A stretch of DNA of 64,000 nt from an uncultured virus (IMG/VR IMGVR_UViG_3300030099_006113) (IMGVR_UViG_3300030099_006113:1-64000); one strand, 5' to 3'. Positions 1 to 64,000 are shown, counted from the stretch's first letter. The notes: generated by a model not told the origin, from the letters alone. Numbers and translations are program-made.

Positions 1-77
1 TCGAAACTCGCCATCAACGCTCAGAGTTCTAGAAAACGTAGGTTCGCCAATGTGAACATGCGCACCACCGCCCCCTA
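1..77. repeat. 77-bp exact direct repeat of 34725-34801
   Basis: TCGAAACTCGCC...ACCGCCCCCTA is identical at both sites. The copies diverge at 78/34802 and continue as synonymous-type variants. Confidence 0.95.
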
Positions 78-231
78 AAATTACTCTTTCAGCTGAGTCG
101 GTAGTGTCAATCTCGATGTAGTCTTTGCCATCGGCAGACTCAATCAGCACCGAGGGGTCAAGGTTGTCGTCGATTTCTGAGGTGCCAGCTACGCCGCTGG
201 CGGGTACTCGAACAATTTTTGCATCTGCCAT
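1..231 (-). CDS. Tail fibre, N-terminal 77 codons (phage A allele; not in ORF track)
   Basis: Reads MADAKIVRVPASGVAGTSEIDDNLDPSVLIESADGKDYIEIDTTDSAERVILGGGGAHVHIGEPTFSRTLSVDGEFR, collinear with the first 77 codons of 33441..34955. SD GAGGT upstream. Confidence 0.9.
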   Translation of the reverse strand, partial: MADAKIVRVPASGVAGTSEIDDNLDPSVLIESADGKDYIEIDTTDSAERVILGGGGAHVHIGEPTFSRTLSVDGEFR

Positions 232-239
232 AACTTACC

Positions 240-566
240 TCATTTCGCCACGGTCGCATCAATACGAATGGCGCCACCGGACGGTGTGCCTGTTACGTCG
301 TCAGTCACAATGCGAATATGCCCCAATTTAAAATCGAAATTTAAGACGCTAAGAACGTTTTGTGTGAGGTTTACGGTCTGAATATCCGCGGTGGTTTCGG
401 TACCGTCGCTGTCAGTAAACACATAGCGCACAACCATCTTTACATTGGTCGATGCCGTTAGAGCGACAATGCTGATTGAAATTTGATTCTCAACCTTCAG
501 GTCCAGCGCGGTGATTTCACTGAATGTCGCATTGGGCACGGTATCGCGGTACTTGATTATTCTCAT
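240..566 (-). CDS. Small beta-rich virion protein upstream of tail fibre
   Basis: Clear homolog of 34964..35293 (ASTNV, ADIQT.LTQNVLSV.NFD). SD AGGAG. Confidence 0.75.
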   Translation of the reverse strand: MRIIKYRDTVPNATFSEITALDLKVENQISISIVALTASTNVKMVVRYVFTDSDGTETTADIQTVNLTQNVLSVLNFDFKLGHIRIVTDDVTGTPSGGAIRIDATVAK

Positions 567-615
567 GATTTTCTCCTAGGGCACAAGGCCGAGACATATC
601 TTCATCTCAAGTGGT

Positions 616-3450
616 TCAGGTCATGGCCTGTTCTACCGGTAGTATAGCGCGGTTAGCTGACTCTTTCAAAGAAGCAACTCGCCTCTGTGGTCTTCTTGCT
701 TGCTCTGTTGCCTTCATGACATTTTGCATGGCTCCAATAAAACCAGGCTGAAGGGCTGGGCTTAAGGGCATTCCGGAGAACCGACTAATCTGCATGGTGT
801 CTGCAAACGATAGCGCTGTTCCCTGAATCTCTGTCTGGTCCCTAATTTCGCCAAGGAGCTTGTCCATATATTCCTGAAAGAGAATAGGATACGCCTCGGC
901 AAAAACCCTGCCCATGTTTCGACTAGCCGTGCCCTGCTCAAGGGCTTGGGTTACTTTGCCGATGGGGTCTGCGAGGGTGTCTCTGGTCTCCAGGTATTCT
1001 GCCTTTCCAGAGTCCGACATGATTATTCTAGTCTGCCCTGTTAGCGGGTCAGTCTCGACAATCCCTGCCTTGGCGGCTGCCCTTTGCAGCATGTTAATCT
1101 GCTTGACCGTGTTGCTGGCTATCTCCTGCCTAAGCATCGGGGCGTCCTCGATGTCCACAGTGCTTCTCTCGATACGGGCAGTCAAAGAGGTCGGCTCAGA
1201 GAGTCTGGAGATTGCCTGTATTTCTGCCGCCACATCTTCGTTCTCATTGCCGCTAGACTTGACGCCAATGAGCGCCAAGATAGAGGGAACCTTGGATGCT
1301 CTTTGTGGTCCGCCTGCCTGATTCTTAACAATTCGATTGGTTACCCGAGACACGCTTTTGTCTATGCGCTTGGTCATCATAGACTTCATGTTGTGGATTA
1401 CCATGCGTCTTTTGATGGCGTTTCCGGGTCGGATGATGTCGTTGGCTGCGGCGGCCACAACAGCCCCCGGAATGCCGCCTATGGCGTAAGCGGCGCCGCC
1501 GGCGAGCAGGGACATGGAACTGTCGTTGGCCTGGGATAGATGCTTGAGTTCTTTCTGTGCCGCGAGAAGCTCTCCGAAGTTAGCCAACTGCTTATTAATC
1601 TCCCCGGTGTTTGCCGCGAACCCTGCAAAGTCGTCACCATAAGAACCTTTTGCTGCGTCAATAAAGTCCTGAAAAGACTTAATGGTGTCCTCAAAAACCT
1701 CTTTGGCCAAAGAGGCTCTTTCGTCAAACTCATCTGCTCTTCTTACGAATATAGATATCTTGTTAGGGTTTGGCCTTAGCGTGTCTCCGTCTTTAATGAG
1801 GAATTGTTTTTGAAACCTGTTAGCGTTTTTTAACAACTTGTGGAAAGGCGCATTTACCGCTGCTTGAGCTTTGGCGGCCTCTCCGAATAACTCTTCTTTT
1901 TCAAGAACACTTCTTAAGCTTTGATAAAGCGTGTCCATTTCAGCAGAAGCATTGAAGCTTATCTTGCCTTCGGGCCTAACCCGGTAAGAGTACGCTCCAA
2001 CTACTTTCTTGAACTCATCGAGCTGGTTGAAGATGGTGGCGGGCAGGTTGCCCCATTGCGTTGGTATGTTTGCCTGGGCGATTTCTCCTAGCGGAGTGGT
2101 CACGTCTTCCACTATTGATTTTAGGCCGGGGGTTACTTTTTCGGTCTTAAGGACAAACGAACCGTCCTTAAGTACGATTCTTCCCCCTTTGGGAATTTGA
2201 TTTGTTTTTCTTAAGTGAGACTGTATTGCTTCGCCCATTTTCTTGAGCTGAAGATCTACAGCGTCCATCAAGGGGCCTGCCTTTTCCTGGGCGGCCTTGT
2301 ATGCCACATCATCCTTAAGCATTACGCTCAAGGATTTTTTAACCGCGCCCAAAGAATTGATGGACGATTGAATGGTCTCAAGGGGATCTTCAGCTTTTAC
2401 CAGGTCCCTCATTCTTTCGGCCTTTGTGGAGCCTGAGGCCATCCTAGTCGCATTTTGCAAATCCGACAAAAACCCTTCGATGTATTTCTTTACATCGGCA
2501 TTTGTTTTTTTGCGGACTTCATCAAAGCCAACGAATCTGTCTAAAAACTCTGGGTCTCTGAACTTGGCAATTGTCGCCCTATCGCCGCTGGTCATGGCCG
2601 CAGTCAGCTCGTCAGAGAATTGAGCAACCTTCTCTCCGACACCTTTCGAGAATCGATTGCCATGAAACGCCTGGAAGGCTTTGGTAATTGCCGCCGGACC
2701 GGCACCAAGCGCGGCACCGATACCACCCGACAGAACGCCGATGCCGCCGATATCGAGCATTATCTGCTCTGCTGTTCTGTCTGTTCTGCCCAGCACTTCC
2801 TCGGAGAGAGTCTCGCCCGCGCCAAAGAGAACGCCCTCTACACCTGCCGCTGCACCAAGAGAGGCGCCGCCCCTGACAAGCTTGTCTGCAATGGCATCTG
2901 TCTGAGCAAAGCCCGCCTTTGCCAGGGCAGAGGCAGTTAGCTTTTCAGCGGCAACCCCAGCCCTAGCCGCTCCTCCGGCGGCAGTTTTTTGCAGGATACG
3001 CGCAGCCAGCGAGGTGCCGCCGGTTGCAAAAGCAGGCAGCACTACGCCGCCAATTTCGCCAACAGCGCTTACTGCCGGGTTGTACTCTTCGAGCTTTCGA
3101 AGGTCTTCCTCGGAGTAAAAGCCAAACTTCTCTGCGGCAATATCCGTAAGGCCAAAAGACAGTCCTCGACCGGCAGCGAGAAGAAGAGCCTCGACGGGGG
3201 CTGTCCCACCCCCATACTCAAGCTCATCAATTCTCTCCTGCCTGTCGACAGCCAAATCATACGAGCCGCCTGCAAGCAGAACGTCATCAAACTTATCGGC
3301 AGACACGGTCCCAAAGGAACCATCAGGCAATCGAACGTTTACCTCGGCGTCATTCCTAAAAAGGTATCGACCGCTTTTATAGGCCTCTTCAACAAGGTGG
3401 TCTTGAATGTCCACCCATTGATTGCCTTGTCTGTCGTAGAGCTTTGGCAT
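616..3450 (-). CDS. Large internal virion/ejection protein
   Basis: 944 aa, Gly/Ala-rich hydrophobic segments, last of the post-nozzle cluster. Homolog 35371..38625 (EYG, YNP motifs). Confidence 0.65.
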   Translation of the reverse strand: MPKLYDRQGNQWVDIQDHLVEEAYKSGRYLFRNDAEVNVRLPDGSFGTVSADKFDDVLLAGGSYDLAVDRQERIDELEYGGGTAPVEALLLAAGRGLSFGLTDIAAEKFGFYSEEDLRKLEEYNPAVSAVGEIGGVVLPAFATGGTSLAARILQKTAAGGAARAGVAAEKLTASALAKAGFAQTDAIADKLVRGGASLGAAAGVEGVLFGAGETLSEEVLGRTDRTAEQIMLDIGGIGVLSGGIGAALGAGPAAITKAFQAFHGNRFSKGVGEKVAQFSDELTAAMTSGDRATIAKFRDPEFLDRFVGFDEVRKKTNADVKKYIEGFLSDLQNATRMASGSTKAERMRDLVKAEDPLETIQSSINSLGAVKKSLSVMLKDDVAYKAAQEKAGPLMDAVDLQLKKMGEAIQSHLRKTNQIPKGGRIVLKDGSFVLKTEKVTPGLKSIVEDVTTPLGEIAQANIPTQWGNLPATIFNQLDEFKKVVGAYSYRVRPEGKISFNASAEMDTLYQSLRSVLEKEELFGEAAKAQAAVNAPFHKLLKNANRFQKQFLIKDGDTLRPNPNKISIFVRRADEFDERASLAKEVFEDTIKSFQDFIDAAKGSYGDDFAGFAANTGEINKQLANFGELLAAQKELKHLSQANDSSMSLLAGGAAYAIGGIPGAVVAAAANDIIRPGNAIKRRMVIHNMKSMMTKRIDKSVSRVTNRIVKNQAGGPQRASKVPSILALIGVKSSGNENEDVAAEIQAISRLSEPTSLTARIERSTVDIEDAPMLRQEIASNTVKQINMLQRAAAKAGIVETDPLTGQTRIIMSDSGKAEYLETRDTLADPIGKVTQALEQGTASRNMGRVFAEAYPILFQEYMDKLLGEIRDQTEIQGTALSFADTMQISRFSGMPLSPALQPGFIGAMQNVMKATEQARRPQRRVASLKESANRAILPVEQAMT

Positions 3451-5078
3451 TATCGACCTTCCTTAAATCCAAGCTCGTCCTTCAAGTCTTCTACTTCGCC
3501 CCTAAATTTTCCGTATATAACATTTGGGTCTTTATTTAATACGCCTTTTGCATATCTCTCAAGAAAGCCTACGCCGTCAGGACCAACAGACATTCCGCCC
3601 ACCGCAGCTGCTCGTTCCAAAATTTTCTCTAATTGTTTTATCATTGCATCCCCTCTTTCCTGGGGTGTCCCCGAGGGAGGAATGAGAGAAAGCAGAATTG
3701 CAAAGTCTTTATCTGTTGGGCGGCCACCATCCGTTGCATTTGTAATAAACTTAGCGGTGATTGATCGAAGGCCCTCGTAAGTCGTAACATCCTCTGTTGT
3801 CAGGATTGGTATAGCCCCTTCACCTAAAACACCCCTAACCAGGCTTCCGAAGATTCCTTCCACGCCGCCGACCTCTTTAAACTTGGCTCTTAAATCTTTC
3901 ACTTGCGCGAGAGCCATTTTAATCTTTGCCAGGGAGGCGTCTTTTTTACCGCCACCGCCACCTTTGCCGGCCATTCGGGTTTCGGCAAGAGCCAGCTGGC
4001 CTTCCAGTTGCAGCAATTGTGTTTTTGATTTTGCGCTGGCTGACTGAAGTTGGGCTATCTGTTGATCAATGTTTAGTTGGGCATTTTCGCTCTTGTGTAC
4101 AGCCTTGAGTGCCTCTAGTCCTTGAACCGCAGCCGCAATGCCAGCCTGCTGCGTTGCTAGCTCGGCAGAGCGTTCTGACCCAAACCTATTAAGCATTTGC
4201 GCATAGAGGTTGTTCTTGTTTCGCAACACGTCTTTGCGCGTTCGAAGCTCCTCTTTCTGGATGTCGACGTCTCGATTGATTGCGTCGTTGATAATCTTAT
4301 ACGCAGTGTTTGGGCCGCCTCGGCCTGACACGCCTTGCCCAAAGGCACTCATGGCAATTGCGACGGCAGATGCCAGTCGAGAGCCCGTTGTCTTAAACGC
4401 ACGGTTTGGGTCAATCTCGTAGTTAAGAACCATGCGCTCTGCGTCTGCGATGTTTCTTTCTGCTCGCTCTGTTGCCCCCTGATGGCGAGATTGCATAATC
4501 TCAAGAGCGCGTGCCCTTCTGCTTGCCTCGTCGGCAATCTTTTGACGCTCAGTCGCAATTTGTTTTTCTTGCGCGATTAGAGTTTTTTCTTGAGCCCTAA
4601 GGGCCTTTGCTGCGTCACCCGTGGCAGTCTCTAGCTGTTGAGATGTCCTGGCTATTTTTGCGCGTACAATATCCAGAGCAGATGGGCCAGACGGTTGCGC
4701 TTCTTGGGCGAGCATGTCTGCAAAGGCGGACCCGGAAACCGCCGGGGCTGCTTGCTCAAAAGGCGATCTGCCTGCTTTTTCGGCAGCTAAGGCGGCAGCA
4801 ATTTCAGCCGGGCTTGCACTGCCAAGCTTATCAATGTCTTCTATTTTTTCAGGGTATTGCTCGTAAAGACGCGCCTGAAGATCTTGCACTCTGGCCTTGT
4901 CCGCCTCGTCTTCGGCGCTTGCAAATTCGTTCTCCCTGCTAGACTCTTTTTTTACTTTTCTTTGCGCGCTTCTTCGAGCTGACTCCATCCTGCTCTGTGG
5001 TGTCTCTTCCTCTTTGAGGCCGCTGACAATATCCTCGTCAGAACGCATCAACCTCTCTTTTAAAAAATCTAATGCCAT
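3450..5078 (-). CDS. Internal virion/ejection protein, coiled-coil
   Basis: Coiled-coil composition with a central hydrophobic helix. Syntenic with 38636..40555. Confidence 0.6.
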   Translation of the reverse strand: MALDFLKERLMRSDEDIVSGLKEEETPQSRMESARRSAQRKVKKESSRENEFASAEDEADKARVQDLQARLYEQYPEKIEDIDKLGSASPAEIAAALAAEKAGRSPFEQAAPAVSGSAFADMLAQEAQPSGPSALDIVRAKIARTSQQLETATGDAAKALRAQEKTLIAQEKQIATERQKIADEASRRARALEIMQSRHQGATERAERNIADAERMVLNYEIDPNRAFKTTGSRLASAVAIAMSAFGQGVSGRGGPNTAYKIINDAINRDVDIQKEELRTRKDVLRNKNNLYAQMLNRFGSERSAELATQQAGIAAAVQGLEALKAVHKSENAQLNIDQQIAQLQSASAKSKTQLLQLEGQLALAETRMAGKGGGGGKKDASLAKIKMALAQVKDLRAKFKEVGGVEGIFGSLVRGVLGEGAIPILTTEDVTTYEGLRSITAKFITNATDGGRPTDKDFAILLSLIPPSGTPQERGDAMIKQLEKILERAAAVGGMSVGPDGVGFLERYAKGVLNKDPNVIYGKFRGEVEDLKDELGFKEGR

Positions 5079-5092
5079 TTTGTCGCCCCTTC

Positions 5093-5815
5093 CTACGCAG
5101 AAAATCTGCCTACTGCTCCGCCAAATGCTCTGCCGCCGGCTCCGCCAGCAGCGGCTCCGGCAGGACCTCCGAGAGCACCACCAGCGATTGCTCCTACGGC
5201 GCCGAATATACCGCTAAGAACGTCGCCAAACATAGATCTTTCCGCCGCATCCACTTGCTGTTGTATTTGAGCCATGGCCATTGCCTTGTCGGCAGCCCTT
5301 TGCTCGCCCGCAATTAAGAGTTGTTCTAGGCTTGCGCCCGCTTGCTGTTGAGCCAATTTGGCCGCTGCGCCAATCTGCGCCTCACCCTCAAGCTCTGCCC
5401 TTTGCGCTGCTCGCTCTCCCTGCTGAAGGCTTTGAGCAACGTCAAACCCGGTGCTAGATGCAGCCATTCCTCGCTGCGCACCAGTTAAGATTTGGAGCGC
5501 TCTCTCTGCGTCGATTTGCCCTTGAGTCTTTCTTTTTCCCTCAGCAATATCTGCTAGCCGAGATGCGTAGTCAAAAAGCTTATCGCCCTCTAGTCCGGCC
5601 CTTTCTCTTGCCGAGCCTCGTCCTAACTCGGCAGCGCGCTCCTGTGTTTTTCTACGGTAATAATCGTCAGACATTCTGTTATAAAAACTGTCGGGGTCTC
5701 CCCCGCTCGCCTCAACAGCGGCCCTATATTCGTCTCGAACCTCCCTGCCCGCCTGCAAGGTTTCTTCGTCGGTGGGGTCGGTATCAAGATAATTAAAGAT
5801 TGATTCATCATCCAT
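5093..5815 (-). CDS. Putative ejection/pilot protein with C-terminal glycine-zipper
   Basis: Gln/Ala-rich; C-terminal GAVGAIAGGALGGPAGAAAGG. Confidence 0.6.
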   Translation of the reverse strand: MDDESIFNYLDTDPTDEETLQAGREVRDEYRAAVEASGGDPDSFYNRMSDDYYRRKTQERAAELGRGSARERAGLEGDKLFDYASRLADIAEGKRKTQGQIDAERALQILTGAQRGMAASSTGFDVAQSLQQGERAAQRAELEGEAQIGAAAKLAQQQAGASLEQLLIAGEQRAADKAMAMAQIQQQVDAAERSMFGDVLSGIFGAVGAIAGGALGGPAGAAAGGAGGRAFGGAVGRFSA

Positions 5816-6335
5816 AACTCACCCCCGGAATAATAAAGTCGCCCATCACCGGCTTAGACTTTTTTCTTAATTTTTCAAGCTCTTCTGCTTCGGCCCTTAC
5901 AGACATAGCCCGAAGAGCTTCAAGGTCCTCTGGATTAAACTGGGACATGTCATCAACCTGAGGATTCATTGCCGACAGGTCCATTCTTTTCTGAAAGGCA
6001 GCTTCGGCCTGAGCTTTGTCCATGGCGTTCTTTTCTATGAAATACGCCCCCAGTGCTCCTGTTGCATCAGCCGCTCCGCCAATGAGGCCTAAAANNNNNN
6101 NNNNAAGCCGAGACTTTGAAACGCTTCTTCTGGACTCTGCCCCGGCAGCGGCCTCAAGCGCCCTGCCGGTCCTGGCCTCTCTTGCCATTTCTTGCTGTAT
6201 CTCTCCCATAGCGATTTGTCTCATAATGGAAGAGGCTGCTTGGCCGGCCACCGCATCTTTTACCATGCGTCGCTGCTCTTCTGCTGCTGCTTGTTGACGC
6301 AGCATTTGGGTCACAAATGGGGCTACGCTAGACAT
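5808..6335 (-). CDS. Putative ejection protein (contains assembly gap)
   Basis: Directly after the nozzle. The frame across the Ns at 6095-6104 is uncertain. Confidence 0.45.
   Translation of the reverse strand: MSSVAPFVTQMLRQQAAAEEQRRMVKDAVAGQAASSIMRQIAMGEIQQEMAREARTGRALEAAAGAESRRSVSKSRLXXXXLGLIGGAADATGALGAYFIEKNAMDKAQAEAAFQKRMDLSAMNPQVDDMSQFNPEDLEALRAMSVRAEAEELEKLRKKSKPVMGDFIIPGVSYG
6095..6104. other. 10-N scaffold gap
   Basis: Ten n characters in the sequence. Confidence 0.99.
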
Positions 6336-9300
6336 CAGTAAGTCCTGTTTTGAGATGTTTTAAAGTTTGTTGATTCAGGCCTAATCCCAACCTCGAAGGC
6401 TATGCCGTTAAGGCGAGCCGCCTCAGTGGAGCCGCTTAGAACAAGCTTAATTCTTATTGCCCTGTTCTTCTGGCTGGGCATGTGTACCCGATACAGGTAA
6501 ATGTCACTCGGTGCTTGAGTTATGTTTAGGGTGGGTGACGCCTCGTCGCCCGTCTTGTAGTCCACATAGATTTGCGCCTCTGCCTCATGCGCTCCCATGT
6601 ACTCGCCCAGGTACATAAACCTGTACACCCTGTCCTTTTTCAGTATGCCCGAGGGGGAGATAAACCCGGTGTCGACAACCATGTCGTAGTTTGTGCTGTT
6701 GTCCTGAAACACCGTTGTGGATTGCTCCCACTGCTTGCCATCTGCCGTCAGCCTTTGAAAGCTAGACCCGTTGTAGACTTCTGCTATCTGGTGAGCGGAT
6801 GACGTGTATGCAATGGTGTACCTGCTCCACTGCTGGAAGTAGTAGTTGTAGATAAGGTACTGGTCAGAGCCTGACGACGTTCCGGCGTTCGACAGCATAA
6901 TCCTCACCTCGTTGGTGGGATCATGGCGCAACATGTTAACGGCCAGCTTGCTGGTCCTGTCTTCGACCGAAGCACCAATGTAGTTGATGCTCATATCTCT
7001 TCCGACCAGATAGATGCCTCGCTCCCCTTGGTAGAATATGCCCACAGGAGAGTCTGTGTGGGCCGCTCCTGGCTTTGCGCCTTGCCCTGATGCAAACAGT
7101 CGAGGGGCAGGAAACGCGCCTGCACCGAGCCTGTCAGGCCCTCTCCCCGACACAAAGAAGCCATTGTCCTCGGTGAACATGACGAAGTGGTCAAGGTTGC
7201 CCTCAATGGCCGTTAGCTTTGATGCGTCACCTGGAAAGTTGATTTGAAACTCGGACGTGTCGGCAGGAAACCTGACAGCTTCACCATCTGTCAGAGGGAC
7301 GGACATATAGACGTTATCGTCAATCGCCGCTGCAAATACCTTGTTCTGGTGTTTCACCAAGTCAGTGCAAGACCCAAAGCATCCTGATTGGGCTGTTCCA
7401 TCGGTGGTGTACAGGGGCTCTGCGTTTACCACGTTAGCGTGGTCTGGGGGCATATCTACAAACGCAATTTCATCCTGAAGCCCCGTGGCTCCAATCTCAT
7501 TCAACAAGGGAAGAGACCCTACTTCGTAGAAGATGTTTCCATTGCTTTCAGTTCGATAGACAAGAATGTTCACGCCCTTGCCCGTTGGCGTGTGCGTGGC
7601 TCCTCCAATCGTATATGACTCGGTGATTCCGCCTTTTCTTGTTAGTGCAGGGGGAAGCGGCCTTACGTAAACCAAGACGCGATTTGTATTGTAAACAGCG
7701 CTGATTGGAACAGACCCGCTTGACCCGTTTGGAAAGGTTAAAACCTCATCATTGGCGTACCCTGAACCCTGAGAAGTAATGCTATTTACGGACTGAACAG
7801 CTCCGCCAGAAACGGTTATGTTAAAAACTGCGCCCGTTCCGCTCCCGCCGCCCATTGTCACGTCAAATGTGCCGTTTGTATACCCACTGCCTCCAGTAAC
7901 GGCGCCCACGGTCTTTACGCCGCCTGTCGCGATGGTGACCTCATTGAAAGGAGCTGGAGCAGAGCGATAGATGTTTCCGTTGCTATCGCCCCATTCGTAG
8001 ATGACCGAGTACTTTAGAACTAAACCGTTTGTGAATCCCCGAACCGTTCCGCCCGCAACGTAAGTGTTTGCCGATGCCCCTGATTGAACAAGACGAGATA
8101 TGCTGGGCGAAACAACAAAGTCGTTCTCAAAGATTCTATCCCCATCATACCCATGCAAGACTCCGCCCGTTAAAACAAGCGAGCCGTCCGCGTCAGCGCT
8201 TGCAATGGCTCGATCTGGGTCGAAGTCGCAAGTGACCAAACTAACGCCGAAGATGGTGTCAGGGTCATAGTTATGCGTGGTTGCCGCAACGTCTTTGGAC
8301 GTGTTGATGTACCCCGCAAAACGAGATGCTCCAAACCTATACTTGTTGCTGGAGGCGTCTTTTAAAACCCTTTGAACTCCAAACCAAAGCCTACGGTTAG
8401 ACTGAACAGAATCGCCGTCATCGGCAAAGGTATACTGGGCAGGGTTTAGGGTCACATACTCCGACGTCACACAAGTCGCACATTGCCCCATCTTTGTTGC
8501 GCCAATAATCTCCCCGTTGTGATTTACAACAGCGAGCGTATTGGACAGGCCTCTTCTAAGCCTGAAATCAGGCAAGATGTCCTCGCCCAAAAGATTGTCG
8601 TTAACCACCGACATTGCAAAGTAAAGACTGGAGCCGACCCTGAACGCATCCGATGTAATCGTCGAGCAGTAACTCATCTTGTCCTTGTAGACGGATATGG
8701 ACGATGAGGAAATTGATGAGATTGTTCTGCTGCTTATGGATATCTTGTAAATCCTGGACCAATGAGGCGAGACCCTGTCAGCAGCGCCCGCCTCCGCCGT
8801 AATGGCCGATGCACCATTTACCAGTGAGACCGGAACATAAATATCGGTTGCACCGTCAGCCAATGTGCCCGCTGTGCCAGCTAAAAGAAATAGATGACCC
8901 GAGCCCCCTTGATCGTTTGTTGCGTCAGTAAAACTAACTTGATTCGCTAGATTGTCGCTTAGAAGTGTTATGTGGACCTTTGCCGTTCCGCCCACATTCG
9001 CAGTGCATCCAAACACAATAGCGGCGGTTCCAACCGCTGCGCTATCGCTCAAGGTTTTAACAAATATCTCGCTCGGCAAGACCGTGTCGGGGCCTTTTGC
9101 ATACTGAGCAAAGGCGGCTGTAATGCTCACCGTGGCGACGGTTGTTCCGTTAAGGGCGGTTCCTGAGACCTCCAGGTACTGAATCTTAAACGCCGAACCT
9201 GTGAAATAAGCCAAGACGCCGCCGCTTGCGAGTGTTTGTGTGCCGGCGATATCAACGGAGAATATCGGGTAAGTTGCATCCAAGGCGATGTCTACGCCAG

Positions 9301-10069
9301 AGCCACCACTGGTGTCTTGCAGCGTTGCACCCGCCGTCTTTCCTTGCGCCACTGTTGTCGACGACGTGCAGTCAATGCTTCGGTACGTTATCTTGTTGGT
9401 CGATGGGTCTTGATAGATGAAGAATATTCGATTTGAGACTGCAAGGCATTGAGGCCTGGGGATGTCATAAAGCCTGTTGGTACCCGTGATTGCTATGTCG
9501 TAACCAGCCAAAAGTTTGTTTGACTGTATGATGGTGCCGGTTTCTATATCTTCGGCATCATACCTTACCTGGTATTGGTTGGTCACAGCGCCAGAGCTAA
9601 CCGAAGGATAAAACTGGTACTCAGCCCAGACATAAACCCTAATACCGTTTGCTTCTGCTATCTGCGCATTGCCCTGGCGACGGTCTGGGACTCGGCGCTT
9701 TACCTTGTTCTCCACCGTCATCGGCACAAAGGTGCCCTTATCTACCAAGACGTTTGTTGTCGGGGGTGCCGTTATCTTCGAGTACGCCCGGTTGCCATCA
9801 AATACCAGTGTCTCGTTTTGATACTGAACAATGCCAACACCAGAGGAGATAGAGCCCGAGTCGCCAACCGAGCCTCCGGTCCCTGCTGCAACGTAGTTTT
9901 GCGTGCTGTTTGTCAGGACAAACCCGCCGCGCTTTCTTAATTGACCTGTTTTCTCAAAATGAACATTGTCCGCAGCCTTGAGCGAATCAATGCCAAGAGA
10001 AGGCTCTGACGCCTTTTCGTTTATGCCCTTTGCCAGCGGGAACGACAATGTCTTCTTTTGCAGAGCCAT
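6335..10069 (-). CDS. Tail nozzle/tubular protein B-like (P22 gp10/T7 gp12-like position)
   Basis: ~1240 aa, beta-rich, N-terminal PLAKGINEK...RKRGG and YNYYFQQWS near the C-terminus. Homolog 43234..46560. Likely start overlaps the upstream stop (TGATG). Confidence 0.7.
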   Translation of the reverse strand: MALQKKTLSFPLAKGINEKASEPSLGIDSLKAADNVHFEKTGQLRKRGGFVLTNSTQNYVAAGTGGSVGDSGSISSGVGIVQYQNETLVFDGNRAYSKITAPPTTNVLVDKGTFVPMTVENKVKRRVPDRRQGNAQIAEANGIRVYVWAEYQFYPSVSSGAVTNQYQVRYDAEDIETGTIIQSNKLLAGYDIAITGTNRLYDIPRPQCLAVSNRIFFIYQDPSTNKITYRSIDCTSSTTVAQGKTAGATLQDTSGGSGVDIALDATYPIFSVDIAGTQTLASGGVLAYFTGSAFKIQYLEVSGTALNGTTVATVSITAAFAQYAKGPDTVLPSEIFVKTLSDSAAVGTAAIVFGCTANVGGTAKVHITLLSDNLANQVSFTDATNDQGGSGHLFLLAGTAGTLADGATDIYVPVSLVNGASAITAEAGAADRVSPHWSRIYKISISSRTISSISSSSISVYKDKMSYCSTITSDAFRVGSSLYFAMSVVNDNLLGEDILPDFRLRRGLSNTLAVVNHNGEIIGATKMGQCATCVTSEYVTLNPAQYTFADDGDSVQSNRRLWFGVQRVLKDASSNKYRFGASRFAGYINTSKDVAATTHNYDPDTIFGVSLVTCDFDPDRAIASADADGSLVLTGGVLHGYDGDRIFENDFVVSPSISRLVQSGASANTYVAGGTVRGFTNGLVLKYSVIYEWGDSNGNIYRSAPAPFNEVTIATGGVKTVGAVTGGSGYTNGTFDVTMGGGSGTGAVFNITVSGGAVQSVNSITSQGSGYANDEVLTFPNGSSGSVPISAVYNTNRVLVYVRPLPPALTRKGGITESYTIGGATHTPTGKGVNILVYRTESNGNIFYEVGSLPLLNEIGATGLQDEIAFVDMPPDHANVVNAEPLYTTDGTAQSGCFGSCTDLVKHQNKVFAAAIDDNVYMSVPLTDGEAVRFPADTSEFQINFPGDASKLTAIEGNLDHFVMFTEDNGFFVSGRGPDRLGAGAFPAPRLFASGQGAKPGAAHTDSPVGIFYQGERGIYLVGRDMSINYIGASVEDRTSKLAVNMLRHDPTNEVRIMLSNAGTSSGSDQYLIYNYYFQQWSRYTIAYTSSAHQIAEVYNGSSFQRLTADGKQWEQSTTVFQDNSTNYDMVVDTGFISPSGILKKDRVYRFMYLGEYMGAHEAEAQIYVDYKTGDEASPTLNITQAPSDIYLYRVHMPSQKNRAIRIKLVLSGSTEAARLNGIAFEVGIRPESTNFKTSQNRTY

Positions 10070-10380
10070 CAAAACACCCACAAGCTAATGATTGAGTTTG
10101 CCGCCATTTGCAGTGGCAGGTAGTTTTTAGGGTCAACGTTTTCTTCGTTCTTGATAATAACAGTGCCTGCCACTGTGGTGGACACAACAATATACCCCTT
10201 AGGCTTTCTGTTGAGCCCATGGTACACGCGAAAGGTTTCGCTGCGGGTTACCTCGATGTCCTCAAACAACCGGCCCGCAATGATGCCTGATTGCTGAAGC
10301 TCGCTTGCAAACAGCTCTACCTTGTCCTGAACCCTGTTCAGGTCGTAGTCTTGGGTTCTATATCTTTCAACCTCGACCAT
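10069..10380 (-). CDS. Small tail protein
   Basis: LNRVQ...HGLNR...GYIVV...LWVF; homolog 46560..46877. Confidence 0.7.
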   Translation of the reverse strand: MVEVERYRTQDYDLNRVQDKVELFASELQQSGIIAGRLFEDIEVTRSETFRVYHGLNRKPKGYIVVSTTVAGTVIIKNEENVDPKNYLPLQMAANSIISLWVF

Positions 10381-11120
10381 CAGTAGCTCTTGTAGTTGAT
10401 GTGGTCGTCAAGGTAGACGCCAGTTCTGACGTCGGTAATTTTGGAAGACTCGCCCGCGTCTCTATTTGCGGATGCCGCCTCAAGCCGTTTGCGCAATTGC
10501 TCTTTGTAGATCATGTGAGGCTGAGTGTTGGACTCTTCCTTCATCAAGCATTTGATGGCGGCATCTACCACCAAATACTCCTCGTAGCCTTTTGCGATTT
10601 GAGGAGCAAGGCTGACAATCGTTGCGCTGGTCGACCCCGCATCAAACTGTTGAGCTTCGGGAATATAGTGCAGCTTTGCAGTTCCAGATGTTGCCGGAGA
10701 AGGAATAAACTTAATCTTGTTTCCTTGAATGGCGTATCTGGTGTCTGCGATTCTGGATGCTACAATTGCAGGCGCATTGTACATGTTGCGCTCTTGGAAG
10801 GTAAATCTCATCATTCGGTAGGTTAAACCGCCGGATGTAAAATCAACCCCAAGTGCTTTATAGAAGTCTGTTGGAAGTGTGCCTGGGTTGTCGGCGGGGA
10901 GCGTATAGTCTCCAGACTTTGGGGACTCAGAGCTGTCTTTAACGTAGTAGTCTTCATACTTCGTCACCAGAAGATCGTGAATCTCTGCCATGGCCACGTT
11001 GATGTAGTCGACAACTTCCGAGTCTGAAACAAAGGTAGAGCCCACCATGTCAGCCCGCTGTCTTACGCGGGTGATGAGCTGGGCGAGGGTGGTAGTGTTA
11101 TTCGGCATCCAGCCCTCCAA
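10380..11120 (-). CDS. Head-tail adaptor/tubular protein A-like
   Basis: TLAQLITRVRQRAD...DYIN...HDLLV; position between capsid and nozzle; homolog 47169..47861. Confidence 0.7.
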   Translation of the reverse strand: MEGWMPNNTTTLAQLITRVRQRADMVGSTFVSDSEVVDYINVAMAEIHDLLVTKYEDYYVKDSSESPKSGDYTLPADNPGTLPTDFYKALGVDFTSGGLTYRMMRFTFQERNMYNAPAIVASRIADTRYAIQGNKIKFIPSPATSGTAKLHYIPEAQQFDAGSTSATIVSLAPQIAKGYEEYLVVDAAIKCLMKEESNTQPHMIYKEQLRKRLEAASANRDAGESSKITDVRTGVYLDDHINYKSY

Positions 11121-11124
11121 TAAA

Positions 11125-11149
11125 GGACCGGGGGCTTTCGCCCCCGTCC
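11125..11149 (-). terminator. GC hairpin with GAAA loop after capsid cluster
   Basis: Minus strand GGACGGGGGC-GAAA-GCCCCCGGTCC then TTTATT (weak U-tract). Confidence 0.5.
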
Positions 11150-11151
11150 AA

Positions 11152-11349
11152 TTAGTTCATACTGACGTCGTAGAGGTCCTGTAGCGCTTGCGCTACCATC
11201 TCTCCGTCGCCATCCGCGATAGCCTTGAGGAAAGCATCTCCTGCTTCTTTCTTGGCCATCCTTGAGTAGCCTTCACCCTCTTCTTTGCCTTCGGATGACT
11301 CCTTGGCTTTGTCGAGGATCATGACCGCCAGGTTACCTTGGTCGGGCAT
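11152..11349 (-). CDS. Small acidic hypothetical protein
   Basis: LAVMIL...AFLKAI...ALQD; homolog 47861..48091. Confidence 0.6.
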   Translation of the reverse strand: MPDQGNLAVMILDKAKESSEGKEEGEGYSRMAKKEAGDAFLKAIADGDGEMVAQALQDLYDVSMN

Positions 11350-11359
11350 TTTAGGCTCC

Positions 11360-11728
11360 TTAGGTTACACTGCTGTTTTTGAGCAGCAACATAAAAGTAA
11401 ACTCACCATCTGCTGGGGTCGCGTCTGCCGTCCCCGCAGTATCATGGGCTGCAAAAGTTACTGTTTTTGCGCTGGTGACATCATGCGCTTTTAGCCGCAT
11501 AAAGTCATCGTCATCAGCACCGGCAATATTTAGAGTAGCACCTGCATGGAGCAGCCCCGAATACTTGTCATCCAGCGTGATAATTACCACACCCGTCGAA
11601 AAGTCTCCGACAGTAAAGCCTGCGCCATCAGCAACTGTGCACTCACCGCTACTCACTGTGACGCGACCTGCAATAATTTTAAGCGCGCGCTCTAGCGCTT
11701 GCACGTTTTTAAAATCACGACTAGCCAT
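11360..11728 (-). CDS. Putative capsid decoration/minor structural protein
   Basis: Beta-rich, directly after the MCP; homolog 48139..48483 (IAG, G.GF, LD..Y.GLL). Confidence 0.55.
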   Translation of the reverse strand: MASRDFKNVQALERALKIIAGRVTVSSGECTVADGAGFTVGDFSTGVVIITLDDKYSGLLHAGATLNIAGADDDDFMRLKAHDVTSAKTVTFAAHDTAGTADATPADGEFTFMLLLKNSSVT

Positions 11729-11754
11729 AACTCATCTCCTTTCTTGGGTCTGAA

Positions 11755-12984
11755 TTAAGCCAATGCGATTCGGCAGTTGTAACCAGGTGCGTTGCAAGCC
11801 AGGTTTCCGTAGTACCCGAGGCGTACCTCGTAAGCATCTGCCGAATTTTCTCGAAGCATTTGGTTGTTGTCAAAGTCAAGGAACATTGGAGCTTCGCCCA
11901 AAGTGTTAAGGCTCCAGGTATCAAGCTGAAGCATCCACGCAATGTTTGGTTGCGCGTTTTGGTCAGGAATAATATCAATGATTCCTCGTGGTCCACGAAG
12001 AGCAATTGACGCAAATCCCATATCAACGTCACGAGCCTTAACTTCGCCGTACACAACCTTAGAGCTAAGAGCTTTTTCAATGTTTGCAAACGTCTTGAAG
12101 TCAACAAAGCAGTGAGTAGGAGCGCCACCTTCTCGACTTACGAGAGAAGCGCCTTCGATAAGAGCTTCTTCAATCGGAAGAGCGGAGCCGTCAAAACGCT
12201 GACCACCGAGACGAGACACGTCTGTGCTTCGGTCTTGGCTAAACAGGGTCTTGTTGTTTGTATCCAGAACGCGAGGAACCCACGCTTCTAGGCCGCTAAT
12301 TTTAACATTCAAGTCGCCCTTTTGAAGCACTTGGTTATGAAGCGCCGGCGAACCTGTTGTTCCCGAAACAGTAAACGTGCCCGCCGAGCGGTCAACCGCT
12401 GTAACCGTAAGGTCTCCACCAATCTGGTTTAGTGGATCTGGCTTACGGAATCGTGAATCCGTTGTTGATGTGGTTTGATGCTGGAAAACATTGAGCACCA
12501 TGCCAACTTCAAAGTTGGTAATGTCCTCGGCGTCAGTGAGCGTATATGTACCACTAGACTCGCTTGAGACGGTTCCGATAGAGCCTGTCCCGTCCCGATA
12601 CATTGACGTAGCCAAAGACCGAGTTAGCGAGTGCATTGCGCCGTCAATCTCCATGGTGGCGTAGCGCAAGAAAGCATCGCTGTCTCGCTCCGTAGCCTTG
12701 ATGGACTCGCCGGTAATGCTTGCGAATGAGTAATCCTTCACGCGTGTCAGTACAAATTGACCAAGCGAGGATGTAGAGTCTACGCCCTGACCGCTAGCGA
12801 ATGTTGCACTTCGTCGCTGCGGATTTCCGAAAATCAACGGAATGGGCATATTCTCGCCGCCGAACTTTGTGTACTTCGGCATAAGGGCGAGAAGCGGATT
12901 GTCTTTATAAACCATGTTCTGGACGCGAAGGGGCTTGTAGTGCTCCTTCAGCGCCTGGGTAACTGTTGCAATGTCGAGCGCCAT
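11755..12984 (-). CDS. Major capsid protein
   Basis: 409 aa after the scaffold; shares VTRVKDY-like, RLGGQR and YYGNL.C.APGYNCRIALA with 48495..49736. Confidence 0.85.
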   Translation of the reverse strand: MALDIATVTQALKEHYKPLRVQNMVYKDNPLLALMPKYTKFGGENMPIPLIFGNPQRRSATFASGQGVDSTSSLGQFVLTRVKDYSFASITGESIKATERDSDAFLRYATMEIDGAMHSLTRSLATSMYRDGTGSIGTVSSESSGTYTLTDAEDITNFEVGMVLNVFQHQTTSTTDSRFRKPDPLNQIGGDLTVTAVDRSAGTFTVSGTTGSPALHNQVLQKGDLNVKISGLEAWVPRVLDTNNKTLFSQDRSTDVSRLGGQRFDGSALPIEEALIEGASLVSREGGAPTHCFVDFKTFANIEKALSSKVVYGEVKARDVDMGFASIALRGPRGIIDIIPDQNAQPNIAWMLQLDTWSLNTLGEAPMFLDFDNNQMLRENSADAYEVRLGYYGNLACNAPGYNCRIALA

Positions 12985-13007
12985 TTCTTAACTCCAGTAA
13001 GTGCCGG

Positions 13008-13865
13008 TTATTCCCAGCGTAAAAGCGAGGCAGCGCGCTCCAGAGACTTTTCTTTGCTCTCTAGGGCACCGCTAGACGGTTCTGTTTTCTTAGCAGTGTT
13101 TTCATTGCTAAGTGTTTTTGGCCGTGATGATTTCGCTGTTTCGGCTTCTGGAGTCGCTTCTTCTGTTTCGGGCTCTTTTTGACTAGTGGCCCGCCACTTA
13201 TCTTGCAGCTTCTTGCTGCTCAGGTATCGCTCTGCTTCGGATTCAAAATGGCTTTCAACCATTTTTGCAGCGTCTGAATACTCCATGATCTCTTTCGTGC
13301 GGATGTAGTGCTGTTGCATAACTTCCGCGACGAGACCATAGGCATCATTCGACTGAATGAATTCGTAGTCACCACCATCGTCAACGAATTGCTTTACGTT
13401 GTCAATTAATTTGTTGCGGGCCGCCTGGGCCTGGGCCTGCTCGCGTTGCTTGTTTTCCTCGTTGTAGGCACCTTCAAGCTTCTCGATGCGAGCACGCAAA
13501 GCCTCGTTTTCGAGCTTTAATTTCTGGTCAGCCGTGGGCTCACCCTCGTTGATGACCTGCTGCGTCAAAGCATCGTAGTCAATCCCCAGTTTTTTTATCG
13601 CCTCGTAGGGGTTTTCTTTGGCTAGTGACTGAATTCCCGAATACTCATTTTTGTATCCCTGGACTTCGTTGTACTGGGCCTCAAGCTCCTTGAGCCTCGC
13701 CTCCCTGCTGCGCAGCTCCCTCTCTCTTCTTGCAATCGCCCCAAACTGACGAGAAAAGTCTGGCTTCTCTTCGACGGCTTCGGCGACTTCGGCGGCTTCC
13801 GTTGCCGCCTCTTCGACCGCCTCTTCTACAACCTCTGCCGGTGGTGCTTCCTGCTGCTCTTCCAT
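13008..13865 (-). CDS. Scaffolding protein
   Basis: Acidic coiled-coil between portal and MCP. Confidence 0.7.
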   Translation of the reverse strand: MEEQQEAPPAEVVEEAVEEAATEAAEVAEAVEEKPDFSRQFGAIARRERELRSREARLKELEAQYNEVQGYKNEYSGIQSLAKENPYEAIKKLGIDYDALTQQVINEGEPTADQKLKLENEALRARIEKLEGAYNEENKQREQAQAQAARNKLIDNVKQFVDDGGDYEFIQSNDAYGLVAEVMQQHYIRTKEIMEYSDAAKMVESHFESEAERYLSSKKLQDKWRATSQKEPETEEATPEAETAKSSRPKTLSNENTAKKTEPSSGALESKEKSLERAASLLRWE

Positions 13866-13874
13866 TTAAATCTC

Positions 13875-15689
13875 CTATGTTGGCATTGGGGCGGCCACTT
13901 GCTCTTGGGCCGCCTCTTGTCCTGATAAAGCGTTTGGCCGGGCGCCCTGCTGGGCAACATCTTGCTCCATTGGTGGCGCTGCGGCCTGTTGCTGCATTGA
14001 TGCGAGCATTGCGATAGAGTCCTGCAAGAACCTGCGCAGCAAATCGAGCCGAACCTCAGGCACGTTGTCTATCTTGGCCTTGAGATAGGCTGATTGGACC
14101 ATTTGGATGCCCATCGCCAGGTTCATAAACGGTTCCGGCGGATTGTAGCGTCCATTGCTGATTGCTTCGTCAATAATCTTGTTAAAAAGCTCCTGAGAAG
14201 CAGTCGCCAACTGGTTTACGGCTTCCAGGTCGGGGTAATCGAGCAGGGCGCGAGCCTCTTGCTGGGTGACCATGCCCGCTTGCAGCATTTCGATGACTTT
14301 TTGGAGCTTTGCGGCCGGTGTTGTTGGCAGCAGCGACGTTGGATAGACCTTCATAACGTATTCTGCGCTCTCTAGGTCTATTTCCTTCCAGTTGATGCGC
14401 TCTATGTTTTCATCGCCATGGCTAAACACCTCATAGGCGTCTCCGCGCTGTGCGACATCTCGTGCGATGTCAATCATCTGCTCTGCGGCTTCCAAAAAGA
14501 GGTTTTCGTAATCTTTGGCGACCATGATAAAGCGCTCGGTCTCAATGTCTTGGAACTCACGCAGCGCTACACCGGACTCAAGCCCGGCTGGCTTTTTGGA
14601 CTGCGCAGCAAGCACGCTGACGCCGGCAATCTCGTATGCACGAGTAAACAGCCGGTCTAGGTGTACAAAAATTTCCCCAGACACTGTCTTGGGTACAAAA
14701 AACGTTGGTGGTGTTCCGGCATACTCAATGATGCCCCAAATCTCGTTGTTGATGTGTGCCTTGGAGATTTTAGAGCCTGCTTCGACAAAAACCTTCGGCG
14801 TGGCCAGGTGCATTTGCTCCTGAATCATGCGCAGGAGCTTGTTGATTTCTACCTGAATGCCGGTGAGCTGTTCGGCTAACCCTTGGCCAAAAAAGCCCAA
14901 TAGGCGCTCGGTCCAGCGGATAAAGCAGAACGGGAAAGAGTGTCGCTCGTAGGAGTCATCCATGAGCGTGCAATTCTCAATAGCTATTACATGTCGTCCA
15001 TCGTTAGACTTCTTGGACGACGGGAGGTGCCACGCTTCGATGCATACAATCTGCTCACTAGCATGATTGTACTGAGTATCATCATCTTCATAATTAGACG
15101 CTTCATAAATCTTGTCCTTGGCCTCTGGAAATAAAGCTGCCAGTACATCCTTAGAGACCAGCTTCTGTTGGAACATCTGTCTTGGTTCTGAGTATCTGCA
15201 CTCAAGATCGTCGATGATAATCTCATCAATAAAGACCCTCTCAACCTTGATGTCTCCATCTTCTTCAAAGACCTTCATGGCCCCGGTGCCAAACACGCAG
15301 GCGTCCAGGAATACCTTAGGCGCGACCTTGTAGATGCCTGACTCGTAGAACTGGCCCTCGGTAAACTTGGTTAGGAGCTTTGCCTTTTGCTGCATGCTCC
15401 AGTCGCCACCGGATGTGAGGTAGGTTGCCATGGGTTTTGCCTTGGCCACCCGCGCTGTCACCGTGTCGCACATCGATTGGATGATGTTGAGCGTAACTCG
15501 GCTCTTGGTGTTCTTCACCATGGTCATCGAGTTTTGTAGGTCTGACAAGAATGCGTTGCCGTAGAGCCGCGCATGGTTAAAATTGTCTCTTTTTCGGTAC
15601 TTCTGGTTCTCTGTCAGTTGTTCAACCGTGTCAAAAACCATCTCATGCGGGTCTGTCTGGACGTTCCACCAGTATGTGCTCGGCTTCAT
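13875..15689 (-). CDS. Portal protein
   Basis: 604 aa after terL; DACVFGTG, FFGQGLAE, SKKPAGLESG; homolog 50664..52487. Confidence 0.85.
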   Translation of the reverse strand: MKPSTYWWNVQTDPHEMVFDTVEQLTENQKYRKRDNFNHARLYGNAFLSDLQNSMTMVKNTKSRVTLNIIQSMCDTVTARVAKAKPMATYLTSGGDWSMQQKAKLLTKFTEGQFYESGIYKVAPKVFLDACVFGTGAMKVFEEDGDIKVERVFIDEIIIDDLECRYSEPRQMFQQKLVSKDVLAALFPEAKDKIYEASNYEDDDTQYNHASEQIVCIEAWHLPSSKKSNDGRHVIAIENCTLMDDSYERHSFPFCFIRWTERLLGFFGQGLAEQLTGIQVEINKLLRMIQEQMHLATPKVFVEAGSKISKAHINNEIWGIIEYAGTPPTFFVPKTVSGEIFVHLDRLFTRAYEIAGVSVLAAQSKKPAGLESGVALREFQDIETERFIMVAKDYENLFLEAAEQMIDIARDVAQRGDAYEVFSHGDENIERINWKEIDLESAEYVMKVYPTSLLPTTPAAKLQKVIEMLQAGMVTQQEARALLDYPDLEAVNQLATASQELFNKIIDEAISNGRYNPPEPFMNLAMGIQMVQSAYLKAKIDNVPEVRLDLLRRFLQDSIAMLASMQQQAAAPPMEQDVAQQGARPNALSGQEAAQEQVAAPMPT

Positions 15690-15693
15690 TTAT

Positions 15694-15891
15694 TCACTCC
15701 ACTGAATAAAAAAGGTCTTCTTCATCATCTGGAATGCTCTCATCCACCAGAGCCCCCACAGGCACGGCCTGACTATAGCGCTGGCGCGGCTTTTCCCAGA
15801 GTTCTACTTCTATATCACCAACCCTCAGACGCTTGAGCCCGTGCTCTTGTGCCAGGGCTATTATCAATTCAACGTCCATTCTGATTCCCAC
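15694..15891 (-). CDS. Small conserved protein between terL and portal
   Basis: Homolog 52484..52750 (EH...EIE/EVE, acidic tail DLFYS/YLYWS). Confidence 0.55.
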   Translation of the reverse strand: MGIRMDVELIIALAQEHGLKRLRVGDIEVELWEKPRQRYSQAVPVGALVDESIPDDEEDLFYSVE

Positions 15892-17291
15892 CAGTCTTTC
15901 TCCGGCTCATATATCTTGTCTTCGATGCGCTGCATAATCTTGAACTCTTCTTGGGAGTATCCATCAGGGACGTAGTCTGTGTCGTCTTGAAATGTGTAGT
16001 GGCGGCTCTCCCGCCAGGCATAGAGGCAGGCATCGGACAGGTGGTTGTCAAACCGAGGGTCTTCCTTGCGTCGGTCTTCGTCCCATTGTAAAACATCCCA
16101 TTCGGCTAAGATGCTTTGGTCTAGTACCTTCACCCTGCCTGTCGCTAGATCGTCGTTCATTAGCTCTATGTAGCTGCCCTTGTTGCGCTTTTCCGCAGCC
16201 TTCAAGGGCAGCGAATAGCGCTTTCTAAACTCCTCGACAATCGACTTACCCAGGCCCCCGGTATCGGCCACCATGGTCGTAAACCCATAGATAGCGTCCA
16301 TATCCCGTATCGCCGCCGCAATATCCACCGGCAGCATGTGGCTCTTCTTGAATGCATCGACAATGTAGAAGTCAGGCAAGTCCCGACAAAAAGCCCCCAC
16401 CACCAGCGCCGTCGCATCTTCGTACCCAAGGTCAATCCCGAGCACGTACTCAAAATCAAACTCATCTAGGGGTACAGACTCGACTAAGTTCTCTTCGTTG
16501 TATTTGTAAATCAGTGAGTCATCCGAGCGCACCCACTTGCCCCGCCACTCACGCAGGTAGATGGGGTTATCCTCGGCCCACCTCTTTTGCTTACGCCTCT
16601 TGGCTAGCCACTCCCCAGCATGCGGAATGTGCGGGTTCTCCATGATGGTCCAGCTGTGGGTGGAATACTCCGACCTAATCCCAGTGGTGGCCTCATAGAA
16701 AATACCCGAGCAGTGAGCCGCCGGTGTCCCAATCATCGCAAGCGTTCCGTTGTGGTCAACAAGCGCTGGCTCCAAAACCTCTTCGATGAGCACCGACAAG
16801 TGCGGCCCGAACGACGCCGCCTCATCGATGATAACCAACCGGTACGCCGAGCCACGGAGCTTGTCGACCTCGGCCTCGTCATCCGCCCCCGCCAGAATAA
16901 TTTGAGAGCCATTCTTCAGCTCCGCCACCAGTTCAGCATTGTTGAACTTGATGTTCAGCATATACTTTCGGTCGGCCTTCTTAAGCTCCGCCCACATCAG
17001 TCGCTTGGCTGACCGCCTGGTCAATGCGATGTAGGCACAGATGATGTCCGGGGTCCGACTGGCCTCTTCAAGCAGGTAATAGCACGAAGCATACGTCTTC
17101 CCGCTTCGACGGCTGCACAGCGCCGTCTTGATCTGTGACTCGTCGTCAATAAACTTGAGCTGGTAATCAAACAAGTCATTGCGCCATTTGAAAGTACGAT
17201 GCCCTAGCTCGCGATTGTCTTCGAGCTTTGTCGTATCGCCAAACCGGCGAACATACTCCTGGAGTATGCTATCGGCATCATACTGCTTCAC
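15864..17291 (-). CDS. terL: Terminase large subunit
   Basis: Walker A CSRRSGKT, Walker B VIIDEAA, nuclease GIDLG and HLSDACLY. Confidence 0.95.
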   Translation of the reverse strand: MKQYDADSILQEYVRRFGDTTKLEDNRELGHRTFKWRNDLFDYQLKFIDDESQIKTALCSRRSGKTYASCYYLLEEASRTPDIICAYIALTRRSAKRLMWAELKKADRKYMLNIKFNNAELVAELKNGSQIILAGADDEAEVDKLRGSAYRLVIIDEAASFGPHLSVLIEEVLEPALVDHNGTLAMIGTPAAHCSGIFYEATTGIRSEYSTHSWTIMENPHIPHAGEWLAKRRKQKRWAEDNPIYLREWRGKWVRSDDSLIYKYNEENLVESVPLDEFDFEYVLGIDLGYEDATALVVGAFCRDLPDFYIVDAFKKSHMLPVDIAAAIRDMDAIYGFTTMVADTGGLGKSIVEEFRKRYSLPLKAAEKRNKGSYIELMNDDLATGRVKVLDQSILAEWDVLQWDEDRRKEDPRFDNHLSDACLYAWRESRHYTFQDDTDYVPDGYSQEEFKIMQRIEDKIYEPEKDWWESEWTLN

Positions 17292-17532
17292 TGACCGCCT
17301 TCTTTGGTCGCCCTCGCTTGGGCTTAATCACCGCCCCATCAATCTTCATCCATGAGACTGACGACATCGGCACGGCAAACTCACTGCCGCTATCATGCGA
17401 GACCAGCAAAAACTGCCCATCCACCTTAAGACTAAACCCCTTGGTGGCCGGGTGATTCACATCGATAAACGTCTGGTTCATCAATGGCTTTACATCCGCG
17501 TTAAACCTAACTGCATACACCTTCATTGGCAA
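17278..17532 (-). CDS. Hypothetical protein with C-terminal KRGRPKK
   Basis: Overlaps both neighbours in the operon; AT-hook-like tail. Confidence 0.6.
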   Translation of the reverse strand: MPMKVYAVRFNADVKPLMNQTFIDVNHPATKGFSLKVDGQFLLVSHDSGSEFAVPMSSVSWMKIDGAVIKPKRGRPKKAVSEAV

Positions 17533-17944
17533 ACCTCTCCAGCATGTCTAGCCGCTGCATTTGCGGCGCATACTCAAACTCAATCTTTTTCAGTATTTCT
17601 TTCGATGGCTTGTAGGCCCCCATAATCGGCCCACTCTCCCACCCGGTCGCCTTCATCAGTGTGATGCCTACACCAAATCGCCGAAACGGCGCTTTGACAT
17701 ACATGAACTGATACACGGGCAAACGATAGCACACCCACCCACAGATATCATCATCCGACCCCTCCGGAGTTGCCACAAGGATGCGGCACCCGCGCACGAC
17801 CTCTCGGATGATATCAACCTGCGCCCCGTACACGAGACCCCTGGGAACATCTTTGTTTCGTCCCGCATACGACTTCACCCAAGAGGAATATACAAACGCC
17901 ATATCCTCCGGGCGCCCTTCTCTAATCCGAATCACTTCCGCCAT
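17507..17944 (-). CDS. GNAT-family acetyltransferase-like protein
   Basis: FMYVKAPFRRFGVG acetyl-CoA-binding-type motif; homolog 54247..54705. Confidence 0.65.
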   Translation of the reverse strand: MAEVIRIREGRPEDMAFVYSSWVKSYAGRNKDVPRGLVYGAQVDIIREVVRGCRILVATPEGSDDDICGWVCYRLPVYQFMYVKAPFRRFGVGITLMKATGWESGPIMGAYKPSKEILKKIEFEYAPQMQRLDMLERFANEGVCS

Positions 17945-18272
17945 CCCCCAACTGCTTCACCGCCAGCGCCTTCTCCGCTAGCATCTGAAGCGTCTCATCA
18001 TCCATCTGACTTAGTGCGTCATCCTTCTGCATATCCTCAGCCAGCTTCAGGGCCCGCATCAGCTCCGAGACCACCTTCACATCATTCGGCTCCAACTCCC
18101 GCGCCGCCGATGTGTGGATTGCCCCCTCAAGCGCCTGTTGAATCAAGGCCAGCAGGTTGTGCCGCACCACCTCAATTGACGGCACCGACACAACTTCGGC
18201 AGGGGTGAGGACTTCTTCCTCTTCCTCCTCCGGCTCTGCCAGGAGGGCATCGACATTCCAGAAGTCAGCCAT
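17922..18272 (-). CDS. Terminase small subunit candidate
   Basis: Helical, upstream of terL; C-terminal DALSQMDDETLQ matches DAIAKMSNEELE of 54698..55030. Confidence 0.45.
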   Translation of the reverse strand: MADFWNVDALLAEPEEEEEEVLTPAEVVSVPSIEVVRHNLLALIQQALEGAIHTSAARELEPNDVKVVSELMRALKLAEDMQKDDALSQMDDETLQMLAEKALAVKQLGDGGSDSD

Positions 18273-18513
18273 CGGTCAGCTCCAGCAGAAACTGAGCCCG
18301 GCGCTCCTTTACGATGTCCAACTGGCTTGCGTAGGCCGATGAGTAGTAGGCCCGGTTGTGGATGATCTTGCCAATCATCGAGCGACTGACCCCGAGCGCA
18401 TTGGCCACCAGGTCGAGCGGAGGAAGGCAATTCGACAGGTAACCCTGTCGGAGCTTGTCAATTGAACGACGGGGAATAACCTCCGCCGAGGGTCTGCCTC
18501 TGCCACGTGCCAT
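18265..18513 (-). CDS. HTH DNA-binding protein
   Basis: LDLVANALGVSRSMIGKIIH helix-turn-helix pattern. Confidence 0.65.
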   Translation of the reverse strand: MARGRGRPSAEVIPRRSIDKLRQGYLSNCLPPLDLVANALGVSRSMIGKIIHNRAYYSSAYASQLDIVKERRAQFLLELTDG

Positions 18514-18559
18514 GCTTCCTTACCATCCAGGCCCCCGAAAAGAGAGGTGCCATACATGT

Positions 18560-18588
18560 ATCGTATGGCAATGCAGTGCATTTGTCAA
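18560..18588 (-). promoter_or_regulatory. Sigma70-type promoter for late/packaging operon, overlapped by palindromic operator (18548-18570)
   Basis: Minus strand TTGACA-N17-TACGAT; palindrome TGCCATAC-N7-GTATGGCA. Confidence 0.7.
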
Positions 18589-18598
18589 AGAGGGAATA

Positions 18599-18614
18599 TG
18601 TTGCACGTGAAACA
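18599..18614. promoter_or_regulatory. parS-consensus site
   Basis: TGTTGCACGTGAAACA matches the chromosomal parS consensus TGTTNCACGTGAAACA. Confidence 0.65.
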
Positions 18615-18836
18615 AAAAAGAACCTGGACAAAAAACTTAGGCAAAAAATTTGAAACGGGGAGGTTAAGGCTAAGCCCTTGGAATCAAAAGGAAAGAACCT
18701 CGGCAAAAGAACCTAGGCGAAAAAATCAGAATGACCAGGTTCTTTATTCCCAGGAGGGAAAAGGGTGAGGGGAAAATTAGTTTTTGTGGCTATTAACGTT
18801 AGAGGGGTCCCCGGTGTCCGGGGTGGGATATCCGAT

Positions 18837-18904
18837 ATCCAACCGGTTGGTTAAACCTATCGGTTGGTTATATCGAGCGGTTGATAAAACCGACCGGTTG
18901 GTTT
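18837..18904. repeat. 4 x 17-bp tandem array of imperfect palindromes
   Basis: CGGTTG at 18844, 18861, 18878 and 18895; last unit AACCGACCGGTTGGTTT. Confidence 0.85.
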
Positions 18905-19515
18905 TGACGCAATGCGTCTGACATGCACCACATGTAGTGTAGTGCTACATAGGGCAACGTGTGGCAACGTATGGCAACCTTCAGGCTTCGCCTTCTGAGG
19001 TGAGTTCTCGGCCGGCCTAGGCCATAGGCCCAGTTAGGCCAGAAAGCCGCTCACAATCGATTCTAGGGGCCATGGCGCCCACTTGCGTCCCCTTGGGCCC
19101 TTGGGCCATGGCTAGGGCGCCCCTGGGGGGCAATTTAGGCGGTTTCACATATTTGTTGAGTGTTTTCAGGCACTTAGAGCCGAATTTGCAAGTATGCAGG
19201 GTATCGAATTTCCGAAAAGCTTAATGAAATCAGCAGGTTAGCTCACTTATAGGTTTAATATATATAATCTCTCTCTTTCTCTCTCTCTCTCTCTCCTACC
19301 GTTGCCTACCCGTTGCCCTTCCTTTGCCTCCCTGTCACCCTCCCGTTGCCTGCCTGTCTCACACTCGCTCACTCTCCCTGGGGCCCAAAACAGACAAAAA
19401 ACAAAGAAACGTACATTTTTCATTTTCCCCAACAATTCCACACACTTACGGCCCCATATTGCTTGCTGAGACGTCGAAAGTTTGTTGAAAACAACACCTA
19501 CCGTCAAACAATTGA

Positions 19516-19545
19516 TTGACGTTCATTCTCAAGTATGACCATAAT
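19516..19545 (+). promoter_or_regulatory. Putative sigma70 early promoter
   Basis: TTGACG-N18-CATAAT upstream of the first early ORF. Confidence 0.5.
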
Positions 19546-19583
19546 CAGGGGCGAGCAGAACACTAACCGAAAGGGTAACAATC

Positions 19584-19757
19584 ATGACACGTCGCGTCAA
19601 TCGGGTCGGAAAAGCAAACAGCAATGTTAAGTATTGGTTGGGCAAAATCACATTCTACCACTTGGGTGATTCGCCTCGAATGGTCACCGCCATTGCCAAG
19701 GACTTGAAGCAAGCGTACCGCGAATTGGAGGTTGCGCAAGCCATGGCTCAACAGTAG
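19584..19757 (+). CDS. Early hypothetical protein, 57 aa (not in ORF track)
   Basis: MTRRVNRVGK...AQAMAQQ; SD-like GAAAGGGT. Confidence 0.6.
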   Translation: MTRRVNRVGKANSNVKYWLGKITFYHLGDSPRMVTAIAKDLKQAYRELEVAQAMAQQ

Positions 19758-19839
19758 TCCAGCCCCACAACCTAACCCACCTCGGCCGCTCTATGCGGCC
19801 TTTGGTGGTAAGATCTAACCACAAACAAAGGGTAACATT

Positions 19840-19962
19840 ATGTCATACATCAAACTACAACGAGCCATGGCCACCAACAATCTCTCATGGGCCATGCGCC
19901 TACACTACCGTAAAACGTTTCGTTGCACTGTGTCACAAATCATCGACGCACTAACCTACTGA
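19840..19962 (+). CDS. Early hypothetical peptide, 40 aa (not in ORF track)
   Basis: MSYIKLQRAM...IIDALTY; SD-like AAAGGGT. Confidence 0.55.
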   Translation: MSYIKLQRAMATNNLSWAMRLHYRKTFRCTVSQIIDALTY

Positions 19963-19974
19963 GGAGTCAGAGCA

Positions 19975-20412
19975 ATGACATTGCAAATCACTATCGACGC
20001 ACTAGCCGCTACAGCCAAGGCGACCCCCCGCTTGGTGCATTCACCCTATAAAGGTACTGAAGGCAGTCTTCGGGGTCATTGCTACGTACTATGCGAAGCG
20101 CTGAGCCAGTGCTTCAAATGGCTTAGACCCGCCTACCTCAATCATGAAATGTGGCCGGAGGGGCTAGCCCCTGGTGAGACCCACTGGTTCTTGGTGAATG
20201 AATGCGAAAGTATTGAGAATGGGGCGCAGTACTACACCCGCAAATTTGTGGACCCTACGGCGGAGCAATTCAACGGGCTTGAAATTCCGTACCACAAGGG
20301 CAAGCGCTGTGGTTATCTCACCAGTGAGCCAAGCCGCCGATGCATGGACCTTCTAAGAAAGGCCGGCATTTTCAATGAGGATGGGGCCCGCGTTTGGACG
20401 TGGAAGGGTTAG
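19975..20412 (+). CDS. Early protein with putative Cys-His-Asp triad
   Basis: GHCY, THWFL and VDPTAEQF motifs; SD GAGGAG. Confidence 0.65.
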   Translation: MTLQITIDALAATAKATPRLVHSPYKGTEGSLRGHCYVLCEALSQCFKWLRPAYLNHEMWPEGLAPGETHWFLVNECESIENGAQYYTRKFVDPTAEQFNGLEIPYHKGKRCGYLTSEPSRRCMDLLRKAGIFNEDGARVWTWKG

Positions 20413-20487
20413 GCCCCGCTTACATAGAACCACATTGCCCGCTTTCCGCGGGCTTTTGTGGTGTAACCACATTGAAAGGGTGAAGAC

Positions 20488-20757
20488 GTGCCAAAATTCT
20501 TGAACAATGTTCCCGACGATTGGAACAACTACTGGACGAGGTGTGAAGTGTGCGGCGCGCGTATCCACGCATCTGACGGTGTTTGCTGTGAACCGGAACC
20601 GGAGACTGGTAAGGCAGGCACATTCGAGGGATTCCAAGACCAGCTGGACGGACTGAGTGAAGACCAATGGGAAACCCTACAACGTCTCATGTATGCGAGC
20701 GATTGCCCAAAGCTGTTGGCGTTCTTCGAGGGATTGGAATTGACTCCTACTGAATAA
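20488..20757 (+). CDS. Early hypothetical protein, CxxC zinc-ribbon-like
   Basis: CEVCG...HASDGVCC; GTG start with AAAGGGT. Confidence 0.6.
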   Translation: MPKFLNNVPDDWNNYWTRCEVCGARIHASDGVCCEPEPETGKAGTFEGFQDQLDGLSEDQWETLQRLMYASDCPKLLAFFEGLELTPTE

Positions 20758-20824
20758 CTGTTGTACGATTGTTTAACGCCTAGGGATTGAGCCCCCTAGG
20801 CCACAACTTGAAAGGGTAAACATC

Positions 20825-21550
20825 ATGGCACAGACACGCCATCACTACACCAAAAGACCGTCGGCTAACGTCAAAACTGGCCCGGTTACAGTCACTAGAA
20901 CCACAACAGAAACATGCCCAAAGTCATGCCCATTGCTTGGCAATGGCTGCTACGACCAACAAGGGAATGGCAACATACATCGGACCAAGGTTGACGCGGG
21001 CAAGTATGAGACCGTATCGGTCAGCGAGTATATGCGAGCTATTCGGAACTTTACCTACATCTACAGACACAATGAAGGCGGTGACTTATGGAACGGTAAA
21101 ACATCCGAGCATATTTGTGCTGACACGCTCAAGACATTTGCCGCGTCCAACCGATTGTACCGACGTACGCCAATTGTCTACACTCACAAGGCATGTGTAG
21201 GTAAGCGCTCACACTGGGCAATCCGAAAGAAAAACCGGGAGGCCATCAAAGATAGTGGAGCCGGGTTTGCCATCAATGCCAGCGTAGAATCACTGGCCGA
21301 CGTCGACGAAGCCCTAGAGCATGGCCTAGATTGCGTGGTGGTCCTGCCCTCTGACACTGGCAAGGGGCTGACTCGCACGCCTAAGGGTAACCGGGTTGTG
21401 ACATGCCCGGCCACGTATGGCCCAACACAGTGCGTCACATGTGGGTCGGGTAGGCCCCTGTGCACTCGTAAGGACCGGGGTTACGCCATTGGGTTTCCGG
21501 CCCACGGGGCAAGTAAGCGCAAAATCACTCTAAACATTTTGAAGGGGTAG
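20825..21550 (+). CDS. Cys-rich early protein (GP88/DUF7227-like, possible Fe-S)
   Basis: NVKTG, TCPKSCPL...CY, RHNEGGD, CPA...CVTC...LC...IGFPAHG. Confidence 0.6.
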   Translation: MAQTRHHYTKRPSANVKTGPVTVTRTTTETCPKSCPLLGNGCYDQQGNGNIHRTKVDAGKYETVSVSEYMRAIRNFTYIYRHNEGGDLWNGKTSEHICADTLKTFAASNRLYRRTPIVYTHKACVGKRSHWAIRKKNREAIKDSGAGFAINASVESLADVDEALEHGLDCVVVLPSDTGKGLTRTPKGNRVVTCPATYGPTQCVTCGSGRPLCTRKDRGYAIGFPAHGASKRKITLNILKG

Positions 21551-21554
21551 GGCC

Positions 21555-21737
21555 ATGGGCAAAACAACGATTGAATTTTTTCGGGGCCACCGCCGACAAT
21601 GGGTGGCCGCAATTTACCACAACAGTGTTTGCGTTAGCTGGCAGACTGTCGGGACTATGCGCAACGTTCGGCGAATCATCAAGAAACAATTGGAGCCCAT
21701 TGGGGCGAGCTATCGTATCTACGATTTGAAAGGGTAG
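21555..21737 (+). CDS. Early hypothetical protein
   Basis: GAAGGGGT SD; operon packing. Confidence 0.55.
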   Translation: MGKTTIEFFRGHRRQWVAAIYHNSVCVSWQTVGTMRNVRRIIKKQLEPIGASYRIYDLKG

Positions 21738-21741
21738 GACC

Positions 21742-21873
21742 ATGCAACAACTAGGGAAATTTCTAACACAAAGAGAAGCCGAGCAATTTATCAGGCGCTT
21801 AAGCAAGCCACGCCAGGCCTCGTATCTCATGATTGAGGAATGGGGTTACATCGTCGTGTATCGGGCGGATTGA
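21742..21873 (+). CDS. Early hypothetical peptide, 43 aa (not in ORF track)
   Basis: MQQLGKFLTQREAE...VYRAD; AAAGGGT SD. Confidence 0.55.
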   Translation: MQQLGKFLTQREAEQFIRRLSKPRQASYLMIEEWGYIVVYRAD

Positions 21874-21878
21874 AAATG

Positions 21879-22259
21879 TTAATCGTCGGCTTTTGGCTTC
21901 TTATCTTGTTCTTTGTCCTCTTCGCTTGTCTCACTTCTGACTCTCTCAATTAGCCACTCTATGGCTTTATCGGCGCCTCGGGCGATGTAGGTACTCCAGC
22001 CTGCATCGTTCAGGGCGTCCAACCATTTGCTTTGGTTGGCGCTAACGCTCCCCCCTGATTTCCTCTTGAGTTCAATGGCCGCCTGTATCGGCGCAAAGAT
22101 AAGCACATCCGGAACCCCTGACTTGACGCCCTGTCTTTTGAGCGAGGCCGCAACAACCTTGCGCCGATGACCCCCATTAGGAACGTGGCACCACAGGAAC
22201 TTCCGGCCGTCGAGATATGCCGCGAGCTTCATCTGTTCTTTCTCTTCACTGTCAACCAT
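21879..22259 (-). CDS. VRR-NUC domain nuclease
   Basis: HVPNGG, GVKSGVPD, IELK, SANQSKW. Confidence 0.85.
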   Translation of the reverse strand: MVDSEEKEQMKLAAYLDGRKFLWCHVPNGGHRRKVVAASLKRQGVKSGVPDVLIFAPIQAAIELKRKSGGSVSANQSKWLDALNDAGWSTYIARGADKAIEWLIERVRSETSEEDKEQDKKPKADD

Positions 22260-24336
22260 TGCCTTGGGTCCTCACATAGTATGTGGTGGGCCGACCTTTT
22301 TTCGGCTTGTGTCGTTTCATTGTCACCTGGCCCCCGTCAATCAAGTCTTTCAATATCTTCTGTCTTTGGTCCCTAGGGACTGCTCGCGTCTTTATGGTTA
22401 GGTCTGCTTGGCTTGTCCCTTCCCTGGTAATGTGGCGTAACACGCTCTTGAGCGTTCGTTCATGCTCGCTATCCGCTACACGGTCGACCACGTCAACCAC
22501 CGTTGTTTTGATTTGGTTTGTCACCAGCTCACATCCCCACGCCACATCGGCTAGCGATACCTCAGGCCGCTTGAAATCAATCCCGATAGCTCGAATCATG
22601 GCTATCTTGACGGCGTGCTCATAGGCGCGTGACCATAGAGCATCTGTGCCGCTTGAGCGATATTCAATCATCTGTCGGCGGATATTTTTCTCATAGTCGC
22701 CGAGATATTCTTTAGCTTCCGGCGATATGGGAACCGTATGCAGGGGGATATCCATGCTCCCGTTGGCGATATCCGCGCCATGGCCTTGCTTGGATTTGAT
22801 ATAGGATCGCACCATTTTAAAGTAACGGATAAGGGGCTCCGGTGGTTCAAGGGTGATGGGCTCCTGACGTTCGGGCATACTGTTACCGATATCAAAGATA
22901 ATCAATCGGTTCAGGAAGCCGTCCATAACCTGGGTGCTTTTGAGCGACTCATAGAAATGGTTCGGTGTGGTGGTCCCATAAAGCGACACACATGGCTGGA
23001 AGATATCCACCCGTGGCCGGTTGCCATCGGTGTCGGCGTATTGCATCCCACGGAAGGTGCCCTTGGCCCTGCTGAATAGCTCCAGTAACGTGGCCATGAT
23101 ATCGGCCTTGTGTGTGCTGGCATGCTTAGATGTTAAGGACTTGAGCATCAACCCGAACTCATCGATAGCTAGCATAGTAGCAGGCGAGCGCTGACAATGC
23201 TTGAGCAACCCCTGAGCCGATGACATCCGGCCCGTGCCTAGCCTTTCCCCCATGCCGGACTCATTAAAGAGCTGGTCAGCACAGTGCAGCGGGTGTTCTT
23301 TTCCTGAGCCAGAGAAGCCAATCGAGCACGAATAGATATTGGTGCGCAGGTTGGTGGGGCTCCTGTAGTACCGGCCATAGAGCGTGCCTAGGATGGGCAG
23401 GGCCGCAGCCAAAGATAGCACCGGCTGGGGATATATGGCCGTGCGGTTGATGAACTCGCAGATGGCACCGAGCGCACCGGGCACCTCTAGCAGGTGAGCG
23501 GGCACACCCTTGACGGCGATACCTTCAATGGGCTTGGGTTCAAACCCTTCATGCTCGATAGCTAGGGCGTCATCAGGATTGTTGCGCAGGTGAGTTGTGA
23601 CAACACTTGCTAGTGTGGTGTCTAGCTCGTCTCTCTCCAGAGGGTCTGGGTTGGTATCGTTCCACTGGGTTAACAATCCCTTAATAGACTTTAGGTCATG
23701 CCCCTCGTGGATATACTGGCCCACTAGGGATGCGGCCGCGTTGTTGCGACCACCCTCTTCAACCGGCGACCCGTCGTGTGCATCCCTGACCGTCGTGGAG
23801 TCAAATAGGTATTCTGTATTTTGTTCGACGCCGTTGTATGCGTTGATGTGCGCGATATCCTCACGACTGAGACAGGGTAGGTCGTCAAATGATTGAGCGC
23901 CGGCGGCCTTGTCTATCACCCAGCGATATCGCTTGCCGCTTGTATGCCTGGATGGCGGACCCACCACATAACCACCCATGCCCCTGACGTCCACTTTGGC
24001 GTCAACGTTGACAGAGTTTCGAATCTCAAAATCGGACGCACCGTAGTAGAAGTGCATGCCCTTGCCAGTCTGCGCTGCCCACGGGGTGCGCGGTAGGTTA
24101 TCGATTACCCACTTGATTGACTCGCGTGAGTCAGCATCGACAACCACCACGTCTTTACCCGTGATAATACCAACGTTCGCCGTTGGCCACCTTCCCCACC
24201 AGGCCTCCACATCCTCTTGGGTCGGTGTCTCATTTTGATATTTCGCCCATGGTATGAGCGCCTTCTTTCCCTGCAATGGGATGACCCGCATCCCGTTGTC
24301 CCACATTGCTAATGCACTATCCAACATTGTTGCCAC
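22252..24336 (-). CDS. Bifunctional primase-polymerase with PriCT and C-terminal P-loop (DUF3987-like) helicase
   Basis: NVGIITG, VVVDAD, GMHFYY, DVRGMGGYVVGPPSRH; GGRNNA (PriCT); SGSGKE Walker A; IDEFG. Confidence 0.85.
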   Translation of the reverse strand: MATMLDSALAMWDNGMRVIPLQGKKALIPWAKYQNETPTQEDVEAWWGRWPTANVGIITGKDVVVVDADSRESIKWVIDNLPRTPWAAQTGKGMHFYYGASDFEIRNSVNVDAKVDVRGMGGYVVGPPSRHTSGKRYRWVIDKAAGAQSFDDLPCLSREDIAHINAYNGVEQNTEYLFDSTTVRDAHDGSPVEEGGRNNAAASLVGQYIHEGHDLKSIKGLLTQWNDTNPDPLERDELDTTLASVVTTHLRNNPDDALAIEHEGFEPKPIEGIAVKGVPAHLLEVPGALGAICEFINRTAIYPQPVLSLAAALPILGTLYGRYYRSPTNLRTNIYSCSIGFSGSGKEHPLHCADQLFNESGMGERLGTGRMSSAQGLLKHCQRSPATMLAIDEFGLMLKSLTSKHASTHKADIMATLLELFSRAKGTFRGMQYADTDGNRPRVDIFQPCVSLYGTTTPNHFYESLKSTQVMDGFLNRLIIFDIGNSMPERQEPITLEPPEPLIRYFKMVRSYIKSKQGHGADIANGSMDIPLHTVPISPEAKEYLGDYEKNIRRQMIEYRSSGTDALWSRAYEHAVKIAMIRAIGIDFKRPEVSLADVAWGCELVTNQIKTTVVDVVDRVADSEHERTLKSVLRHITREGTSQADLTIKTRAVPRDQRQKILKDLIDGGQVTMKRHKPKKGRPTTYYVRTQGNG

Positions 24337-24365
24337 GACTCCCCTCCGAGCTGGCTATAGATTAT

Positions 24366-24563
24366 CTATTCGTTGTCGTCATCACCCTGCGCATTCTTCT
24401 CCATTTCCTGCAATCCCATCACCATAGCTTGCCTCAGCACGTCACTTCGGTTAGGTTTCGCACCGGGGTAGCGGACAATGTCTTTCTCTAGAAACGGGAT
24501 AAGACTGTCTGCCAAATTAATCACTTCCTCTGAGAGCCTGAGCCCTGTTACCTTTAACGCCAT
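24366..24563 (-). CDS. Small regulator, ribbon-helix-helix-like
   Basis: TGLRLS...NRSDVLRQAM; first gene of the divergent unit. Confidence 0.55.
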   Translation of the reverse strand: MALKVTGLRLSEEVINLADSLIPFLEKDIVRYPGAKPNRSDVLRQAMVMGLQEMEKNAQGDDDNE

Positions 24564-24670
24564 GCGTTAACTCCTTGTTAGTGTTACCGTTATCTTTGTA
24601 GCACACATCGGTCAGACAGTCAAGCCTCGTTCTTTTTTTCTTTTTTTGTACACGCCTTGTCTTTTTGTGC

Positions 24671-24699
24671 TTGACCTGTACAACGGCAATTGATAGATT
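24671..24699 (+). promoter_or_regulatory. Sigma70 promoter of recombination/replication operon
   Basis: TTGACC-N17-TAGATT. A weaker divergent TTGACT-N17-TACAAA lies at 24595-24623. Confidence 0.55.
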
Positions 24700-24722
24700 G
24701 GGATTAACGAAAGGGGGCCGCC

Positions 24723-25130
24723 ATGGCCGATGCAAACAGAAAACCACAACCAGTTGATGTCCTAGGCTTTGAGCTAGCCAAGGCAAAAGAACTGGAAGCG
24801 AGCGCGCGTGAGAAGCGCGTGCAGATTGAACAGAAGCTAATCGAGGCGATTGGTGCCAAGGAAGAAGGCGCGACTACGCAGACGGGTAACTACTTTAAGG
24901 TCACCACCACCGGCAAGCTGACACGCAAGTTGGATGTGAAGGCATTCAATCAGATTGCAGCGCAGCTAGGCGAGCATGCACCCGTGAAGACTACGGTCTC
25001 GCTGGATGTGCGTAAGCTCAAGAAGTTGGCAGTGGATGAGCCAGCTTTGTTCTCACTGATGCTTGACGTTATCGAGACTAAGCCAGCGAAGACAGCAGTG
25101 ACAGTTGTGGAGGTGAGTGATGCAGATTGA
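24723..25130 (+). CDS. Phage protein (Gp157/Gam-like coiled-coil family)
   Basis: AKAKELEA...IEQKL...KPAKTAVTV; typical neighbour of Sak4. Confidence 0.55.
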   Translation: MADANRKPQPVDVLGFELAKAKELEASAREKRVQIEQKLIEAIGAKEEGATTQTGNYFKVTTTGKLTRKLDVKAFNQIAAQLGEHAPVKTTVSLDVRKLKKLAVDEPALFSLMLDVIETKPAKTAVTVVEVSDAD

Positions 25131-25449
25131 ACTAACGATTGAGATTGATGACAGCGTCGTCATGTCTGCGGTTGAGAGCGGGCTAGAGTACATCAGCCAG
25201 ACATGGGGTGAGGTATCCAAGCGCCCATCCGTGATGGGGTCCTCCTGGATCGTTGTCGAGAACGACCCGGACTTGGCGGATGCAGGCAGCCATCAGACCC
25301 TGGGGCGTTTAGAGATTATCGACGGGGTGAAGCACCTGGCAATGGATGAGCCGGCAGAATACGCCAAGCTAATGACGGGTAATGCTGATGAGCACACTGG
25401 CAGCCTTATTGTCCAGTACGGGCTATGGAGTGTATCGAGATATGTCTAA
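25117..25449 (+). CDS. Hypothetical acidic protein
   Basis: SD GGAGGT; operon packing. Confidence 0.6.
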   Translation: MMQIELTIEIDDSVVMSAVESGLEYISQTWGEVSKRPSVMGSSWIVVENDPDLADAGSHQTLGRLEIIDGVKHLAMDEPAEYAKLMTGNADEHTGSLIVQYGLWSVSRYV

Positions 25450-25681
25450 TCCTTTTCCAGATACTCAGCAGGATATTGAGCGCCGTGCGATTCGTAGAGA
25501 GTTGGACCGGCTACGGGAGATGGCGCGTGCCATTGAAGATGAGGCCAGCGAGTTGGCCAACGAGATAACCAAGTTCGAGGATGGGCTTGAAGAGAGGTGG
25601 GAGAAGGAGGACGGCGATACTTTAGATGATTCTGTCGACATCCCGACCCTTGTCCGCAGACATCGAAGGAGAAACTCATGA
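25442..25681 (+). CDS. Hypothetical coiled-coil protein
   Basis: Likely start MSNPF overlapping the upstream stop. Confidence 0.5.
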   Translation: MSNPFPDTQQDIERRAIRRELDRLREMARAIEDEASELANEITKFEDGLEERWEKEDGDTLDDSVDIPTLVRRHRRRNS

Positions 25682-25902
25682 TGTACTACCCAAAGAGCAA
25701 TGAGCTTATCTTTACAGACGAGCACGTCAAGGCACTTGCAAAGGCGCATAAGGTTTTGGCTCGTGCCCGTGATTTATTGGAGCACGTCGAAGACGGCATC
25801 GTTATTGGCGATAACCACTACAGTATCGTCGTTGCCGAAGGTCGACTTGCGGACATTATTGAGGAACTAACACCTGGCAACGGATTGGATGTGGGGCAAT
25901 GA
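25678..25902 (+). CDS. Hypothetical protein
   Basis: ATGA overlap; SD AAGGAG. Confidence 0.6.
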   Translation: MMYYPKSNELIFTDEHVKALAKAHKVLARARDLLEHVEDGIVIGDNHYSIVVAEGRLADIIEELTPGNGLDVGQ

Positions 25903-26576
25903 AGTTGATTAGCACAAACCAACTAGGCCGAGAGGATAACACAAGCATCGTGGGCTACGGCCCATCGGGGGCGGGGAAGACATTTGCTATCTCGACTATC
26001 GAGGAGCCATGTCTGATCCTGAGTGCAGAGGCAGGCCTGCGTTCCTTAGCTGACTTCGATATTCCGGCTGTTGAGATTGAACACCCTGGGCAACTGGTGG
26101 ACGTTCTCAATTGGCTGGCAAGCTCGAAGGAGGCCGAGCAATATACGTGGGTCTGTCTCGACTCAATCAGTGAGATTGCAGAGCAGATACTAGCGGTGGA
26201 GCTGAAGGCCAACAAGGATGGGCGTAAGGCCTATGGCGAGATGGCAACGAAGACCACATCTATAGTTCGCGCGTTTCGTGACCTGAAGAAGTGTGTGTAC
26301 ATGACAGCCAAGCAGGAGCGCGTGAAAGATGAGTTTACGGGCGGCCTGGTCTGCGCGCCGGATATGCCGGGGCAGCGCATGCGTCAGCAGTTGCCTTACC
26401 TGGTGGACCACGTGTTTGCATTGCAGGCGCGCAAGGATGCCGAGGGTAAGATTCAGAGATATTTTCAAACAATGGGCGACGAGAAGTTTGTCGCTAAAAG
26501 CAGAGGTGGCAGGCTGAAGCAGTTCGTTCCGCCCAACTTGACACGTATTAACAACCTTTTGAAAGGGGTAGAGTAA
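25899..26576 (+). CDS. Sak4-like AAA_24 ATPase (single-strand annealing)
   Basis: YGPSGAGKT, SAEAGL, LDSISE, AKSR. Confidence 0.85.
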   Translation: MKLISTNQLGREDNTSIVGYGPSGAGKTFAISTIEEPCLILSAEAGLRSLADFDIPAVEIEHPGQLVDVLNWLASSKEAEQYTWVCLDSISEIAEQILAVELKANKDGRKAYGEMATKTTSIVRAFRDLKKCVYMTAKQERVKDEFTGGLVCAPDMPGQRMRQQLPYLVDHVFALQARKDAEGKIQRYFQTMGDEKFVAKSRGGRLKQFVPPNLTRINNLLKGVE

Positions 26577-27004
26577 TGGCATATTTTTCTTTTGATACAA
26601 GCGACATTGAAAGTGGGCTTATTCCGGACGGGACTGTCCTGAAGGTGTCGGTGGTTGACTCTGATATCGTTGAGCGCGATTGGGGCCTGCGTATGCCGGT
26701 GACGGTTGAGGTGCTTGAAGGTCAGTGGCAGGGCACCCGCATCAGCGATGGTTACAACATCAAGCACCACAAGCCAAAGGTTCAGGCCATTGGGCAAAAG
26801 CAGCTAAAGCGATTGTGTGAGGCGGTTGGCGTTGAGAGGTTTAAGGATACTCACGAGCTTCATGGCAAGCCGTTTATGCTAACCGTTAAGATTGAGGCCG
26901 GTACCGGCGGCTACGATGACAGTAACAAGTTTGCAAAGATGGAGGCCTGCGCCGATGCGGCCGTTCCATCCAATGAAGACGGAAAGGCGCCTTGGGAGCT
27001 ATGA
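26576..27004 (+). CDS. DUF669-like single-stranded DNA-binding protein
   Basis: Follows Sak4; ELHGKPF; acidic tail ending APWEL. Confidence 0.75.
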   Translation: MAYFSFDTSDIESGLIPDGTVLKVSVVDSDIVERDWGLRMPVTVEVLEGQWQGTRISDGYNIKHHKPKVQAIGQKQLKRLCEAVGVERFKDTHELHGKPFMLTVKIEAGTGGYDDSNKFAKMEACADAAVPSNEDGKAPWEL

Positions 27005-27834
27005 CCAAGTTTGTGTTCGACCCTGACGGGGACGTTGCACGGGCCATCGATGATGACAGGGCGAGTAAGCAGGGAGACGGCCAACGCGCACACTTGGGCT
27101 GCTCCATTATCGGACGGGACTGTCCCCGCGAGATCTGGTACTCGTTTAGATGGGCCGCGCAAGTTCAATGGTCGGGTCGAATGCTACGCCTTTTTGACCG
27201 AGGGCAGAGAGAAGAAGTCACTCTCGTCTCTCTTCTTCGGGCCATCGGCTGCGAGGTCTGGGATCACACCCCCCACGGTGATCAATACCGGGTCTCGTTC
27301 GCCGATGGTTACATCGGTGGCAGTGTGGACGGGATAGCCAAGGGGATACCTAACGACCCGGACACGCCATACCTTCTTGAGTTCAAGACGCACAATGACA
27401 AGAGCTTTCAGGAGCTAAAGAAGAAAGGCATGATTGAGTCTAAGCCAGCTCACCATGCGCAGATGCAGCTATACATGAAGGGCCTCAATCTTCGGGACGG
27501 ATTGTATATGGCTGTGAATAAGAACGATGATGAACTGTATACAGAGCACGTTACTTATGATGAGAGCGTGGCTAGGGAGTATCTCGGCAGGGGGCTGGAT
27601 ATTGTGGAGTCCCGTGTCCCATTGCCAAAGATATCCAATCGTCCAGACTGGTATCAGTGCAAGTGGTGTCACTATTCGGGGCAGTGCCACAAGGGGCTGC
27701 CACTATCGAAGAACTGTAGGACTTGTGAGCACGTCCGCATGCCAGGAGCAGGCAAGTGGGAATGCGGGCTTACGAGCAAAGAGCTGTCAGTAACAGAGCA
27801 AAAGAATGGGTGTGAAGAATGGAAGTCAGTCTAA
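27001..27834 (+). CDS. Cas4-like PD-(D/E)XK exonuclease
   Basis: HLGCS, CPREIWY, GSVDG, LEFKT, QMQLYM, CKWC...C cluster. Confidence 0.85.
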   Translation: MTKFVFDPDGDVARAIDDDRASKQGDGQRAHLGCSIIGRDCPREIWYSFRWAAQVQWSGRMLRLFDRGQREEVTLVSLLRAIGCEVWDHTPHGDQYRVSFADGYIGGSVDGIAKGIPNDPDTPYLLEFKTHNDKSFQELKKKGMIESKPAHHAQMQLYMKGLNLRDGLYMAVNKNDDELYTEHVTYDESVAREYLGRGLDIVESRVPLPKISNRPDWYQCKWCHYSGQCHKGLPLSKNCRTCEHVRMPGAGKWECGLTSKELSVTEQKNGCEEWKSV

Positions 27835-29414
27835 GGGGATATCAGCAAGAGGCCGTCGATGCGGTGGTCAAGTACTTGCTGGAGAAGAAAGGCAACCCAT
27901 TGGTTGCGCTGCCCACTGGGTCGGGCAAGAGTCATGTGCAGGCAGGGATAATTAAGGAACTTCTTCGGCGATATCCTCGCACGCAAATCATATGCTTAAC
28001 GCACGTCAAAGAGCTTATCGAGCAAAACGTAGAGAAGCTTAAGCTCTACATTCCGGGCGCTGATATCGGCGTCTACTCGGCGGGCCTAGGCAGAAAAGAA
28101 TTAGGGCGACAGATAACCTTTGCCGGCATTCAGTCCATTTACTTGAGGGATATTGAAACCCCACACATCGTCATTATCGATGAGTGCCACCTTGTCCCCA
28201 AAGACGGCAGCGGCATGTATCGTCAATTCCTTGGCGCATTGAAAGACGTAAACCCGAACGTGCGTGTCATAGGTTTGACGGCCACCCCGTACAGGATGCG
28301 AGGCGGCATGCTGACCGGTGGCAAGGGTAAGGTGTTTGACTGCATCGCCTACAACTTGCCAGTGCAGCGACTTATCGACGAAGGAGTTTTGTGCAGCGTA
28401 AAGAGCGCTGAAACATCTTCGAGCATCGATACGTCAAAGGTGAAAATCCAGGCAGGCGAATACAATATTAAGCAGCTTGGCTCAGTGGCGGATGAGGAGC
28501 ACGTGACCGGGGCTGCCATCAAAGATGCGTTTAAGCATGGCCACAATCGCCGCAGTTGGCTTTTCTTCTGTGTATCAGTTGCTCATACCAACCACGTAGC
28601 AGACGCCCTCAGAAGGGCAGGTGTAACCGCTGCGCCCATTACTGGAGAGACGCTTCCGGAGGATAGGGCCAAGTGGATTGCTGATTACAAGAAAGGCGAT
28701 ATCAAAGCACTGGTGAACTGCAACGTTCTGACCACCGGGTTCGATGCACCGGAGACAGATATGATTGTCCTGCTCCGGCCCACTGTATCTCCAGGGCTCT
28801 ATGTCCAGATGGTTGGCAGGGGCATGCGCCCGGCAGAGGGCAAGAACGATTGCTTGGTCCTGGATTATGGTGGCAACATCTCACGACATGGCCCCATCGA
28901 CGATGTGGCGATGCCGGTGGAGTCGAGTGGCAAGGGTGAAGCTCCAGTTAAGTTCTGCCCCATCTGCCTGGCTGAGTGTCACTTGTCTCTGCGGATGTGC
29001 GAGGAGTGTGGCCATGAGTTTCAAATGGAAGAGAAGGAGCTAGGCAAGAAGGCTAGTAAGCTTGCGCTCCTAAAGGGGCAGAGGCCGACCATAATCAGGA
29101 AGGTAACCAGGGTAGAGTACAAGCCACACAAGAGCAAAGCGGGCAACATGACACTGCGCGTCGATTATTGGTTTAAGTATCAATTTATAGCCAGTGAGTG
29201 GATATGCTTAGAGCATCGGGATTTCGCAAGACACAAGGCAGAGAAGTGGTGGATCCGCAGGGATAAGTATATCGATCACGTAAGCGATGTCCCAAAGACT
29301 GTGGCGGAGGCCATGATATTCGTCGATGATTTACTGCTACCGAACACTGTCGATGTGCGCAACAATGGGAGATATGACGAGATTGTCGGACATGATTTTG
29401 TTCATGAGATTTAA
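27819..29414 (+). CDS. SF2 DEAH-type helicase (RadD/YejH-like) with zinc finger
   Basis: PTGSGKS, DECH, TATP, LTTGFD, QMVGRGMR, CPIC...CEECG. Confidence 0.9.
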   Translation: MEVSLRGYQQEAVDAVVKYLLEKKGNPLVALPTGSGKSHVQAGIIKELLRRYPRTQIICLTHVKELIEQNVEKLKLYIPGADIGVYSAGLGRKELGRQITFAGIQSIYLRDIETPHIVIIDECHLVPKDGSGMYRQFLGALKDVNPNVRVIGLTATPYRMRGGMLTGGKGKVFDCIAYNLPVQRLIDEGVLCSVKSAETSSSIDTSKVKIQAGEYNIKQLGSVADEEHVTGAAIKDAFKHGHNRRSWLFFCVSVAHTNHVADALRRAGVTAAPITGETLPEDRAKWIADYKKGDIKALVNCNVLTTGFDAPETDMIVLLRPTVSPGLYVQMVGRGMRPAEGKNDCLVLDYGGNISRHGPIDDVAMPVESSGKGEAPVKFCPICLAECHLSLRMCEECGHEFQMEEKELGKKASKLALLKGQRPTIIRKVTRVEYKPHKSKAGNMTLRVDYWFKYQFIASEWICLEHRDFARHKAEKWWIRRDKYIDHVSDVPKTVAEAMIFVDDLLLPNTVDVRNNGRYDEIVGHDFVHEI

Positions 29415-29511
29415 GTGTGGTTGCTCGCCACACCAGGCGGCGGCCAGGTTTTAACACCCTTTCACCTGGTCGTCGCCGACAACAAGAAAGGGAGGTGCAG
29501 AGGGAGGGACT

Positions 29512-29781
29512 ATGCACGCCAAGACAAAAGTACCGTTTGATCGGTCGGGGGAGCCGTCCTGCGGGGCGGGGGTCATTACAGTAACAGCCTATGGAAAAGA
29601 CTTAGACCAAGCCATAGAGCGCCACCATGCAATGAAGAATGACAAGTGCATGCGGGGCGATCCTATCGCGGAAAAAGTCGGCAAGCGTTGGCGGGTACTA
29701 TGGAAGGAAGATATTCGAAAGTTAGCAGATGTTCTCCCATTTCCGGGGGGATGGAGAAAAAATACAAAGAAAGGGAAATAG
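29512..29781 (+). CDS. Hypothetical protein
   Basis: SD GGAGGGA; syntenic with 63390..63719 (CGAGVITVTAYGK / CSSITITQFGK). Confidence 0.55.
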   Translation: MHAKTKVPFDRSGEPSCGAGVITVTAYGKDLDQAIERHHAMKNDKCMRGDPIAEKVGKRWRVLWKEDIRKLADVLPFPGGWRKNTKKGK

Positions 29782-29782
29782 A

Positions 29783-30292
29783 GTGAATGAAAATGAAAAT
29801 CAACAACAGCAGCAACCAATGCCCATCCAGGCGCAGAGCGCTCCAACCTATGGGCAAGTCTTTTTTATGTGGTGGTTCCACCCGATTAACCTTCTTGCAT
29901 ACGCTGTTATCTTTACCGTTGGAATGCTCACTACGACTGCTTTCAGTTACGCGGTCGGCCTGGAGCGCGATGCTCTTAAGAGCGTCCTCGGCAAAGACTT
30001 GGCTATTGCGCATAAGACAACTCTGTTTAAGTTTAACGGATACCGCATCGTTAGGGAGCGCGATACTCCCGGAACCAAGTACTCGCCAGGGGAGATTGTC
30101 AGGAACATTGAGTCCCGACAGCGCGTTGATGAGGTACGAGAAGACGAGCGGTTTGGACACGCGTCACGAATTGGGGCGATCAAGGCTAAGGCCGACGTTT
30201 ACTCAGCTAGAGGCCGACACTCAAACCAAGCACTGGAGCATCTCGATGACGAGGAGATTGCGAACCTCGATCAGTACGGACTCCTAGACTAG
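29783..30292 (+). CDS. Conserved membrane protein
   Basis: MWWFHPIN...AFSYAVGLERDAL...GYRIVRERDTPG shared with 63723..64000; likely GTG start. Confidence 0.7.
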   Translation: MNENENQQQQQPMPIQAQSAPTYGQVFFMWWFHPINLLAYAVIFTVGMLTTTAFSYAVGLERDALKSVLGKDLAIAHKTTLFKFNGYRIVRERDTPGTKYSPGEIVRNIESRQRVDEVREDERFGHASRIGAIKAKADVYSARGRHSNQALEHLDDEEIANLDQYGLLD

Positions 30293-30301
30293 CACGCAAA
30301 T

Positions 30302-30359
30302 AAACTGACCACAGATGAAGTACAGGCCAAGCATCAGTACTTCATCTTTGGTCTAGTTT
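30302..30359. terminator. Long hairpin between convergent arms
   Basis: GACCAC-AGATGAAGTAC...GTACTTCATCT-TTGGTC inverted repeat. Confidence 0.55.
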
Positions 30360-31027
30360 TCTTCTTCGCTTTCTTCTTTGCCTTTACCTTCTTCGGCATT
30401 GTTTTCTTCTTGCCCTTCATAAAACCATTTTTCATCATAGCAATAGTTCCTTGATGTGTTTGAGTAGTACACTTCTTCACAGGCTTCCCAGTCGGGCGGG
30501 CCCTGTATCTTGGTCAGAGACTGGTCTGTCCATAGTATCCTATTGTTGGGCATTGAACAGTATTGCCCGTTCTCTAGCGCTAGCACGTTTTGGCTTTTAT
30601 GTTCTCTCGGCACGGATGCACATGTTGGCATTAAATGGCCATCTGCATCACACTGGTCGATAGTGCAGATGTATGTGCCATTGATTAGTTCGTTCCCAAT
30701 CTTTACCTTCGCATCAAGATGCCTAAGAGCGTCTTTAACAATCGTAGTGATATACCAGGTATCAATATCCCAAAGAGCCAAATCAGACTGCTTAAACCTA
30801 AGATCGCCTTCTCTGTCGTGGACAAAGGCCTCAATGGGTAGCTTGTCATAGAGCGCGCCGTTTTCTAGCAGTGTCTCAAAGAGAAGCGCTCTGTGCTTCT
30901 GGGCTTTAACGCTAACCCAGTACCCCTTGATAAAATCGCCGTGACCCTTTTTTTGATTGTACAAAAATTCTTTGCGAACCCACAAGGGTTCTAATGGCAA
31001 GTTTGCTACGAGGAAGCTCACGGCCAA
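30353..31027 (-). CDS. Hypothetical phage protein
   Basis: LVANLP...VRKEFLY...GALYDKLPI...EHKSQN...PNNR; last gene of the late arm. Confidence 0.65.
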   Translation of the reverse strand: MAVSFLVANLPLEPLWVRKEFLYNQKKGHGDFIKGYWVSVKAQKHRALLFETLLENGALYDKLPIEAFVHDREGDLRFKQSDLALWDIDTWYITTIVKDALRHLDAKVKIGNELINGTYICTIDQCDADGHLMPTCASVPREHKSQNVLALENGQYCSMPNNRILWTDQSLTKIQGPPDWEACEEVYYSNTSRNYCYDEKWFYEGQEENNAEEGKGKEESEEEN

Positions 31028-31036
31028 CTCCTATAT

Positions 31037-31243
31037 CTATTTTGACTTACGACGCTTGCGCTTCCCTTGCGCGACGCGGGACCGCTCAACAGCCTTAACA
31101 TCTATTTTTTCACCCCTCTTATAAGCTGCGGCGGTGCGTTTAATTTCGGCCGCTTTGGCGCGAGGACTCTTAGCGCCTAAAGTGTATTTCGCCGGAACGC
31201 CATGCTTATAGGGCTGCTTACGCTTTCTTTTTTTTCTTACCAC
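31037..31243 (-). CDS. Small highly basic protein
   Basis: K/R-rich; GVPAKY. Confidence 0.65.
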   Translation of the reverse strand: MVRKKRKRKQPYKHGVPAKYTLGAKSPRAKAAEIKRTAAAYKRGEKIDVKAVERSRVAQGKRKRRKSK

Positions 31244-31475
31244 CGCCGCCTCTCCTCAAATCAGTGTCATGTTTTTTTGAGCCGCGAATGTAACTATTTA
31301 CTCGACCCATCGCCCACGCAGCCATCGGTACGTTGCGGCTTCCGCTACTCAAATAGGCGGCCTGACCGCGCTTATACACTTTACGAAGCGTGGCGACACT
31401 GTGTCCGCTCTTTGATGCCTTTGCTCTTAACTGGGCGGCAACACTGCCGCCCGATTTCTTTTTCTTCACTGCCAT
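31218..31475 (-). CDS. Small basic protein (DUF5824-like)
   Basis: KSGHSVATLRKVYKRGQAAY...WAMGRVNSY. Confidence 0.65.
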   Translation of the reverse strand: MAVKKKKSGGSVAAQLRAKASKSGHSVATLRKVYKRGQAAYLSSGSRNVPMAAWAMGRVNSYIRGSKKHDTDLRRGGGGKKKKKA

Positions 31476-31476
31476 G

Positions 31477-31653
31477 TCATCGTCCAACTTTTTTCATGGC
31501 CAACTTATGCGCTGCCGTAAAGGTTTTCCCGCCCCTCATCGATTTTCGCATTTCCGACATGTGTTTTTTTGTGTGATGGGCACTGTGTTTTTTTAGGGCA
31601 GACTCTTGTCTGCTTGTAAGTTTTTTCTGGGCTTTCTTTTTCTTCACTGCCAT
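31477..31653 (-). CDS. Small basic protein, 58 aa (not in ORF track)
   Basis: MAVKKKKAQKKLTSRQESALKKHSAHHTKKHMSEMRKSMRGGKTFTAAHKLAMKKVGR; fills the gap between neighbours. Confidence 0.7.
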   Translation of the reverse strand: MAVKKKKAQKKLTSRQESALKKHSAHHTKKHMSEMRKSMRGGKTFTAAHKLAMKKVGR

Positions 31654-31657
31654 GGTG

Positions 31658-31927
31658 TCACCAATTCTTGCACGACCAGTAACGGGCCGTAAGTTTTGAG
31701 GGTGGCTTGCTGTCGCATTTGTGTCGGGCCCGAAAAGACTTGCGTCTGGCCGGACTGCTTTTTTTAATTCTCATATTGGGATCGCCAAATCTAATCGTCT
31801 TGGTCTTATTGCCTTCCTTGGCAACAACGACAAACTTCTTTGGCCCACCCGGTGTCCGCTTCGGACGATTGTAGGCCCTGACTCCCGCGCGAGCAAGCTT
31901 TGGGTCTTTCTTCTTTGGCATCACCAC
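31658..31927 (-). CDS. Small basic protein (DUF5754-like)
   Basis: KTIRFG...RRKSFRARH...ARYWS; homolog 46882..47169. Confidence 0.7.
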   Translation of the reverse strand: MVMPKKKDPKLARAGVRAYNRPKRTPGGPKKFVVVAKEGNKTKTIRFGDPNMRIKKSSPARRKSFRARHKCDSKPPSKLTARYWSCKNW

Positions 31928-32487
31928 TCCTCCAGCAACGTATAGCTAAACGACTTATATCCCAGAGTAGCTATTTGCATTCGCGCCAGGCGCATCATTT
32001 CATCAAAGTCTGATTCGTTCGCCAGTACTTGGCAACCAGCTGACCATCTATCTACGCGAGTAGAATGTTCGCCCGCTTTGTGAAGATTAATACCAAAGAA
32101 GCCAGTATCCACATCGCCCTTCATGTCGAGATTTCCGTCCCTGTCAGCATCGCGCCATACAGTTACTTCGCCACCCCTTTGGCATAGGGCTTCGTATTTG
32201 CCAGCGTGTGAATCTATTTCCCAGATACCAGGATAATGACCAGGGCACAGGATAGCGGTGCCTTTTACTTGAAGAGGGTTGAGCAGGTAGTATTGACCAG
32301 GGTCAGTCGTTGCTGTCCAATAATGCGCCATCCACTGACCGCCCTGCCTGTACGTGCATGTCAGCATGTCGTCGAACTTGTTTGGCGCACCGTTTCTTTT
32401 TCGCACACCTACAATATTCAGATCGTATTGGCCGTCGAAGACAGGGTGACCCATCGCCTTCTTCCGCGCTAGTATTGGGGGCAGCAT
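31921..32487 (-). CDS. Putative endolysin, L,D-transpeptidase (YkuD)-like
   Basis: GINLH...WSAGCQV His/Cys motif; lysis-cassette position. Confidence 0.65.
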   Translation of the reverse strand: MLPPILARKKAMGHPVFDGQYDLNIVGVRKRNGAPNKFDDMLTCTYRQGGQWMAHYWTATTDPGQYYLLNPLQVKGTAILCPGHYPGIWEIDSHAGKYEALCQRGGEVTVWRDADRDGNLDMKGDVDTGFFGINLHKAGEHSTRVDRWSAGCQVLANESDFDEMMRLARMQIATLGYKSFSYTLLEEW

Positions 32488-32715
32488 CTAAAACCTCCAC
32501 TTGAGTCCTGCCGTTGTCTGCCAATTCAATGCCTCGTTTATTTCTACGCCCGCATCAACGAACGCGCTTAGTCCCTCAGTAATTTCGCCACTAACTGACG
32601 CAAAGGCTTCGGCGCGTACTTCAGAAGAAGAAGAGCCGAGAACACGTAAGCCGAGGTCAAGAGCACCACCAGATACGTCCCTTGCCGCAACGGCATCCCT
32701 TATTCCTCCGGCGAC
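32488..32715 (-). CDS. -1 frame extension of holin-like gene: four beta-strands ending GLKWRF
   Basis: Open frame reached by A_AAA_AAG at 32715-32721; its stop abuts the endolysin ATG; no usable start codon of its own. Confidence 0.6.
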   Translation of the reverse strand, partial: VAGGIRDAVAARDVSGGALDLGLRVLGSSSSEVRAEAFASVSGEITEGLSAFVDAGVEINEALNWQTTAGLKWRF

Positions 32716-32933
32716 TTTTTTACCTGTGACACCGCCTCCGCAGACGCAAGGGCTCGTTTTACTGTGGCCCTAGACTGAGAGTAGCTGGCCCCACAAACAG
32801 CAGCTAGGATAGGTCCGCCAACTTGAGCCCACTGTGAGTCGGAGAAGATGGCACAGAGGATGCCACCGCACATTCCCAGAAGGGTCATTAGGAACTCTGA
32901 ACTCCTCAGGCCATTAGTCTTGCCTTGAATCAT
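32700..32933 (-). CDS. Holin-like membrane protein
   Basis: GLRSSEF N-terminus and two hydrophobic segments; next to the endolysin. Confidence 0.6.
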   Translation of the reverse strand: MIQGKTNGLRSSEFLMTLLGMCGGILCAIFSDSQWAQVGGPILAAVCGASYSQSRATVKRALASAEAVSQVKKSPEE

Positions 32934-33204
32934 CTCGCTCTCTCCTGTCCCGCTCTACTGCGTCTTTGATATCCATGCGGCGAATAATTTCATACGTATT
33001 GCTTAACGCCTCGCGCGTCTTTTCGCTTACGTCGTTAACCCTGTCACTCAATGCCTCAATCTTTTCTTCGTTGACTGCTAGCTTAGACGCCAACCCGTTA
33101 CCGTTATGCTTCGGGTTTCGCTTGTCACTGAATCGCTCGGCTAGGCGCATCCCAACAACGATTGCCGCAACAACGCCCCCGCCGAGTGCCGATTCAGGGT
33201 CCAC
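32914..33204 (-). CDS. Single-TM coiled-coil lysis-cassette protein
   Basis: ALGGGVVAAIVVGM then coiled-coil; likely GTG start at 33204. Confidence 0.55.
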   Translation of the reverse strand: MDPESALGGGVVAAIVVGMRLAERFSDKRNPKHNGNGLASKLAVNEEKIEALSDRVNDVSEKTREALSNTYEIIRRMDIKDAVERDRRERDDSRQD

Positions 33205-33205
33205 G

Positions 33206-33451
33206 TCAGCCCTCGCTCGCCGTAGCGTCTTCAACCGTGTGGCCGCCTTCGGACATCTTGGCTTTTAGCGCTTCAATAGCGCTATCAATCAGCGATGTAA
33301 CGCCTTCACCTTCAAGCGGTAGGTTGACGCCGAAGCGCGTATTGTCGACTTCAGGAAGTGTCGCAATCGCTTGGCATGATGCACTGACGCCGCCATCTGC
33401 AATTGATTTTGTAATAGTCACCTGTACGGTGTGTAAGGTTTTAGTCGCCAT
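33206..33451 (-). CDS. Small protein after tail fibre (assembly/chaperone candidate)
   Basis: Overlaps the fibre stop; SD AGGAG. Confidence 0.6.
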   Translation of the reverse strand: MATKTLHTVQVTITKSIADGGVSASCQAIATLPEVDNTRFGVNLPLEGEGVTSLIDSAIEALKAKMSEGGHTVEDATASEG

Positions 33452-34955
33452 TTTTTAGCTCCTGAATTTGAGTATGCATTTCTTGCAAGGCTTTTGTTAA
33501 GACTGCAACTAAATGCCCGTAAGACATCGACTTGCTGCCGTTTTCACCGAACACAACTTCGGGAATAATTTGCTCTACTTCTTGAGCAATAAAACCGATG
33601 TCTGCTTGGCCTGTTTTTTTGTAATCGTAACCAACGGGCCTTAGCTGCAAAACAGTTTCAAGGCCGTATGGAATTGTCTCAATATCGGACTTTAACGCAA
33701 TGTCGGAAGCATCTGTGAATACTCCGGCAGCCGTTAGTTTTGCACCGCTGTCGTCAAGAATTGAATCACCAGTGCCTGCATTTTGAATTTCCAGTGCAAC
33801 GGGATTGTTGGTCGAATCATTTTGATCAACAACGACACAGGGCACGTTAGCGCCATCCGGGCAGTTGACTTGAAGTTGCCCGCTTGCATCAACACACTCG
33901 TGATTTACGCCAAGCTTGTGATCATGGTCTACATTTATCGCAACCGAGTTTTGCATAATCAGAAAAAACATGTCGGCGTTGGTCCCGCCGCCATGCGTGT
34001 AGCGCAACTCTCCCGCCATCGAGTTTTGCGGATCTCCGAATGCAATTGTGTTGCGCGAAGTATTATTGCTTAGAAGTGAAATCCCTGGATGCGTGTTAGC
34101 CTCAATAACCAGCATGTCTGCATGAGTGTTTGCGGAGCCGATTCCGGTGTCATCTTCTTTGATGTGGATTCCATTTGACGCGCAGATAGGCGAGCTTTCG
34201 GAACCTGTGCTTAGTTTGCCACCGTCGAAAATACGGATAACGCTATCGTTTTGAATTCGAAGCCGCTCTGAGTTTGCAACTTGAAGCCTCAGTGAACCGG
34301 TGCCCTGATCGAAGGCTATTCCATCCGGTGTGCCACCAGTATTCTCATCGATAAAATACAGGCAGCCTTTGCCGTTTGTAGGTGTCAGGATTGAAATGCC
34401 TGTGTTGCCGCTGCCCTCCACAATCAAATCATCAGCGTCTGCATGGACGTCGCTAGAGGTTGCGGCTGAGTCGCCGGTTTTAAGGTGCAGCGAGCCCGCA
34501 CCACTGCCAAGACTGGTGGTCTCGCCGCCCGTCGTAATTTTACCATCTTGAAACACAGCCAAGTGGGTAGCGCTGTCGTTTGCAATCCCAAAGTTTGCGC
34601 CGGAGGATTTTAATCTGAATGCGATGTCGCCTTGAGATATTCCGAGAATGCCGTTTGAGCCTGCGCCGCTTACGTTTAAAACTGTAAAAAAATCATTTGT
34701 TGCGCCGCTCGGATCAGCCTCGACTCGAAACTCGCCATCAACGCTCAGAGTTCTAGAAAACGTAGGTTCGCCAATGTGAACATGCGCACCACCGCCCCCT
34801 AGAATTACCCTTTCGGCTGAATCAGTGGTGTCAATTGCTAGGTAATTTTTATCGTCAATTGAATCAATCTCAAGCGCAGTGGTGTTGTTATCAGGAACAG
34901 CAATAGTGCCCCCGCCAAGCGCGTTACCAAAGATAACTATATTTGCATCTGCCAT
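33441..34955 (-). CDS. Tail fibre with C-terminal peptidase S74 intramolecular chaperone
   Basis: SDIALKSDI, LRPVGYDY, GFIAQEVEQIIPEVV, YGHLVAVLTKALQE; internal repeats ADDLIVEG..GISIL / ADMLVIEA..GISLL. Confidence 0.85.
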   Translation of the reverse strand: MADANIVIFGNALGGGTIAVPDNNTTALEIDSIDDKNYLAIDTTDSAERVILGGGGAHVHIGEPTFSRTLSVDGEFRVEADPSGATNDFFTVLNVSGAGSNGILGISQGDIAFRLKSSGANFGIANDSATHLAVFQDGKITTGGETTSLGSGAGSLHLKTGDSAATSSDVHADADDLIVEGSGNTGISILTPTNGKGCLYFIDENTGGTPDGIAFDQGTGSLRLQVANSERLRIQNDSVIRIFDGGKLSTGSESSPICASNGIHIKEDDTGIGSANTHADMLVIEANTHPGISLLSNNTSRNTIAFGDPQNSMAGELRYTHGGGTNADMFFLIMQNSVAINVDHDHKLGVNHECVDASGQLQVNCPDGANVPCVVVDQNDSTNNPVALEIQNAGTGDSILDDSGAKLTAAGVFTDASDIALKSDIETIPYGLETVLQLRPVGYDYKKTGQADIGFIAQEVEQIIPEVVFGENGSKSMSYGHLVAVLTKALQEMHTQIQELKNGD

Positions 34956-34963
34956 GACTTACC

Positions 34964-35293
34964 TCACTTAACTGCTGTAATGTCTACCTTAAGAGCCCCG
35001 CCACTACATGACGAACCAGTGTCATCACGGGTAACCACCAGGTGGGTAAGCTTCATGTCAAAGTTAGTTACGCTCAAAACGTTTTGAGTTAAATCAATGG
35101 TTTGAATGTCTGCTCTTGTACCAGTGGCGCCATTTGGCTCTTCAAAAACATATTTAACTTTTAGTCGGACGTTTGTAGATGCAGAGTGAGCAACAAGGGT
35201 GATGCTTGAATGGTTTCTAATCTTGAGCTCAAGGATGTCTGTTTCTGTAAGAGTAGACGCAGGGATAGTTTCTCTGTGAGTAAATGTACGCAT
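34964..35293 (-). CDS. Small beta-rich virion protein (phage B)
   Basis: Homolog of 240..566. Confidence 0.75.
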   Translation of the reverse strand: MRTFTHRETIPASTLTETDILELKIRNHSSITLVAHSASTNVRLKVKYVFEEPNGATGTRADIQTIDLTQNVLSVTNFDMKLTHLVVTRDDTGSSCSGGALKVDITAVK

Positions 35294-35370
35294 TTAGATC
35301 CTCCTATGGGCCAACAATGGCCAGGGCATATTTTCACCCTAAATGGATAGTAAAATTATAGCCTAAAAAG

Positions 35371-38300
35371 TTAGCCCTCAACAATAGAAGACATTATTTC
35401 CCCTGTATTTGTTGCATTTTTCATTGGCTTAAATGAGGGCGGCCTTCCAGCTCCTCTTTGTTCTTGCGAAAAATTACCCATTAATCTGGACATTGTTGAA
35501 GCATTGACAGCTGGAATGTCAAATAACTGACCAAGCGCTAGCTTGTCTGGTCTTGTAAGGTTTTTGTTTACATCAGGATCTGACAATGCCTGCATAACTT
35601 CAGATCTAAATTCGTTATAAAACTGCGGTGATGTTTCTTTTACTGCGTCTATTACTTCTCTTGTAAGCGTATTATCTGCCAACCCATTTCCAATGGCGGT
35701 ATATGGATCTTCAAGGGCCTCGAGTATTCTTGCAAACTTTGCCATCTGCAATGAAGAGGGGAAAGGATCTTCATCAAATACAGAGGATATTCCAGCAGTA
35801 GGTATGTTTCTATATGCGTACATGATTCTTTTACGCAAAACTTGTTTCATTATTGGTCTAATGTCACTGGTCTCATCTCCAAATGGAGAAGTAGCGGCAT
35901 CAAGAAATTGCTCCATTGAGGTTGCATCTGTAGCTAAAAATGTAAGCAACTGCTTTGTTTCATCAAACTGTTCTTTTTGAATTGCCTCTGACCTAAATTC
36001 CTCTAGCAAATCTTTTCTTTTTTTATCTCTGGCTATTTCTTTTTTAAGCCCTTCTGGGTCTCTATATGCAGTCATAGGAAGAACAAAAGATCTTGCAATT
36101 GGCCTTTTCGGTATCTTGTCTTTTCCGCCAGTAGCCAGTTGTTTCATGTAGTTATTTACAAGATCTTTAGCCTGTTTTTGTCCGCTTTGAACCATGTGCT
36201 CCATAAAGTACAATCTTCCAGCTGCACTCGTAGGATCAACAACAGCCTCAGCAACATTAACAGCAGCCCCAAGTGGCAGGCTATAAAGATATGCAAAGGG
36301 AAGAAATGGAGTCATTCTTCTAAAGAAATACTCATTTGCATTATGAGTTTGACCCTGAACCTGAGACCAACGCATAGCTGACTCAAGGTCTTCAGTTAAG
36401 AATCTTTTTAGTCTCTGTGTATTCTTTTGGGATTTCTTAACTCTTTTTAGTATTTCAGAATAGTAAGGCCGTATGCTTGTTTCACCTGGCTTAAACTCTT
36501 TACCAATGTACTCCATTAGCTTCTTTGTAAAAGCTGGTTTAAGTTTTCTATCGAAGTTATGGCTAGATAAAAGCTCTGACAGAACTTCTGCACCTAGTGA
36601 ATGGTGTCTTTCCATTATCCCGGTTTTGGAATTAATATTTGTTCTGTTTAAACTTTTTAGCCAGGCAAGAACCTTTGCTTCATCTGCAAATGTTTCAAGA
36701 CCTTCTTTTGCAAAGAACCCATCTTGGAATTGTTTATGGAGCTCGGCATAATCTTTTCTTTTTCTTCTGAACTGATTATTCCACATAGCAAGCTCACCAA
36801 ACAATTCTTGGTCATTCATAAAACCCTTTGCTGATGCTTCAACAGTATTCATTGCTTCTTCTGATGCATTGCCAGCAGTAAGGCCTTTAAGCCCACCAAA
36901 GTCTTTAAACTTAGTGTGATATATGTTGTTTATATCTTCAGCTCTTTTAAATGCAGCAGTAGACAGCCTTTTACTGTAAATTCCAGTAGCGCCCATTTGC
37001 TCCAGCAAGTTAATAAAAGCCTCAACATCGCCCTTACTAGCATGCACTCTAAGGCTTGATTGAATTTCAACAAGAGTCGGTCCTCTATTACCCATTCTGC
37101 TTTTAATGGCCTGAGCAAGACCGTCTCTTCCCTCAATCTTAATATTGCTTAAAAGATTAACCCAGCCAGCGGGGTTTATTGTTTTTGACTCTTTTATGCC
37201 TGTAGCCTTGCCTATGTTTGGCTCAAATATGCCGCTCATTTGTTGAGACCTTGTTGTCCATGCCTCTCTTAACTCTTTTGTTGCTGCTCCATTTCTTATT
37301 GGAAATTGTCTTTTTAAAAAATGAGCTTGTTCTACAGCTGTATCACTAAGCATTTTAAATCTTTTAAGAGTTTCCAGAATGGAAGCATGCTCAGACCCAC
37401 CAAGCATTTTAGATATAAACTCTTTGCTTATGCCCCTTCTGTCTGCCTGCTGAAGAATGTCTTCTATTAAAAAAGACTCATCTAGTGTTTTAGTCATCGA
37501 TGAAGCAATGTCTTTTAAATGACCAGTTAATCTTTTTGCGTCTCTTCTTGCTTTTTGACCATCTTTACCGAGAGAGAACATAAGCTGGGCTTCTCGGATC
37601 TCAGATGCAGATGCGCCTTGCTTTTGCATTGTAACTGCAATTTTTGCTAAAGAATCTGTTGTTGCTTTTGATATTTTTGAATTAGCAGCAAGCTGATAAA
37701 CACTACCCAAAGATCCAGTAGTTGCTGTTGCAATTCTTCCTAATAAAGGCAAACCGCCACTGAACCCCGCACCAAGAGCCGAGTTCAATATAGCATCAGA
37801 GCCCATTCGGTTAACCATTGCTTCAACAGCATCTTCATTTGCAAGAGCAGCCTCAGACAGTCCCTGTCCAGCAGAATACAGGCCACCCTCAACAAGAGCC
37901 GCAGCAGCCCCACCAACAGTGCCTTTCATTAGGTCCGCAGTAAAAGGCGCAACATCATTTAAGGACTTCCCTTTTAGCCCTGGGATTGCTTTAGATGTTC
38001 CCTTGCCAACTAAACTTGAAACAGCTTTTTGAGTAGCAATACCAGCTCTAGAAGCTAATCCTGGTGCAGCCCCAGCGACTGTTTTTAATGCGCTTGTTCC
38101 TGGAGCACCAATAGCAACTCTTTTTAGCGTTTCCTTTGTACCAAGTCTTGCCCCAGCAGCCGTTGCTTTTGCAGACTGAGCAAATGCTGAAGCGCCACCA
38201 GATAAAATTGCCTGAATAACAGCAGAGCCAATACCGGCTCCATGATAAACGCCAGGGTTGTATTTTTGAATTTTTGCATATTTATCTGCAAGGTCATCGC

Positions 38301-38625
38301 TAAGGAGCCTAGTTACATAAGGGACTGCACCAAACGTAGAGTAATCTGCAATACCAAGAGCAGCAGCGGCTAATGAAGAATCTCCATATTCTTGTTTTTC
38401 AAGTAACTTAAAGGCTTCTGAATCAGAAAGATAATTAGCCCCTTTAAACATAAGCTCTCTTGCTTCGGAGCCGCTTACTCTGGAGATTTCTCCACTTCTA
38501 TTTCTAAGATAAACTTTATCATTTGAAGGAAAATCAAAACCTTGCCCAAGAATTTTTCTTGCAACTTCACTAGAGCTAACATCGGTAAGCTCATTTGTTT
38601 CTGTGTTTATAATTCTAACTGGCAT
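35371..38625 (-). CDS. Large internal virion/ejection protein (phage B)
   Basis: Homolog of 616..3450. Confidence 0.65.
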   Translation of the reverse strand: MPVRIINTETNELTDVSSSEVARKILGQGFDFPSNDKVYLRNRSGEISRVSGSEARELMFKGANYLSDSEAFKLLEKQEYGDSSLAAAALGIADYSTFGAVPYVTRLLSDDLADKYAKIQKYNPGVYHGAGIGSAVIQAILSGGASAFAQSAKATAAGARLGTKETLKRVAIGAPGTSALKTVAGAAPGLASRAGIATQKAVSSLVGKGTSKAIPGLKGKSLNDVAPFTADLMKGTVGGAAAALVEGGLYSAGQGLSEAALANEDAVEAMVNRMGSDAILNSALGAGFSGGLPLLGRIATATTGSLGSVYQLAANSKISKATTDSLAKIAVTMQKQGASASEIREAQLMFSLGKDGQKARRDAKRLTGHLKDIASSMTKTLDESFLIEDILQQADRRGISKEFISKMLGGSEHASILETLKRFKMLSDTAVEQAHFLKRQFPIRNGAATKELREAWTTRSQQMSGIFEPNIGKATGIKESKTINPAGWVNLLSNIKIEGRDGLAQAIKSRMGNRGPTLVEIQSSLRVHASKGDVEAFINLLEQMGATGIYSKRLSTAAFKRAEDINNIYHTKFKDFGGLKGLTAGNASEEAMNTVEASAKGFMNDQELFGELAMWNNQFRRKRKDYAELHKQFQDGFFAKEGLETFADEAKVLAWLKSLNRTNINSKTGIMERHHSLGAEVLSELLSSHNFDRKLKPAFTKKLMEYIGKEFKPGETSIRPYYSEILKRVKKSQKNTQRLKRFLTEDLESAMRWSQVQGQTHNANEYFFRRMTPFLPFAYLYSLPLGAAVNVAEAVVDPTSAAGRLYFMEHMVQSGQKQAKDLVNNYMKQLATGGKDKIPKRPIARSFVLPMTAYRDPEGLKKEIARDKKRKDLLEEFRSEAIQKEQFDETKQLLTFLATDATSMEQFLDAATSPFGDETSDIRPIMKQVLRKRIMYAYRNIPTAGISSVFDEDPFPSSLQMAKFARILEALEDPYTAIGNGLADNTLTREVIDAVKETSPQFYNEFRSEVMQALSDPDVNKNLTRPDKLALGQLFDIPAVNASTMSRLMGNFSQEQRGAGRPPSFKPMKNATNTGEIMSSIVEG

Positions 38626-38635
38626 TTAATTACCC

Positions 38636-40555
38636 TTAATCACCAAAGAATAAACTTCCAGATGCTTGTGCTTTATTCTCAGCGCTCATTAATCTTCTTT
38701 CTAAGGCCATTTTTCTTAGCCTATTGTCGTAAAACATTGATTCTTCAAAGTTAAGATTGTTTTCCTGAACGTCTTTAAACAGTTTTGATGGATCTTGAAT
38801 TCCTATCGTAGACATCCACGGAAGAAGAATAGGCTTGTTAGTCTCGCTGGTCAGCAAGTACCTAGTCATTGTTTGACCAACAACATCCATTTCAAACTTT
38901 TTAAGAACTGCCCTAATTTGGCTCAAATTATTACGAGCAAGAAAGCCCATAACGTCTTCTGTAAATTGCTGTTCTGACTCTGCAAGGTTACCCTTGTCTA
39001 GAGTTCTTGCGTATTGGCGAGCCAACAATCTTCCATTTTGCTGAAGCCTATCTGCAATGCTAAAAGGAAAATATTTCTTTGCATCAAAGTCTGCAACGAT
39101 TCGATCAATACTTCTTCCAGTATCACCACTTTCTCTTTCAAGAATATCGACAATTGCCAGAGCCTCCTGAAGGTTAGACATTGCCCTGTCGCTAGAAGTG
39201 TAAAATTCTTTATCGGCAGTTGTTAGCTCTGCAATCTTTTTTTCTTTTGGTGCAGCTAAAGCTTTACTCATCTCTAAACGCATTAGCTTCATGCCATGCT
39301 CTCTTTGTTGAGCAGCAGAAGCAGCAGAAAGAGTTGCAGTTCTTTGACCAACTTCCTTAATTGCTTGATCCTTAAGAGCTGAAGCAAGCTTGTAGTTTGT
39401 AAGTTGCTCTTCATATTTGATGTCTTTTTTAAAAACAGAAAGAGCTGCTTGGTACTTTGGATTTGTAGCAAATTGAGCCAACTCTGGCTTAGCTGCAATT
39501 TGATCAACAGCTGCACCAAACCTCCTCAACATAGCACCCCTGTAAACATTCATTTGATCTACAGTAGAATCAAAACGAGAAATTACAGCATTCAAACTAT
39601 CTTGGCGGGCTTGTCTTTTTTCTGCTCTAAATGTAGCCATTTGACTGGCTTCCATTCTTTTAGCTTTAAAATCTGAATCAACAGCTTTAAAGAATGCAGT
39701 CATAAAGTAGTTTGGAATCTTACCCTCAGTACCAATACTTAAAAAGGTATTAAGAAATGTACCTGCAAGCCAAAAAACAGTGCTTGCTGTTTTTTTTGCA
39801 CTGAAGTCATCATTATCGTCAAAGAATCCAATAAGGTCCCCAAAGGTGCCTGGAGCAGCTGGGGGTTTTTCATTCTTAAATGCCTTAAGTGTTTGCTCTG
39901 TTAGGTCATTAAATTTTTCTTGAGTAACTTTAGATATCTCACGAACAGCTTTTTCTTCACTTAAAGCAGCTTCATATTTTTCTTGCTGAAGCTTTTCGAT
40001 GTCTTGAGCCGCTTCTAGCTCAAAAGTGTATTGCTCTAGTCTTTGCTCTTCTTCAAATTCTTTTAATTGTTTTTGCGTACTTGAGTATTTCCTGGTTGCT
40101 TTCTCTAGTTCTTGTGACCTATTTTTAATTTTACTATCTAGCCCTGCAAGTTTTTCGCTGTAAGCAACAGGGTCAGAATCAAGAAAACCAGTTAGCTCTT
40201 TTGAAGCAGCAGAAAATCTTTCAGCCTCTGCATATGTAGAAGCAGATGTTATATCTGGATTTCCATACAGCCTTGGGTCAATTCCTAGCTCACTTAGTGA
40301 CATTTGCTTTTCATCATCACTAAGATCAATTGACTGACGTTTACCTAAATCATTGCCAGCAATTACCGCGTTTGTTTCGGCGCTTTTTTCAACCCTTTTG
40401 TCTGACTCATCCATCATGGCTTTGGATCTTTTATCTCCAAGCCTACTGGACTCCATTTGGCTTTTAGCAACGTATCTTGCAAACTCGGGATTTTGAGGAT
40501 CTGGCTCAGAGCTCATAAAAGGAATAGAAGAAAGTACTGATGGCACAACTGTCAT
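38636..40555 (-). CDS. Internal virion/ejection protein (phage B)
   Basis: Coiled-coil plus hydrophobic helix; syntenic with 3450..5078. Confidence 0.6.
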   Translation of the reverse strand: MTVVPSVLSSIPFMSSEPDPQNPEFARYVAKSQMESSRLGDKRSKAMMDESDKRVEKSAETNAVIAGNDLGKRQSIDLSDDEKQMSLSELGIDPRLYGNPDITSASTYAEAERFSAASKELTGFLDSDPVAYSEKLAGLDSKIKNRSQELEKATRKYSSTQKQLKEFEEEQRLEQYTFELEAAQDIEKLQQEKYEAALSEEKAVREISKVTQEKFNDLTEQTLKAFKNEKPPAAPGTFGDLIGFFDDNDDFSAKKTASTVFWLAGTFLNTFLSIGTEGKIPNYFMTAFFKAVDSDFKAKRMEASQMATFRAEKRQARQDSLNAVISRFDSTVDQMNVYRGAMLRRFGAAVDQIAAKPELAQFATNPKYQAALSVFKKDIKYEEQLTNYKLASALKDQAIKEVGQRTATLSAASAAQQREHGMKLMRLEMSKALAAPKEKKIAELTTADKEFYTSSDRAMSNLQEALAIVDILERESGDTGRSIDRIVADFDAKKYFPFSIADRLQQNGRLLARQYARTLDKGNLAESEQQFTEDVMGFLARNNLSQIRAVLKKFEMDVVGQTMTRYLLTSETNKPILLPWMSTIGIQDPSKLFKDVQENNLNFEESMFYDNRLRKMALERRLMSAENKAQASGSLFFGD

Positions 40556-40557
40556 AA

Positions 40558-41493
40558 TTAACCCCTAAGCATTTCAGCGGCAGTTTTAAGGCCACCGGCT
40601 CTAGCAGTTCTTCCCATAAAATTAGAACTTCCAGATGTTCCTGGAATTAAACGACCAGCAGTTGCACCTATTGCAGAACCGACAGCAGCACCAACAGGGC
40701 CACCAATAGCCATCCCAGCAGCACCACCAGCAGCAGCACCACCACCGCTAGCAACAGATCTAGCAGCGCCTCTTGGCGATCCAGAAATAAGCGCAGATCC
40801 AGCAGCAGTAAGGCCTTGAGTAATTGGACCACCTACAACTTCGCTAACTTCTTTAGATAGCCCAAGATTTGACAGAGCAGCATCAATTCCTTTTTGAACT
40901 GTTTCTTGACTAACAGCTGCTACCGCACTTCCTATGGCTGCTTTTCTTTGATCTTTATCTTTAATAGCCATTGCAGAGCCAATTCTAGTTCCAAAAGTTG
41001 CAGCTCTTTCAAACTTAGAAACTCTCTTTTGTCTTTCTTCTATTATTTTGCCTGTCTCTACCTGTGCTTTTTTTGCTTTTTCTTCAATTTTTTTTACCTC
41101 TTGAGTCTTTAAGGTATTTGCTTGTCTTCTTTCATTAATATTAGCCTGAGTTGCTGCCATTATCTGATCAGCTGGATTACTCGAACCTTCCATTGAAGCG
41201 AGGCTTTGACCTCTTGTAGGTCGTGTTTGCGAGAGCCTAGACATAATTGCTTCGTCAGACTCAGTATTGCGCAGCATTTCTCCAACTGGCTGCCTATTTA
41301 AAGCTGTTGGATTTGTAACAGATGGGGCAGTTTTAAATTGAGACTGACTACCCACCTCTCCTGCGCCAAAAGCATACGGAGTAATGTTTCGAAGAGATTC
41401 ATCTTTCCTCATTAGGCTAGCAGCACCACGCTCAGCAGAACCAAGCCTATAAGCATGAAGAGGCGTAGGAATATTTTTTTTAGGCATAAACAT
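40558..41493 (-). CDS. Putative ejection protein with glycine-zipper
   Basis: GGAAGMAIGGPVGAAVGSAIG. Confidence 0.6.
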   Translation of the reverse strand: MFMPKKNIPTPLHAYRLGSAERGAASLMRKDESLRNITPYAFGAGEVGSQSQFKTAPSVTNPTALNRQPVGEMLRNTESDEAIMSRLSQTRPTRGQSLASMEGSSNPADQIMAATQANINERRQANTLKTQEVKKIEEKAKKAQVETGKIIEERQKRVSKFERAATFGTRIGSAMAIKDKDQRKAAIGSAVAAVSQETVQKGIDAALSNLGLSKEVSEVVGGPITQGLTAAGSALISGSPRGAARSVASGGGAAAGGAAGMAIGGPVGAAVGSAIGATAGRLIPGTSGSSNFMGRTARAGGLKTAAEMLRG

Positions 41494-41503
41494 TTACCAC
41501 TCC

Positions 41504-43207
41504 TTAAAGACCGGGAAATCCGGGAAGTCCACCTAGAACATCTGAAACTTCATCTGCAGTAGCTTCAGCGCCTTCTCCGGGTGAGTCAAAGCCTTGATTT
41601 CCGCCTTGATTACCTAATGGATCTGCACCAATAACACCTTCGACATAGCCTGGTAGGTCTTGACCAATAAGCTGACGAACTGCATCAAGCTCTTCGTTTA
41701 GCTGCTCACCACTTGATTCCCAGAACCAACCCTGTTCCATGACATATTTACCAAGCTCAACAATTGCACCTTCTCTAGCTGCCCAGTAACGATAGGTTAG
41801 TTCTTCTTTAAGTTGAGCCATTTCCGTATCAACTCTTTGTTCTGCGAGCTCAAGACTTACACCTTGTTGAGTTAGTGCAGAAAGCAAAGAGTTTCTTGTA
41901 GACTCAAGCTGAGCGTTTACTTGAGCTTCAGCAATTGTTCTTGCTTGTTCCATTTGGGCATTGCTTAGCTCTGCCTCTTGTTGAAAGCTTGCTTCCTGAG
42001 TAAATCTTTGTTGCTCAAGCTGAACGCGTTGAGTTTCCATTTGTTGCTCAAACTGAGCATTCTGAAGGTCTGTTTGTTGTGTTAATTGAGCTACTATTTC
42101 ATTAACACTTTGATCGAATCCAGCCTGTTGGAGAACTCTTGCTTGCTCTTGTTCAGCTGCTAAAATATTTGACTGTTGATCAAACTGAGCTTGAGTAATT
42201 TCAGCACGTGCTTCCATTTCAGCAGCAGCCATTTCAGCTTCTTGCTCCATTGCAGCCTGGCGAATTAAACGTTCTTGTTCTTGAGAGCTTGCTTGCATTT
42301 CTGCTTGTTGCTCTAACTCGGCTTGTCTGATAGCTTCCTGTTGTTGCAGCTCAGCAGTTGTAAGTGTTGCTTGTTGTTCAAGCTGTGCTTGTTGAGTTGC
42401 AACGCCAAGATCTTGTCCCCTCATTTGACCGGCTGCACCACCAAGAGCTTGAAGAGCTTCTAACTGTTGCCTTGCAGCAGCTTCTTGGACTCCTCGCTCA
42501 ACTTCTTGCACTCCTTGAACTCCAGCACGCAACAAAGCTGCCGTAGGAACGCCTCTTTGAGTAGCTAGCTGAGAGATTACGTTTTGAATTCCTCGTTCTC
42601 TTTGTTGCTCGAGTACTGGACTTAATTGACCTGAAGCCATGGCAGAAAGAGCTTCAATCTGTTGGGACTGGGCATCTCTTGCTTGTTGGTCTTGTGCTTG
42701 AATTTCAGCAGATCCAATAGCTCCAATACCTTCTATTTCTGAAGCAGCAGGGCCTTGAGCAGCAGTAATTTCTGCAGCAGTTGGGCCTGTTGGAGTTTGA
42801 ACATCAGCAGCAACAGGTAATGAAACATCGCCAATATCAGCAGCTTCAAGATTTTGAGCAGCTTGTGATTCAAAAGTTGCAGCTGTTCCTGGTGTAGCGG
42901 CCTGAATGTTTTGACCTGTTACCTGTTGTCCAGTCCCAAGATCTGCACCTTCACGCTCAAGAACTTGATTCGTTATATCTGCAACACCTTGCTGATTAAA
43001 ACTTCCTTGAAATGGGCGATCAGGCGCAGTGGTACCTTGTCCCATGGGGCCATAGTCTATTTCAGTAGGTGGAGGATTGGCTCCTTCAGGAAGTGGTTGA
43101 GGAGCAAAGCCAGAATAATCAAGCTCTTCTTCTTCTTCTTCTTCTACTCCAACGCCAAACGGATTGGCCAACTCGCCAAATTTAGGCTGTGGTATAGAGT
43201 CTGCCAT
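41504..43207 (-). CDS. Putative ejection/DNA pilot protein with hendecad repeats
   Basis: 15 consecutive Gln-rich 11-aa repeats. Confidence 0.65.
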   Translation of the reverse strand: MADSIPQPKFGELANPFGVGVEEEEEEELDYSGFAPQPLPEGANPPPTEIDYGPMGQGTTAPDRPFQGSFNQQGVADITNQVLEREGADLGTGQQVTGQNIQAATPGTAATFESQAAQNLEAADIGDVSLPVAADVQTPTGPTAAEITAAQGPAASEIEGIGAIGSAEIQAQDQQARDAQSQQIEALSAMASGQLSPVLEQQRERGIQNVISQLATQRGVPTAALLRAGVQGVQEVERGVQEAAARQQLEALQALGGAAGQMRGQDLGVATQQAQLEQQATLTTAELQQQEAIRQAELEQQAEMQASSQEQERLIRQAAMEQEAEMAAAEMEARAEITQAQFDQQSNILAAEQEQARVLQQAGFDQSVNEIVAQLTQQTDLQNAQFEQQMETQRVQLEQQRFTQEASFQQEAELSNAQMEQARTIAEAQVNAQLESTRNSLLSALTQQGVSLELAEQRVDTEMAQLKEELTYRYWAAREGAIVELGKYVMEQGWFWESSGEQLNEELDAVRQLIGQDLPGYVEGVIGADPLGNQGGNQGFDSPGEGAEATADEVSDVLGGLPGFPGL

Positions 43208-43233
43208 TTCTTAACTCCCTAAAATCTATCTAG

Positions 43234-46200
43234 TTACACCCTAGTTACACCAGCGCTTGAGTCGCCAATTGTTCTAGTTAGGTTGTAAACTGTTTCGTCT
43301 ATGCTGTGTATCTGGCTATTAGGCAGAGATTGATTAAATTTATCCTCTGTATTAGCCATACGATAAATGCCTTTTTTACCACCAGTTTCTATAACTAGCG
43401 AACTAAGGGTAAATCCTTGAAGGGCAGAAAGGGTGCTATTTGAATCTGAGTCAAATATTTCAAACTTTAATGATTGGCATTTTTGGCGAGTTAAATGACC
43501 TCTTAACTGGAAACTGCCTTCAGCGGCTGGATCAAACTCAAGCTTAAAAATATCTACAGGAGCTACGTCATGATAATCATAATAAACATATATATTTAAA
43601 TCAAAGTCTTCGCTTCCTACAATTTTACCAAGAAGGGCAAACTTATAAGCCCTTGCAAATCCTTGTATCTCATTTAAATGAATCCAACCTGTTTTAATCT
43701 TTAACGGCATAAATGCCGATTGATTAAGGGTTTTAATGTCTGATCTTTCACCCCATAAATCATTTCCTGAAGTAGTCATGTAGACTATATTTTCAATTGA
43801 AAACATTCCAGAAAAAGTCTCAAGGCTAGATAGGGTGCTATATTCATAATGAGACCATTGGTTAAAGAATGAGTTATAGGCCATTACTTTTTTGTTTAGC
43901 AAAAACCTAATTGTGCTTGTTGGCTGGTTTTGAATAATTTCTTTTACAATGTTGTCATCAAGTCTTTCAGAAGATGCATAAGCTTGACTTTGAGAGAATC
44001 CAACAGTGTCCTCAACCATTGCACCAATAAATTCAACTTGCCCTTGGAATATTCGGTAGATGCCTTTTATGCTTTGGAAATAAAGGCCTGAGTCAGTATT
44101 AAGAGTAGGGGATCCTTTAATTGCACCAATACTATTGCTGATTAATCTTGGTGTAAAATAAGACCCTGAACCTGACTTTGATGGGCCATCTCCACTAATT
44201 ACGTATATTGATTTTTCTCTAAAGATATAGAGATCACCGCCAGCACTACCCAAGGCTGTAGGTTTATCATCCAAGGACCCATCAAGAGGAATAAAGAAAG
44301 AGTCTGAAAATGAAACACCAAAGCCTTCAACGTATTCTTTTGAAAACAAAATGCGATTATCTTCAGTAATAGCAAAAATTCTATTTCTGTGTTCTTTTAT
44401 ATAAAAACAAGCAGGCACAATTACATCAGCAAGTTCATTTGCATCTGTATAAAGAGATGCCCCAACTGCAACAACTGCATCTGAAAATGTATCAGCAAAG
44501 GTTGAGGTTCCTCCGCTATAGTCACTTTGGCCAGAAACTGTAGCAACTTTATTGTATAGATTTCCATCAGCCTGTGTTCTGTAGATGGAAACATAATAGT
44601 CATCATGCTTTACCATCATTCCAATTTGCTCAAAGGTAATTACTGTTGAATCATTTGAGCTCATAGCAACAGAGACAGGGTCAGAAGGCTCTGACCTATA
44701 AAGATTACCGTTAACGTCTTCTCTTTCAAATACAATTTTATACTTGTATGTCTTGTTAGACGTCATACTTCCAGACGTTCCACTAACAGCGACAGATGTA
44801 ATTTCAGGCTTTGGCAAACCAGAAAGACTTACAATGTTCCCTCCATCGTCCTGGTACATTGCATTGCCAAAAGTAAAAAATACATTATCTCCAACAGCAG
44901 AGTGCCTTGTTCCATATGATGGCACACCTGTTGTAATTTTAATAATTTCGATAATAGAATTAGGAACAGCTTCTACTTCAGTAGCTGATGTTGGAAATGT
45001 GTTAATGTTTGTAGTTCTTGGGACAGCTGTATAGAACTCTTCCGGGGTATTACCAGAGCTAGAGTATCCAACAACTTTGCATGGCCCAAAAGGAGAATAC
45101 TCTGGACGATATGATTGAGTTAAAGATCTTCCAACAATTGTACCACTACTGTTATTCGTATCAACGTGAAAGCTTACGGTAGACAGCTCTTTGTTTGAGC
45201 TATAGGCATTGCTTCCTCCAAATATCGTTATAAATTTGTTAGTCGTATTTTCATACTGGAACCCTTGAACAGAAGATCTTCCTCTTCCTAAACTTAATGC
45301 TGAAGAAATACTAACCGATGGGCCTGATGTAGGACGTGTAATTCTGTAAATTGACTGAGTTATTGAGTTTTCATTAGGTCCATCCTCAAACATTAAAGCA
45401 ACAGAATCTATAGAATCATCATAAAGAGGTTCATGATCAACAAACCCATGGGGCTGGAAGTAAGTTGAAGAATTAGTAAAGTTTGAATGATTTGCACCTG
45501 TTGATGGATTTATATCAACAGAAGAAAGCCGAATAGTAGTTCCAGTTCTGTATGCAATATAATACTTACTAACAGCAGATGAAAACGTAGTTCCTGCTGT
45601 AGAGTGACCAAGTACAAGCCTTGTTTCTGGAGCCGTGCTACCAAGGCCATCAGAAATATCAGTAGAGTTTACTGGTGAAAAACTGCCATCAGGATCACTG
45701 TCTATAACATAACGAACAGAATGGGTTCCTGAATTGTTTTTATAATAAACAACTACAATTCCATCAATATCATCTGAGTCAGCATGTAAAACATCAAACC
45801 ATTGCTGAGACGTTGTTTGGTTGTAGTCATTCGTTGAACCACCAATAACCACTCCATTACCAGCGAGAGAAGGCATTGTTACAGAAGAAGTCCCAATGCT
45901 TAAATGGTCCCTTCTTAGTTCATAGTTGCTTCCATTTTTATACTCATAATAAACATTAAAGCATCCGTTTGAACTAGAGTGAGCACCAGCGCTAACTACT
46001 TTAATTTTGCCCTGATAAGTATATTGAGCAGCGCTTCCTGTTCTTGCCTCTGATGTAGCAACAACAGTCATTCCTTCTCTTTCTATAAGATTAACAACAT
46101 GGCTATAGTTCTTTGCTCTATTAGTGTAATCGTAATCAACCTTTAAATATGCAACGCATATGTAATCACCAAAAATTGCAATGCTTGGGGCTTCTTCATG

Positions 46201-46560
46201 GTGCAATGAGTTGCCTGAAGACCCTGAAAAAATCTCAGTAGAAAAAGCAGAGTAAAAGCCTACATCGTTAATTGCACCAAACTTTGCAGCTGAAAGAGCA
46301 TTACCTAATCGATATAGTTTGTTTTTAGCATAGCCAAGATAAATAGAATCTCTGAAGGGGAAAGAAGTGGTAAGTTCACCTTGATCTGTAATTAATAAAT
46401 CAGAAGATGAATAACCGCCTCTTTTTGTAATCTCTCCACCCTTGCTAAATACACCATTTCTTAAATCTGAAAGCTCTCCAACTGGCAAATAATGGCTCGA
46501 GGCTTTTTCATTTATACCCTTAGCAAAAGGAACGTTTATTAATCTTTTGTTTAAAACCAT
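43234..46560 (-). CDS. Tail nozzle/tubular protein B-like (phage B)
   Basis: PFAKGINEK...TKRGG; YNSFFNQWS; homolog of 6335..10069. Confidence 0.7.
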   Translation of the reverse strand: MVLNKRLINVPFAKGINEKASSHYLPVGELSDLRNGVFSKGGEITKRGGYSSSDLLITDQGELTTSFPFRDSIYLGYAKNKLYRLGNALSAAKFGAINDVGFYSAFSTEIFSGSSGNSLHHEEAPSIAIFGDYICVAYLKVDYDYTNRAKNYSHVVNLIEREGMTVVATSEARTGSAAQYTYQGKIKVVSAGAHSSSNGCFNVYYEYKNGSNYELRRDHLSIGTSSVTMPSLAGNGVVIGGSTNDYNQTTSQQWFDVLHADSDDIDGIVVVYYKNNSGTHSVRYVIDSDPDGSFSPVNSTDISDGLGSTAPETRLVLGHSTAGTTFSSAVSKYYIAYRTGTTIRLSSVDINPSTGANHSNFTNSSTYFQPHGFVDHEPLYDDSIDSVALMFEDGPNENSITQSIYRITRPTSGPSVSISSALSLGRGRSSVQGFQYENTTNKFITIFGGSNAYSSNKELSTVSFHVDTNNSSGTIVGRSLTQSYRPEYSPFGPCKVVGYSSSGNTPEEFYTAVPRTTNINTFPTSATEVEAVPNSIIEIIKITTGVPSYGTRHSAVGDNVFFTFGNAMYQDDGGNIVSLSGLPKPEITSVAVSGTSGSMTSNKTYKYKIVFEREDVNGNLYRSEPSDPVSVAMSSNDSTVITFEQIGMMVKHDDYYVSIYRTQADGNLYNKVATVSGQSDYSGGTSTFADTFSDAVVAVGASLYTDANELADVIVPACFYIKEHRNRIFAITEDNRILFSKEYVEGFGVSFSDSFFIPLDGSLDDKPTALGSAGGDLYIFREKSIYVISGDGPSKSGSGSYFTPRLISNSIGAIKGSPTLNTDSGLYFQSIKGIYRIFQGQVEFIGAMVEDTVGFSQSQAYASSERLDDNIVKEIIQNQPTSTIRFLLNKKVMAYNSFFNQWSHYEYSTLSSLETFSGMFSIENIVYMTTSGNDLWGERSDIKTLNQSAFMPLKIKTGWIHLNEIQGFARAYKFALLGKIVGSEDFDLNIYVYYDYHDVAPVDIFKLEFDPAAEGSFQLRGHLTRQKCQSLKFEIFDSDSNSTLSALQGFTLSSLVIETGGKKGIYRMANTEDKFNQSLPNSQIHSIDETVYNLTRTIGDSSAGVTRV

Positions 46561-46877
46561 CAGAATACCCACAAGTCTACGGTCACAGTGCCGCTAGCAG
46601 TAAGCAATAATGTTGTGCTTGGGTTATCGTTTGTGTCTTGAAGATCAAAAACATGCTGAGCAGCATTTCGCCTTACAACAATATAACCGTTGATATTTCT
46701 TCCAAGACTATGGGAAACAATAGAAGTTGTTCCAGGGGAAAGGCTTTGGTTTTTAATTAGCTGGCCATCAATAATAAGAGAATCTGCAATAGGAAGTATT
46801 GCATCCTCAATTCGCTCTTGCACCCTGTTTAAAGTTTCATCAGGGGTTGAAAATCTTTCAAATCTTCTAAGAGCCAT
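46560..46877 (-). CDS. Small tail protein (phage B)
   Basis: Homolog of 10069..10380. Confidence 0.7.
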   Translation of the reverse strand: MALRRFERFSTPDETLNRVQERIEDAILPIADSLIIDGQLIKNQSLSPGTTSIVSHSLGRNINGYIVVRRNAAQHVFDLQDTNDNPSTTLLLTASGTVTVDLWVF

Positions 46878-46881
46878 AACC

Positions 46882-47169
46882 CTACCACTTTACTTTATGT
46901 GACCAATACCTTGCGCTCAGTTTACTTGGGTTGCTGTCCTGTGCATTGTGCCTTGCATAGTAAGATTTTTTTCTGGCTTTATCTTTTGCTGTTTTTGGGT
47001 TCTTGCCAGCACCACGCACACCCTGCTGCCCAAATCGAATTGTTTTAACCTTATCGCCAACCTTTGCCACAACAACATGAGACTTTGTTTTATGACCAGG
47101 AGTTCTTTTGGGCTTGTTGTATCCGCTCACTCCAGCTCTAGCCAAACGCGGATCTTTTTTTTTCGCCAT
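46882..47169 (-). CDS. Small basic protein (DUF5754-like)
   Basis: MAKKKDPRLARAGV...KTIRFG...YARH...ARYWS. Confidence 0.7.
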   Translation of the reverse strand: MAKKKDPRLARAGVSGYNKPKRTPGHKTKSHVVVAKVGDKVKTIRFGQQGVRGAGKNPKTAKDKARKKSYYARHNAQDSNPSKLSARYWSHKVKW

Positions 47170-47861
47170 TAGTAACTCCAACGAGAAGCGGGAAGAATGC
47201 CTGTTGTTTCATCTGTAATGCCAAATGGTTCAGCTGCATCTCTGTTACTTGCGGCGTTTTCAATTCTAGCAGTAATTCTACTAAGCTCGCGCTCAAATGG
47301 CGATGTAGATGTTTCTTCTTTCTGAAGCATTTTCATTGCCGCAACAATCACTGCATACTCTTCCCAGTTCAAAGCAATTGATGAAGACACTGAATCAGAG
47401 TCGGATGAAAGCTTTTGAAAAGAAGGCACATAATGGATTGTAATAGAATCGGTGCTGTTTGGAGTAGGAATAAAAACAACGTTATCGCCACGAATAGAAT
47501 ATTCATAAGCGGCATATCCCCTGTTATTATACAGAACGTCATTATAAGCGTATTTGTTTCTGTCCGGAAATGAGAATCTTTTAACTCGCACTATGTCGTT
47601 ACCATAAGAGGCATCAACCCCAATAACCTTGTAAAAGTCATCAAGTCCTATTGAGTTAAATGAATACTCACCAGTGCCAGATGTTAGAGAAAAGGACACA
47701 GAGCTGATGTAGTAATCTTCAAACTTCATAACCAAAAGGTCATGCAGTTCACCAAGTCCTGTGTTGATGTAATCATTGATCTCAGAATCAGTGAAAAAAT
47801 TGTTACCTACAGCATCGGCTCTTTGCCTTGCTCGGGTCCTTAACTCTAACAGTGTAGACAT
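47169..47861 (-). CDS. Head-tail adaptor (phage B)
   Basis: Homolog of 10380..11120. Confidence 0.7.
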   Translation of the reverse strand: MSTLLELRTRARQRADAVGNNFFTDSEINDYINTGLGELHDLLVMKFEDYYISSVSFSLTSGTGEYSFNSIGLDDFYKVIGVDASYGNDIVRVKRFSFPDRNKYAYNDVLYNNRGYAAYEYSIRGDNVVFIPTPNSTDSITIHYVPSFQKLSSDSDSVSSSIALNWEEYAVIVAAMKMLQKEETSTSPFERELSRITARIENAASNRDAAEPFGITDETTGILPASRWSY

Positions 47862-48091
47862 TATTCGTCCTTTTCAAGTCCGCCCATTGAACTCATTAGA
47901 TGAATATCAATTGCGTCCTTTAGAGCATCTGCAAACATAGAAGCATCTTCTGACTTAGCCGCAGACATTGCTGCCTGGGCTGCATTCATAAATGCCTCGT
48001 CTGCTGAGTCCATAGACTCAGATTCTTCAGACGGTCCTTCTTCTGGTTTGCCGCCACCAAGAATGACAGCAACAGATGACTTCGGTTTCAT
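47861..48091 (-). CDS. Small acidic protein (phage B)
   Basis: Likely start MKPKSS with SD AGGAG; homolog of 11152..11349. Confidence 0.55.
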   Translation of the reverse strand: MKPKSSVAVILGGGKPEEGPSEESESMDSADEAFMNAAQAAMSAAKSEDASMFADALKDAIDIHLMSSMGGLEKDE

Positions 48092-48138
48092 AGCTGCTCC
48101 TGTTGGATCAGGGGGCATAGCCCCCGTTTCCAAATCAA

Positions 48139-48483
48139 TCACGCATCACCGCGTGTAAGGACAAGAAGAAAATAGAAAGGAACTGCCTGGGCAGTTGTTC
48201 CATCACCATCATATGTTTGAAATGCTACAGTTGCTCCTGCCGCAGAAGCAGGAAAAGCGCTAACTGCGTCAACAACACCAATTACATCGCCACTTGTATG
48301 AAGCGGTGTAATTTGAGCAGAAAGAAGTCCATTGTACTCACGGTCAAGCGTAAGCGTATAAAGACTAGTTCCTGACAAGGCTACTGAAAATCCACTGCCA
48401 GCAGTAACAGATCCATCAGCAGCAATAGTACCAGCAATAACTTCAATGTTATCGCTTTCAGAACTCATATTAGGAAAACCCAT
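48139..48483 (-). CDS. Putative capsid decoration protein (phage B)
   Basis: Homolog of 11360..11728; start MGFPN with SD AAGGAG. Confidence 0.55.
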   Translation of the reverse strand: MGFPNMSSESDNIEVIAGTIAADGSVTAGSGFSVALSGTSLYTLTLDREYNGLLSAQITPLHTSGDVIGVVDAVSAFPASAAGATVAFQTYDGDGTTAQAVPFYFLLVLTRGDA

Positions 48484-48494
48484 AACTACTCTCC

Positions 48495-49736
48495 TTATGC
48501 CAGCGCAATGCGGCAGTTGTAACCAGGAGCCTTGCAAAGCAAGTTTCCGTAGTAACCCCAGCGGTACTCAACACCATCTTCGTTTGCCTGCCGGATACCA
48601 GTGAGGCCATCCATATCAAGCATACGAGGAGCAGAGCCAAGGGACTTAAATTCCCAAGTATCAAGCTGAAGCAAGTAAGCTACATTGATTGGGCAGTTAT
48701 GATCTGCATAACACTCAACCATTCCAGTTGGAGTAGCAACGCTAAGGCTTGAGAAACCAAATGATGCAGAGTCTTCACCAGCGCCATAGCGACGGCGATG
48801 ATTTGCACCAGCAACAGCAGCACGGCCTTCGAGGTCAAGCGCAAGCTCAGCCCAGTCTGTTGGGTTCATAAACAAAGCATCAGGACGGCCACCTTCACGA
48901 GCAACCTTAACGCCTGCTTTAATAATAGTGTCCATCATGCTGCTTGAAAAACTCTCACGCTGACCACCAAGGCGGGTGCTATCAAGAGTTCTATCAACAC
49001 CAAAAAATGAATCAGATGTAACAGTAGCAGGCAGCCAAGCATCAAGACCGGCAAGCTTAATGTTTGATCCACCATTTGCAGCATCACCCTCAACATAAAG
49101 AAAATCATCCGCTGAAAGGCTTGGAATTGCAGTTGTTCCAGCAATGCTCGTAGTCAATACATCATTGTCTCGGTCAACAGCAGTAACTTCAAGCACTCCG
49201 CTATAAAGAGCGCTACCATCAGTTGCACTTGCCTTTAGTCGCATGCCAACTTCAAAGTTAATTGCATGACCAGCAACAAGCTCAATGCTTGTATTGCCAA
49301 GGCTTGGACTTGCATGGATTTGACCAATAGAGCCAGTGCCACTGCGGTAGATATCTCGTCCCATTGTTCGGGCAAGAGCATGGAGCGCAGAGTCAGTCTT
49401 TGCTTTTGCTACATCAAGGAGAGATCCTTCATTACCATCAGCAGCAAGCAACGTTTCGTTGTCTACACTAACGATTGAATAATCTTTTACTCGAGTAACA
49501 ACAAAATCTTCAATCTTTGTTCCACCACGGTTGTTTTGAGCTGTTGCAAAGCTAGCGCTTCGACCTGTAGTAAGGCCATATTCAACAGCATACGTAGCGT
49601 TTCGCCCTGGAAAACTAGTGTTTTTAGGGATCATCGCAAAAGCTGGGTTGTTTTTGTAAACAAGATTTTCCACCTTCTTATACGGGTACATGTGCTTCAT
49701 GGCCGCATCGAAGTTGGTCAAGTTAAAGGAAGCCAT
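48495..49736 (-). CDS. Major capsid protein (phage B)
   Basis: Homolog of 11755..12984. Confidence 0.85.
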   Translation of the reverse strand: MASFNLTNFDAAMKHMYPYKKVENLVYKNNPAFAMIPKNTSFPGRNATYAVEYGLTTGRSASFATAQNNRGGTKIEDFVVTRVKDYSIVSVDNETLLAADGNEGSLLDVAKAKTDSALHALARTMGRDIYRSGTGSIGQIHASPSLGNTSIELVAGHAINFEVGMRLKASATDGSALYSGVLEVTAVDRDNDVLTTSIAGTTAIPSLSADDFLYVEGDAANGGSNIKLAGLDAWLPATVTSDSFFGVDRTLDSTRLGGQRESFSSSMMDTIIKAGVKVAREGGRPDALFMNPTDWAELALDLEGRAAVAGANHRRRYGAGEDSASFGFSSLSVATPTGMVECYADHNCPINVAYLLQLDTWEFKSLGSAPRMLDMDGLTGIRQANEDGVEYRWGYYGNLLCKAPGYNCRIALA

Positions 49737-49751
49737 TGCTTCACTCCTTTT

Positions 49752-50654
49752 TTAGCTGAACAGCTTGCCTTTATACATTTCGCGGATTTGCTCGTAAGAC
49801 ATATCCTCAACAGCTGTTCTAGTTGGTTGTTCTTTCCATGAGGAGGACAGGGTGGCTTGTGGTCCCTTCACTTGTTGACTTGCTAGTCCTGGATTGTATC
49901 GCTTGAATTTTTCAATAACTGCTGGGTCATTGTAAAACTCTGTTTCATTCTTCTTTAGTGCTGTTTCTAGCTTTGAAAAAGCCTGCTCAAGCGTAAGCTG
50001 TTCACCAGTATCTCGATAATGTTCTCCCATGCCTTGAGCAATTTCTTGAGCACTTAGAGATTCCGTTACAAGAGGATAAGACTCTGCGTTGCTGCTTCTG
50101 AAATTATCAACGTTTGAAACGAACTTATTGATAGCGGCTTGTTGCTTTTGTTTTTCTGCTCTTAGCGTTTCTTGCTTTTCTTTTTCAGCTAACTGAGTTT
50201 TCAGTTTAGCTAGCTCCATCTGAGTCTTTTCGATTTTTACTGAGTCTGAGTCTTGAATGGCTCCCTCAAGCGCAGACTCTGCAAGCATCCTTTGAAAGTT
50301 TAGCGGATCAATTCCTTGTTCCTTGAGATACTTGTTTGGGTTTGAGCGAAGAAGCTCTTGGTTTTGAGCGGCTTTTTCAGCCTGGCTCTGAGCGTTCCTT
50401 AGCTCAATTTCTTTCTTTTTAAGCTCAATCTCATGTGCTCTTTTTTGTCGGTCATATTTAACCTTGTCGAGAAACTCTTTTCTTTTCTCACTGACAGGCT
50501 CCTCAGCACTTTCTTCAACTTGCTGAGCTTCTTGGGCAACAGGCTCTGAAGTTTCTTCTGAGAAAATATTAAAGCTTTCTGGTGCTGCTTCACCCATTGT
50601 TTGGGGTGCAACTGGCTGCTTGCTAGTACTTGTTGTTTCTACTGCTTCAGACAT
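49752..50654 (-). CDS. Scaffolding protein (phage B)
   Basis: Coiled-coil between portal and MCP. Confidence 0.7.
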   Translation of the reverse strand: MSEAVETTSTSKQPVAPQTMGEAAPESFNIFSEETSEPVAQEAQQVEESAEEPVSEKRKEFLDKVKYDRQKRAHEIELKKKEIELRNAQSQAEKAAQNQELLRSNPNKYLKEQGIDPLNFQRMLAESALEGAIQDSDSVKIEKTQMELAKLKTQLAEKEKQETLRAEKQKQQAAINKFVSNVDNFRSSNAESYPLVTESLSAQEIAQGMGEHYRDTGEQLTLEQAFSKLETALKKNETEFYNDPAVIEKFKRYNPGLASQQVKGPQATLSSSWKEQPTRTAVEDMSYEQIREMYKGKLFS

Positions 50655-50663
50655 TCAAATCTC

Positions 50664-52487
50664 CTAGATAGGTAATCCACCTGGTGGCATGCCTGGTGGT
50701 AAAGCTGGCGATCCAGGGGCTCCTCCCATTGGAGCAGCTCCAGGCATCGGTTGTGGTGGTTGCGCCATTTGAATCAAAGCTTCTGCTTGAGAAATCCATC
50801 GCCTAAGTAGCTCTAGTCTTTCTTCAGGTACCTGGTTTAAGATTGCCAGGTTATATGCTTGTTGAAATCGGACAATTCCATACTCAAGATTCATGTATGG
50901 CTCAGGTGACACAAAGTTTCCGTTTTCAACCATTTCCTCAATGGCCATATCAAGCACTTCGATATGGGCATTTTTAAGCTTGTTTGCTCTTTCAAGATCA
51001 GGAAAATCTAAAAGCCTATGAGCTTCTTCTTTTGTGAACAATCCATTCTGAGTCATCTCAGTAACAGATGCTAGCTTTGCTGCTGGGGTCTGAGGCAATG
51101 AGCCAATTGGTTTGATTTGCATGACATACTGATCTTCATCGAGATCTACATCACCCCATGAAATTTTATCTAAACCAGACTTAGAATCAAAACTCATGGA
51201 TGTGTAAGGAGAGCCTGGACTGTGAAGGTCCCTTACAAGATCAATAATTTTTTCTGCTGTTTTTATGAAAAGGCTCTCATACGATTGGCCAACAACCATA
51301 AAACGCTCTGACTCAATGTCTGAAAACTCTCTAAGAGCTCGGCCAGATTCAAGACCCGCTGGCTTTTTAGATTGAGCAGAAAGCTGAGAAATGCCTGTCA
51401 TCTCATAAGCACGGGCAACAAGTCGGTCTAGGTGTGCAAACATCTCACCAGAAACAGCCCTGGGCACAAAAAACTGAGGAGGGCTACCCCTGTATTTTAT
51501 TGCTCCCCAAACTCTATTGTTTAAATGAGACTGCACAATCCTACTAGTGTCTTCAATAAACACCTTGGGAGTTGCTAGGTGCATTTGCTCTTGGATCCTA
51601 GCAAGGAGCTTATTAATCTCTACCTGAATACCTTTTACTTCCTTTGCCAGGCCATTACCCCAGAAAGAATTAGGGTCTTCAGTCCAACGAACAAAGACAA
51701 AAGGAAAATGGTGCTTCTCATATTCACCATCATAAAGAGTCACGTTTTCAGTGCATATAACGTGTCTGCCGTCTTTTGCTTCTGGCCCAGAGGGCAAGTG
51801 CCAAGCCTCATGGCAAAACACCATATCATTGTCTCGAGTATTATCACTGTAGCTATCGTTCTGAGACTCAATGACTTCCATCAGAATCTCTTCCCTTTTA
51901 TCCGGGAACATCTCAGCTAAAACATGCTTTGAGACTTTTTTAGTCTGGAACATCTGCCGGGGCATTGAGCCAAACTCAGACTCATAATGATCAATTGTGA
52001 TCTCATGAAGAGGGACACGCTCAATCTTTACTTTGCCAAACTCAGAGAAAACCTTAAGAATTCCTGTTCCAGTAATGCATGAATCAAGAAAACATTTTTG
52101 AGCTAATGGATAAATATCAAGAGAGTAAAATTGTCCCTGTATAAACTTGTTAAAGTTCTTTGCTTTTTTCTTCTGAGAGAAATCACCGCCTTCAGTTAAA
52201 AAACTAATTGCAGGTTTATGCTTTGCAATCTTGGCAGTAGCAGCCTGGCATATAGAGTGGATAATGTTAAAAGTAAGTCGAGGTTGACGCATCATGGCAT
52301 AACCAGTTGATGCAATGTATCCCTTGTAACTTACAGGCTGGCCATTATAGAGGCCTGAGTGAGTTGCAGCTTCAGAGTAAAAAGATTCCTGCTCCTCTCT
52401 TAATACAGAGATAAAGCTGGAGATTTGATCGGCTGGCTCACTATCTGCCTGCCACCAAAACTTATTATCGTATACTCCGTAGCTCAT
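50664..52487 (-). CDS. Portal protein (phage B)
   Basis: Shares GIQVEINKLL..IQEQMHLATPKVF and SKKPAGLESG with the phage A portal. Confidence 0.85.
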   Translation of the reverse strand: MSYGVYDNKFWWQADSEPADQISSFISVLREEQESFYSEAATHSGLYNGQPVSYKGYIASTGYAMMRQPRLTFNIIHSICQAATAKIAKHKPAISFLTEGGDFSQKKKAKNFNKFIQGQFYSLDIYPLAQKCFLDSCITGTGILKVFSEFGKVKIERVPLHEITIDHYESEFGSMPRQMFQTKKVSKHVLAEMFPDKREEILMEVIESQNDSYSDNTRDNDMVFCHEAWHLPSGPEAKDGRHVICTENVTLYDGEYEKHHFPFVFVRWTEDPNSFWGNGLAKEVKGIQVEINKLLARIQEQMHLATPKVFIEDTSRIVQSHLNNRVWGAIKYRGSPPQFFVPRAVSGEMFAHLDRLVARAYEMTGISQLSAQSKKPAGLESGRALREFSDIESERFMVVGQSYESLFIKTAEKIIDLVRDLHSPGSPYTSMSFDSKSGLDKISWGDVDLDEDQYVMQIKPIGSLPQTPAAKLASVTEMTQNGLFTKEEAHRLLDFPDLERANKLKNAHIEVLDMAIEEMVENGNFVSPEPYMNLEYGIVRFQQAYNLAILNQVPEERLELLRRWISQAEALIQMAQPPQPMPGAAPMGGAPGSPALPPGMPPGGLPI

Positions 52488-52750
52488 GAGTTATTAGCAC
52501 TCCAGTAAAGGTAATCCTCTTCCGTAAAACCAAGGTCGTCTTTAGATTCATCGCTTATCTTCTTTTGCTGTGCTGCGTCATAGTTAGAGAAGTTAAACTC
52601 TTTTGGCTGCTCTTCGGCTGCTTTAAGGAAATCCATATTGGGCGCAAATTGAATCTCAATTTCCGAGTCCTTGTATTTGGCAACATTATGCTCTGAAAGC
52701 ATTTTTAACATACTTTTCAGTTTTTTTGTAGAAGGACTATTTTCACTCAT
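52484..52750 (-). CDS. Small conserved protein between terL and portal (phage B)
   Basis: Homolog of 15694..15891. Confidence 0.55.
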   Translation of the reverse strand: MSENSPSTKKLKSMLKMLSEHNVAKYKDSEIEIQFAPNMDFLKAAEEQPKEFNFSNYDAAQQKKISDESKDDLGFTEEDYLYWSANNS

Positions 52751-52757
52751 TTTTTCC

Positions 52758-54254
52758 TCAGTTTACCCACAGATCTTCTTCTGAAATCCCAATTCCCCAT
52801 AGATCTGGATCATACTTATCCTGGCTGTCTCTCTCAAGAAGATTATCAGCAATACGCTCCTCAAGCTGCTTGAAGTAATCTTTTGTACCCACTTCGGGTC
52901 CCGATCCCTCATATTCATGTAGAAAGTGACGACTTTCTGTCCAAGCATAAAGAGCGGCATCCGAAAGGTGATTATCAAACCTTCTATCTTCTGCTGTTCT
53001 TGATTTGTTGTACTGTAGCTTGTCCCACTCTTTTAGCAGGTCCATTCCACTGGCTACTTTGATTACACCGTTCTTGATGTCTGAGTTCATGAGTTTAATC
53101 ATGCCCATTTTGTCGGATGACTTTTTGGCTGGCTTAATTGGTAGCCCAGAGCGCTCTTTGAATGTCTCAAGCAACATTCTTGATGAACCACCGCCAGTAT
53201 CCATTACAATGGAAGAGAAATCATAATCGCCCATAAATGCGTGGATTTTTTCTTCAACCTCAGAAGTCAGCATCTTGGTTTGCTTGTATTCATCAATGAA
53301 GAAAAGGAATGGATGATCTGGTGACCAAGCAGCGACGACAAAGGCGGTAGCATCATGGTAACCGAGGTCGATACCGAGGACGAACTCCCAGTCATTACTT
53401 TCGGGAGTATCCTCAAGCAAGTTGTCCTCAGAGTACTCGTAGACGATATCTTGGTCGTTTCTTACCCAGAGTCCCAAGTACTCGCGCTTATAGGAGGAAT
53501 CAGTTGGGTCAAGAACCCCACTTTTGATGTCAGCCTCTATGGATCTGACAGCGTGCGCCATGTAGGGATTATTTTTAACTGTCCACCTGTGAACTGAAAA
53601 GCTGTATTTATCCTTTTCAGTAATGTCATAAAAAAATCCTGAACAAGAACTATTAGGCGTAGAAATTAAAACCAGTGCGCCGTCTCTATCAAGCAAAGCA
53701 GGAGTTAAAACTTCGTTTACGAGCTCGCGTAAGTTGATGTTAAAAAAAGCAGCTTCATCAAGAACAGCCAAGGAAAATGCTGCACCGCGTAATTTATCCA
53801 CGTCACTTGCATCGTTGGCACCAGTAAAAAGAATCTGAGATCCATTAGGAAAGGTAGCTACAAGGTCTGCATTATTAAACTTAATACCAATCCTAAATCT
53901 TTGGTTAGCCTCCTTAAGGGAAGCCCACAAAATCCTTTTAGCCGCCTCTCTTGTCCTAGCAATGTAGACACACATGGTGCCTTCGTTCTCAAGGGCCTCT
54001 TTGATTAAATAACGCCCTGCAGCATAACTCTTTCCACTTCTTCGACTGCATATAGCAGCCTTCCTCTTTGAAGGGTCGTTAATGAAATCAAGCTGCTCTT
54101 TAAACAAGTTACGAGTCATGTTGAGCATTCGGCTATGCTCAGATCTTCGCTGGGCTTTGTTCTTAGAGGGACCGGTATGGCCAGACCTGGACACAAAAGC
54201 CTCATAAAGCTCTCGACTAGTAAGGCTAATCGTTGGCAGCTTGGTCTTAGCCAT
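52758..54254 (-). CDS. terL: Terminase large subunit (phage B)
   Basis: CSRRSGKS, VLDEAA, GIDLG, HLSDAALY. Confidence 0.95.
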   Translation of the reverse strand: MAKTKLPTISLTSRELYEAFVSRSGHTGPSKNKAQRRSEHSRMLNMTRNLFKEQLDFINDPSKRKAAICSRRSGKSYAAGRYLIKEALENEGTMCVYIARTREAAKRILWASLKEANQRFRIGIKFNNADLVATFPNGSQILFTGANDASDVDKLRGAAFSLAVLDEAAFFNINLRELVNEVLTPALLDRDGALVLISTPNSSCSGFFYDITEKDKYSFSVHRWTVKNNPYMAHAVRSIEADIKSGVLDPTDSSYKREYLGLWVRNDQDIVYEYSEDNLLEDTPESNDWEFVLGIDLGYHDATAFVVAAWSPDHPFLFFIDEYKQTKMLTSEVEEKIHAFMGDYDFSSIVMDTGGGSSRMLLETFKERSGLPIKPAKKSSDKMGMIKLMNSDIKNGVIKVASGMDLLKEWDKLQYNKSRTAEDRRFDNHLSDAALYAWTESRHFLHEYEGSGPEVGTKDYFKQLEERIADNLLERDSQDKYDPDLWGIGISEEDLWVN

Positions 54255-54705
54255 AAGCAACTCTTTGCTCTTCAGGCGAAGACATAAGCTCAAATATAAA
54301 AGCAGGAAGAAGACTACTTACAAAACGAGTGTGCCATTTAGACCGAGCATCCATTTTCTGCATATGAAAGGACCAATAAGAGCAAAAAACAGGGTTATCT
54401 CTATTACGCACTGTGTCAGGGTATACCTCATTGAGCATTTCACTGCCAATACCATTACCTCTGAAGCTTTTTTTAACAAAAAGAAAGTGCAGTAATTTTG
54501 TTTCTTCTATCTGGCCATAGGCAATCCAGCCTAAAATATGGTCAGCATCGTCTCGGTCGCAGTAAATAAGGACTTTTTCGTCCTCAATAACTTTATCAAT
54601 GAGGTGCCTAGTCATAGCAGTTACTGCTTTTGTGGGGCATTTCACAGATCTAATCCACGAATCATAGACAAAATCGTGGTCAATGGGTCTGATTCCTCTA
54701 ATCAT
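54247..54705 (-). CDS. GNAT-like acetyltransferase (phage B)
   Basis: FLFVKKSFRGNGIG. Confidence 0.65.
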   Translation of the reverse strand: MIRGIRPIDHDFVYDSWIRSVKCPTKAVTAMTRHLIDKVIEDEKVLIYCDRDDADHILGWIAYGQIEETKLLHFLFVKKSFRGNGIGSEMLNEVYPDTVRNRDNPVFCSYWSFHMQKMDARSKWHTRFVSSLLPAFIFELMSSPEEQRVAYG

Positions 54706-55030
54706 TGCTTGCCTTCCTTTCCCGAAGTGCCTTTTTCACGAGCTTTTCCAGCTCTTCATTCGACATCTTAGCAATAGCATCAGACTTTAATTGCGATTCA
54801 ATCTCTAACAATCGCTTTAAACCCCCGAAACAACTGTCTAATTTCTGCATATCTTTATTATCTAGCTCGCCATTATTGTCTACCTTGTCTTTTAAAAGGG
54901 ATATCTGGCTTTCTGTTATGTGAAATAAATCATCCCAAAGCTTATGCTTGTCTCTTGATTGAACAATCTGAGGCTTCTGCCCCATTACGCTGTAGGAACC
55001 AGTGGCTCTAGTCTTTTTTGTAGCTGTCAT
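54698..55030 (-). CDS. Terminase small subunit candidate (phage B)
   Basis: Helical; homolog of 17922..18272. Confidence 0.45.
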   Translation of the reverse strand: MTATKKTRATGSYSVMGQKPQIVQSRDKHKLWDDLFHITESQISLLKDKVDNNGELDNKDMQKLDSCFGGLKRLLEIESQLKSDAIAKMSNEELEKLVKKALRERKASND

Positions 55031-55639
55031 AAGAAAAGATTAGACGATGATTTGATCTACAGGCAAGTCAAAGCTAGAATACAAAGACCCCACAGCTACG
55101 GAGTAGACGCCAGTGACCCAACGGGTCACCCTTTAGGCGGACACGCAACCCTTGTCGCCCTTCTGTCCGTTTCGTACCTAACGATAAGACATTACCCAGT
55201 TGGATATCGGCAAGGGCAACGGGCGTAGCTCACCGTTGCAGCACAATATAGGTATCCAATCCTACGGGCTTTTTAGGTCAATCCGAGGGGGGGTGCTTGA
55301 GGGATCTCGATAACGCACTGCGATAAACGAAAATTAGGCAAAAATTCGTAGAGGGTATTTAACACTCTATTGACTTTGCTCTCTGGGGGGTACCCCCTGA
55401 CTATATTGCACTGTAACCGGCAGTAGCGGATGTCCACTGTCATTCCTTGGGCCGTCAGACCTCCGCTCATCGCTCGGCCTGGTCGCTCCGCGAGTGAATT
55501 ACACCTCACGAAAATAAACAACTTTCCCATGTTTTCCCTGTATTCCTTGGTATTTTAACCTTTCGTACAGATCAAAACAGTTCGGTTAATTCACAAAAGG
55601 TGCCCGGATACGTTCGTCACTTCCCACCCTCCCACCCTA

Positions 55640-56400
55640 CGGCGTGCGTTGCCCTCACGATGCCTCCGGCGGCGCCTACCCGGCGGGGGCAAACGTGCGA
55701 CGTTTGATCCGACACCCCCGCCCCCTAGAGAACCTGCGACTCTCGAGCAGGACTACCGACGCTCCCGAAGCCATTGAGTACAATGTCTCCGACAGCTTAC
55801 GAGTCCTGCACTCGGCCACACGTTCTCTCCACCGCAAGTCCGAGAACCTTGGCAATGTTCTTCGCGGGATCTGCATGCCTCATTAGTCGATAGGCCCGCT
55901 CAATGGACTAACGACGCCTGAGTACAGGCTTACGAGTCCATGGGCAGCTACCTGCATCTCTCCGGGATACTATCAAGCTGAATTACCCGCTAGAATCAGA
56001 GCCACTAACGACGCCTCCGGCTTACGAGTGGCCCTAGATTCGCTACCAGCTCAGAACACTCCGGGCAGGCGAGTACGCCCGCCTTGCCTCGGAATCGGAC
56101 GTAGGGTTGTGACAGGAAGGTCTAATCCTACACTCCTGTGCTCTATCTATCTCTATCTCTCGAATTAATCGGCGTGAGTCTACCAGCCGTCGTCGGGCGG
56201 TAAAGGACGGGCGAGTACGCCCGCCAGCCTCTGCGAATAGACACAAAAGATACGGAGTACCGTACTTTTGCATCGATTCTTGATTCTGGTTAACGAAGGC
56301 CCACACGACTGCTTGGCTGAGTACAGCCAATCAGGCGCTTAATCGGGCCTTCTAATCCTTGACCGTCCTCCTCCGTCTGGGTCTGCAAGGCCTCACTTAA
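55640..56400. ncRNA. Candidate large structured non-coding element (RNA or ssDNA)
   Basis: Six hairpins with G-AGTA-C loops and three T-AMCGAC...TTACG-A internal-loop motifs, all with different complementary stems. Confidence 0.6.
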
Positions 56401-56469
56401 TTCAAGAAGAAATCGTAAAAAACATAAACAAAACTTACGGTTTCGTAACACTCAAAAAAGGAAGACAAC

Positions 56470-57102
56470 ATGTCATTGACTCAAAAGTTACTAGCTAAGC
56501 ACGGCGCTAAGATGTCCAACAAAGCACTGTCCGCTGCAACAACTGGCCAGCACAAGCCAGCGCCTCTTGACCAGTCTCGCCTGTCCATTGCCTTCGAATT
56601 CATTGAGGTGGTAGCCACCATCCAGGTGATGTTTGAGCGTCAAATGGCTCCCGCAGGGTCAGGTGAAGCCTGCAAGGAAGCATGGAAGGAAATCAAGCAG
56701 GCTCTTCGCAAGCCTAGCGGTGAACACGGCCGCTTTTGGCGCGAGATACACACAGCCTGCGACGCGCACGGCGTCGACTGGTTCGCAGACGGCGGCGCTG
56801 ACGCTAAGCTGGCTGCGGTCCACTCCATCCGGGTATCACGCGGAGACGTTACGGAAGACGGTCGTGAGGCTCCGACCCCGGACATGGCGGACTTGCCCCA
56901 GGATCCCGAGCCGCGATGGATTGACTGTCCGGCACCGGACGTCACCGACGCCGTGCACGAGGACTACGACGAGGTCCAGGCTAACCGACTCAGCGAGGTC
57001 GGGGCGCACTTCGCCGCAGTTGCGGAGGATGTCGCGTCGTACGGACGCATGTGCAACGGGGTCTGGGTGATGGATCACCTGGACACCGACCCGCTCCTCT
57101 AA
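56470..57102 (+). CDS. First early gene of phage B, hypothetical, GC-rich
   Basis: A-rich leader with AAGGA; followed by a terminator. Confidence 0.7.
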   Translation: MSLTQKLLAKHGAKMSNKALSAATTGQHKPAPLDQSRLSIAFEFIEVVATIQVMFERQMAPAGSGEACKEAWKEIKQALRKPSGEHGRFWREIHTACDAHGVDWFADGGADAKLAAVHSIRVSRGDVTEDGREAPTPDMADLPQDPEPRWIDCPAPDVTDAVHEDYDEVQANRLSEVGAHFAAVAEDVASYGRMCNGVWVMDHLDTDPLL

Positions 57103-57110
57103 GCTTCTTC

Positions 57111-57158
57111 CAACATCCCCTGGCCCGCTATCGCGGGTTCGGGGGTTCCTTTTTTTAT
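57111..57158 (+). terminator. Intrinsic terminator
   Basis: CCCC-TGGCCCGC-TATC-GCGGGTTC-GGGG then TTTTTTT. Confidence 0.7.
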
Positions 57159-57359
57159 GTTCGCTCCTCTAAAAGAAAATAAAAAAAAGGAAATAAACAA
57201 AACGAACTAAAGCTCTTCGAGTTTTCGAAATAAAAAAAAGAAAACAAAAAAAACGAATTGCGTAAGTTCCTTCATCGCTCGCTGCCCTCGCTGGGGAGCA
57301 TTGGGGTCGTCGTGCGCTAAAACCTCTCATAGCGAAAAATCTTTACAGAAAGTAAATCC

Positions 57360-57725
57360 ATGAAAAGAAACGGCTCAATCAAGAACGCAGGAAGAGTCAG
57401 CAAGTGGCTCTACCAAGAGTTCAAGTCTCTCTATGAGGAAACGATTAACAGCTTAGTCCACGAAGCAAGGCGAAGCAGGTTTGTAGCTGACCGTTTGGTT
57501 GAGCGTGGATTTGCTGAAATAACAACAGATCACCCCTCTTCGCCAACAGTCAAAATAACCAACGAAGGCGTCAGGTACTGCATTACCAACTACGGTATAA
57601 AAGACTGCCCTTGCAGTCAGTGCCTGGACGTAAAAAACCTAAGCGGAGACCTGAACGTTGTTGGCTCGTTCTGGGACTGGGGAGTCATCGATGACTTCGG
57701 AGAAGTTTACCTCCGTAAAAAATGA
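57360..57725 (+). CDS. Hypothetical winged-helix-like protein with CPCSQC
   Basis: RLVERGFAE...KITNEGV pattern. Confidence 0.55.
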   Translation: MKRNGSIKNAGRVSKWLYQEFKSLYEETINSLVHEARRSRFVADRLVERGFAEITTDHPSSPTVKITNEGVRYCITNYGIKDCPCSQCLDVKNLSGDLNVVGSFWDWGVIDDFGEVYLRKK

Positions 57726-57998
57726 AAGGATAGAAAAATGAACGATTATTACAAGAAGATGGGTTGGAACCAGAAACAAATCGAACAGCACATATCCATG
57801 ATGAGCTCAATGCACAGCCATCAACTAGTCAGTGTTGTACCTCAGAAAGAACAAATAAATGAAAAAGAAAGGAGCAAGGAATTTAATGGATAAATTAAAT
57901 CCCAAAAATATGTTTAAAGAAAATCTGCTAAAAAGGTTTCTAAAAATTATCTTGATGTAGTATCCTAAAAACAACTTGAAGCAAAGAAGGAGGCGATT

Positions 57999-58259
57999 AT
58001 GCCTGAAGCAAACAAAGAAACTCTTAGAACTTCCTACCCAACCCATGATGTTTTTTCACTGGTGGACCATGCCACTGGCACAAAATGGATTAACATTGGG
58101 GTTGCCTTTACGAACCGAGATAGCTCGTTGAACATCGTCCTTGATGTCCTGCCGATGCCCGGGAGTAGGGTAAACGTTCGCAAGAAAGAACCTCGCTACA
58201 AAAACCCACCCCTCAAGGAACAAGCAGTTTCTTGCTCTGAAGATAGCGTTTTCTTCTAA
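57999..58259 (+). CDS. Small conserved beta-protein (possible ssDNA-binding)
   Basis: WINIGVAFTNRDSSLNIVLDVLP; SD AGGAGG. Confidence 0.6.
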   Translation: MPEANKETLRTSYPTHDVFSLVDHATGTKWINIGVAFTNRDSSLNIVLDVLPMPGSRVNVRKKEPRYKNPPLKEQAVSCSEDSVFF

Positions 58260-58304
58260 CGGTTGAAACACTGAGCAACAGGCGACAGCCTGCAGCAACC
58301 ATTC

Positions 58305-58339
58305 AACTGGGGCCCAGCAGACGCGGGCCCTAGTTTTTT
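58305..58339 (+). terminator. Intrinsic terminator
   Basis: AACTGGGGCCC...GGGCCCTAGTT then TTTT. Confidence 0.6.
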
Positions 58340-58520
58340 ATCTATGAGGAGTTGGGAGCAATGGAAGACAGTGAAGATCAGTCAAAAGCTTATGACAAAG
58401 CCTGTCTCTATCATGATCTATGCGTGGCCATTGAGCGTTTGATGCTTGTTCACGGAGTCTCACATTGGGACTTACGTAAAGTAATTGACCTTGAGATGAT
58501 GAAAGCTGAGGGAGTCACAG

Positions 58521-58766
58521 ATGGCTAAAGAAAGAGACTATATGCTGACATGGCAGCGCAATATGTCTTACGAAAAAAGCAGGCCACCTGAAGACCCAAA
58601 GGAAAAACAAGAAAGAATTGACTACTACAAATCCCGCATCGACAAAACTAAGTGTTGGGTTTGTCGCAAAAAACTAAACAGCCAAGAAGCACAAAACACT
58701 TACAGGGAGACTCCTTACTGCAAGGAGCATCACCCCAGGACATGGCAGATAAAATGGGAGCAATGA
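58521..58766 (+). CDS. Small zinc-finger protein
   Basis: CWVC...YCKEHH. Confidence 0.6.
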   Translation: MAKERDYMLTWQRNMSYEKSRPPEDPKEKQERIDYYKSRIDKTKCWVCRKKLNSQEAQNTYRETPYCKEHHPRTWQIKWEQ

Positions 58767-58859
58767 AAAACATCTTAATAAAGATGCAGCAAGGAGAGTT
58801 ACTTACTGTTCACGAGCGAGCGGTAGTAAATCAAGCCTACTTTACACCTTCAAACAGCG

Positions 58860-59231
58860 ATGAGGAAAAGAATGATAACTGTGTCGAAGAAAGTACCAGC
58901 GAAGCTGACTGATTTAACTTTGGAAATAACAGCAGGTGGCATGAAAGATATTGTTGCGGTTCATATCGAACGAGCAGCAAGAATCATAAGATGTAAAAAA
59001 GATGCGATGGCTCAAGTAGATCCATCTAAAATAGAAAGTTATCCGGTCGAAGTATTTAATGCTGTCAAAGATCTTAAAAACTTTTTCACCGTAATCCTTG
59101 ATGACGGCCTTTATAAGGCACCCGTCTTTGATGAGGAAGAGCTCTACTTGGCATTTCTGCTTTGTGGACATCTAGAACGCAGTCAGTTTGACTGGCTGCG
59201 CAAATTAGCCGCAGACCAAAACATGAACTGA
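58860..59231 (+). CDS. Hypothetical protein
   Basis: ORF in the early operon. Confidence 0.55.
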   Translation: MRKRMITVSKKVPAKLTDLTLEITAGGMKDIVAVHIERAARIIRCKKDAMAQVDPSKIESYPVEVFNAVKDLKNFFTVILDDGLYKAPVFDEEELYLAFLLCGHLERSQFDWLRKLAADQNMN

Positions 59232-59244
59232 AGCGAGGAAAGAA

Positions 59245-60063
59245 ATGAGTAAGAAGGTACAAGAAATTGTAACGAGCAAGATTATTGAGGCTCTTGAAGC
59301 GGGAGTGGCTCCATGGAGAAAGACATGGAAAACGGCAAGATCCAAGAACCTGATTAGCGGTCGTCCATATTCAGGTGCCAATGCCCTGCTTACTCATCCG
59401 ATGGTTACAGGATTCAAGGAGCCATCCTTTGTAACCAAGAATCAAATCAAACAAATGGGCATGAAGGTTAAAGAGGGTGAGAGATACATTCCTATTATTT
59501 TTTATGGAACTGGTAAAAACAAAGAGACGGAAAAATCATTCCGTTTTCAAAGATTTTATCCTGTTTATAACGTTGAACAAATTGAAGGATTTGAGATCTC
59601 AGAACAGAAAGAAAACAGAGAAGAATGCATCAACAAGAATGCTGAAGAAATAATTGCAGAATGGGCAGGTAAACTACCAATTAGGTATGGCAATCATAAC
59701 CCATGCTACTCTCCAATGGTTGATACAATCTTTATGCCTGAAATAAAATCCTTTGAATCAGATGCTGAGTATTACAGCACAATATTCCATGAGTTATCTC
59801 ATGCGACTGGTCATGGATCTAGGCTTAACCGCGAAAGCGTTGCCTCACTAAAGAGGGACTCTCACAAGTATTCTGAAGAGGAACTTGTAGCAGAGTTAGG
59901 TAGTGCATTCCTCTGCCATTACACAGGCGTTGAAGGCGTATTCGACAACCAAGCGAGCTACTGTCAGAACTGGCTTTATGCCCTTAAGAATGACCGTAGC
60001 ATTATCCTGCGAGCCGCAAGGCAAGCAGATAAATCTTTTAAACTAATAATTGGAGAATCTTAA
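59245..60063 (+). CDS. ardC: ArdC-like antirestriction protein (ssDNA-binding plus zincin-like domain)
   Basis: GVAPWRKTW, YSGAN, VYNVEQ, HELSHATGH, EELVAELGSAFL. Confidence 0.85.
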   Translation: MSKKVQEIVTSKIIEALEAGVAPWRKTWKTARSKNLISGRPYSGANALLTHPMVTGFKEPSFVTKNQIKQMGMKVKEGERYIPIIFYGTGKNKETEKSFRFQRFYPVYNVEQIEGFEISEQKENREECINKNAEEIIAEWAGKLPIRYGNHNPCYSPMVDTIFMPEIKSFESDAEYYSTIFHELSHATGHGSRLNRESVASLKRDSHKYSEEELVAELGSAFLCHYTGVEGVFDNQASYCQNWLYALKNDRSIILRAARQADKSFKLIIGES

Positions 60064-60334
60064 AATGGAAATTTCAACATGTCGTGTATGTGATGATGTT
60101 CTTGTCAAAGAAGACTACGAATGGATTGGGACATATACAACAATATGCAGAAACTGTTGGCATAAACCAGTACTTGAAATGGAGCAGCAAATTAAACACT
60201 TAAAGCTACGCCTTTCTGAGGCAAGAAAAGACTTAAAAGAAGCAGAGAAAGAAAAAAGAAATGAGCGCAAAAAAGCAAGGAAAAAGCCAGTCCACAAGGA
60301 CAAACAAAAGCAACCAATCTTACAGCGGGTTTGA
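60050..60334 (+). CDS. Zinc-ribbon plus coiled-coil protein
   Basis: CRVC...CRNC. Confidence 0.55.
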   Translation: MENLKMEISTCRVCDDVLVKEDYEWIGTYTTICRNCWHKPVLEMEQQIKHLKLRLSEARKDLKEAEKEKRNERKKARKKPVHKDKQKQPILQRV

Positions 60335-60621
60335 TGGATTCAGATGGGCTGAGCCATCACCAGAGGAGTTTTACCATGTCGGTCCAGGACCTCTACACAT
60401 TTCTCCGGAACTATCAGAGCGCCCTAGCCTTGCTGGTGGGATCACAGCAGGAGAACAAGTTCACAAAGAACATAGACGAGGTGTGCAAAGTGTTAAGCGC
60501 ATTGATGGTTCTTTACGGAAAACACACAAGCACAATGGAAGTGATAGACAAGCTTCATGACGATGCTCATGAGTTGTATTGTTCTAACTCTCAAGAACTT
60601 GATTACAGGGAAAGCACATGA
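60331..60621 (+). CDS. Hypothetical protein
   Basis: Operon packing; ATGA overlap with the next gene. Confidence 0.5.
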   Translation: MMDSDGLSHHQRSFTMSVQDLYTFLRNYQSALALLVGSQQENKFTKNIDEVCKVLSALMVLYGKHTSTMEVIDKLHDDAHELYCSNSQELDYREST

Positions 60622-61364
60622 GTAGATTTGAAATTAATTTACCAGATGAAAAGCTCCGCATAAAGCCACCTAGGTCAATCTATTACGGGCCACCCAAGAT
60701 TGGTAAGTCTACATTTGCCAGCAAGTTTCCATCTCCCATTTTTATTCAAGCAGAAGATGGTGTGTCTGGCCTAAATGTTTCCAAGATACCAAGGACTCCT
60801 TTGGTTTCGTGGGATGAGCTCATGAAATGCTGTGATCAAGTACTTAAATCACCCCATGAAATGAAAACCTTGGTTGTAGATACTATCGACCGAGTTGAGC
60901 ACTTATCTCGCCAGTGGGTTCTTAAGCATACATATTCAAATAACAAAAAAGACTTTATGGCTTACTTCAAAGGACCAGTTGAAGCAGGTCAGAAGATATC
61001 CGAGCTACTCGCTTGTCTTGATCAGATCAGAGATGAGCGAGGAATGAATATCATTGTTCTTAGTCATGAAGGTCTGCACAAAGGGGCTGATGAGCTTGGC
61101 GAAGAGTTCAAGAAAACGGCCCCATCTGTTTCTCGCTATGCATGGGAGCAGCTACACAACTGGGCAGATCAAATAGGCCACATCACGAATGACTTCAGAG
61201 TTGTTCAAGGTAAGGCACGTCAGGCCAACAAAGGCAGACACATTGTATTTTCGGGTCACCCAGGCAAAGAGGCCGGTACTCGAGCTGGCTATGAAATGCC
61301 AAAAGAAATCAAACTAAACTTTGAGGAATATCTCAAACACACAAAGGAGTACCTTGCATGCTAG
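60618..61364 (+). CDS. Sak4-like AAA_24 ATPase (phage B)
   Basis: YGPPKIGKST, AEDG, VVDTID, LSH. Confidence 0.85.
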   Translation: MSRFEINLPDEKLRIKPPRSIYYGPPKIGKSTFASKFPSPIFIQAEDGVSGLNVSKIPRTPLVSWDELMKCCDQVLKSPHEMKTLVVDTIDRVEHLSRQWVLKHTYSNNKKDFMAYFKGPVEAGQKISELLACLDQIRDERGMNIIVLSHEGLHKGADELGEEFKKTAPSVSRYAWEQLHNWADQIGHITNDFRVVQGKARQANKGRHIVFSGHPGKEAGTRAGYEMPKEIKLNFEEYLKHTKEYLAC

Positions 61365-61846
61365 TACAACCACCAGAAGGTATGTCAAAAGCAAAACAAA
61401 TGAACACCCGTTTTCAGCCTGGAGTTTACCTTTACGAGGTACAGCAGGCAGATCTTGAGTGGGATATTAACGGTGATAACACTTGGCATGAAGACAGCAC
61501 TATTGAGGACAGCTCAATGAAAGAAGGTGCTCGTCGCCGAGTTGTTCTTACTATCTCCCTTTCTAATCCAGATAATACTGAACCATTCACAAATAAGGTT
61601 TGGTGTTATTTTGAATCTCATAACCGATGGAAGCATGATTCTTTATGCTCCTCGCAGGGCAAAGACCCTGATGAGCCAATGCAGTACAAGGATGAATTTG
61701 GGGACATTGTTCTTGAGCATGGCCTTGTAAGCATGAAGAAAGATGGATCTTATCTTGACGTTCAACGATTTATCAAGAAAGACCAGGAAGCTATTGATGC
61801 AATGGTAGAGTCAATCGAGGAAGCTAGACAAACAATCCCATTCTGA
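61358..61846 (+). CDS. Putative SSB (phage B)
   Basis: Follows Sak4; ends in IPF. Confidence 0.6.
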   Translation: MLVQPPEGMSKAKQMNTRFQPGVYLYEVQQADLEWDINGDNTWHEDSTIEDSSMKEGARRRVVLTISLSNPDNTEPFTNKVWCYFESHNRWKHDSLCSSQGKDPDEPMQYKDEFGDIVLEHGLVSMKKDGSYLDVQRFIKKDQEAIDAMVESIEEARQTIPF

Positions 61847-61854
61847 GGTGAGCA

Positions 61855-62295
61855 ATGGTAAGAATCACAAAGTCTCAAATTGATAAGCTAAGAAAAGGCG
61901 TGCAGATGATCATTGATATTCTTGATGAGCTAGATGCTATGCCTGCAAAGAATCGCTTTCGACAAGATGCTTTTGAGGTTCTTTCCTACTATCAAAAAGT
62001 TCACCCCAGGAAGGGCCGTAACGTTGTTGCTGGTCACCCATCATTCAAGCTCATCATTGCAAGACTAAAAGACGGGTTCTCTGTCTCGGAATTGAACAAA
62101 GCAATTGATGGCAACTTGAAAGATGAGTGGCACAGCAGCAACCCTGGCGGCCATGGTCTTACCTACGTATTTAGAAACCAAGAAAAAGTAGAACGATTCA
62201 TTGAAGTAGCGGGTGGTAAAACACCAAACAAAAAAGGAAACCATGCAGGCAGCAAGGAGTTTAAGCATGGCAAGCAAAGACTTGACTTCGATTAG
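61855..62295 (+). CDS. Replication-initiator-like protein (conserved phage C-terminal domain)
   Basis: IIARLKDGFSVSELNKAID...W...LTYVFR; directly upstream of the DnaC-like gene. Confidence 0.6.
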   Translation: MVRITKSQIDKLRKGVQMIIDILDELDAMPAKNRFRQDAFEVLSYYQKVHPRKGRNVVAGHPSFKLIIARLKDGFSVSELNKAIDGNLKDEWHSSNPGGHGLTYVFRNQEKVERFIEVAGGKTPNKKGNHAGSKEFKHGKQRLDFD

Positions 62296-62980
62296 TGAGC
62301 AAGTGATGAGCGCCTATGAGCGTCTCAAGAACGATGGAAGAATTGAGATTGTAGATGAATCAAAGTTTGAAATGGATCTTGAAAGTGTTTCTAAGTTTGA
62401 CTTGCTTTCATCTCAGGGTTTACCAAAAAGACTTTTGAAGAATCTTCATTCATCTTTTCAGTCTACCTATGCAACTAAAAGTGTTGATGAGTTTCATGGA
62501 TCTGATGATAACGCCTGGTGTCTTGTTTTGTCTGGAGACAAAGGTTGCGGCAAAAGCACCGCAGCAGCTTATTGGCTGTACAGCATCCTAACCTACCCTC
62601 GAACAGAGTATGACAAAAGAAGAGTCACCACCAAGACTCGCCGATGGTACTCCTCTTCTCGTATACAAAGAATCTCTGATTACAAAGAGAATGGATCTGA
62701 GCTCGAGAAATTGTTTGTTGTCCCTCATCTGGTTATTGATGATCTTGGAGTGGAGTACCTTGATGCCAAAGGATACACCCAGAAGAGATTTGATGAGATC
62801 CTTGATGAGCGATACAGCAACTTTCGCAAGACCCTAATTACCACTAACCTGAATGCAAGAGACTTCAGGGATAGATATGGAACCCGGATCTTTGATAGAA
62901 TCAGGGAGGGACTTTCAAGCGGGGGAGCATTTGTCGAAATCGGAGAAAAATCTTACAGGGCAGAAAAGAATGGTAAGTGA
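62213..62980 (+). CDS. DnaC/IstB-like helicase loader ATPase
   Basis: GDKGCGKS, LVIDDLGVE, ERY, ITTNL, RIFDRI. Confidence 0.85.
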   Translation: MVKHQTKKETMQAARSLSMASKDLTSISEQVMSAYERLKNDGRIEIVDESKFEMDLESVSKFDLLSSQGLPKRLLKNLHSSFQSTYATKSVDEFHGSDDNAWCLVLSGDKGCGKSTAAAYWLYSILTYPRTEYDKRRVTTKTRRWYSSSRIQRISDYKENGSELEKLFVVPHLVIDDLGVEYLDAKGYTQKRFDEILDERYSNFRKTLITTNLNARDFRDRYGTRIFDRIREGLSSGGAFVEIGEKSYRAEKNGK

Positions 62981-63070
62981 GTTTAGACTGCCTGGAGATA
63001 AAACGTGGATGAAGGCCATATCCAAATGGCCAATGAGCAGGGAAGAACAGGAAGCGAGGCTAAGGAGAAC

Positions 63071-63466
63071 ATGGGGAAGCTCAGTAGAAATAAGGGTGCC
63101 AGGTTCGAAAGATTCGTTGCCAACAAACTCAAAAGAGTCTTCGGGGAAAACACCACAAGAAGCTCAGGCCAGTGCTTTAGTGGGGACACAAGGGCCGATG
63201 TCGACTGCCCAGAAATCTGGGTCGAGTGCAAAGTTGGCAAAAGGCCAAACATCAAAGCAGCGCTTGAACAAGCAGAAGAAGCTGCCGGAAGTTCCGGGTC
63301 AGAGAAAACTGCTGTAGCAATATGCAAATGGGATAGAGGGGAACCAATAGCCTCAATGAGATTGGATGATTTTATAGATATACTTTGTCGTGCTTACTTG
63401 GGGGGAAACAATGGAAGCATGGGAACTAGCATATGTGAACAAGAGGATGTCAATTCCAGTAGCTAA
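63071..63466 (+). CDS. Holliday-junction resolvase-like PD-(D/E)XK nuclease
   Basis: SRNKGARFER, ADVD, WVECK; SD AAGGAG. Confidence 0.75.
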   Translation: MGKLSRNKGARFERFVANKLKRVFGENTTRSSGQCFSGDTRADVDCPEIWVECKVGKRPNIKAALEQAEEAAGSSGSEKTAVAICKWDRGEPIASMRLDDFIDILCRAYLGGNNGSMGTSICEQEDVNSSS

Positions 63467-63719
63467 AGAAAAGCATTCTGGATGTAGCTCAATAACAATT
63501 ACCCAGTTTGGGAAAACAAAAGAAGAAGCTGAAGATAGATATATATCCACTGTAGACGAAACAAAGAGACTGTCTGAACCTTGTTATGAAAAAATAAGTA
63601 AAGGCTACTCTGTAAAGTGGAAAGAAAAAGCGTGTTTAGAACCAAAAACAACTTGGACATGGAAAAAATCAAGCAGAAGATATGAGCTATCTAAAAACAA
63701 AAACAAGCATGAGGAATAA
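63390..63719 (+). CDS. Hypothetical protein
   Basis: Syntenic with, and weakly similar to, 29512..29781. Confidence 0.5.
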   Translation: MLTWGETMEAWELAYVNKRMSIPVAKEKHSGCSSITITQFGKTKEEAEDRYISTVDETKRLSEPCYEKISKGYSVKWKEKACLEPKTTWTWKKSSRRYELSKNKNKHEE

Positions 63720-63722
63720 AAA

Positions 63723-64000
63723 ATGGAACAAGAAGAACAACAGGTACATCAATTACCACCAAGAAAGCCTAGTTACTCAGAGATTGCAATCATGTGGTGG
63801 TTCCACCCAATCAACGCTATTGTTTATCTTATTATTTTTACCACGGGCATTCTTACTACTGGGGCGTTTAGCTATGCCGTTGGTCTTGAGAGGGATGCAC
63901 TTCGTAATATCCTTGGTGAAGATCTGGCTATCTCACATAAAGAAGTTCTTTACAGGGGATTTGGTTATAGGATTGTTAGGGAAAGAGACACGCCAGGGCA
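63723..64000 (+). CDS. Conserved membrane protein, truncated by window end (not in ORF track)
   Basis: MEQEEQQ...MWWFHPINAIVYLIIFTTGILTTGAFSYAVGLERDAL...GYRIVRERDTPG; homolog of 29783..30292. Confidence 0.8.
   Translation, partial: MEQEEQQVHQLPPRKPSYSEIAIMWWFHPINAIVYLIIFTTGILTTGAFSYAVGLERDALRNILGEDLAISHKEVLYRGFGYRIVRERDTPG

What the first reader, a model, noticed from the sequence alone, without database searches (positions are those of the whole stretch)
55640..56400. ~750-nt multi-motif structured element with six G-AGTA-C hairpins and three covarying internal-loop modules
Seen, hairpins: CATTG-AGTA-CAATG (55772-55785), GCCTG-AGTA-CAGGC (55916-55929), GGCAGGCG-AGTA-CGCCCGCC (56064-56083), CGGGCG-AGTA-CGCCCG (56208-56223), CAAAAGATACGG-AGTA-CCGTACTTTTG (56244-56270) and TTGGCTG-AGTA-CAGCCAA (56313-56330). 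The loop is the same in six different stems. Seen, internal-loop modules: GCAGGACT-ACCGAC-GCT...AGC-TTACG-AGTCCTGC (55747-55809), ATGGACT-AACGAC-GCC...GGC-TTACG-AGTCCAT (55903-55941) and GCCACT-AACGAC-GCC-TCC-GGC-TTACG-AGTGGC (56001-56032), with a partial copy at 55657-55670. An enclosing stem GAAGGCCC/GGGCCTTC spans 56295-56352. Conserved loops with compensatory stems imply selection on single-stranded structure. Two A.C mismatches become G.U on the minus strand, hinting at a minus-strand RNA with UACU loops. I recognise no known family. Inference: a large phage ncRNA (protein sponge, loop-receptor scaffold or antiterminator) or an ssDNA entry/origin element.
Basis: partly seen in the sequence, partly recalled or inferred. 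Interest (0 to 1): 0.85.

Follow-up and report, generated by a model that had tools for sequence, protein, structure and literature searches.

The report
Large ornate noncoding RNA, marine phage
A marine phage carries, between its early genes and its terminase operon, what looks like a large, heavily folded noncoding RNA of an undescribed family, decorated with repeated hairpins and a repeated internal-loop motif whose purpose is still unknown.

Summary
All six GAGTAC sites of the region are hairpin loops, all three internal-loop modules are real, and the enclosing stem is real. They lie in a 1,439-nt ORF-free gap (55031-56469) between the late (terminase) operon and the early genes of a ~34-kb uncultured marine phage.

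Five related sequences from viromes and metagenomes keep the element at about 84% nucleotide identity, where the terminase gene next to it keeps about 71%. Whole hairpins and modules come and go between them as clean insertions. Stems covary. G.U pairs, fold energies and z-scores all point to the minus strand, the strand of the terminase operon.

No Rfam 15 family matches, and no conserved ORF explains the pattern.

Best reading: a new family of large (at least 0.7 kb, perhaps ~1 kb) structured phage RNA. It has a conserved core (P1, helix 4, H2 arm). The lineage-specific parts are UACU-capped hairpins and a module, 5'-ACU-CG-UAA-G / Y-GU-CG-KU-AGU-3', laid out like the 11-nt tetraloop receptor.

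Transcription, the RNA's ends and its function are not shown. A standalone ornate RNA (GOLLD/ROOL-like), a cis-acting leader of the late operon and an ssDNA element remain as alternatives. The family is rare: six or seven sequences.

The parts
55031..56469 (-). ORF-free gap between the late operon (110-aa gene 54698-55030, GNAT acetyltransferase, TerL; minus strand) and the early genes (56470 onward; plus strand)
   Evidence: GC-rich relative to the flanks
55712..56412 (-). Block A: the conserved structured element (the finding). About 84% identical to the copy in G001
56397..56407 (-). P1, 5' strand (CUUGAAUUAA). A long-range helix that closes the 5' domain
   Evidence: (I8). A-U changes to G-C on both sides in L053 (pair 12/430)
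56158..56168 (-). P1, 3' strand (UUAAUUCGAG)
56183..56380 (-). 5' domain closed by helix 4 (CCAGACGGAGGAGGACGGUCAAGGA / UCCUU..CGACGGCUGG). The only part of block A also found in the distant relative L006
56295..56352 (-). H1: UACU hairpin (56313-56330) inside the enclosing stem. Absent as one clean gap in L034 and L100. In L053 a ~230-nt insert with nested modules sits at this site
56222..56291 (-). H2 arm: a 70-nt extended hairpin with the UACU loop at 56255-56260 and an invariant tandem U.G/G.U. The most widely conserved piece
   Evidence: A6 and model R2: 91.7 bits on the minus strand against 22 on the plus strand
56205..56226 (-). H3: UACU hairpin. In L100 and L053 a full module replaces it. 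A natural variant shows a compensatory pair of changes, 56210 G>A with 56221 C>T
56141..56163 (-). Purine-rich linker (GAGAGAUAGAGAUAGAUAGAG), conserved and predicted to be unpaired
56064..56083 (-). H4: UACU hairpin with a G.U pair on the minus strand. It lies inside a 25-nt segment missing from L034 and L027
55997..56036 (-). Module 1 (CCACU-CGUAA-GCC-GGA-GGC-GUCGUU-AGUGG)
55903..55941 (-). Module 2, capped by UACU hairpin H5 (55916-55929)
55747..55809 (-). Module 3, with a 30-nt arm ending in UACU hairpin H6 (55772-55785). The arm and H6 show compensatory changes
   Evidence: helix 25
55724..55830 (-). 3' domain: a long helix (GAGAGAAC..GUUCUCU) enclosing module 3
   Evidence: I12; helix 24: 25 pairs, 100% of cells paired
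55398..55711 (-). Region B: a variable stretch not alignable between homologs. Possibly the 3' part of the RNA
55385..55397 (-). G/C hairpin GGGGGUACCCCCC. Terminator-like in relatives, where a T run follows it; the window has no T run
55031..55384 (-). Block C: leader of the 110-aa gene. It holds a conserved motif (55339-55358) and a covarying hairpin (55112-55131). It is conserved far beyond block A

Best explanation
Block A (55712-56412, minus strand) is the core of a large, highly structured noncoding RNA of an undescribed family. It is transcribed in the direction of the terminase operon.

**Ends (inferred).** The 5' end lies in the A/T-rich 60 nt upstream of P1, about 56410-56470. In most relatives the 3' end is probably the G/C hairpin with a T run that corresponds to 55385-55397. 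That gives about 0.9-1.0 kb.

**Architecture.** The RNA has a conserved core of P1, helix 4 and the H2 arm. Onto this core lineage-specific peripheral elements have been added and lost:
- hairpins closed by G-C and capped by UACU;
- an asymmetric internal-loop module, 5'-ACU-CG-UAA-G / Y-GU-CG-KU-AGU-3'.

**Proposed role of the peripheral elements (inferred).** I take them to be tertiary-contact elements that hold a compact fold together, within one RNA or between copies. Peripheral loop-receptor pairs do this in group I and II introns and RNase P, and bridges do it in GOLLD and ROOL.

**Status of each step.**
- Shown: the structure is conserved, it covaries, and it is strand-specific.
- Inferred: it is RNA rather than ssDNA, where it starts and ends, and that the modules make tertiary contacts.
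- Unknown: what the RNA does for the phage. My guess is a standalone late or middle RNA like GOLLD or ROOL.
For: **1. Motif statistics.** 23 of 23 GTACTC sites in block A of four homologs are hairpin loops, and none lies on the opposite strand.

**2. Module.**
- There are 23 instances across the window and five related loci (3, 3, 3, 2, 5 and 7 copies), with an invariant loop and varying stems.
- On nine distinct copies, 98.3% of cells are paired. Six pairs change on both sides, and 0 of 500 shuffles reach this. Slid controls give 21-41% paired.
- The module model hits only the element in the 64-kb window.

**3. Whole element (A4, 4 sequences).**
- 203 pairs, 97.8% of cells paired.
- 9 pairs change on both sides, against 3.6 +/- 1.3 in shuffles (0 of 500) and 0-3 in slid controls.
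- Caveat: the structure was derived from this same alignment.

**4. Strand.**
- RNAalifold gives -426 kcal/mol for the minus strand and -356 for the plus strand. In the minus-strand consensus there are 103 G.U cells and 3 A.C cells.
- Single-sequence z-scores are -3.9 to -6.7 (minus) against -1.5 to -4.0 (plus) in 4 of 4 homologs. The tool's own folds give -6.57 against -3.09.
- The tandem U.G/G.U in the H2 arm is invariant in 5 of 5 sequences.

**5. Clean gain and loss of whole hairpins and modules at helix ends.** This includes a module nested inside another module.

**6. Conservation.** Block A is 84.5% identical to G001 over 588 nt. The TerL DNA is about 71% identical, and the region 54440-55360 is 67.5%. 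TerL protein identity is 70%.

**7. Natural variants in a sequencing run.**
- 56210 G>A with 56221 C>T keeps a pair in H3.
- 55775 T>C gives G.U only on the minus strand.

**8. Distant relative L006.** It keeps only the 5' domain, with compensatory changes G-C to A-U and A-U to C-G.

**9. Not coding.**
- Gaps between homologs of 25, 1 and 2 nt break any reading frame.
- No open frame is conserved.
- The translated match of the window's 80-aa ORF to G001 is 63% identical, below the DNA identity.

**10. 3' end.** A terminator-like hairpin is flagged on the RNA strand in 2 of 2 homologs scanned.
Against: - **No evidence of transcription.** No listed sequencing run that holds the stretch is on record as RNA.
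- **No promoter.** No convincing promoter was found on the minus strand, and the host is unknown.
- **No T run in the window.** The window's own copy of the G/C hairpin lacks a T run and is not flagged as a terminator.
- **Few, close sequences.** Only four full-length and two partial homologs at 80-90% identity, plus one distant partial one. Covariation counts are therefore small.
- **Possible recombination.** The higher identity of block A could reflect recent exchange between mosaic phages rather than constraint.
- **No docking test.** Nothing tests whether UACU loops dock on the modules. The loops are not GNRA, and the receptor's key A is a G here.
- **No partner protein.** No protein co-occurs with the element.
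Confidence: 0.6

Rival explanations
1. It is a cis-acting leader of the late (terminase/structural) operon. The late transcript starts upstream of block A. The folded RNA then controls read-through of the G/C hairpin terminator at 55385-55397 by processive antitermination, as the HK022 put RNA does, or it sets the timing or stability of late mRNA.
For: - The element has the same strand and direction as the late operon and lies directly upstream of it.
- A terminator-like hairpin sits between the element and the first late gene in relatives.
- Block C, downstream on the same strand, is also conserved and has a covarying hairpin.
- The neighbouring early gene differs between homologs while the late side is syntenic.
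Against: - The cis-antiterminator RNAs I recall (put, nut, EAR) are 50-130 nt, not 700-1000 nt.
- A motif conserved in 13 of 13 relatives lies after the terminator (ACCCTCYATGAATTTTT). It could be the real late promoter, which would make block A a separate unit.
- Relatives without block A have the same terminator and block C, so late expression does not need block A.
- L006 has further terminator-like sites inside its gap.
Confidence: 0.2
2. It is a single-stranded DNA element. The minus strand, exposed during replication, recombination or packaging, folds into hairpins that proteins recognise, as at an ssDNA initiation signal, an origin or a packaging site.
For: - It lies in the divergent control region of the genome.
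- The equivalent gap of the other phage in the record holds iteron-like repeats.
- The phage encodes Sak4-type annealing, SSB-like and RusA proteins.
- DNA hairpins also tolerate some G.T pairs.
Against: - The structure has 103 wobble cells, including an invariant tandem U.G/G.U. G.T wobbles are much weaker in DNA.
- The structure includes long-range helices enclosing 170-400 nt, and conserved asymmetric internal loops. This is typical of folded RNA, not of extruded DNA hairpins.
- The replication initiator and DnaC-like loader genes lie 5-6 kb away (61855-62980). In lambdoid phages, as I recall, the origin lies inside the initiator gene.
- No direct-repeat iterons occur in block A.
Confidence: 0.08
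3. It is a multi-site decoy or sponge RNA. The repeated hairpin-plus-module unit is a binding site for one protein of the host or the phage, and the RNA titrates or assembles many copies of it.
For: - The loop, the flanking ACU/AGU pairs and the first G-Y pair of the module are invariant in 23 of 23 copies while the stems vary. This is the pattern of sequence-specific recognition.
- The copy number varies from 3 to 7.
Against: - No protein co-occurs with the element in the two phages that could be compared.
- The motif is not the CsrA type: there is only one GGA loop per RNA, and GGA is not enriched by my own rough count, which no call checked.
- L006 keeps the core without any module, so the modules are not what is conserved most deeply.
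Confidence: 0.12

Closest known systems
GOLLD and ROOL RNAs (large ornate RNAs of phages and prophages)
   Same: - Hundreds of nucleotides long, many-helix and phage-encoded.
- A conserved part sits beside variable, poorly conserved parts.
- Function unknown.
- Both known RNAs assemble through kissing loops and A-minor contacts (PMC12286853, passages read).
   Different: - No match to any Rfam 15 model.
- Not next to tRNA genes: there are none in the window.
- Built from one repeated loop and one repeated internal-loop module.
- Very rare: six or seven sequences, all marine.
- Multimer formation is untested.
11-nt GAAA tetraloop receptor (CCUAAG / UAUGG)
   Same: The layout is the same: two Watson-Crick pairs, then U-A-A on one strand facing two nucleotides on the other, then a G.U or G-C pair. 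Here this reads CG-UAA-G / Y-GU-CG. The receptor sequence, the A4-A5 platform and the flipped-out U9 are from bioRxiv 10.1101/2024.03.11.584472 (passages read).
   Different: - The receptor's A8 is G here.
- C2-G10 is G-C here.
- An extra 2-nt bulge (KU) and invariant ACU/AGU pairs follow.
- The repeated loops are UACU, not GAAA or GNRA.

The module is receptor-like in layout only and is not a member of that motif.
Peripheral elements of group I/II introns and RNase P
   Same: Whole hairpins and loop/receptor elements are gained and lost at helix tips while the core stays (recalled general knowledge). The same pattern is seen here.
   Different: No intron or RNase P model matches. There are no flanking exons or interrupted gene.
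HK022 put / lambda nut leader RNAs
   Same: Structured RNA upstream of phage genes that lie behind a terminator (recalled).
   Different: Those are 50-130 nt with one or two hairpins. This element is at least 700 nt with about 25 helices. Antitermination is not tested.
phi29 pRNA
   Same: A phage noncoding RNA linked to the packaging machinery that multimerises by loop-loop pairing (recalled). The element here lies next to the terminase genes, and its loops contain the self-complementary GUAC if the closing pair is counted.
   Different: No pRNA model of Rfam matched. The element is four to six times longer. No link to packaging is shown.

Membership tests
Any Rfam 15 family (includes GOLLD, ROOL, OLE, HEARO, raiA, pRNA, group I/II introns, riboswitches) | Covariance-model score at or above the family's gathering score | tested here: not met
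   - 0 matches in the whole window at gathering scores.
- In 54900-56600 at E <= 10 there are only three weak hits, all far below their cut-offs: snoZ169 20.2 against 55, PhotoRC-I 17.2 against 45, Yar_3 11.4 against 50.
- 0 matches at E <= 0.1 in six related loci.
11-nt tetraloop receptor | Sequence CCUAAG / UAUGG, with A8 pairing to U3 and contacting the loop | tested here: not met
   The module reads CGUAAG / YGUCG in 23 of 23 copies. UAAG is kept, but A8 is G.
11-nt tetraloop receptor | A GAAA (GNRA) tetraloop partner in the same RNA | tested here: not met
   The repeated loops are UACU in 23 of 23 GTACTC hairpins. The caps on modules are UACU, GGA, GCA or CUU.
11-nt tetraloop receptor | A-A platform and docking shown by structure or probing | not testable with these tools
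   Needs DMS/SHAPE probing with and without Mg2+, or a solved structure.
N4-type DNA hairpin promoters | 5-7 bp stem with a 3-nt loop, read by a giant virion RNA polymerase (features recalled) | tested here: not met
   - The loops are 4 nt.
- The largest ORFs are 1084-1248 aa and have no polymerase family match.
- The last 4 kb of the record was compared with four related genomes only, not scanned against protein families.
CsrB/RsmZ-type protein sponge | Many GGA motifs presented in hairpin loops (feature recalled) | tested here: not met
   There is one GGA loop per RNA, the cap of module 1. All other repeated loops are UACU.
Protein-coding gene | An open frame kept in homologs, with gaps in multiples of three | tested here: not met
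   - Gaps of 25, 1 and 2 nt occur between homologs.
- The longest open frames differ in place and frame between homologs.
- The window's 95-aa ORF matches G001 over only 24 aa.
Genome-wide mobile hairpin element (MITE/REP-like) | Copies scattered over the genome or over other genomes | tested here: not met
   - The module model hits only the element in the window.
- Pattern scans of viral, metagenome and genome collections gave multi-copy loci only at homologous sites.
- Two weak module-like motifs occur in L014.
Large structured ncRNA (generic kind) | Conserved secondary structure with covariation, strand asymmetry, no coding frame | tested here: met
Large structured ncRNA (generic kind) | The RNA is made | not testable with these tools
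   No RNA run is listed as holding the stretch. The four runs laid are DNA contigs.

The most novel reading that the evidence does not exclude
This is a new class of phage-encoded ornate RNA that builds its shape from one reusable 'plug and socket' pair. The UACU hairpins would be the plugs and the 11-nt-receptor-like modules the sockets.

In every homolog the loops are at least as many as the modules (6:3, 4:3, 5:5, 8:7). Units can be duplicated, nested and swapped at helix tips.

Such an RNA could close on itself, or link copies into an RNA-only assembly of the GOLLD/ROOL kind. It would be made beside the terminase genes of a small marine podophage-like virus. It would also add a natural, non-GNRA loop-receptor pair to the known set of RNA tertiary motifs.
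Probability: 0.2. Interest if true: 0.88.

Novelty: new variant of a known kind. Interest (0 to 1): 0.7.

Why it matters
Very few large (over 500 nt), highly structured bacterial or phage RNAs are known, and the ones that have been solved proved surprising: GOLLD and ROOL form cages and OLE forms a dimer (PMC12286853).

A further family would be a good object for structure work and for RNA design, for three reasons:
- It has a simple modular make-up.
- Its repeated internal loop resembles the classic tetraloop receptor but pairs with a different loop.
- Whole units visibly come and go between close relatives.

It also flags a locus that carries long, strongly folded noncoding DNA in several lineages: the gap between the early and late genes of this uncultured marine phage group (z about -11 and -12 in two relatives). 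That locus may hide a general but undescribed layer of phage biology.

Tried and rejected
**Known families and sequence look-ups**
- Rfam at gathering scores and at permissive thresholds on the window and on relatives: nothing.
- tRNA/tmRNA scan: none.
- blastn of the gap against 50,697 phage records: no match.
- TerL against the same records: 27% identity or less, so no cultured relative and no host.
- Earlier findings of this scan: none.

**Searches for more family members**
- Strict and relaxed module patterns were scanned in viral contigs, metagenome contigs and genome contigs. A core pattern was scanned in viral contigs.
- Beyond six or seven homologous loci, all hits were single chance matches.
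- All 80 genome-contig loci listed (of 106 stretches found) held a single match, and nhmmer found no homolog among the loci stored from that scan.
- Model R2 found no further copy in 24 sources.
- Model R1 on five relatives' records gave only two weak hits.

**Expression**
- No RNA holder is listed among 20 runs.
- The four runs laid are DNA contigs and say nothing on expression.

**Promoters**
- The sigma-70 scan found no minus-strand promoter in the window gap. My manual candidates are weak and not conserved.

**Partner protein**
- No gene is shared by the two element-bearing phages and absent from two relatives without it, apart from three small ORFs that the other phage of the record (phage 1), which lacks the element, also encodes.
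- The divergent early gene is not conserved with the element.

**Ideas considered and dropped**
- The loops base-pair with the module: no complementarity, checked by eye.
- CsrA sponge: GGA is not enriched, by a rough hand count only.
- tRNA anticodon-loop mimic: the loop size and positions 33 and 37 do not fit.
- K-turn or sarcin-ricin motif on either strand: no tandem G.A or GAA partner, checked by eye and from recalled consensus.
- PhotoRC-I: 17.2 bits against a cut-off of 45.

- (wrong strand argument) was corrected.
- (too much sequence) was reduced.
- (bad search term) was dropped.
- The stitched subject failed its overlap check, so only the identities of its local matches are used.

Full report
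**Setting**

The window is the first 64 kb of a 68,173-nt IMG/VR virus record.

PHROG matches show two complete sets of terminase, portal and major head genes. One lies at 616-17291 and the other at 33441-54293, both on the minus strand. The last ~2.5 kb of each half encode proteins 85-96% identical to each other. The record is therefore two related ~34-kb phage genomes joined head to tail, probably by the assembler.

The finding lies in the second genome, in a 1,439-nt gap without any credible ORF (55031-56469).
- To the left, on the minus strand, lie a 110-aa gene, a GNAT acetyltransferase and TerL.
- To the right, on the plus strand, lie the early genes.

The gap and the first early ORF form a GC-rich island, with GC 0.55-0.66 against about 0.42 around it. 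The best cultured relative of TerL is only 27% identical, so the host is unknown.

**The observation**

- GAGTAC occurs 30 times in the window against 15.9 +/- 3.8 expected. Six copies sit within 550 nt, all on the plus strand, and all are the loop and closing pair of 5-8 bp hairpins.
- The 'partial copy' at 55657-55670 is a one-sided 17-nt similarity that a covariance model of the module does not recover.

**Relatives**

TerL-based and motif-based scans followed by nhmmer found block A in these places:
- G001, a 30.7-kb viral contig (loci L034, L044, L078);
- two near-identical short viral contigs (L027 and L028);
- L039;
- two metagenome contigs (L100 and L053).

Wider scans added nothing: a relaxed pattern in viral and prokaryote genome collections, and a core pattern. 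A more distant relative, L006 (TerL 71% identical), shares only the 5' domain and block C.

Block A is 84.5% identical between the window and G001. The terminase DNA is about 71% identical, and the small late genes plus block C are 67.5%. TerL protein identity is 70%. Either block A is under stronger constraint than the proteins, or it was exchanged recently. I cannot tell these apart.

**Structure**

The homologs differ mainly by clean presence or absence of whole structural units:
- The 58-nt unit of enclosing stem plus hairpin (56295-56352) is missing in L034 and L100. In L053 a ~230-nt insert holding one module nested inside another takes its place.
- Hairpin H4 lies in a 25-nt segment missing from L034.
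- Hairpin H3 is replaced by a full module in L100 and L053.
- An extra module follows module 2 in L039, L100 and L053.
- L053 has a further UACU hairpin.

Counting all copies, 23 of 23 GTACTC sites in four homologs are hairpin loops and none lies on the other strand.

The module occurs 23 times, in 3, 3, 3, 2, 5 and 7 copies. Read on the minus strand, it has an invariant core: 5'-ACU-CG-UAA-G ... Y-GU-CG-KU-AGU-3'.

| Alignment | Pairs | Cells paired | Pairs changed on both sides | Shuffles reaching this | Slid controls |
|---|---|---|---|---|---|
| Nine distinct module copies (A3) | 18 | 98.3% | 6 | 0 of 500 | 21-41% paired |
| Four full-length sequences, RNAalifold consensus (A4) | 203 | 97.8% | 9 (3.6 +/- 1.3 in shuffles) | 0 of 500 | 0-3 such pairs |

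The A4 structure was derived from the same alignment, so that test is not independent.

A long-range helix P1 (56397-56407 with 56158-56168) closes the 5' domain. It changes A-U to G-C in L053. This places the 5' end of the folded molecule at or beyond 56407.

The H2 arm is kept in L006 with two compensatory changes and a different loop, CGUG.

A population variant seen in one sequencing run changes 56210 G>A together with 56221 C>T, its pairing partner in H3. The same variant changes 55775 T>C, which is a G.U pair only on the minus strand.

**Strand**

- Minus-strand folds are better in every test: -365 against -297 kcal/mol, z -6.57 against -3.09.
- Z-scores are -3.9 to -6.7 against -1.5 to -4.0 in four of four homologs.
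- RNAalifold gives -426 against -356 kcal/mol.
- The minus-strand consensus holds 103 G.U cells and 3 A.C cells. The plus-strand consensus holds 39 G.U and 19 A.C.
- A tandem U.G/G.U in the H2 arm is invariant.

The functional strand is therefore that of the late operon.

**Not coding and not mobile**

- Gaps of 25, 1 and 2 nt, shifting open frames, and a translated identity below the DNA identity all rule out a conserved ORF.
- The module is not scattered. Its model hits only the element in the window, and the collection scans gave multi-copy loci only at homologous sites. Two weaker, differently capped module-like motifs lie in a complex repeat-rich gap of relative L014.

**The rest of the gap**

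- Region B (about 55398-55711) is not alignable between homologs.
- A short G/C hairpin follows (55385-55397). In 11 of the 13 aligned relatives it is followed by a T-rich tail. It is flagged as terminator-like in G001 and L006, but not in the window, which lacks the T run.
- After it comes block C. It holds a motif conserved in all 13 relatives aligned (ACCCTCYATGAATTTTT) and a hairpin whose stem differs in each subgroup. Block C ends at the start codon of the 110-aa gene.

This layout suggests that block A plus region B form a unit ending at the hairpin, and that block C is a separate leader or control region of the late operon. That is an inference. No promoter was identified.

**Mechanism**

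What is shown is a conserved, strand-specific, many-helix fold with a stable core and exchangeable tips.

The module's layout matches that of the 11-nt tetraloop receptor, CCUAAG/UAUGG. Both have two Watson-Crick pairs, then UAA facing two nucleotides, then a G-Y pair (passages).

The receptor's key A is G here, however, and the loops are UACU rather than GAAA. The module is therefore receptor-like and not a member of that motif.

UACU loops are never fewer than modules: 6:3, 4:3, 5:5 and 8:7. L006 keeps the core without modules.

I therefore take the hairpins and modules to be peripheral tertiary-contact elements, working within one RNA or between copies. This is untested.

GOLLD and ROOL are the nearest known things. 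They are large phage RNAs with variable regions that assemble through loop and A-minor bridges. No Rfam model matches this element, and there are no tRNA genes nearby.

**Rivals**

- A cis-acting late leader or antiterminator: 0.2.
- A multi-site protein sponge: 0.12.
- An ssDNA element: 0.08.

The evidence for and against each is given in the fields above.

**Literature**

Three full-text searches for a description of such an RNA found none. They covered large or ornate phage RNAs, structured RNAs in viromes, and R-scape in phage contexts.

I read passages of PMC12286853 and of bioRxiv 10.1101/2024.03.11.584472, and otherwise only search listings. Features of put, nut, N4 promoters, CsrB, pRNA and intron peripheral elements are recalled, not checked.

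**Verdict**

This is a real, non-random, conserved structured element. It is most likely a new family of large phage noncoding RNA on the minus strand. The family is rare, has no expression data, and its function is open.

Noticed in passing
window 1-33400 versus 33400-64000, plus G000 64001-68173: The record holds two related ~34-kb phage genomes head to tail, with two TerL/portal/head sets. Proteins of 64.8-67.7 kb are 85-96% identical to those of 31.0-33.4 kb. The join probably runs through a shared module and may be an assembly chimera.
   Followed up: partly
window 55031-55384 (minus strand): Block C upstream of the 110-aa (possibly small terminase) gene.
- The motif ATACCCTCTACGAATTTTTG (55339-55358) is conserved in 13 of 13 relatives aligned.
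- The stem of a hairpin (55112-55131) differs in each subgroup.
- An invariant GGCGTCTACTCCGTAGC follows it.

It could be a late promoter, a leader RNA or a packaging site.
   Followed up: partly
L006 2255-3560 and L007 2045-3135: The gaps at the same locus in two relatives fold exceptionally well on the TerL-sense strand: z -10.8 and -12.1 (12 shuffles each), at GC 0.56 and 0.53. No Rfam match. L007 shows no sequence similarity to block A. These may be other large structured RNAs at the same place.
   Followed up: partly
L014 1-1700 (minus strand of the locus; record G002): A repeat-rich noncoding region.
- Three copies of a GCGCCCCC..GGGGGCGC hairpin unit.
- Short tandem repeats.
- Two module-like motifs (660-774) with CGUAA / GUCGNU loops and a shared GAGUGCAUCCGA cap.

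The motifs are in the opposite orientation to TerL.
   Followed up: no
window 18514-19584: The equivalent gap of the first phage holds iteron-like CCGGTTGGTT repeats (about 18840-18900) and a (CT)n run (about 19268-19295). It lies beside a small helix-turn-helix-like ORF. It looks like an origin or operator region and has nothing in common with block A.
   Followed up: no
window 56470-57102: The first early ORF (210 aa) has GC 0.59-0.66 in a phage of about 0.42. It has no family match and is replaced by an unrelated 135-153-aa gene in the homologs. With the element it forms a GC-rich island.
   Followed up: partly
window 56141-56163 (minus strand): A purine-rich run, GAGAGAUAGAGAUAGAUAGAG, is conserved in all homologs and predicted to be unpaired. 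L006 has a similar AG-rich run after its 5' domain.
   Followed up: no
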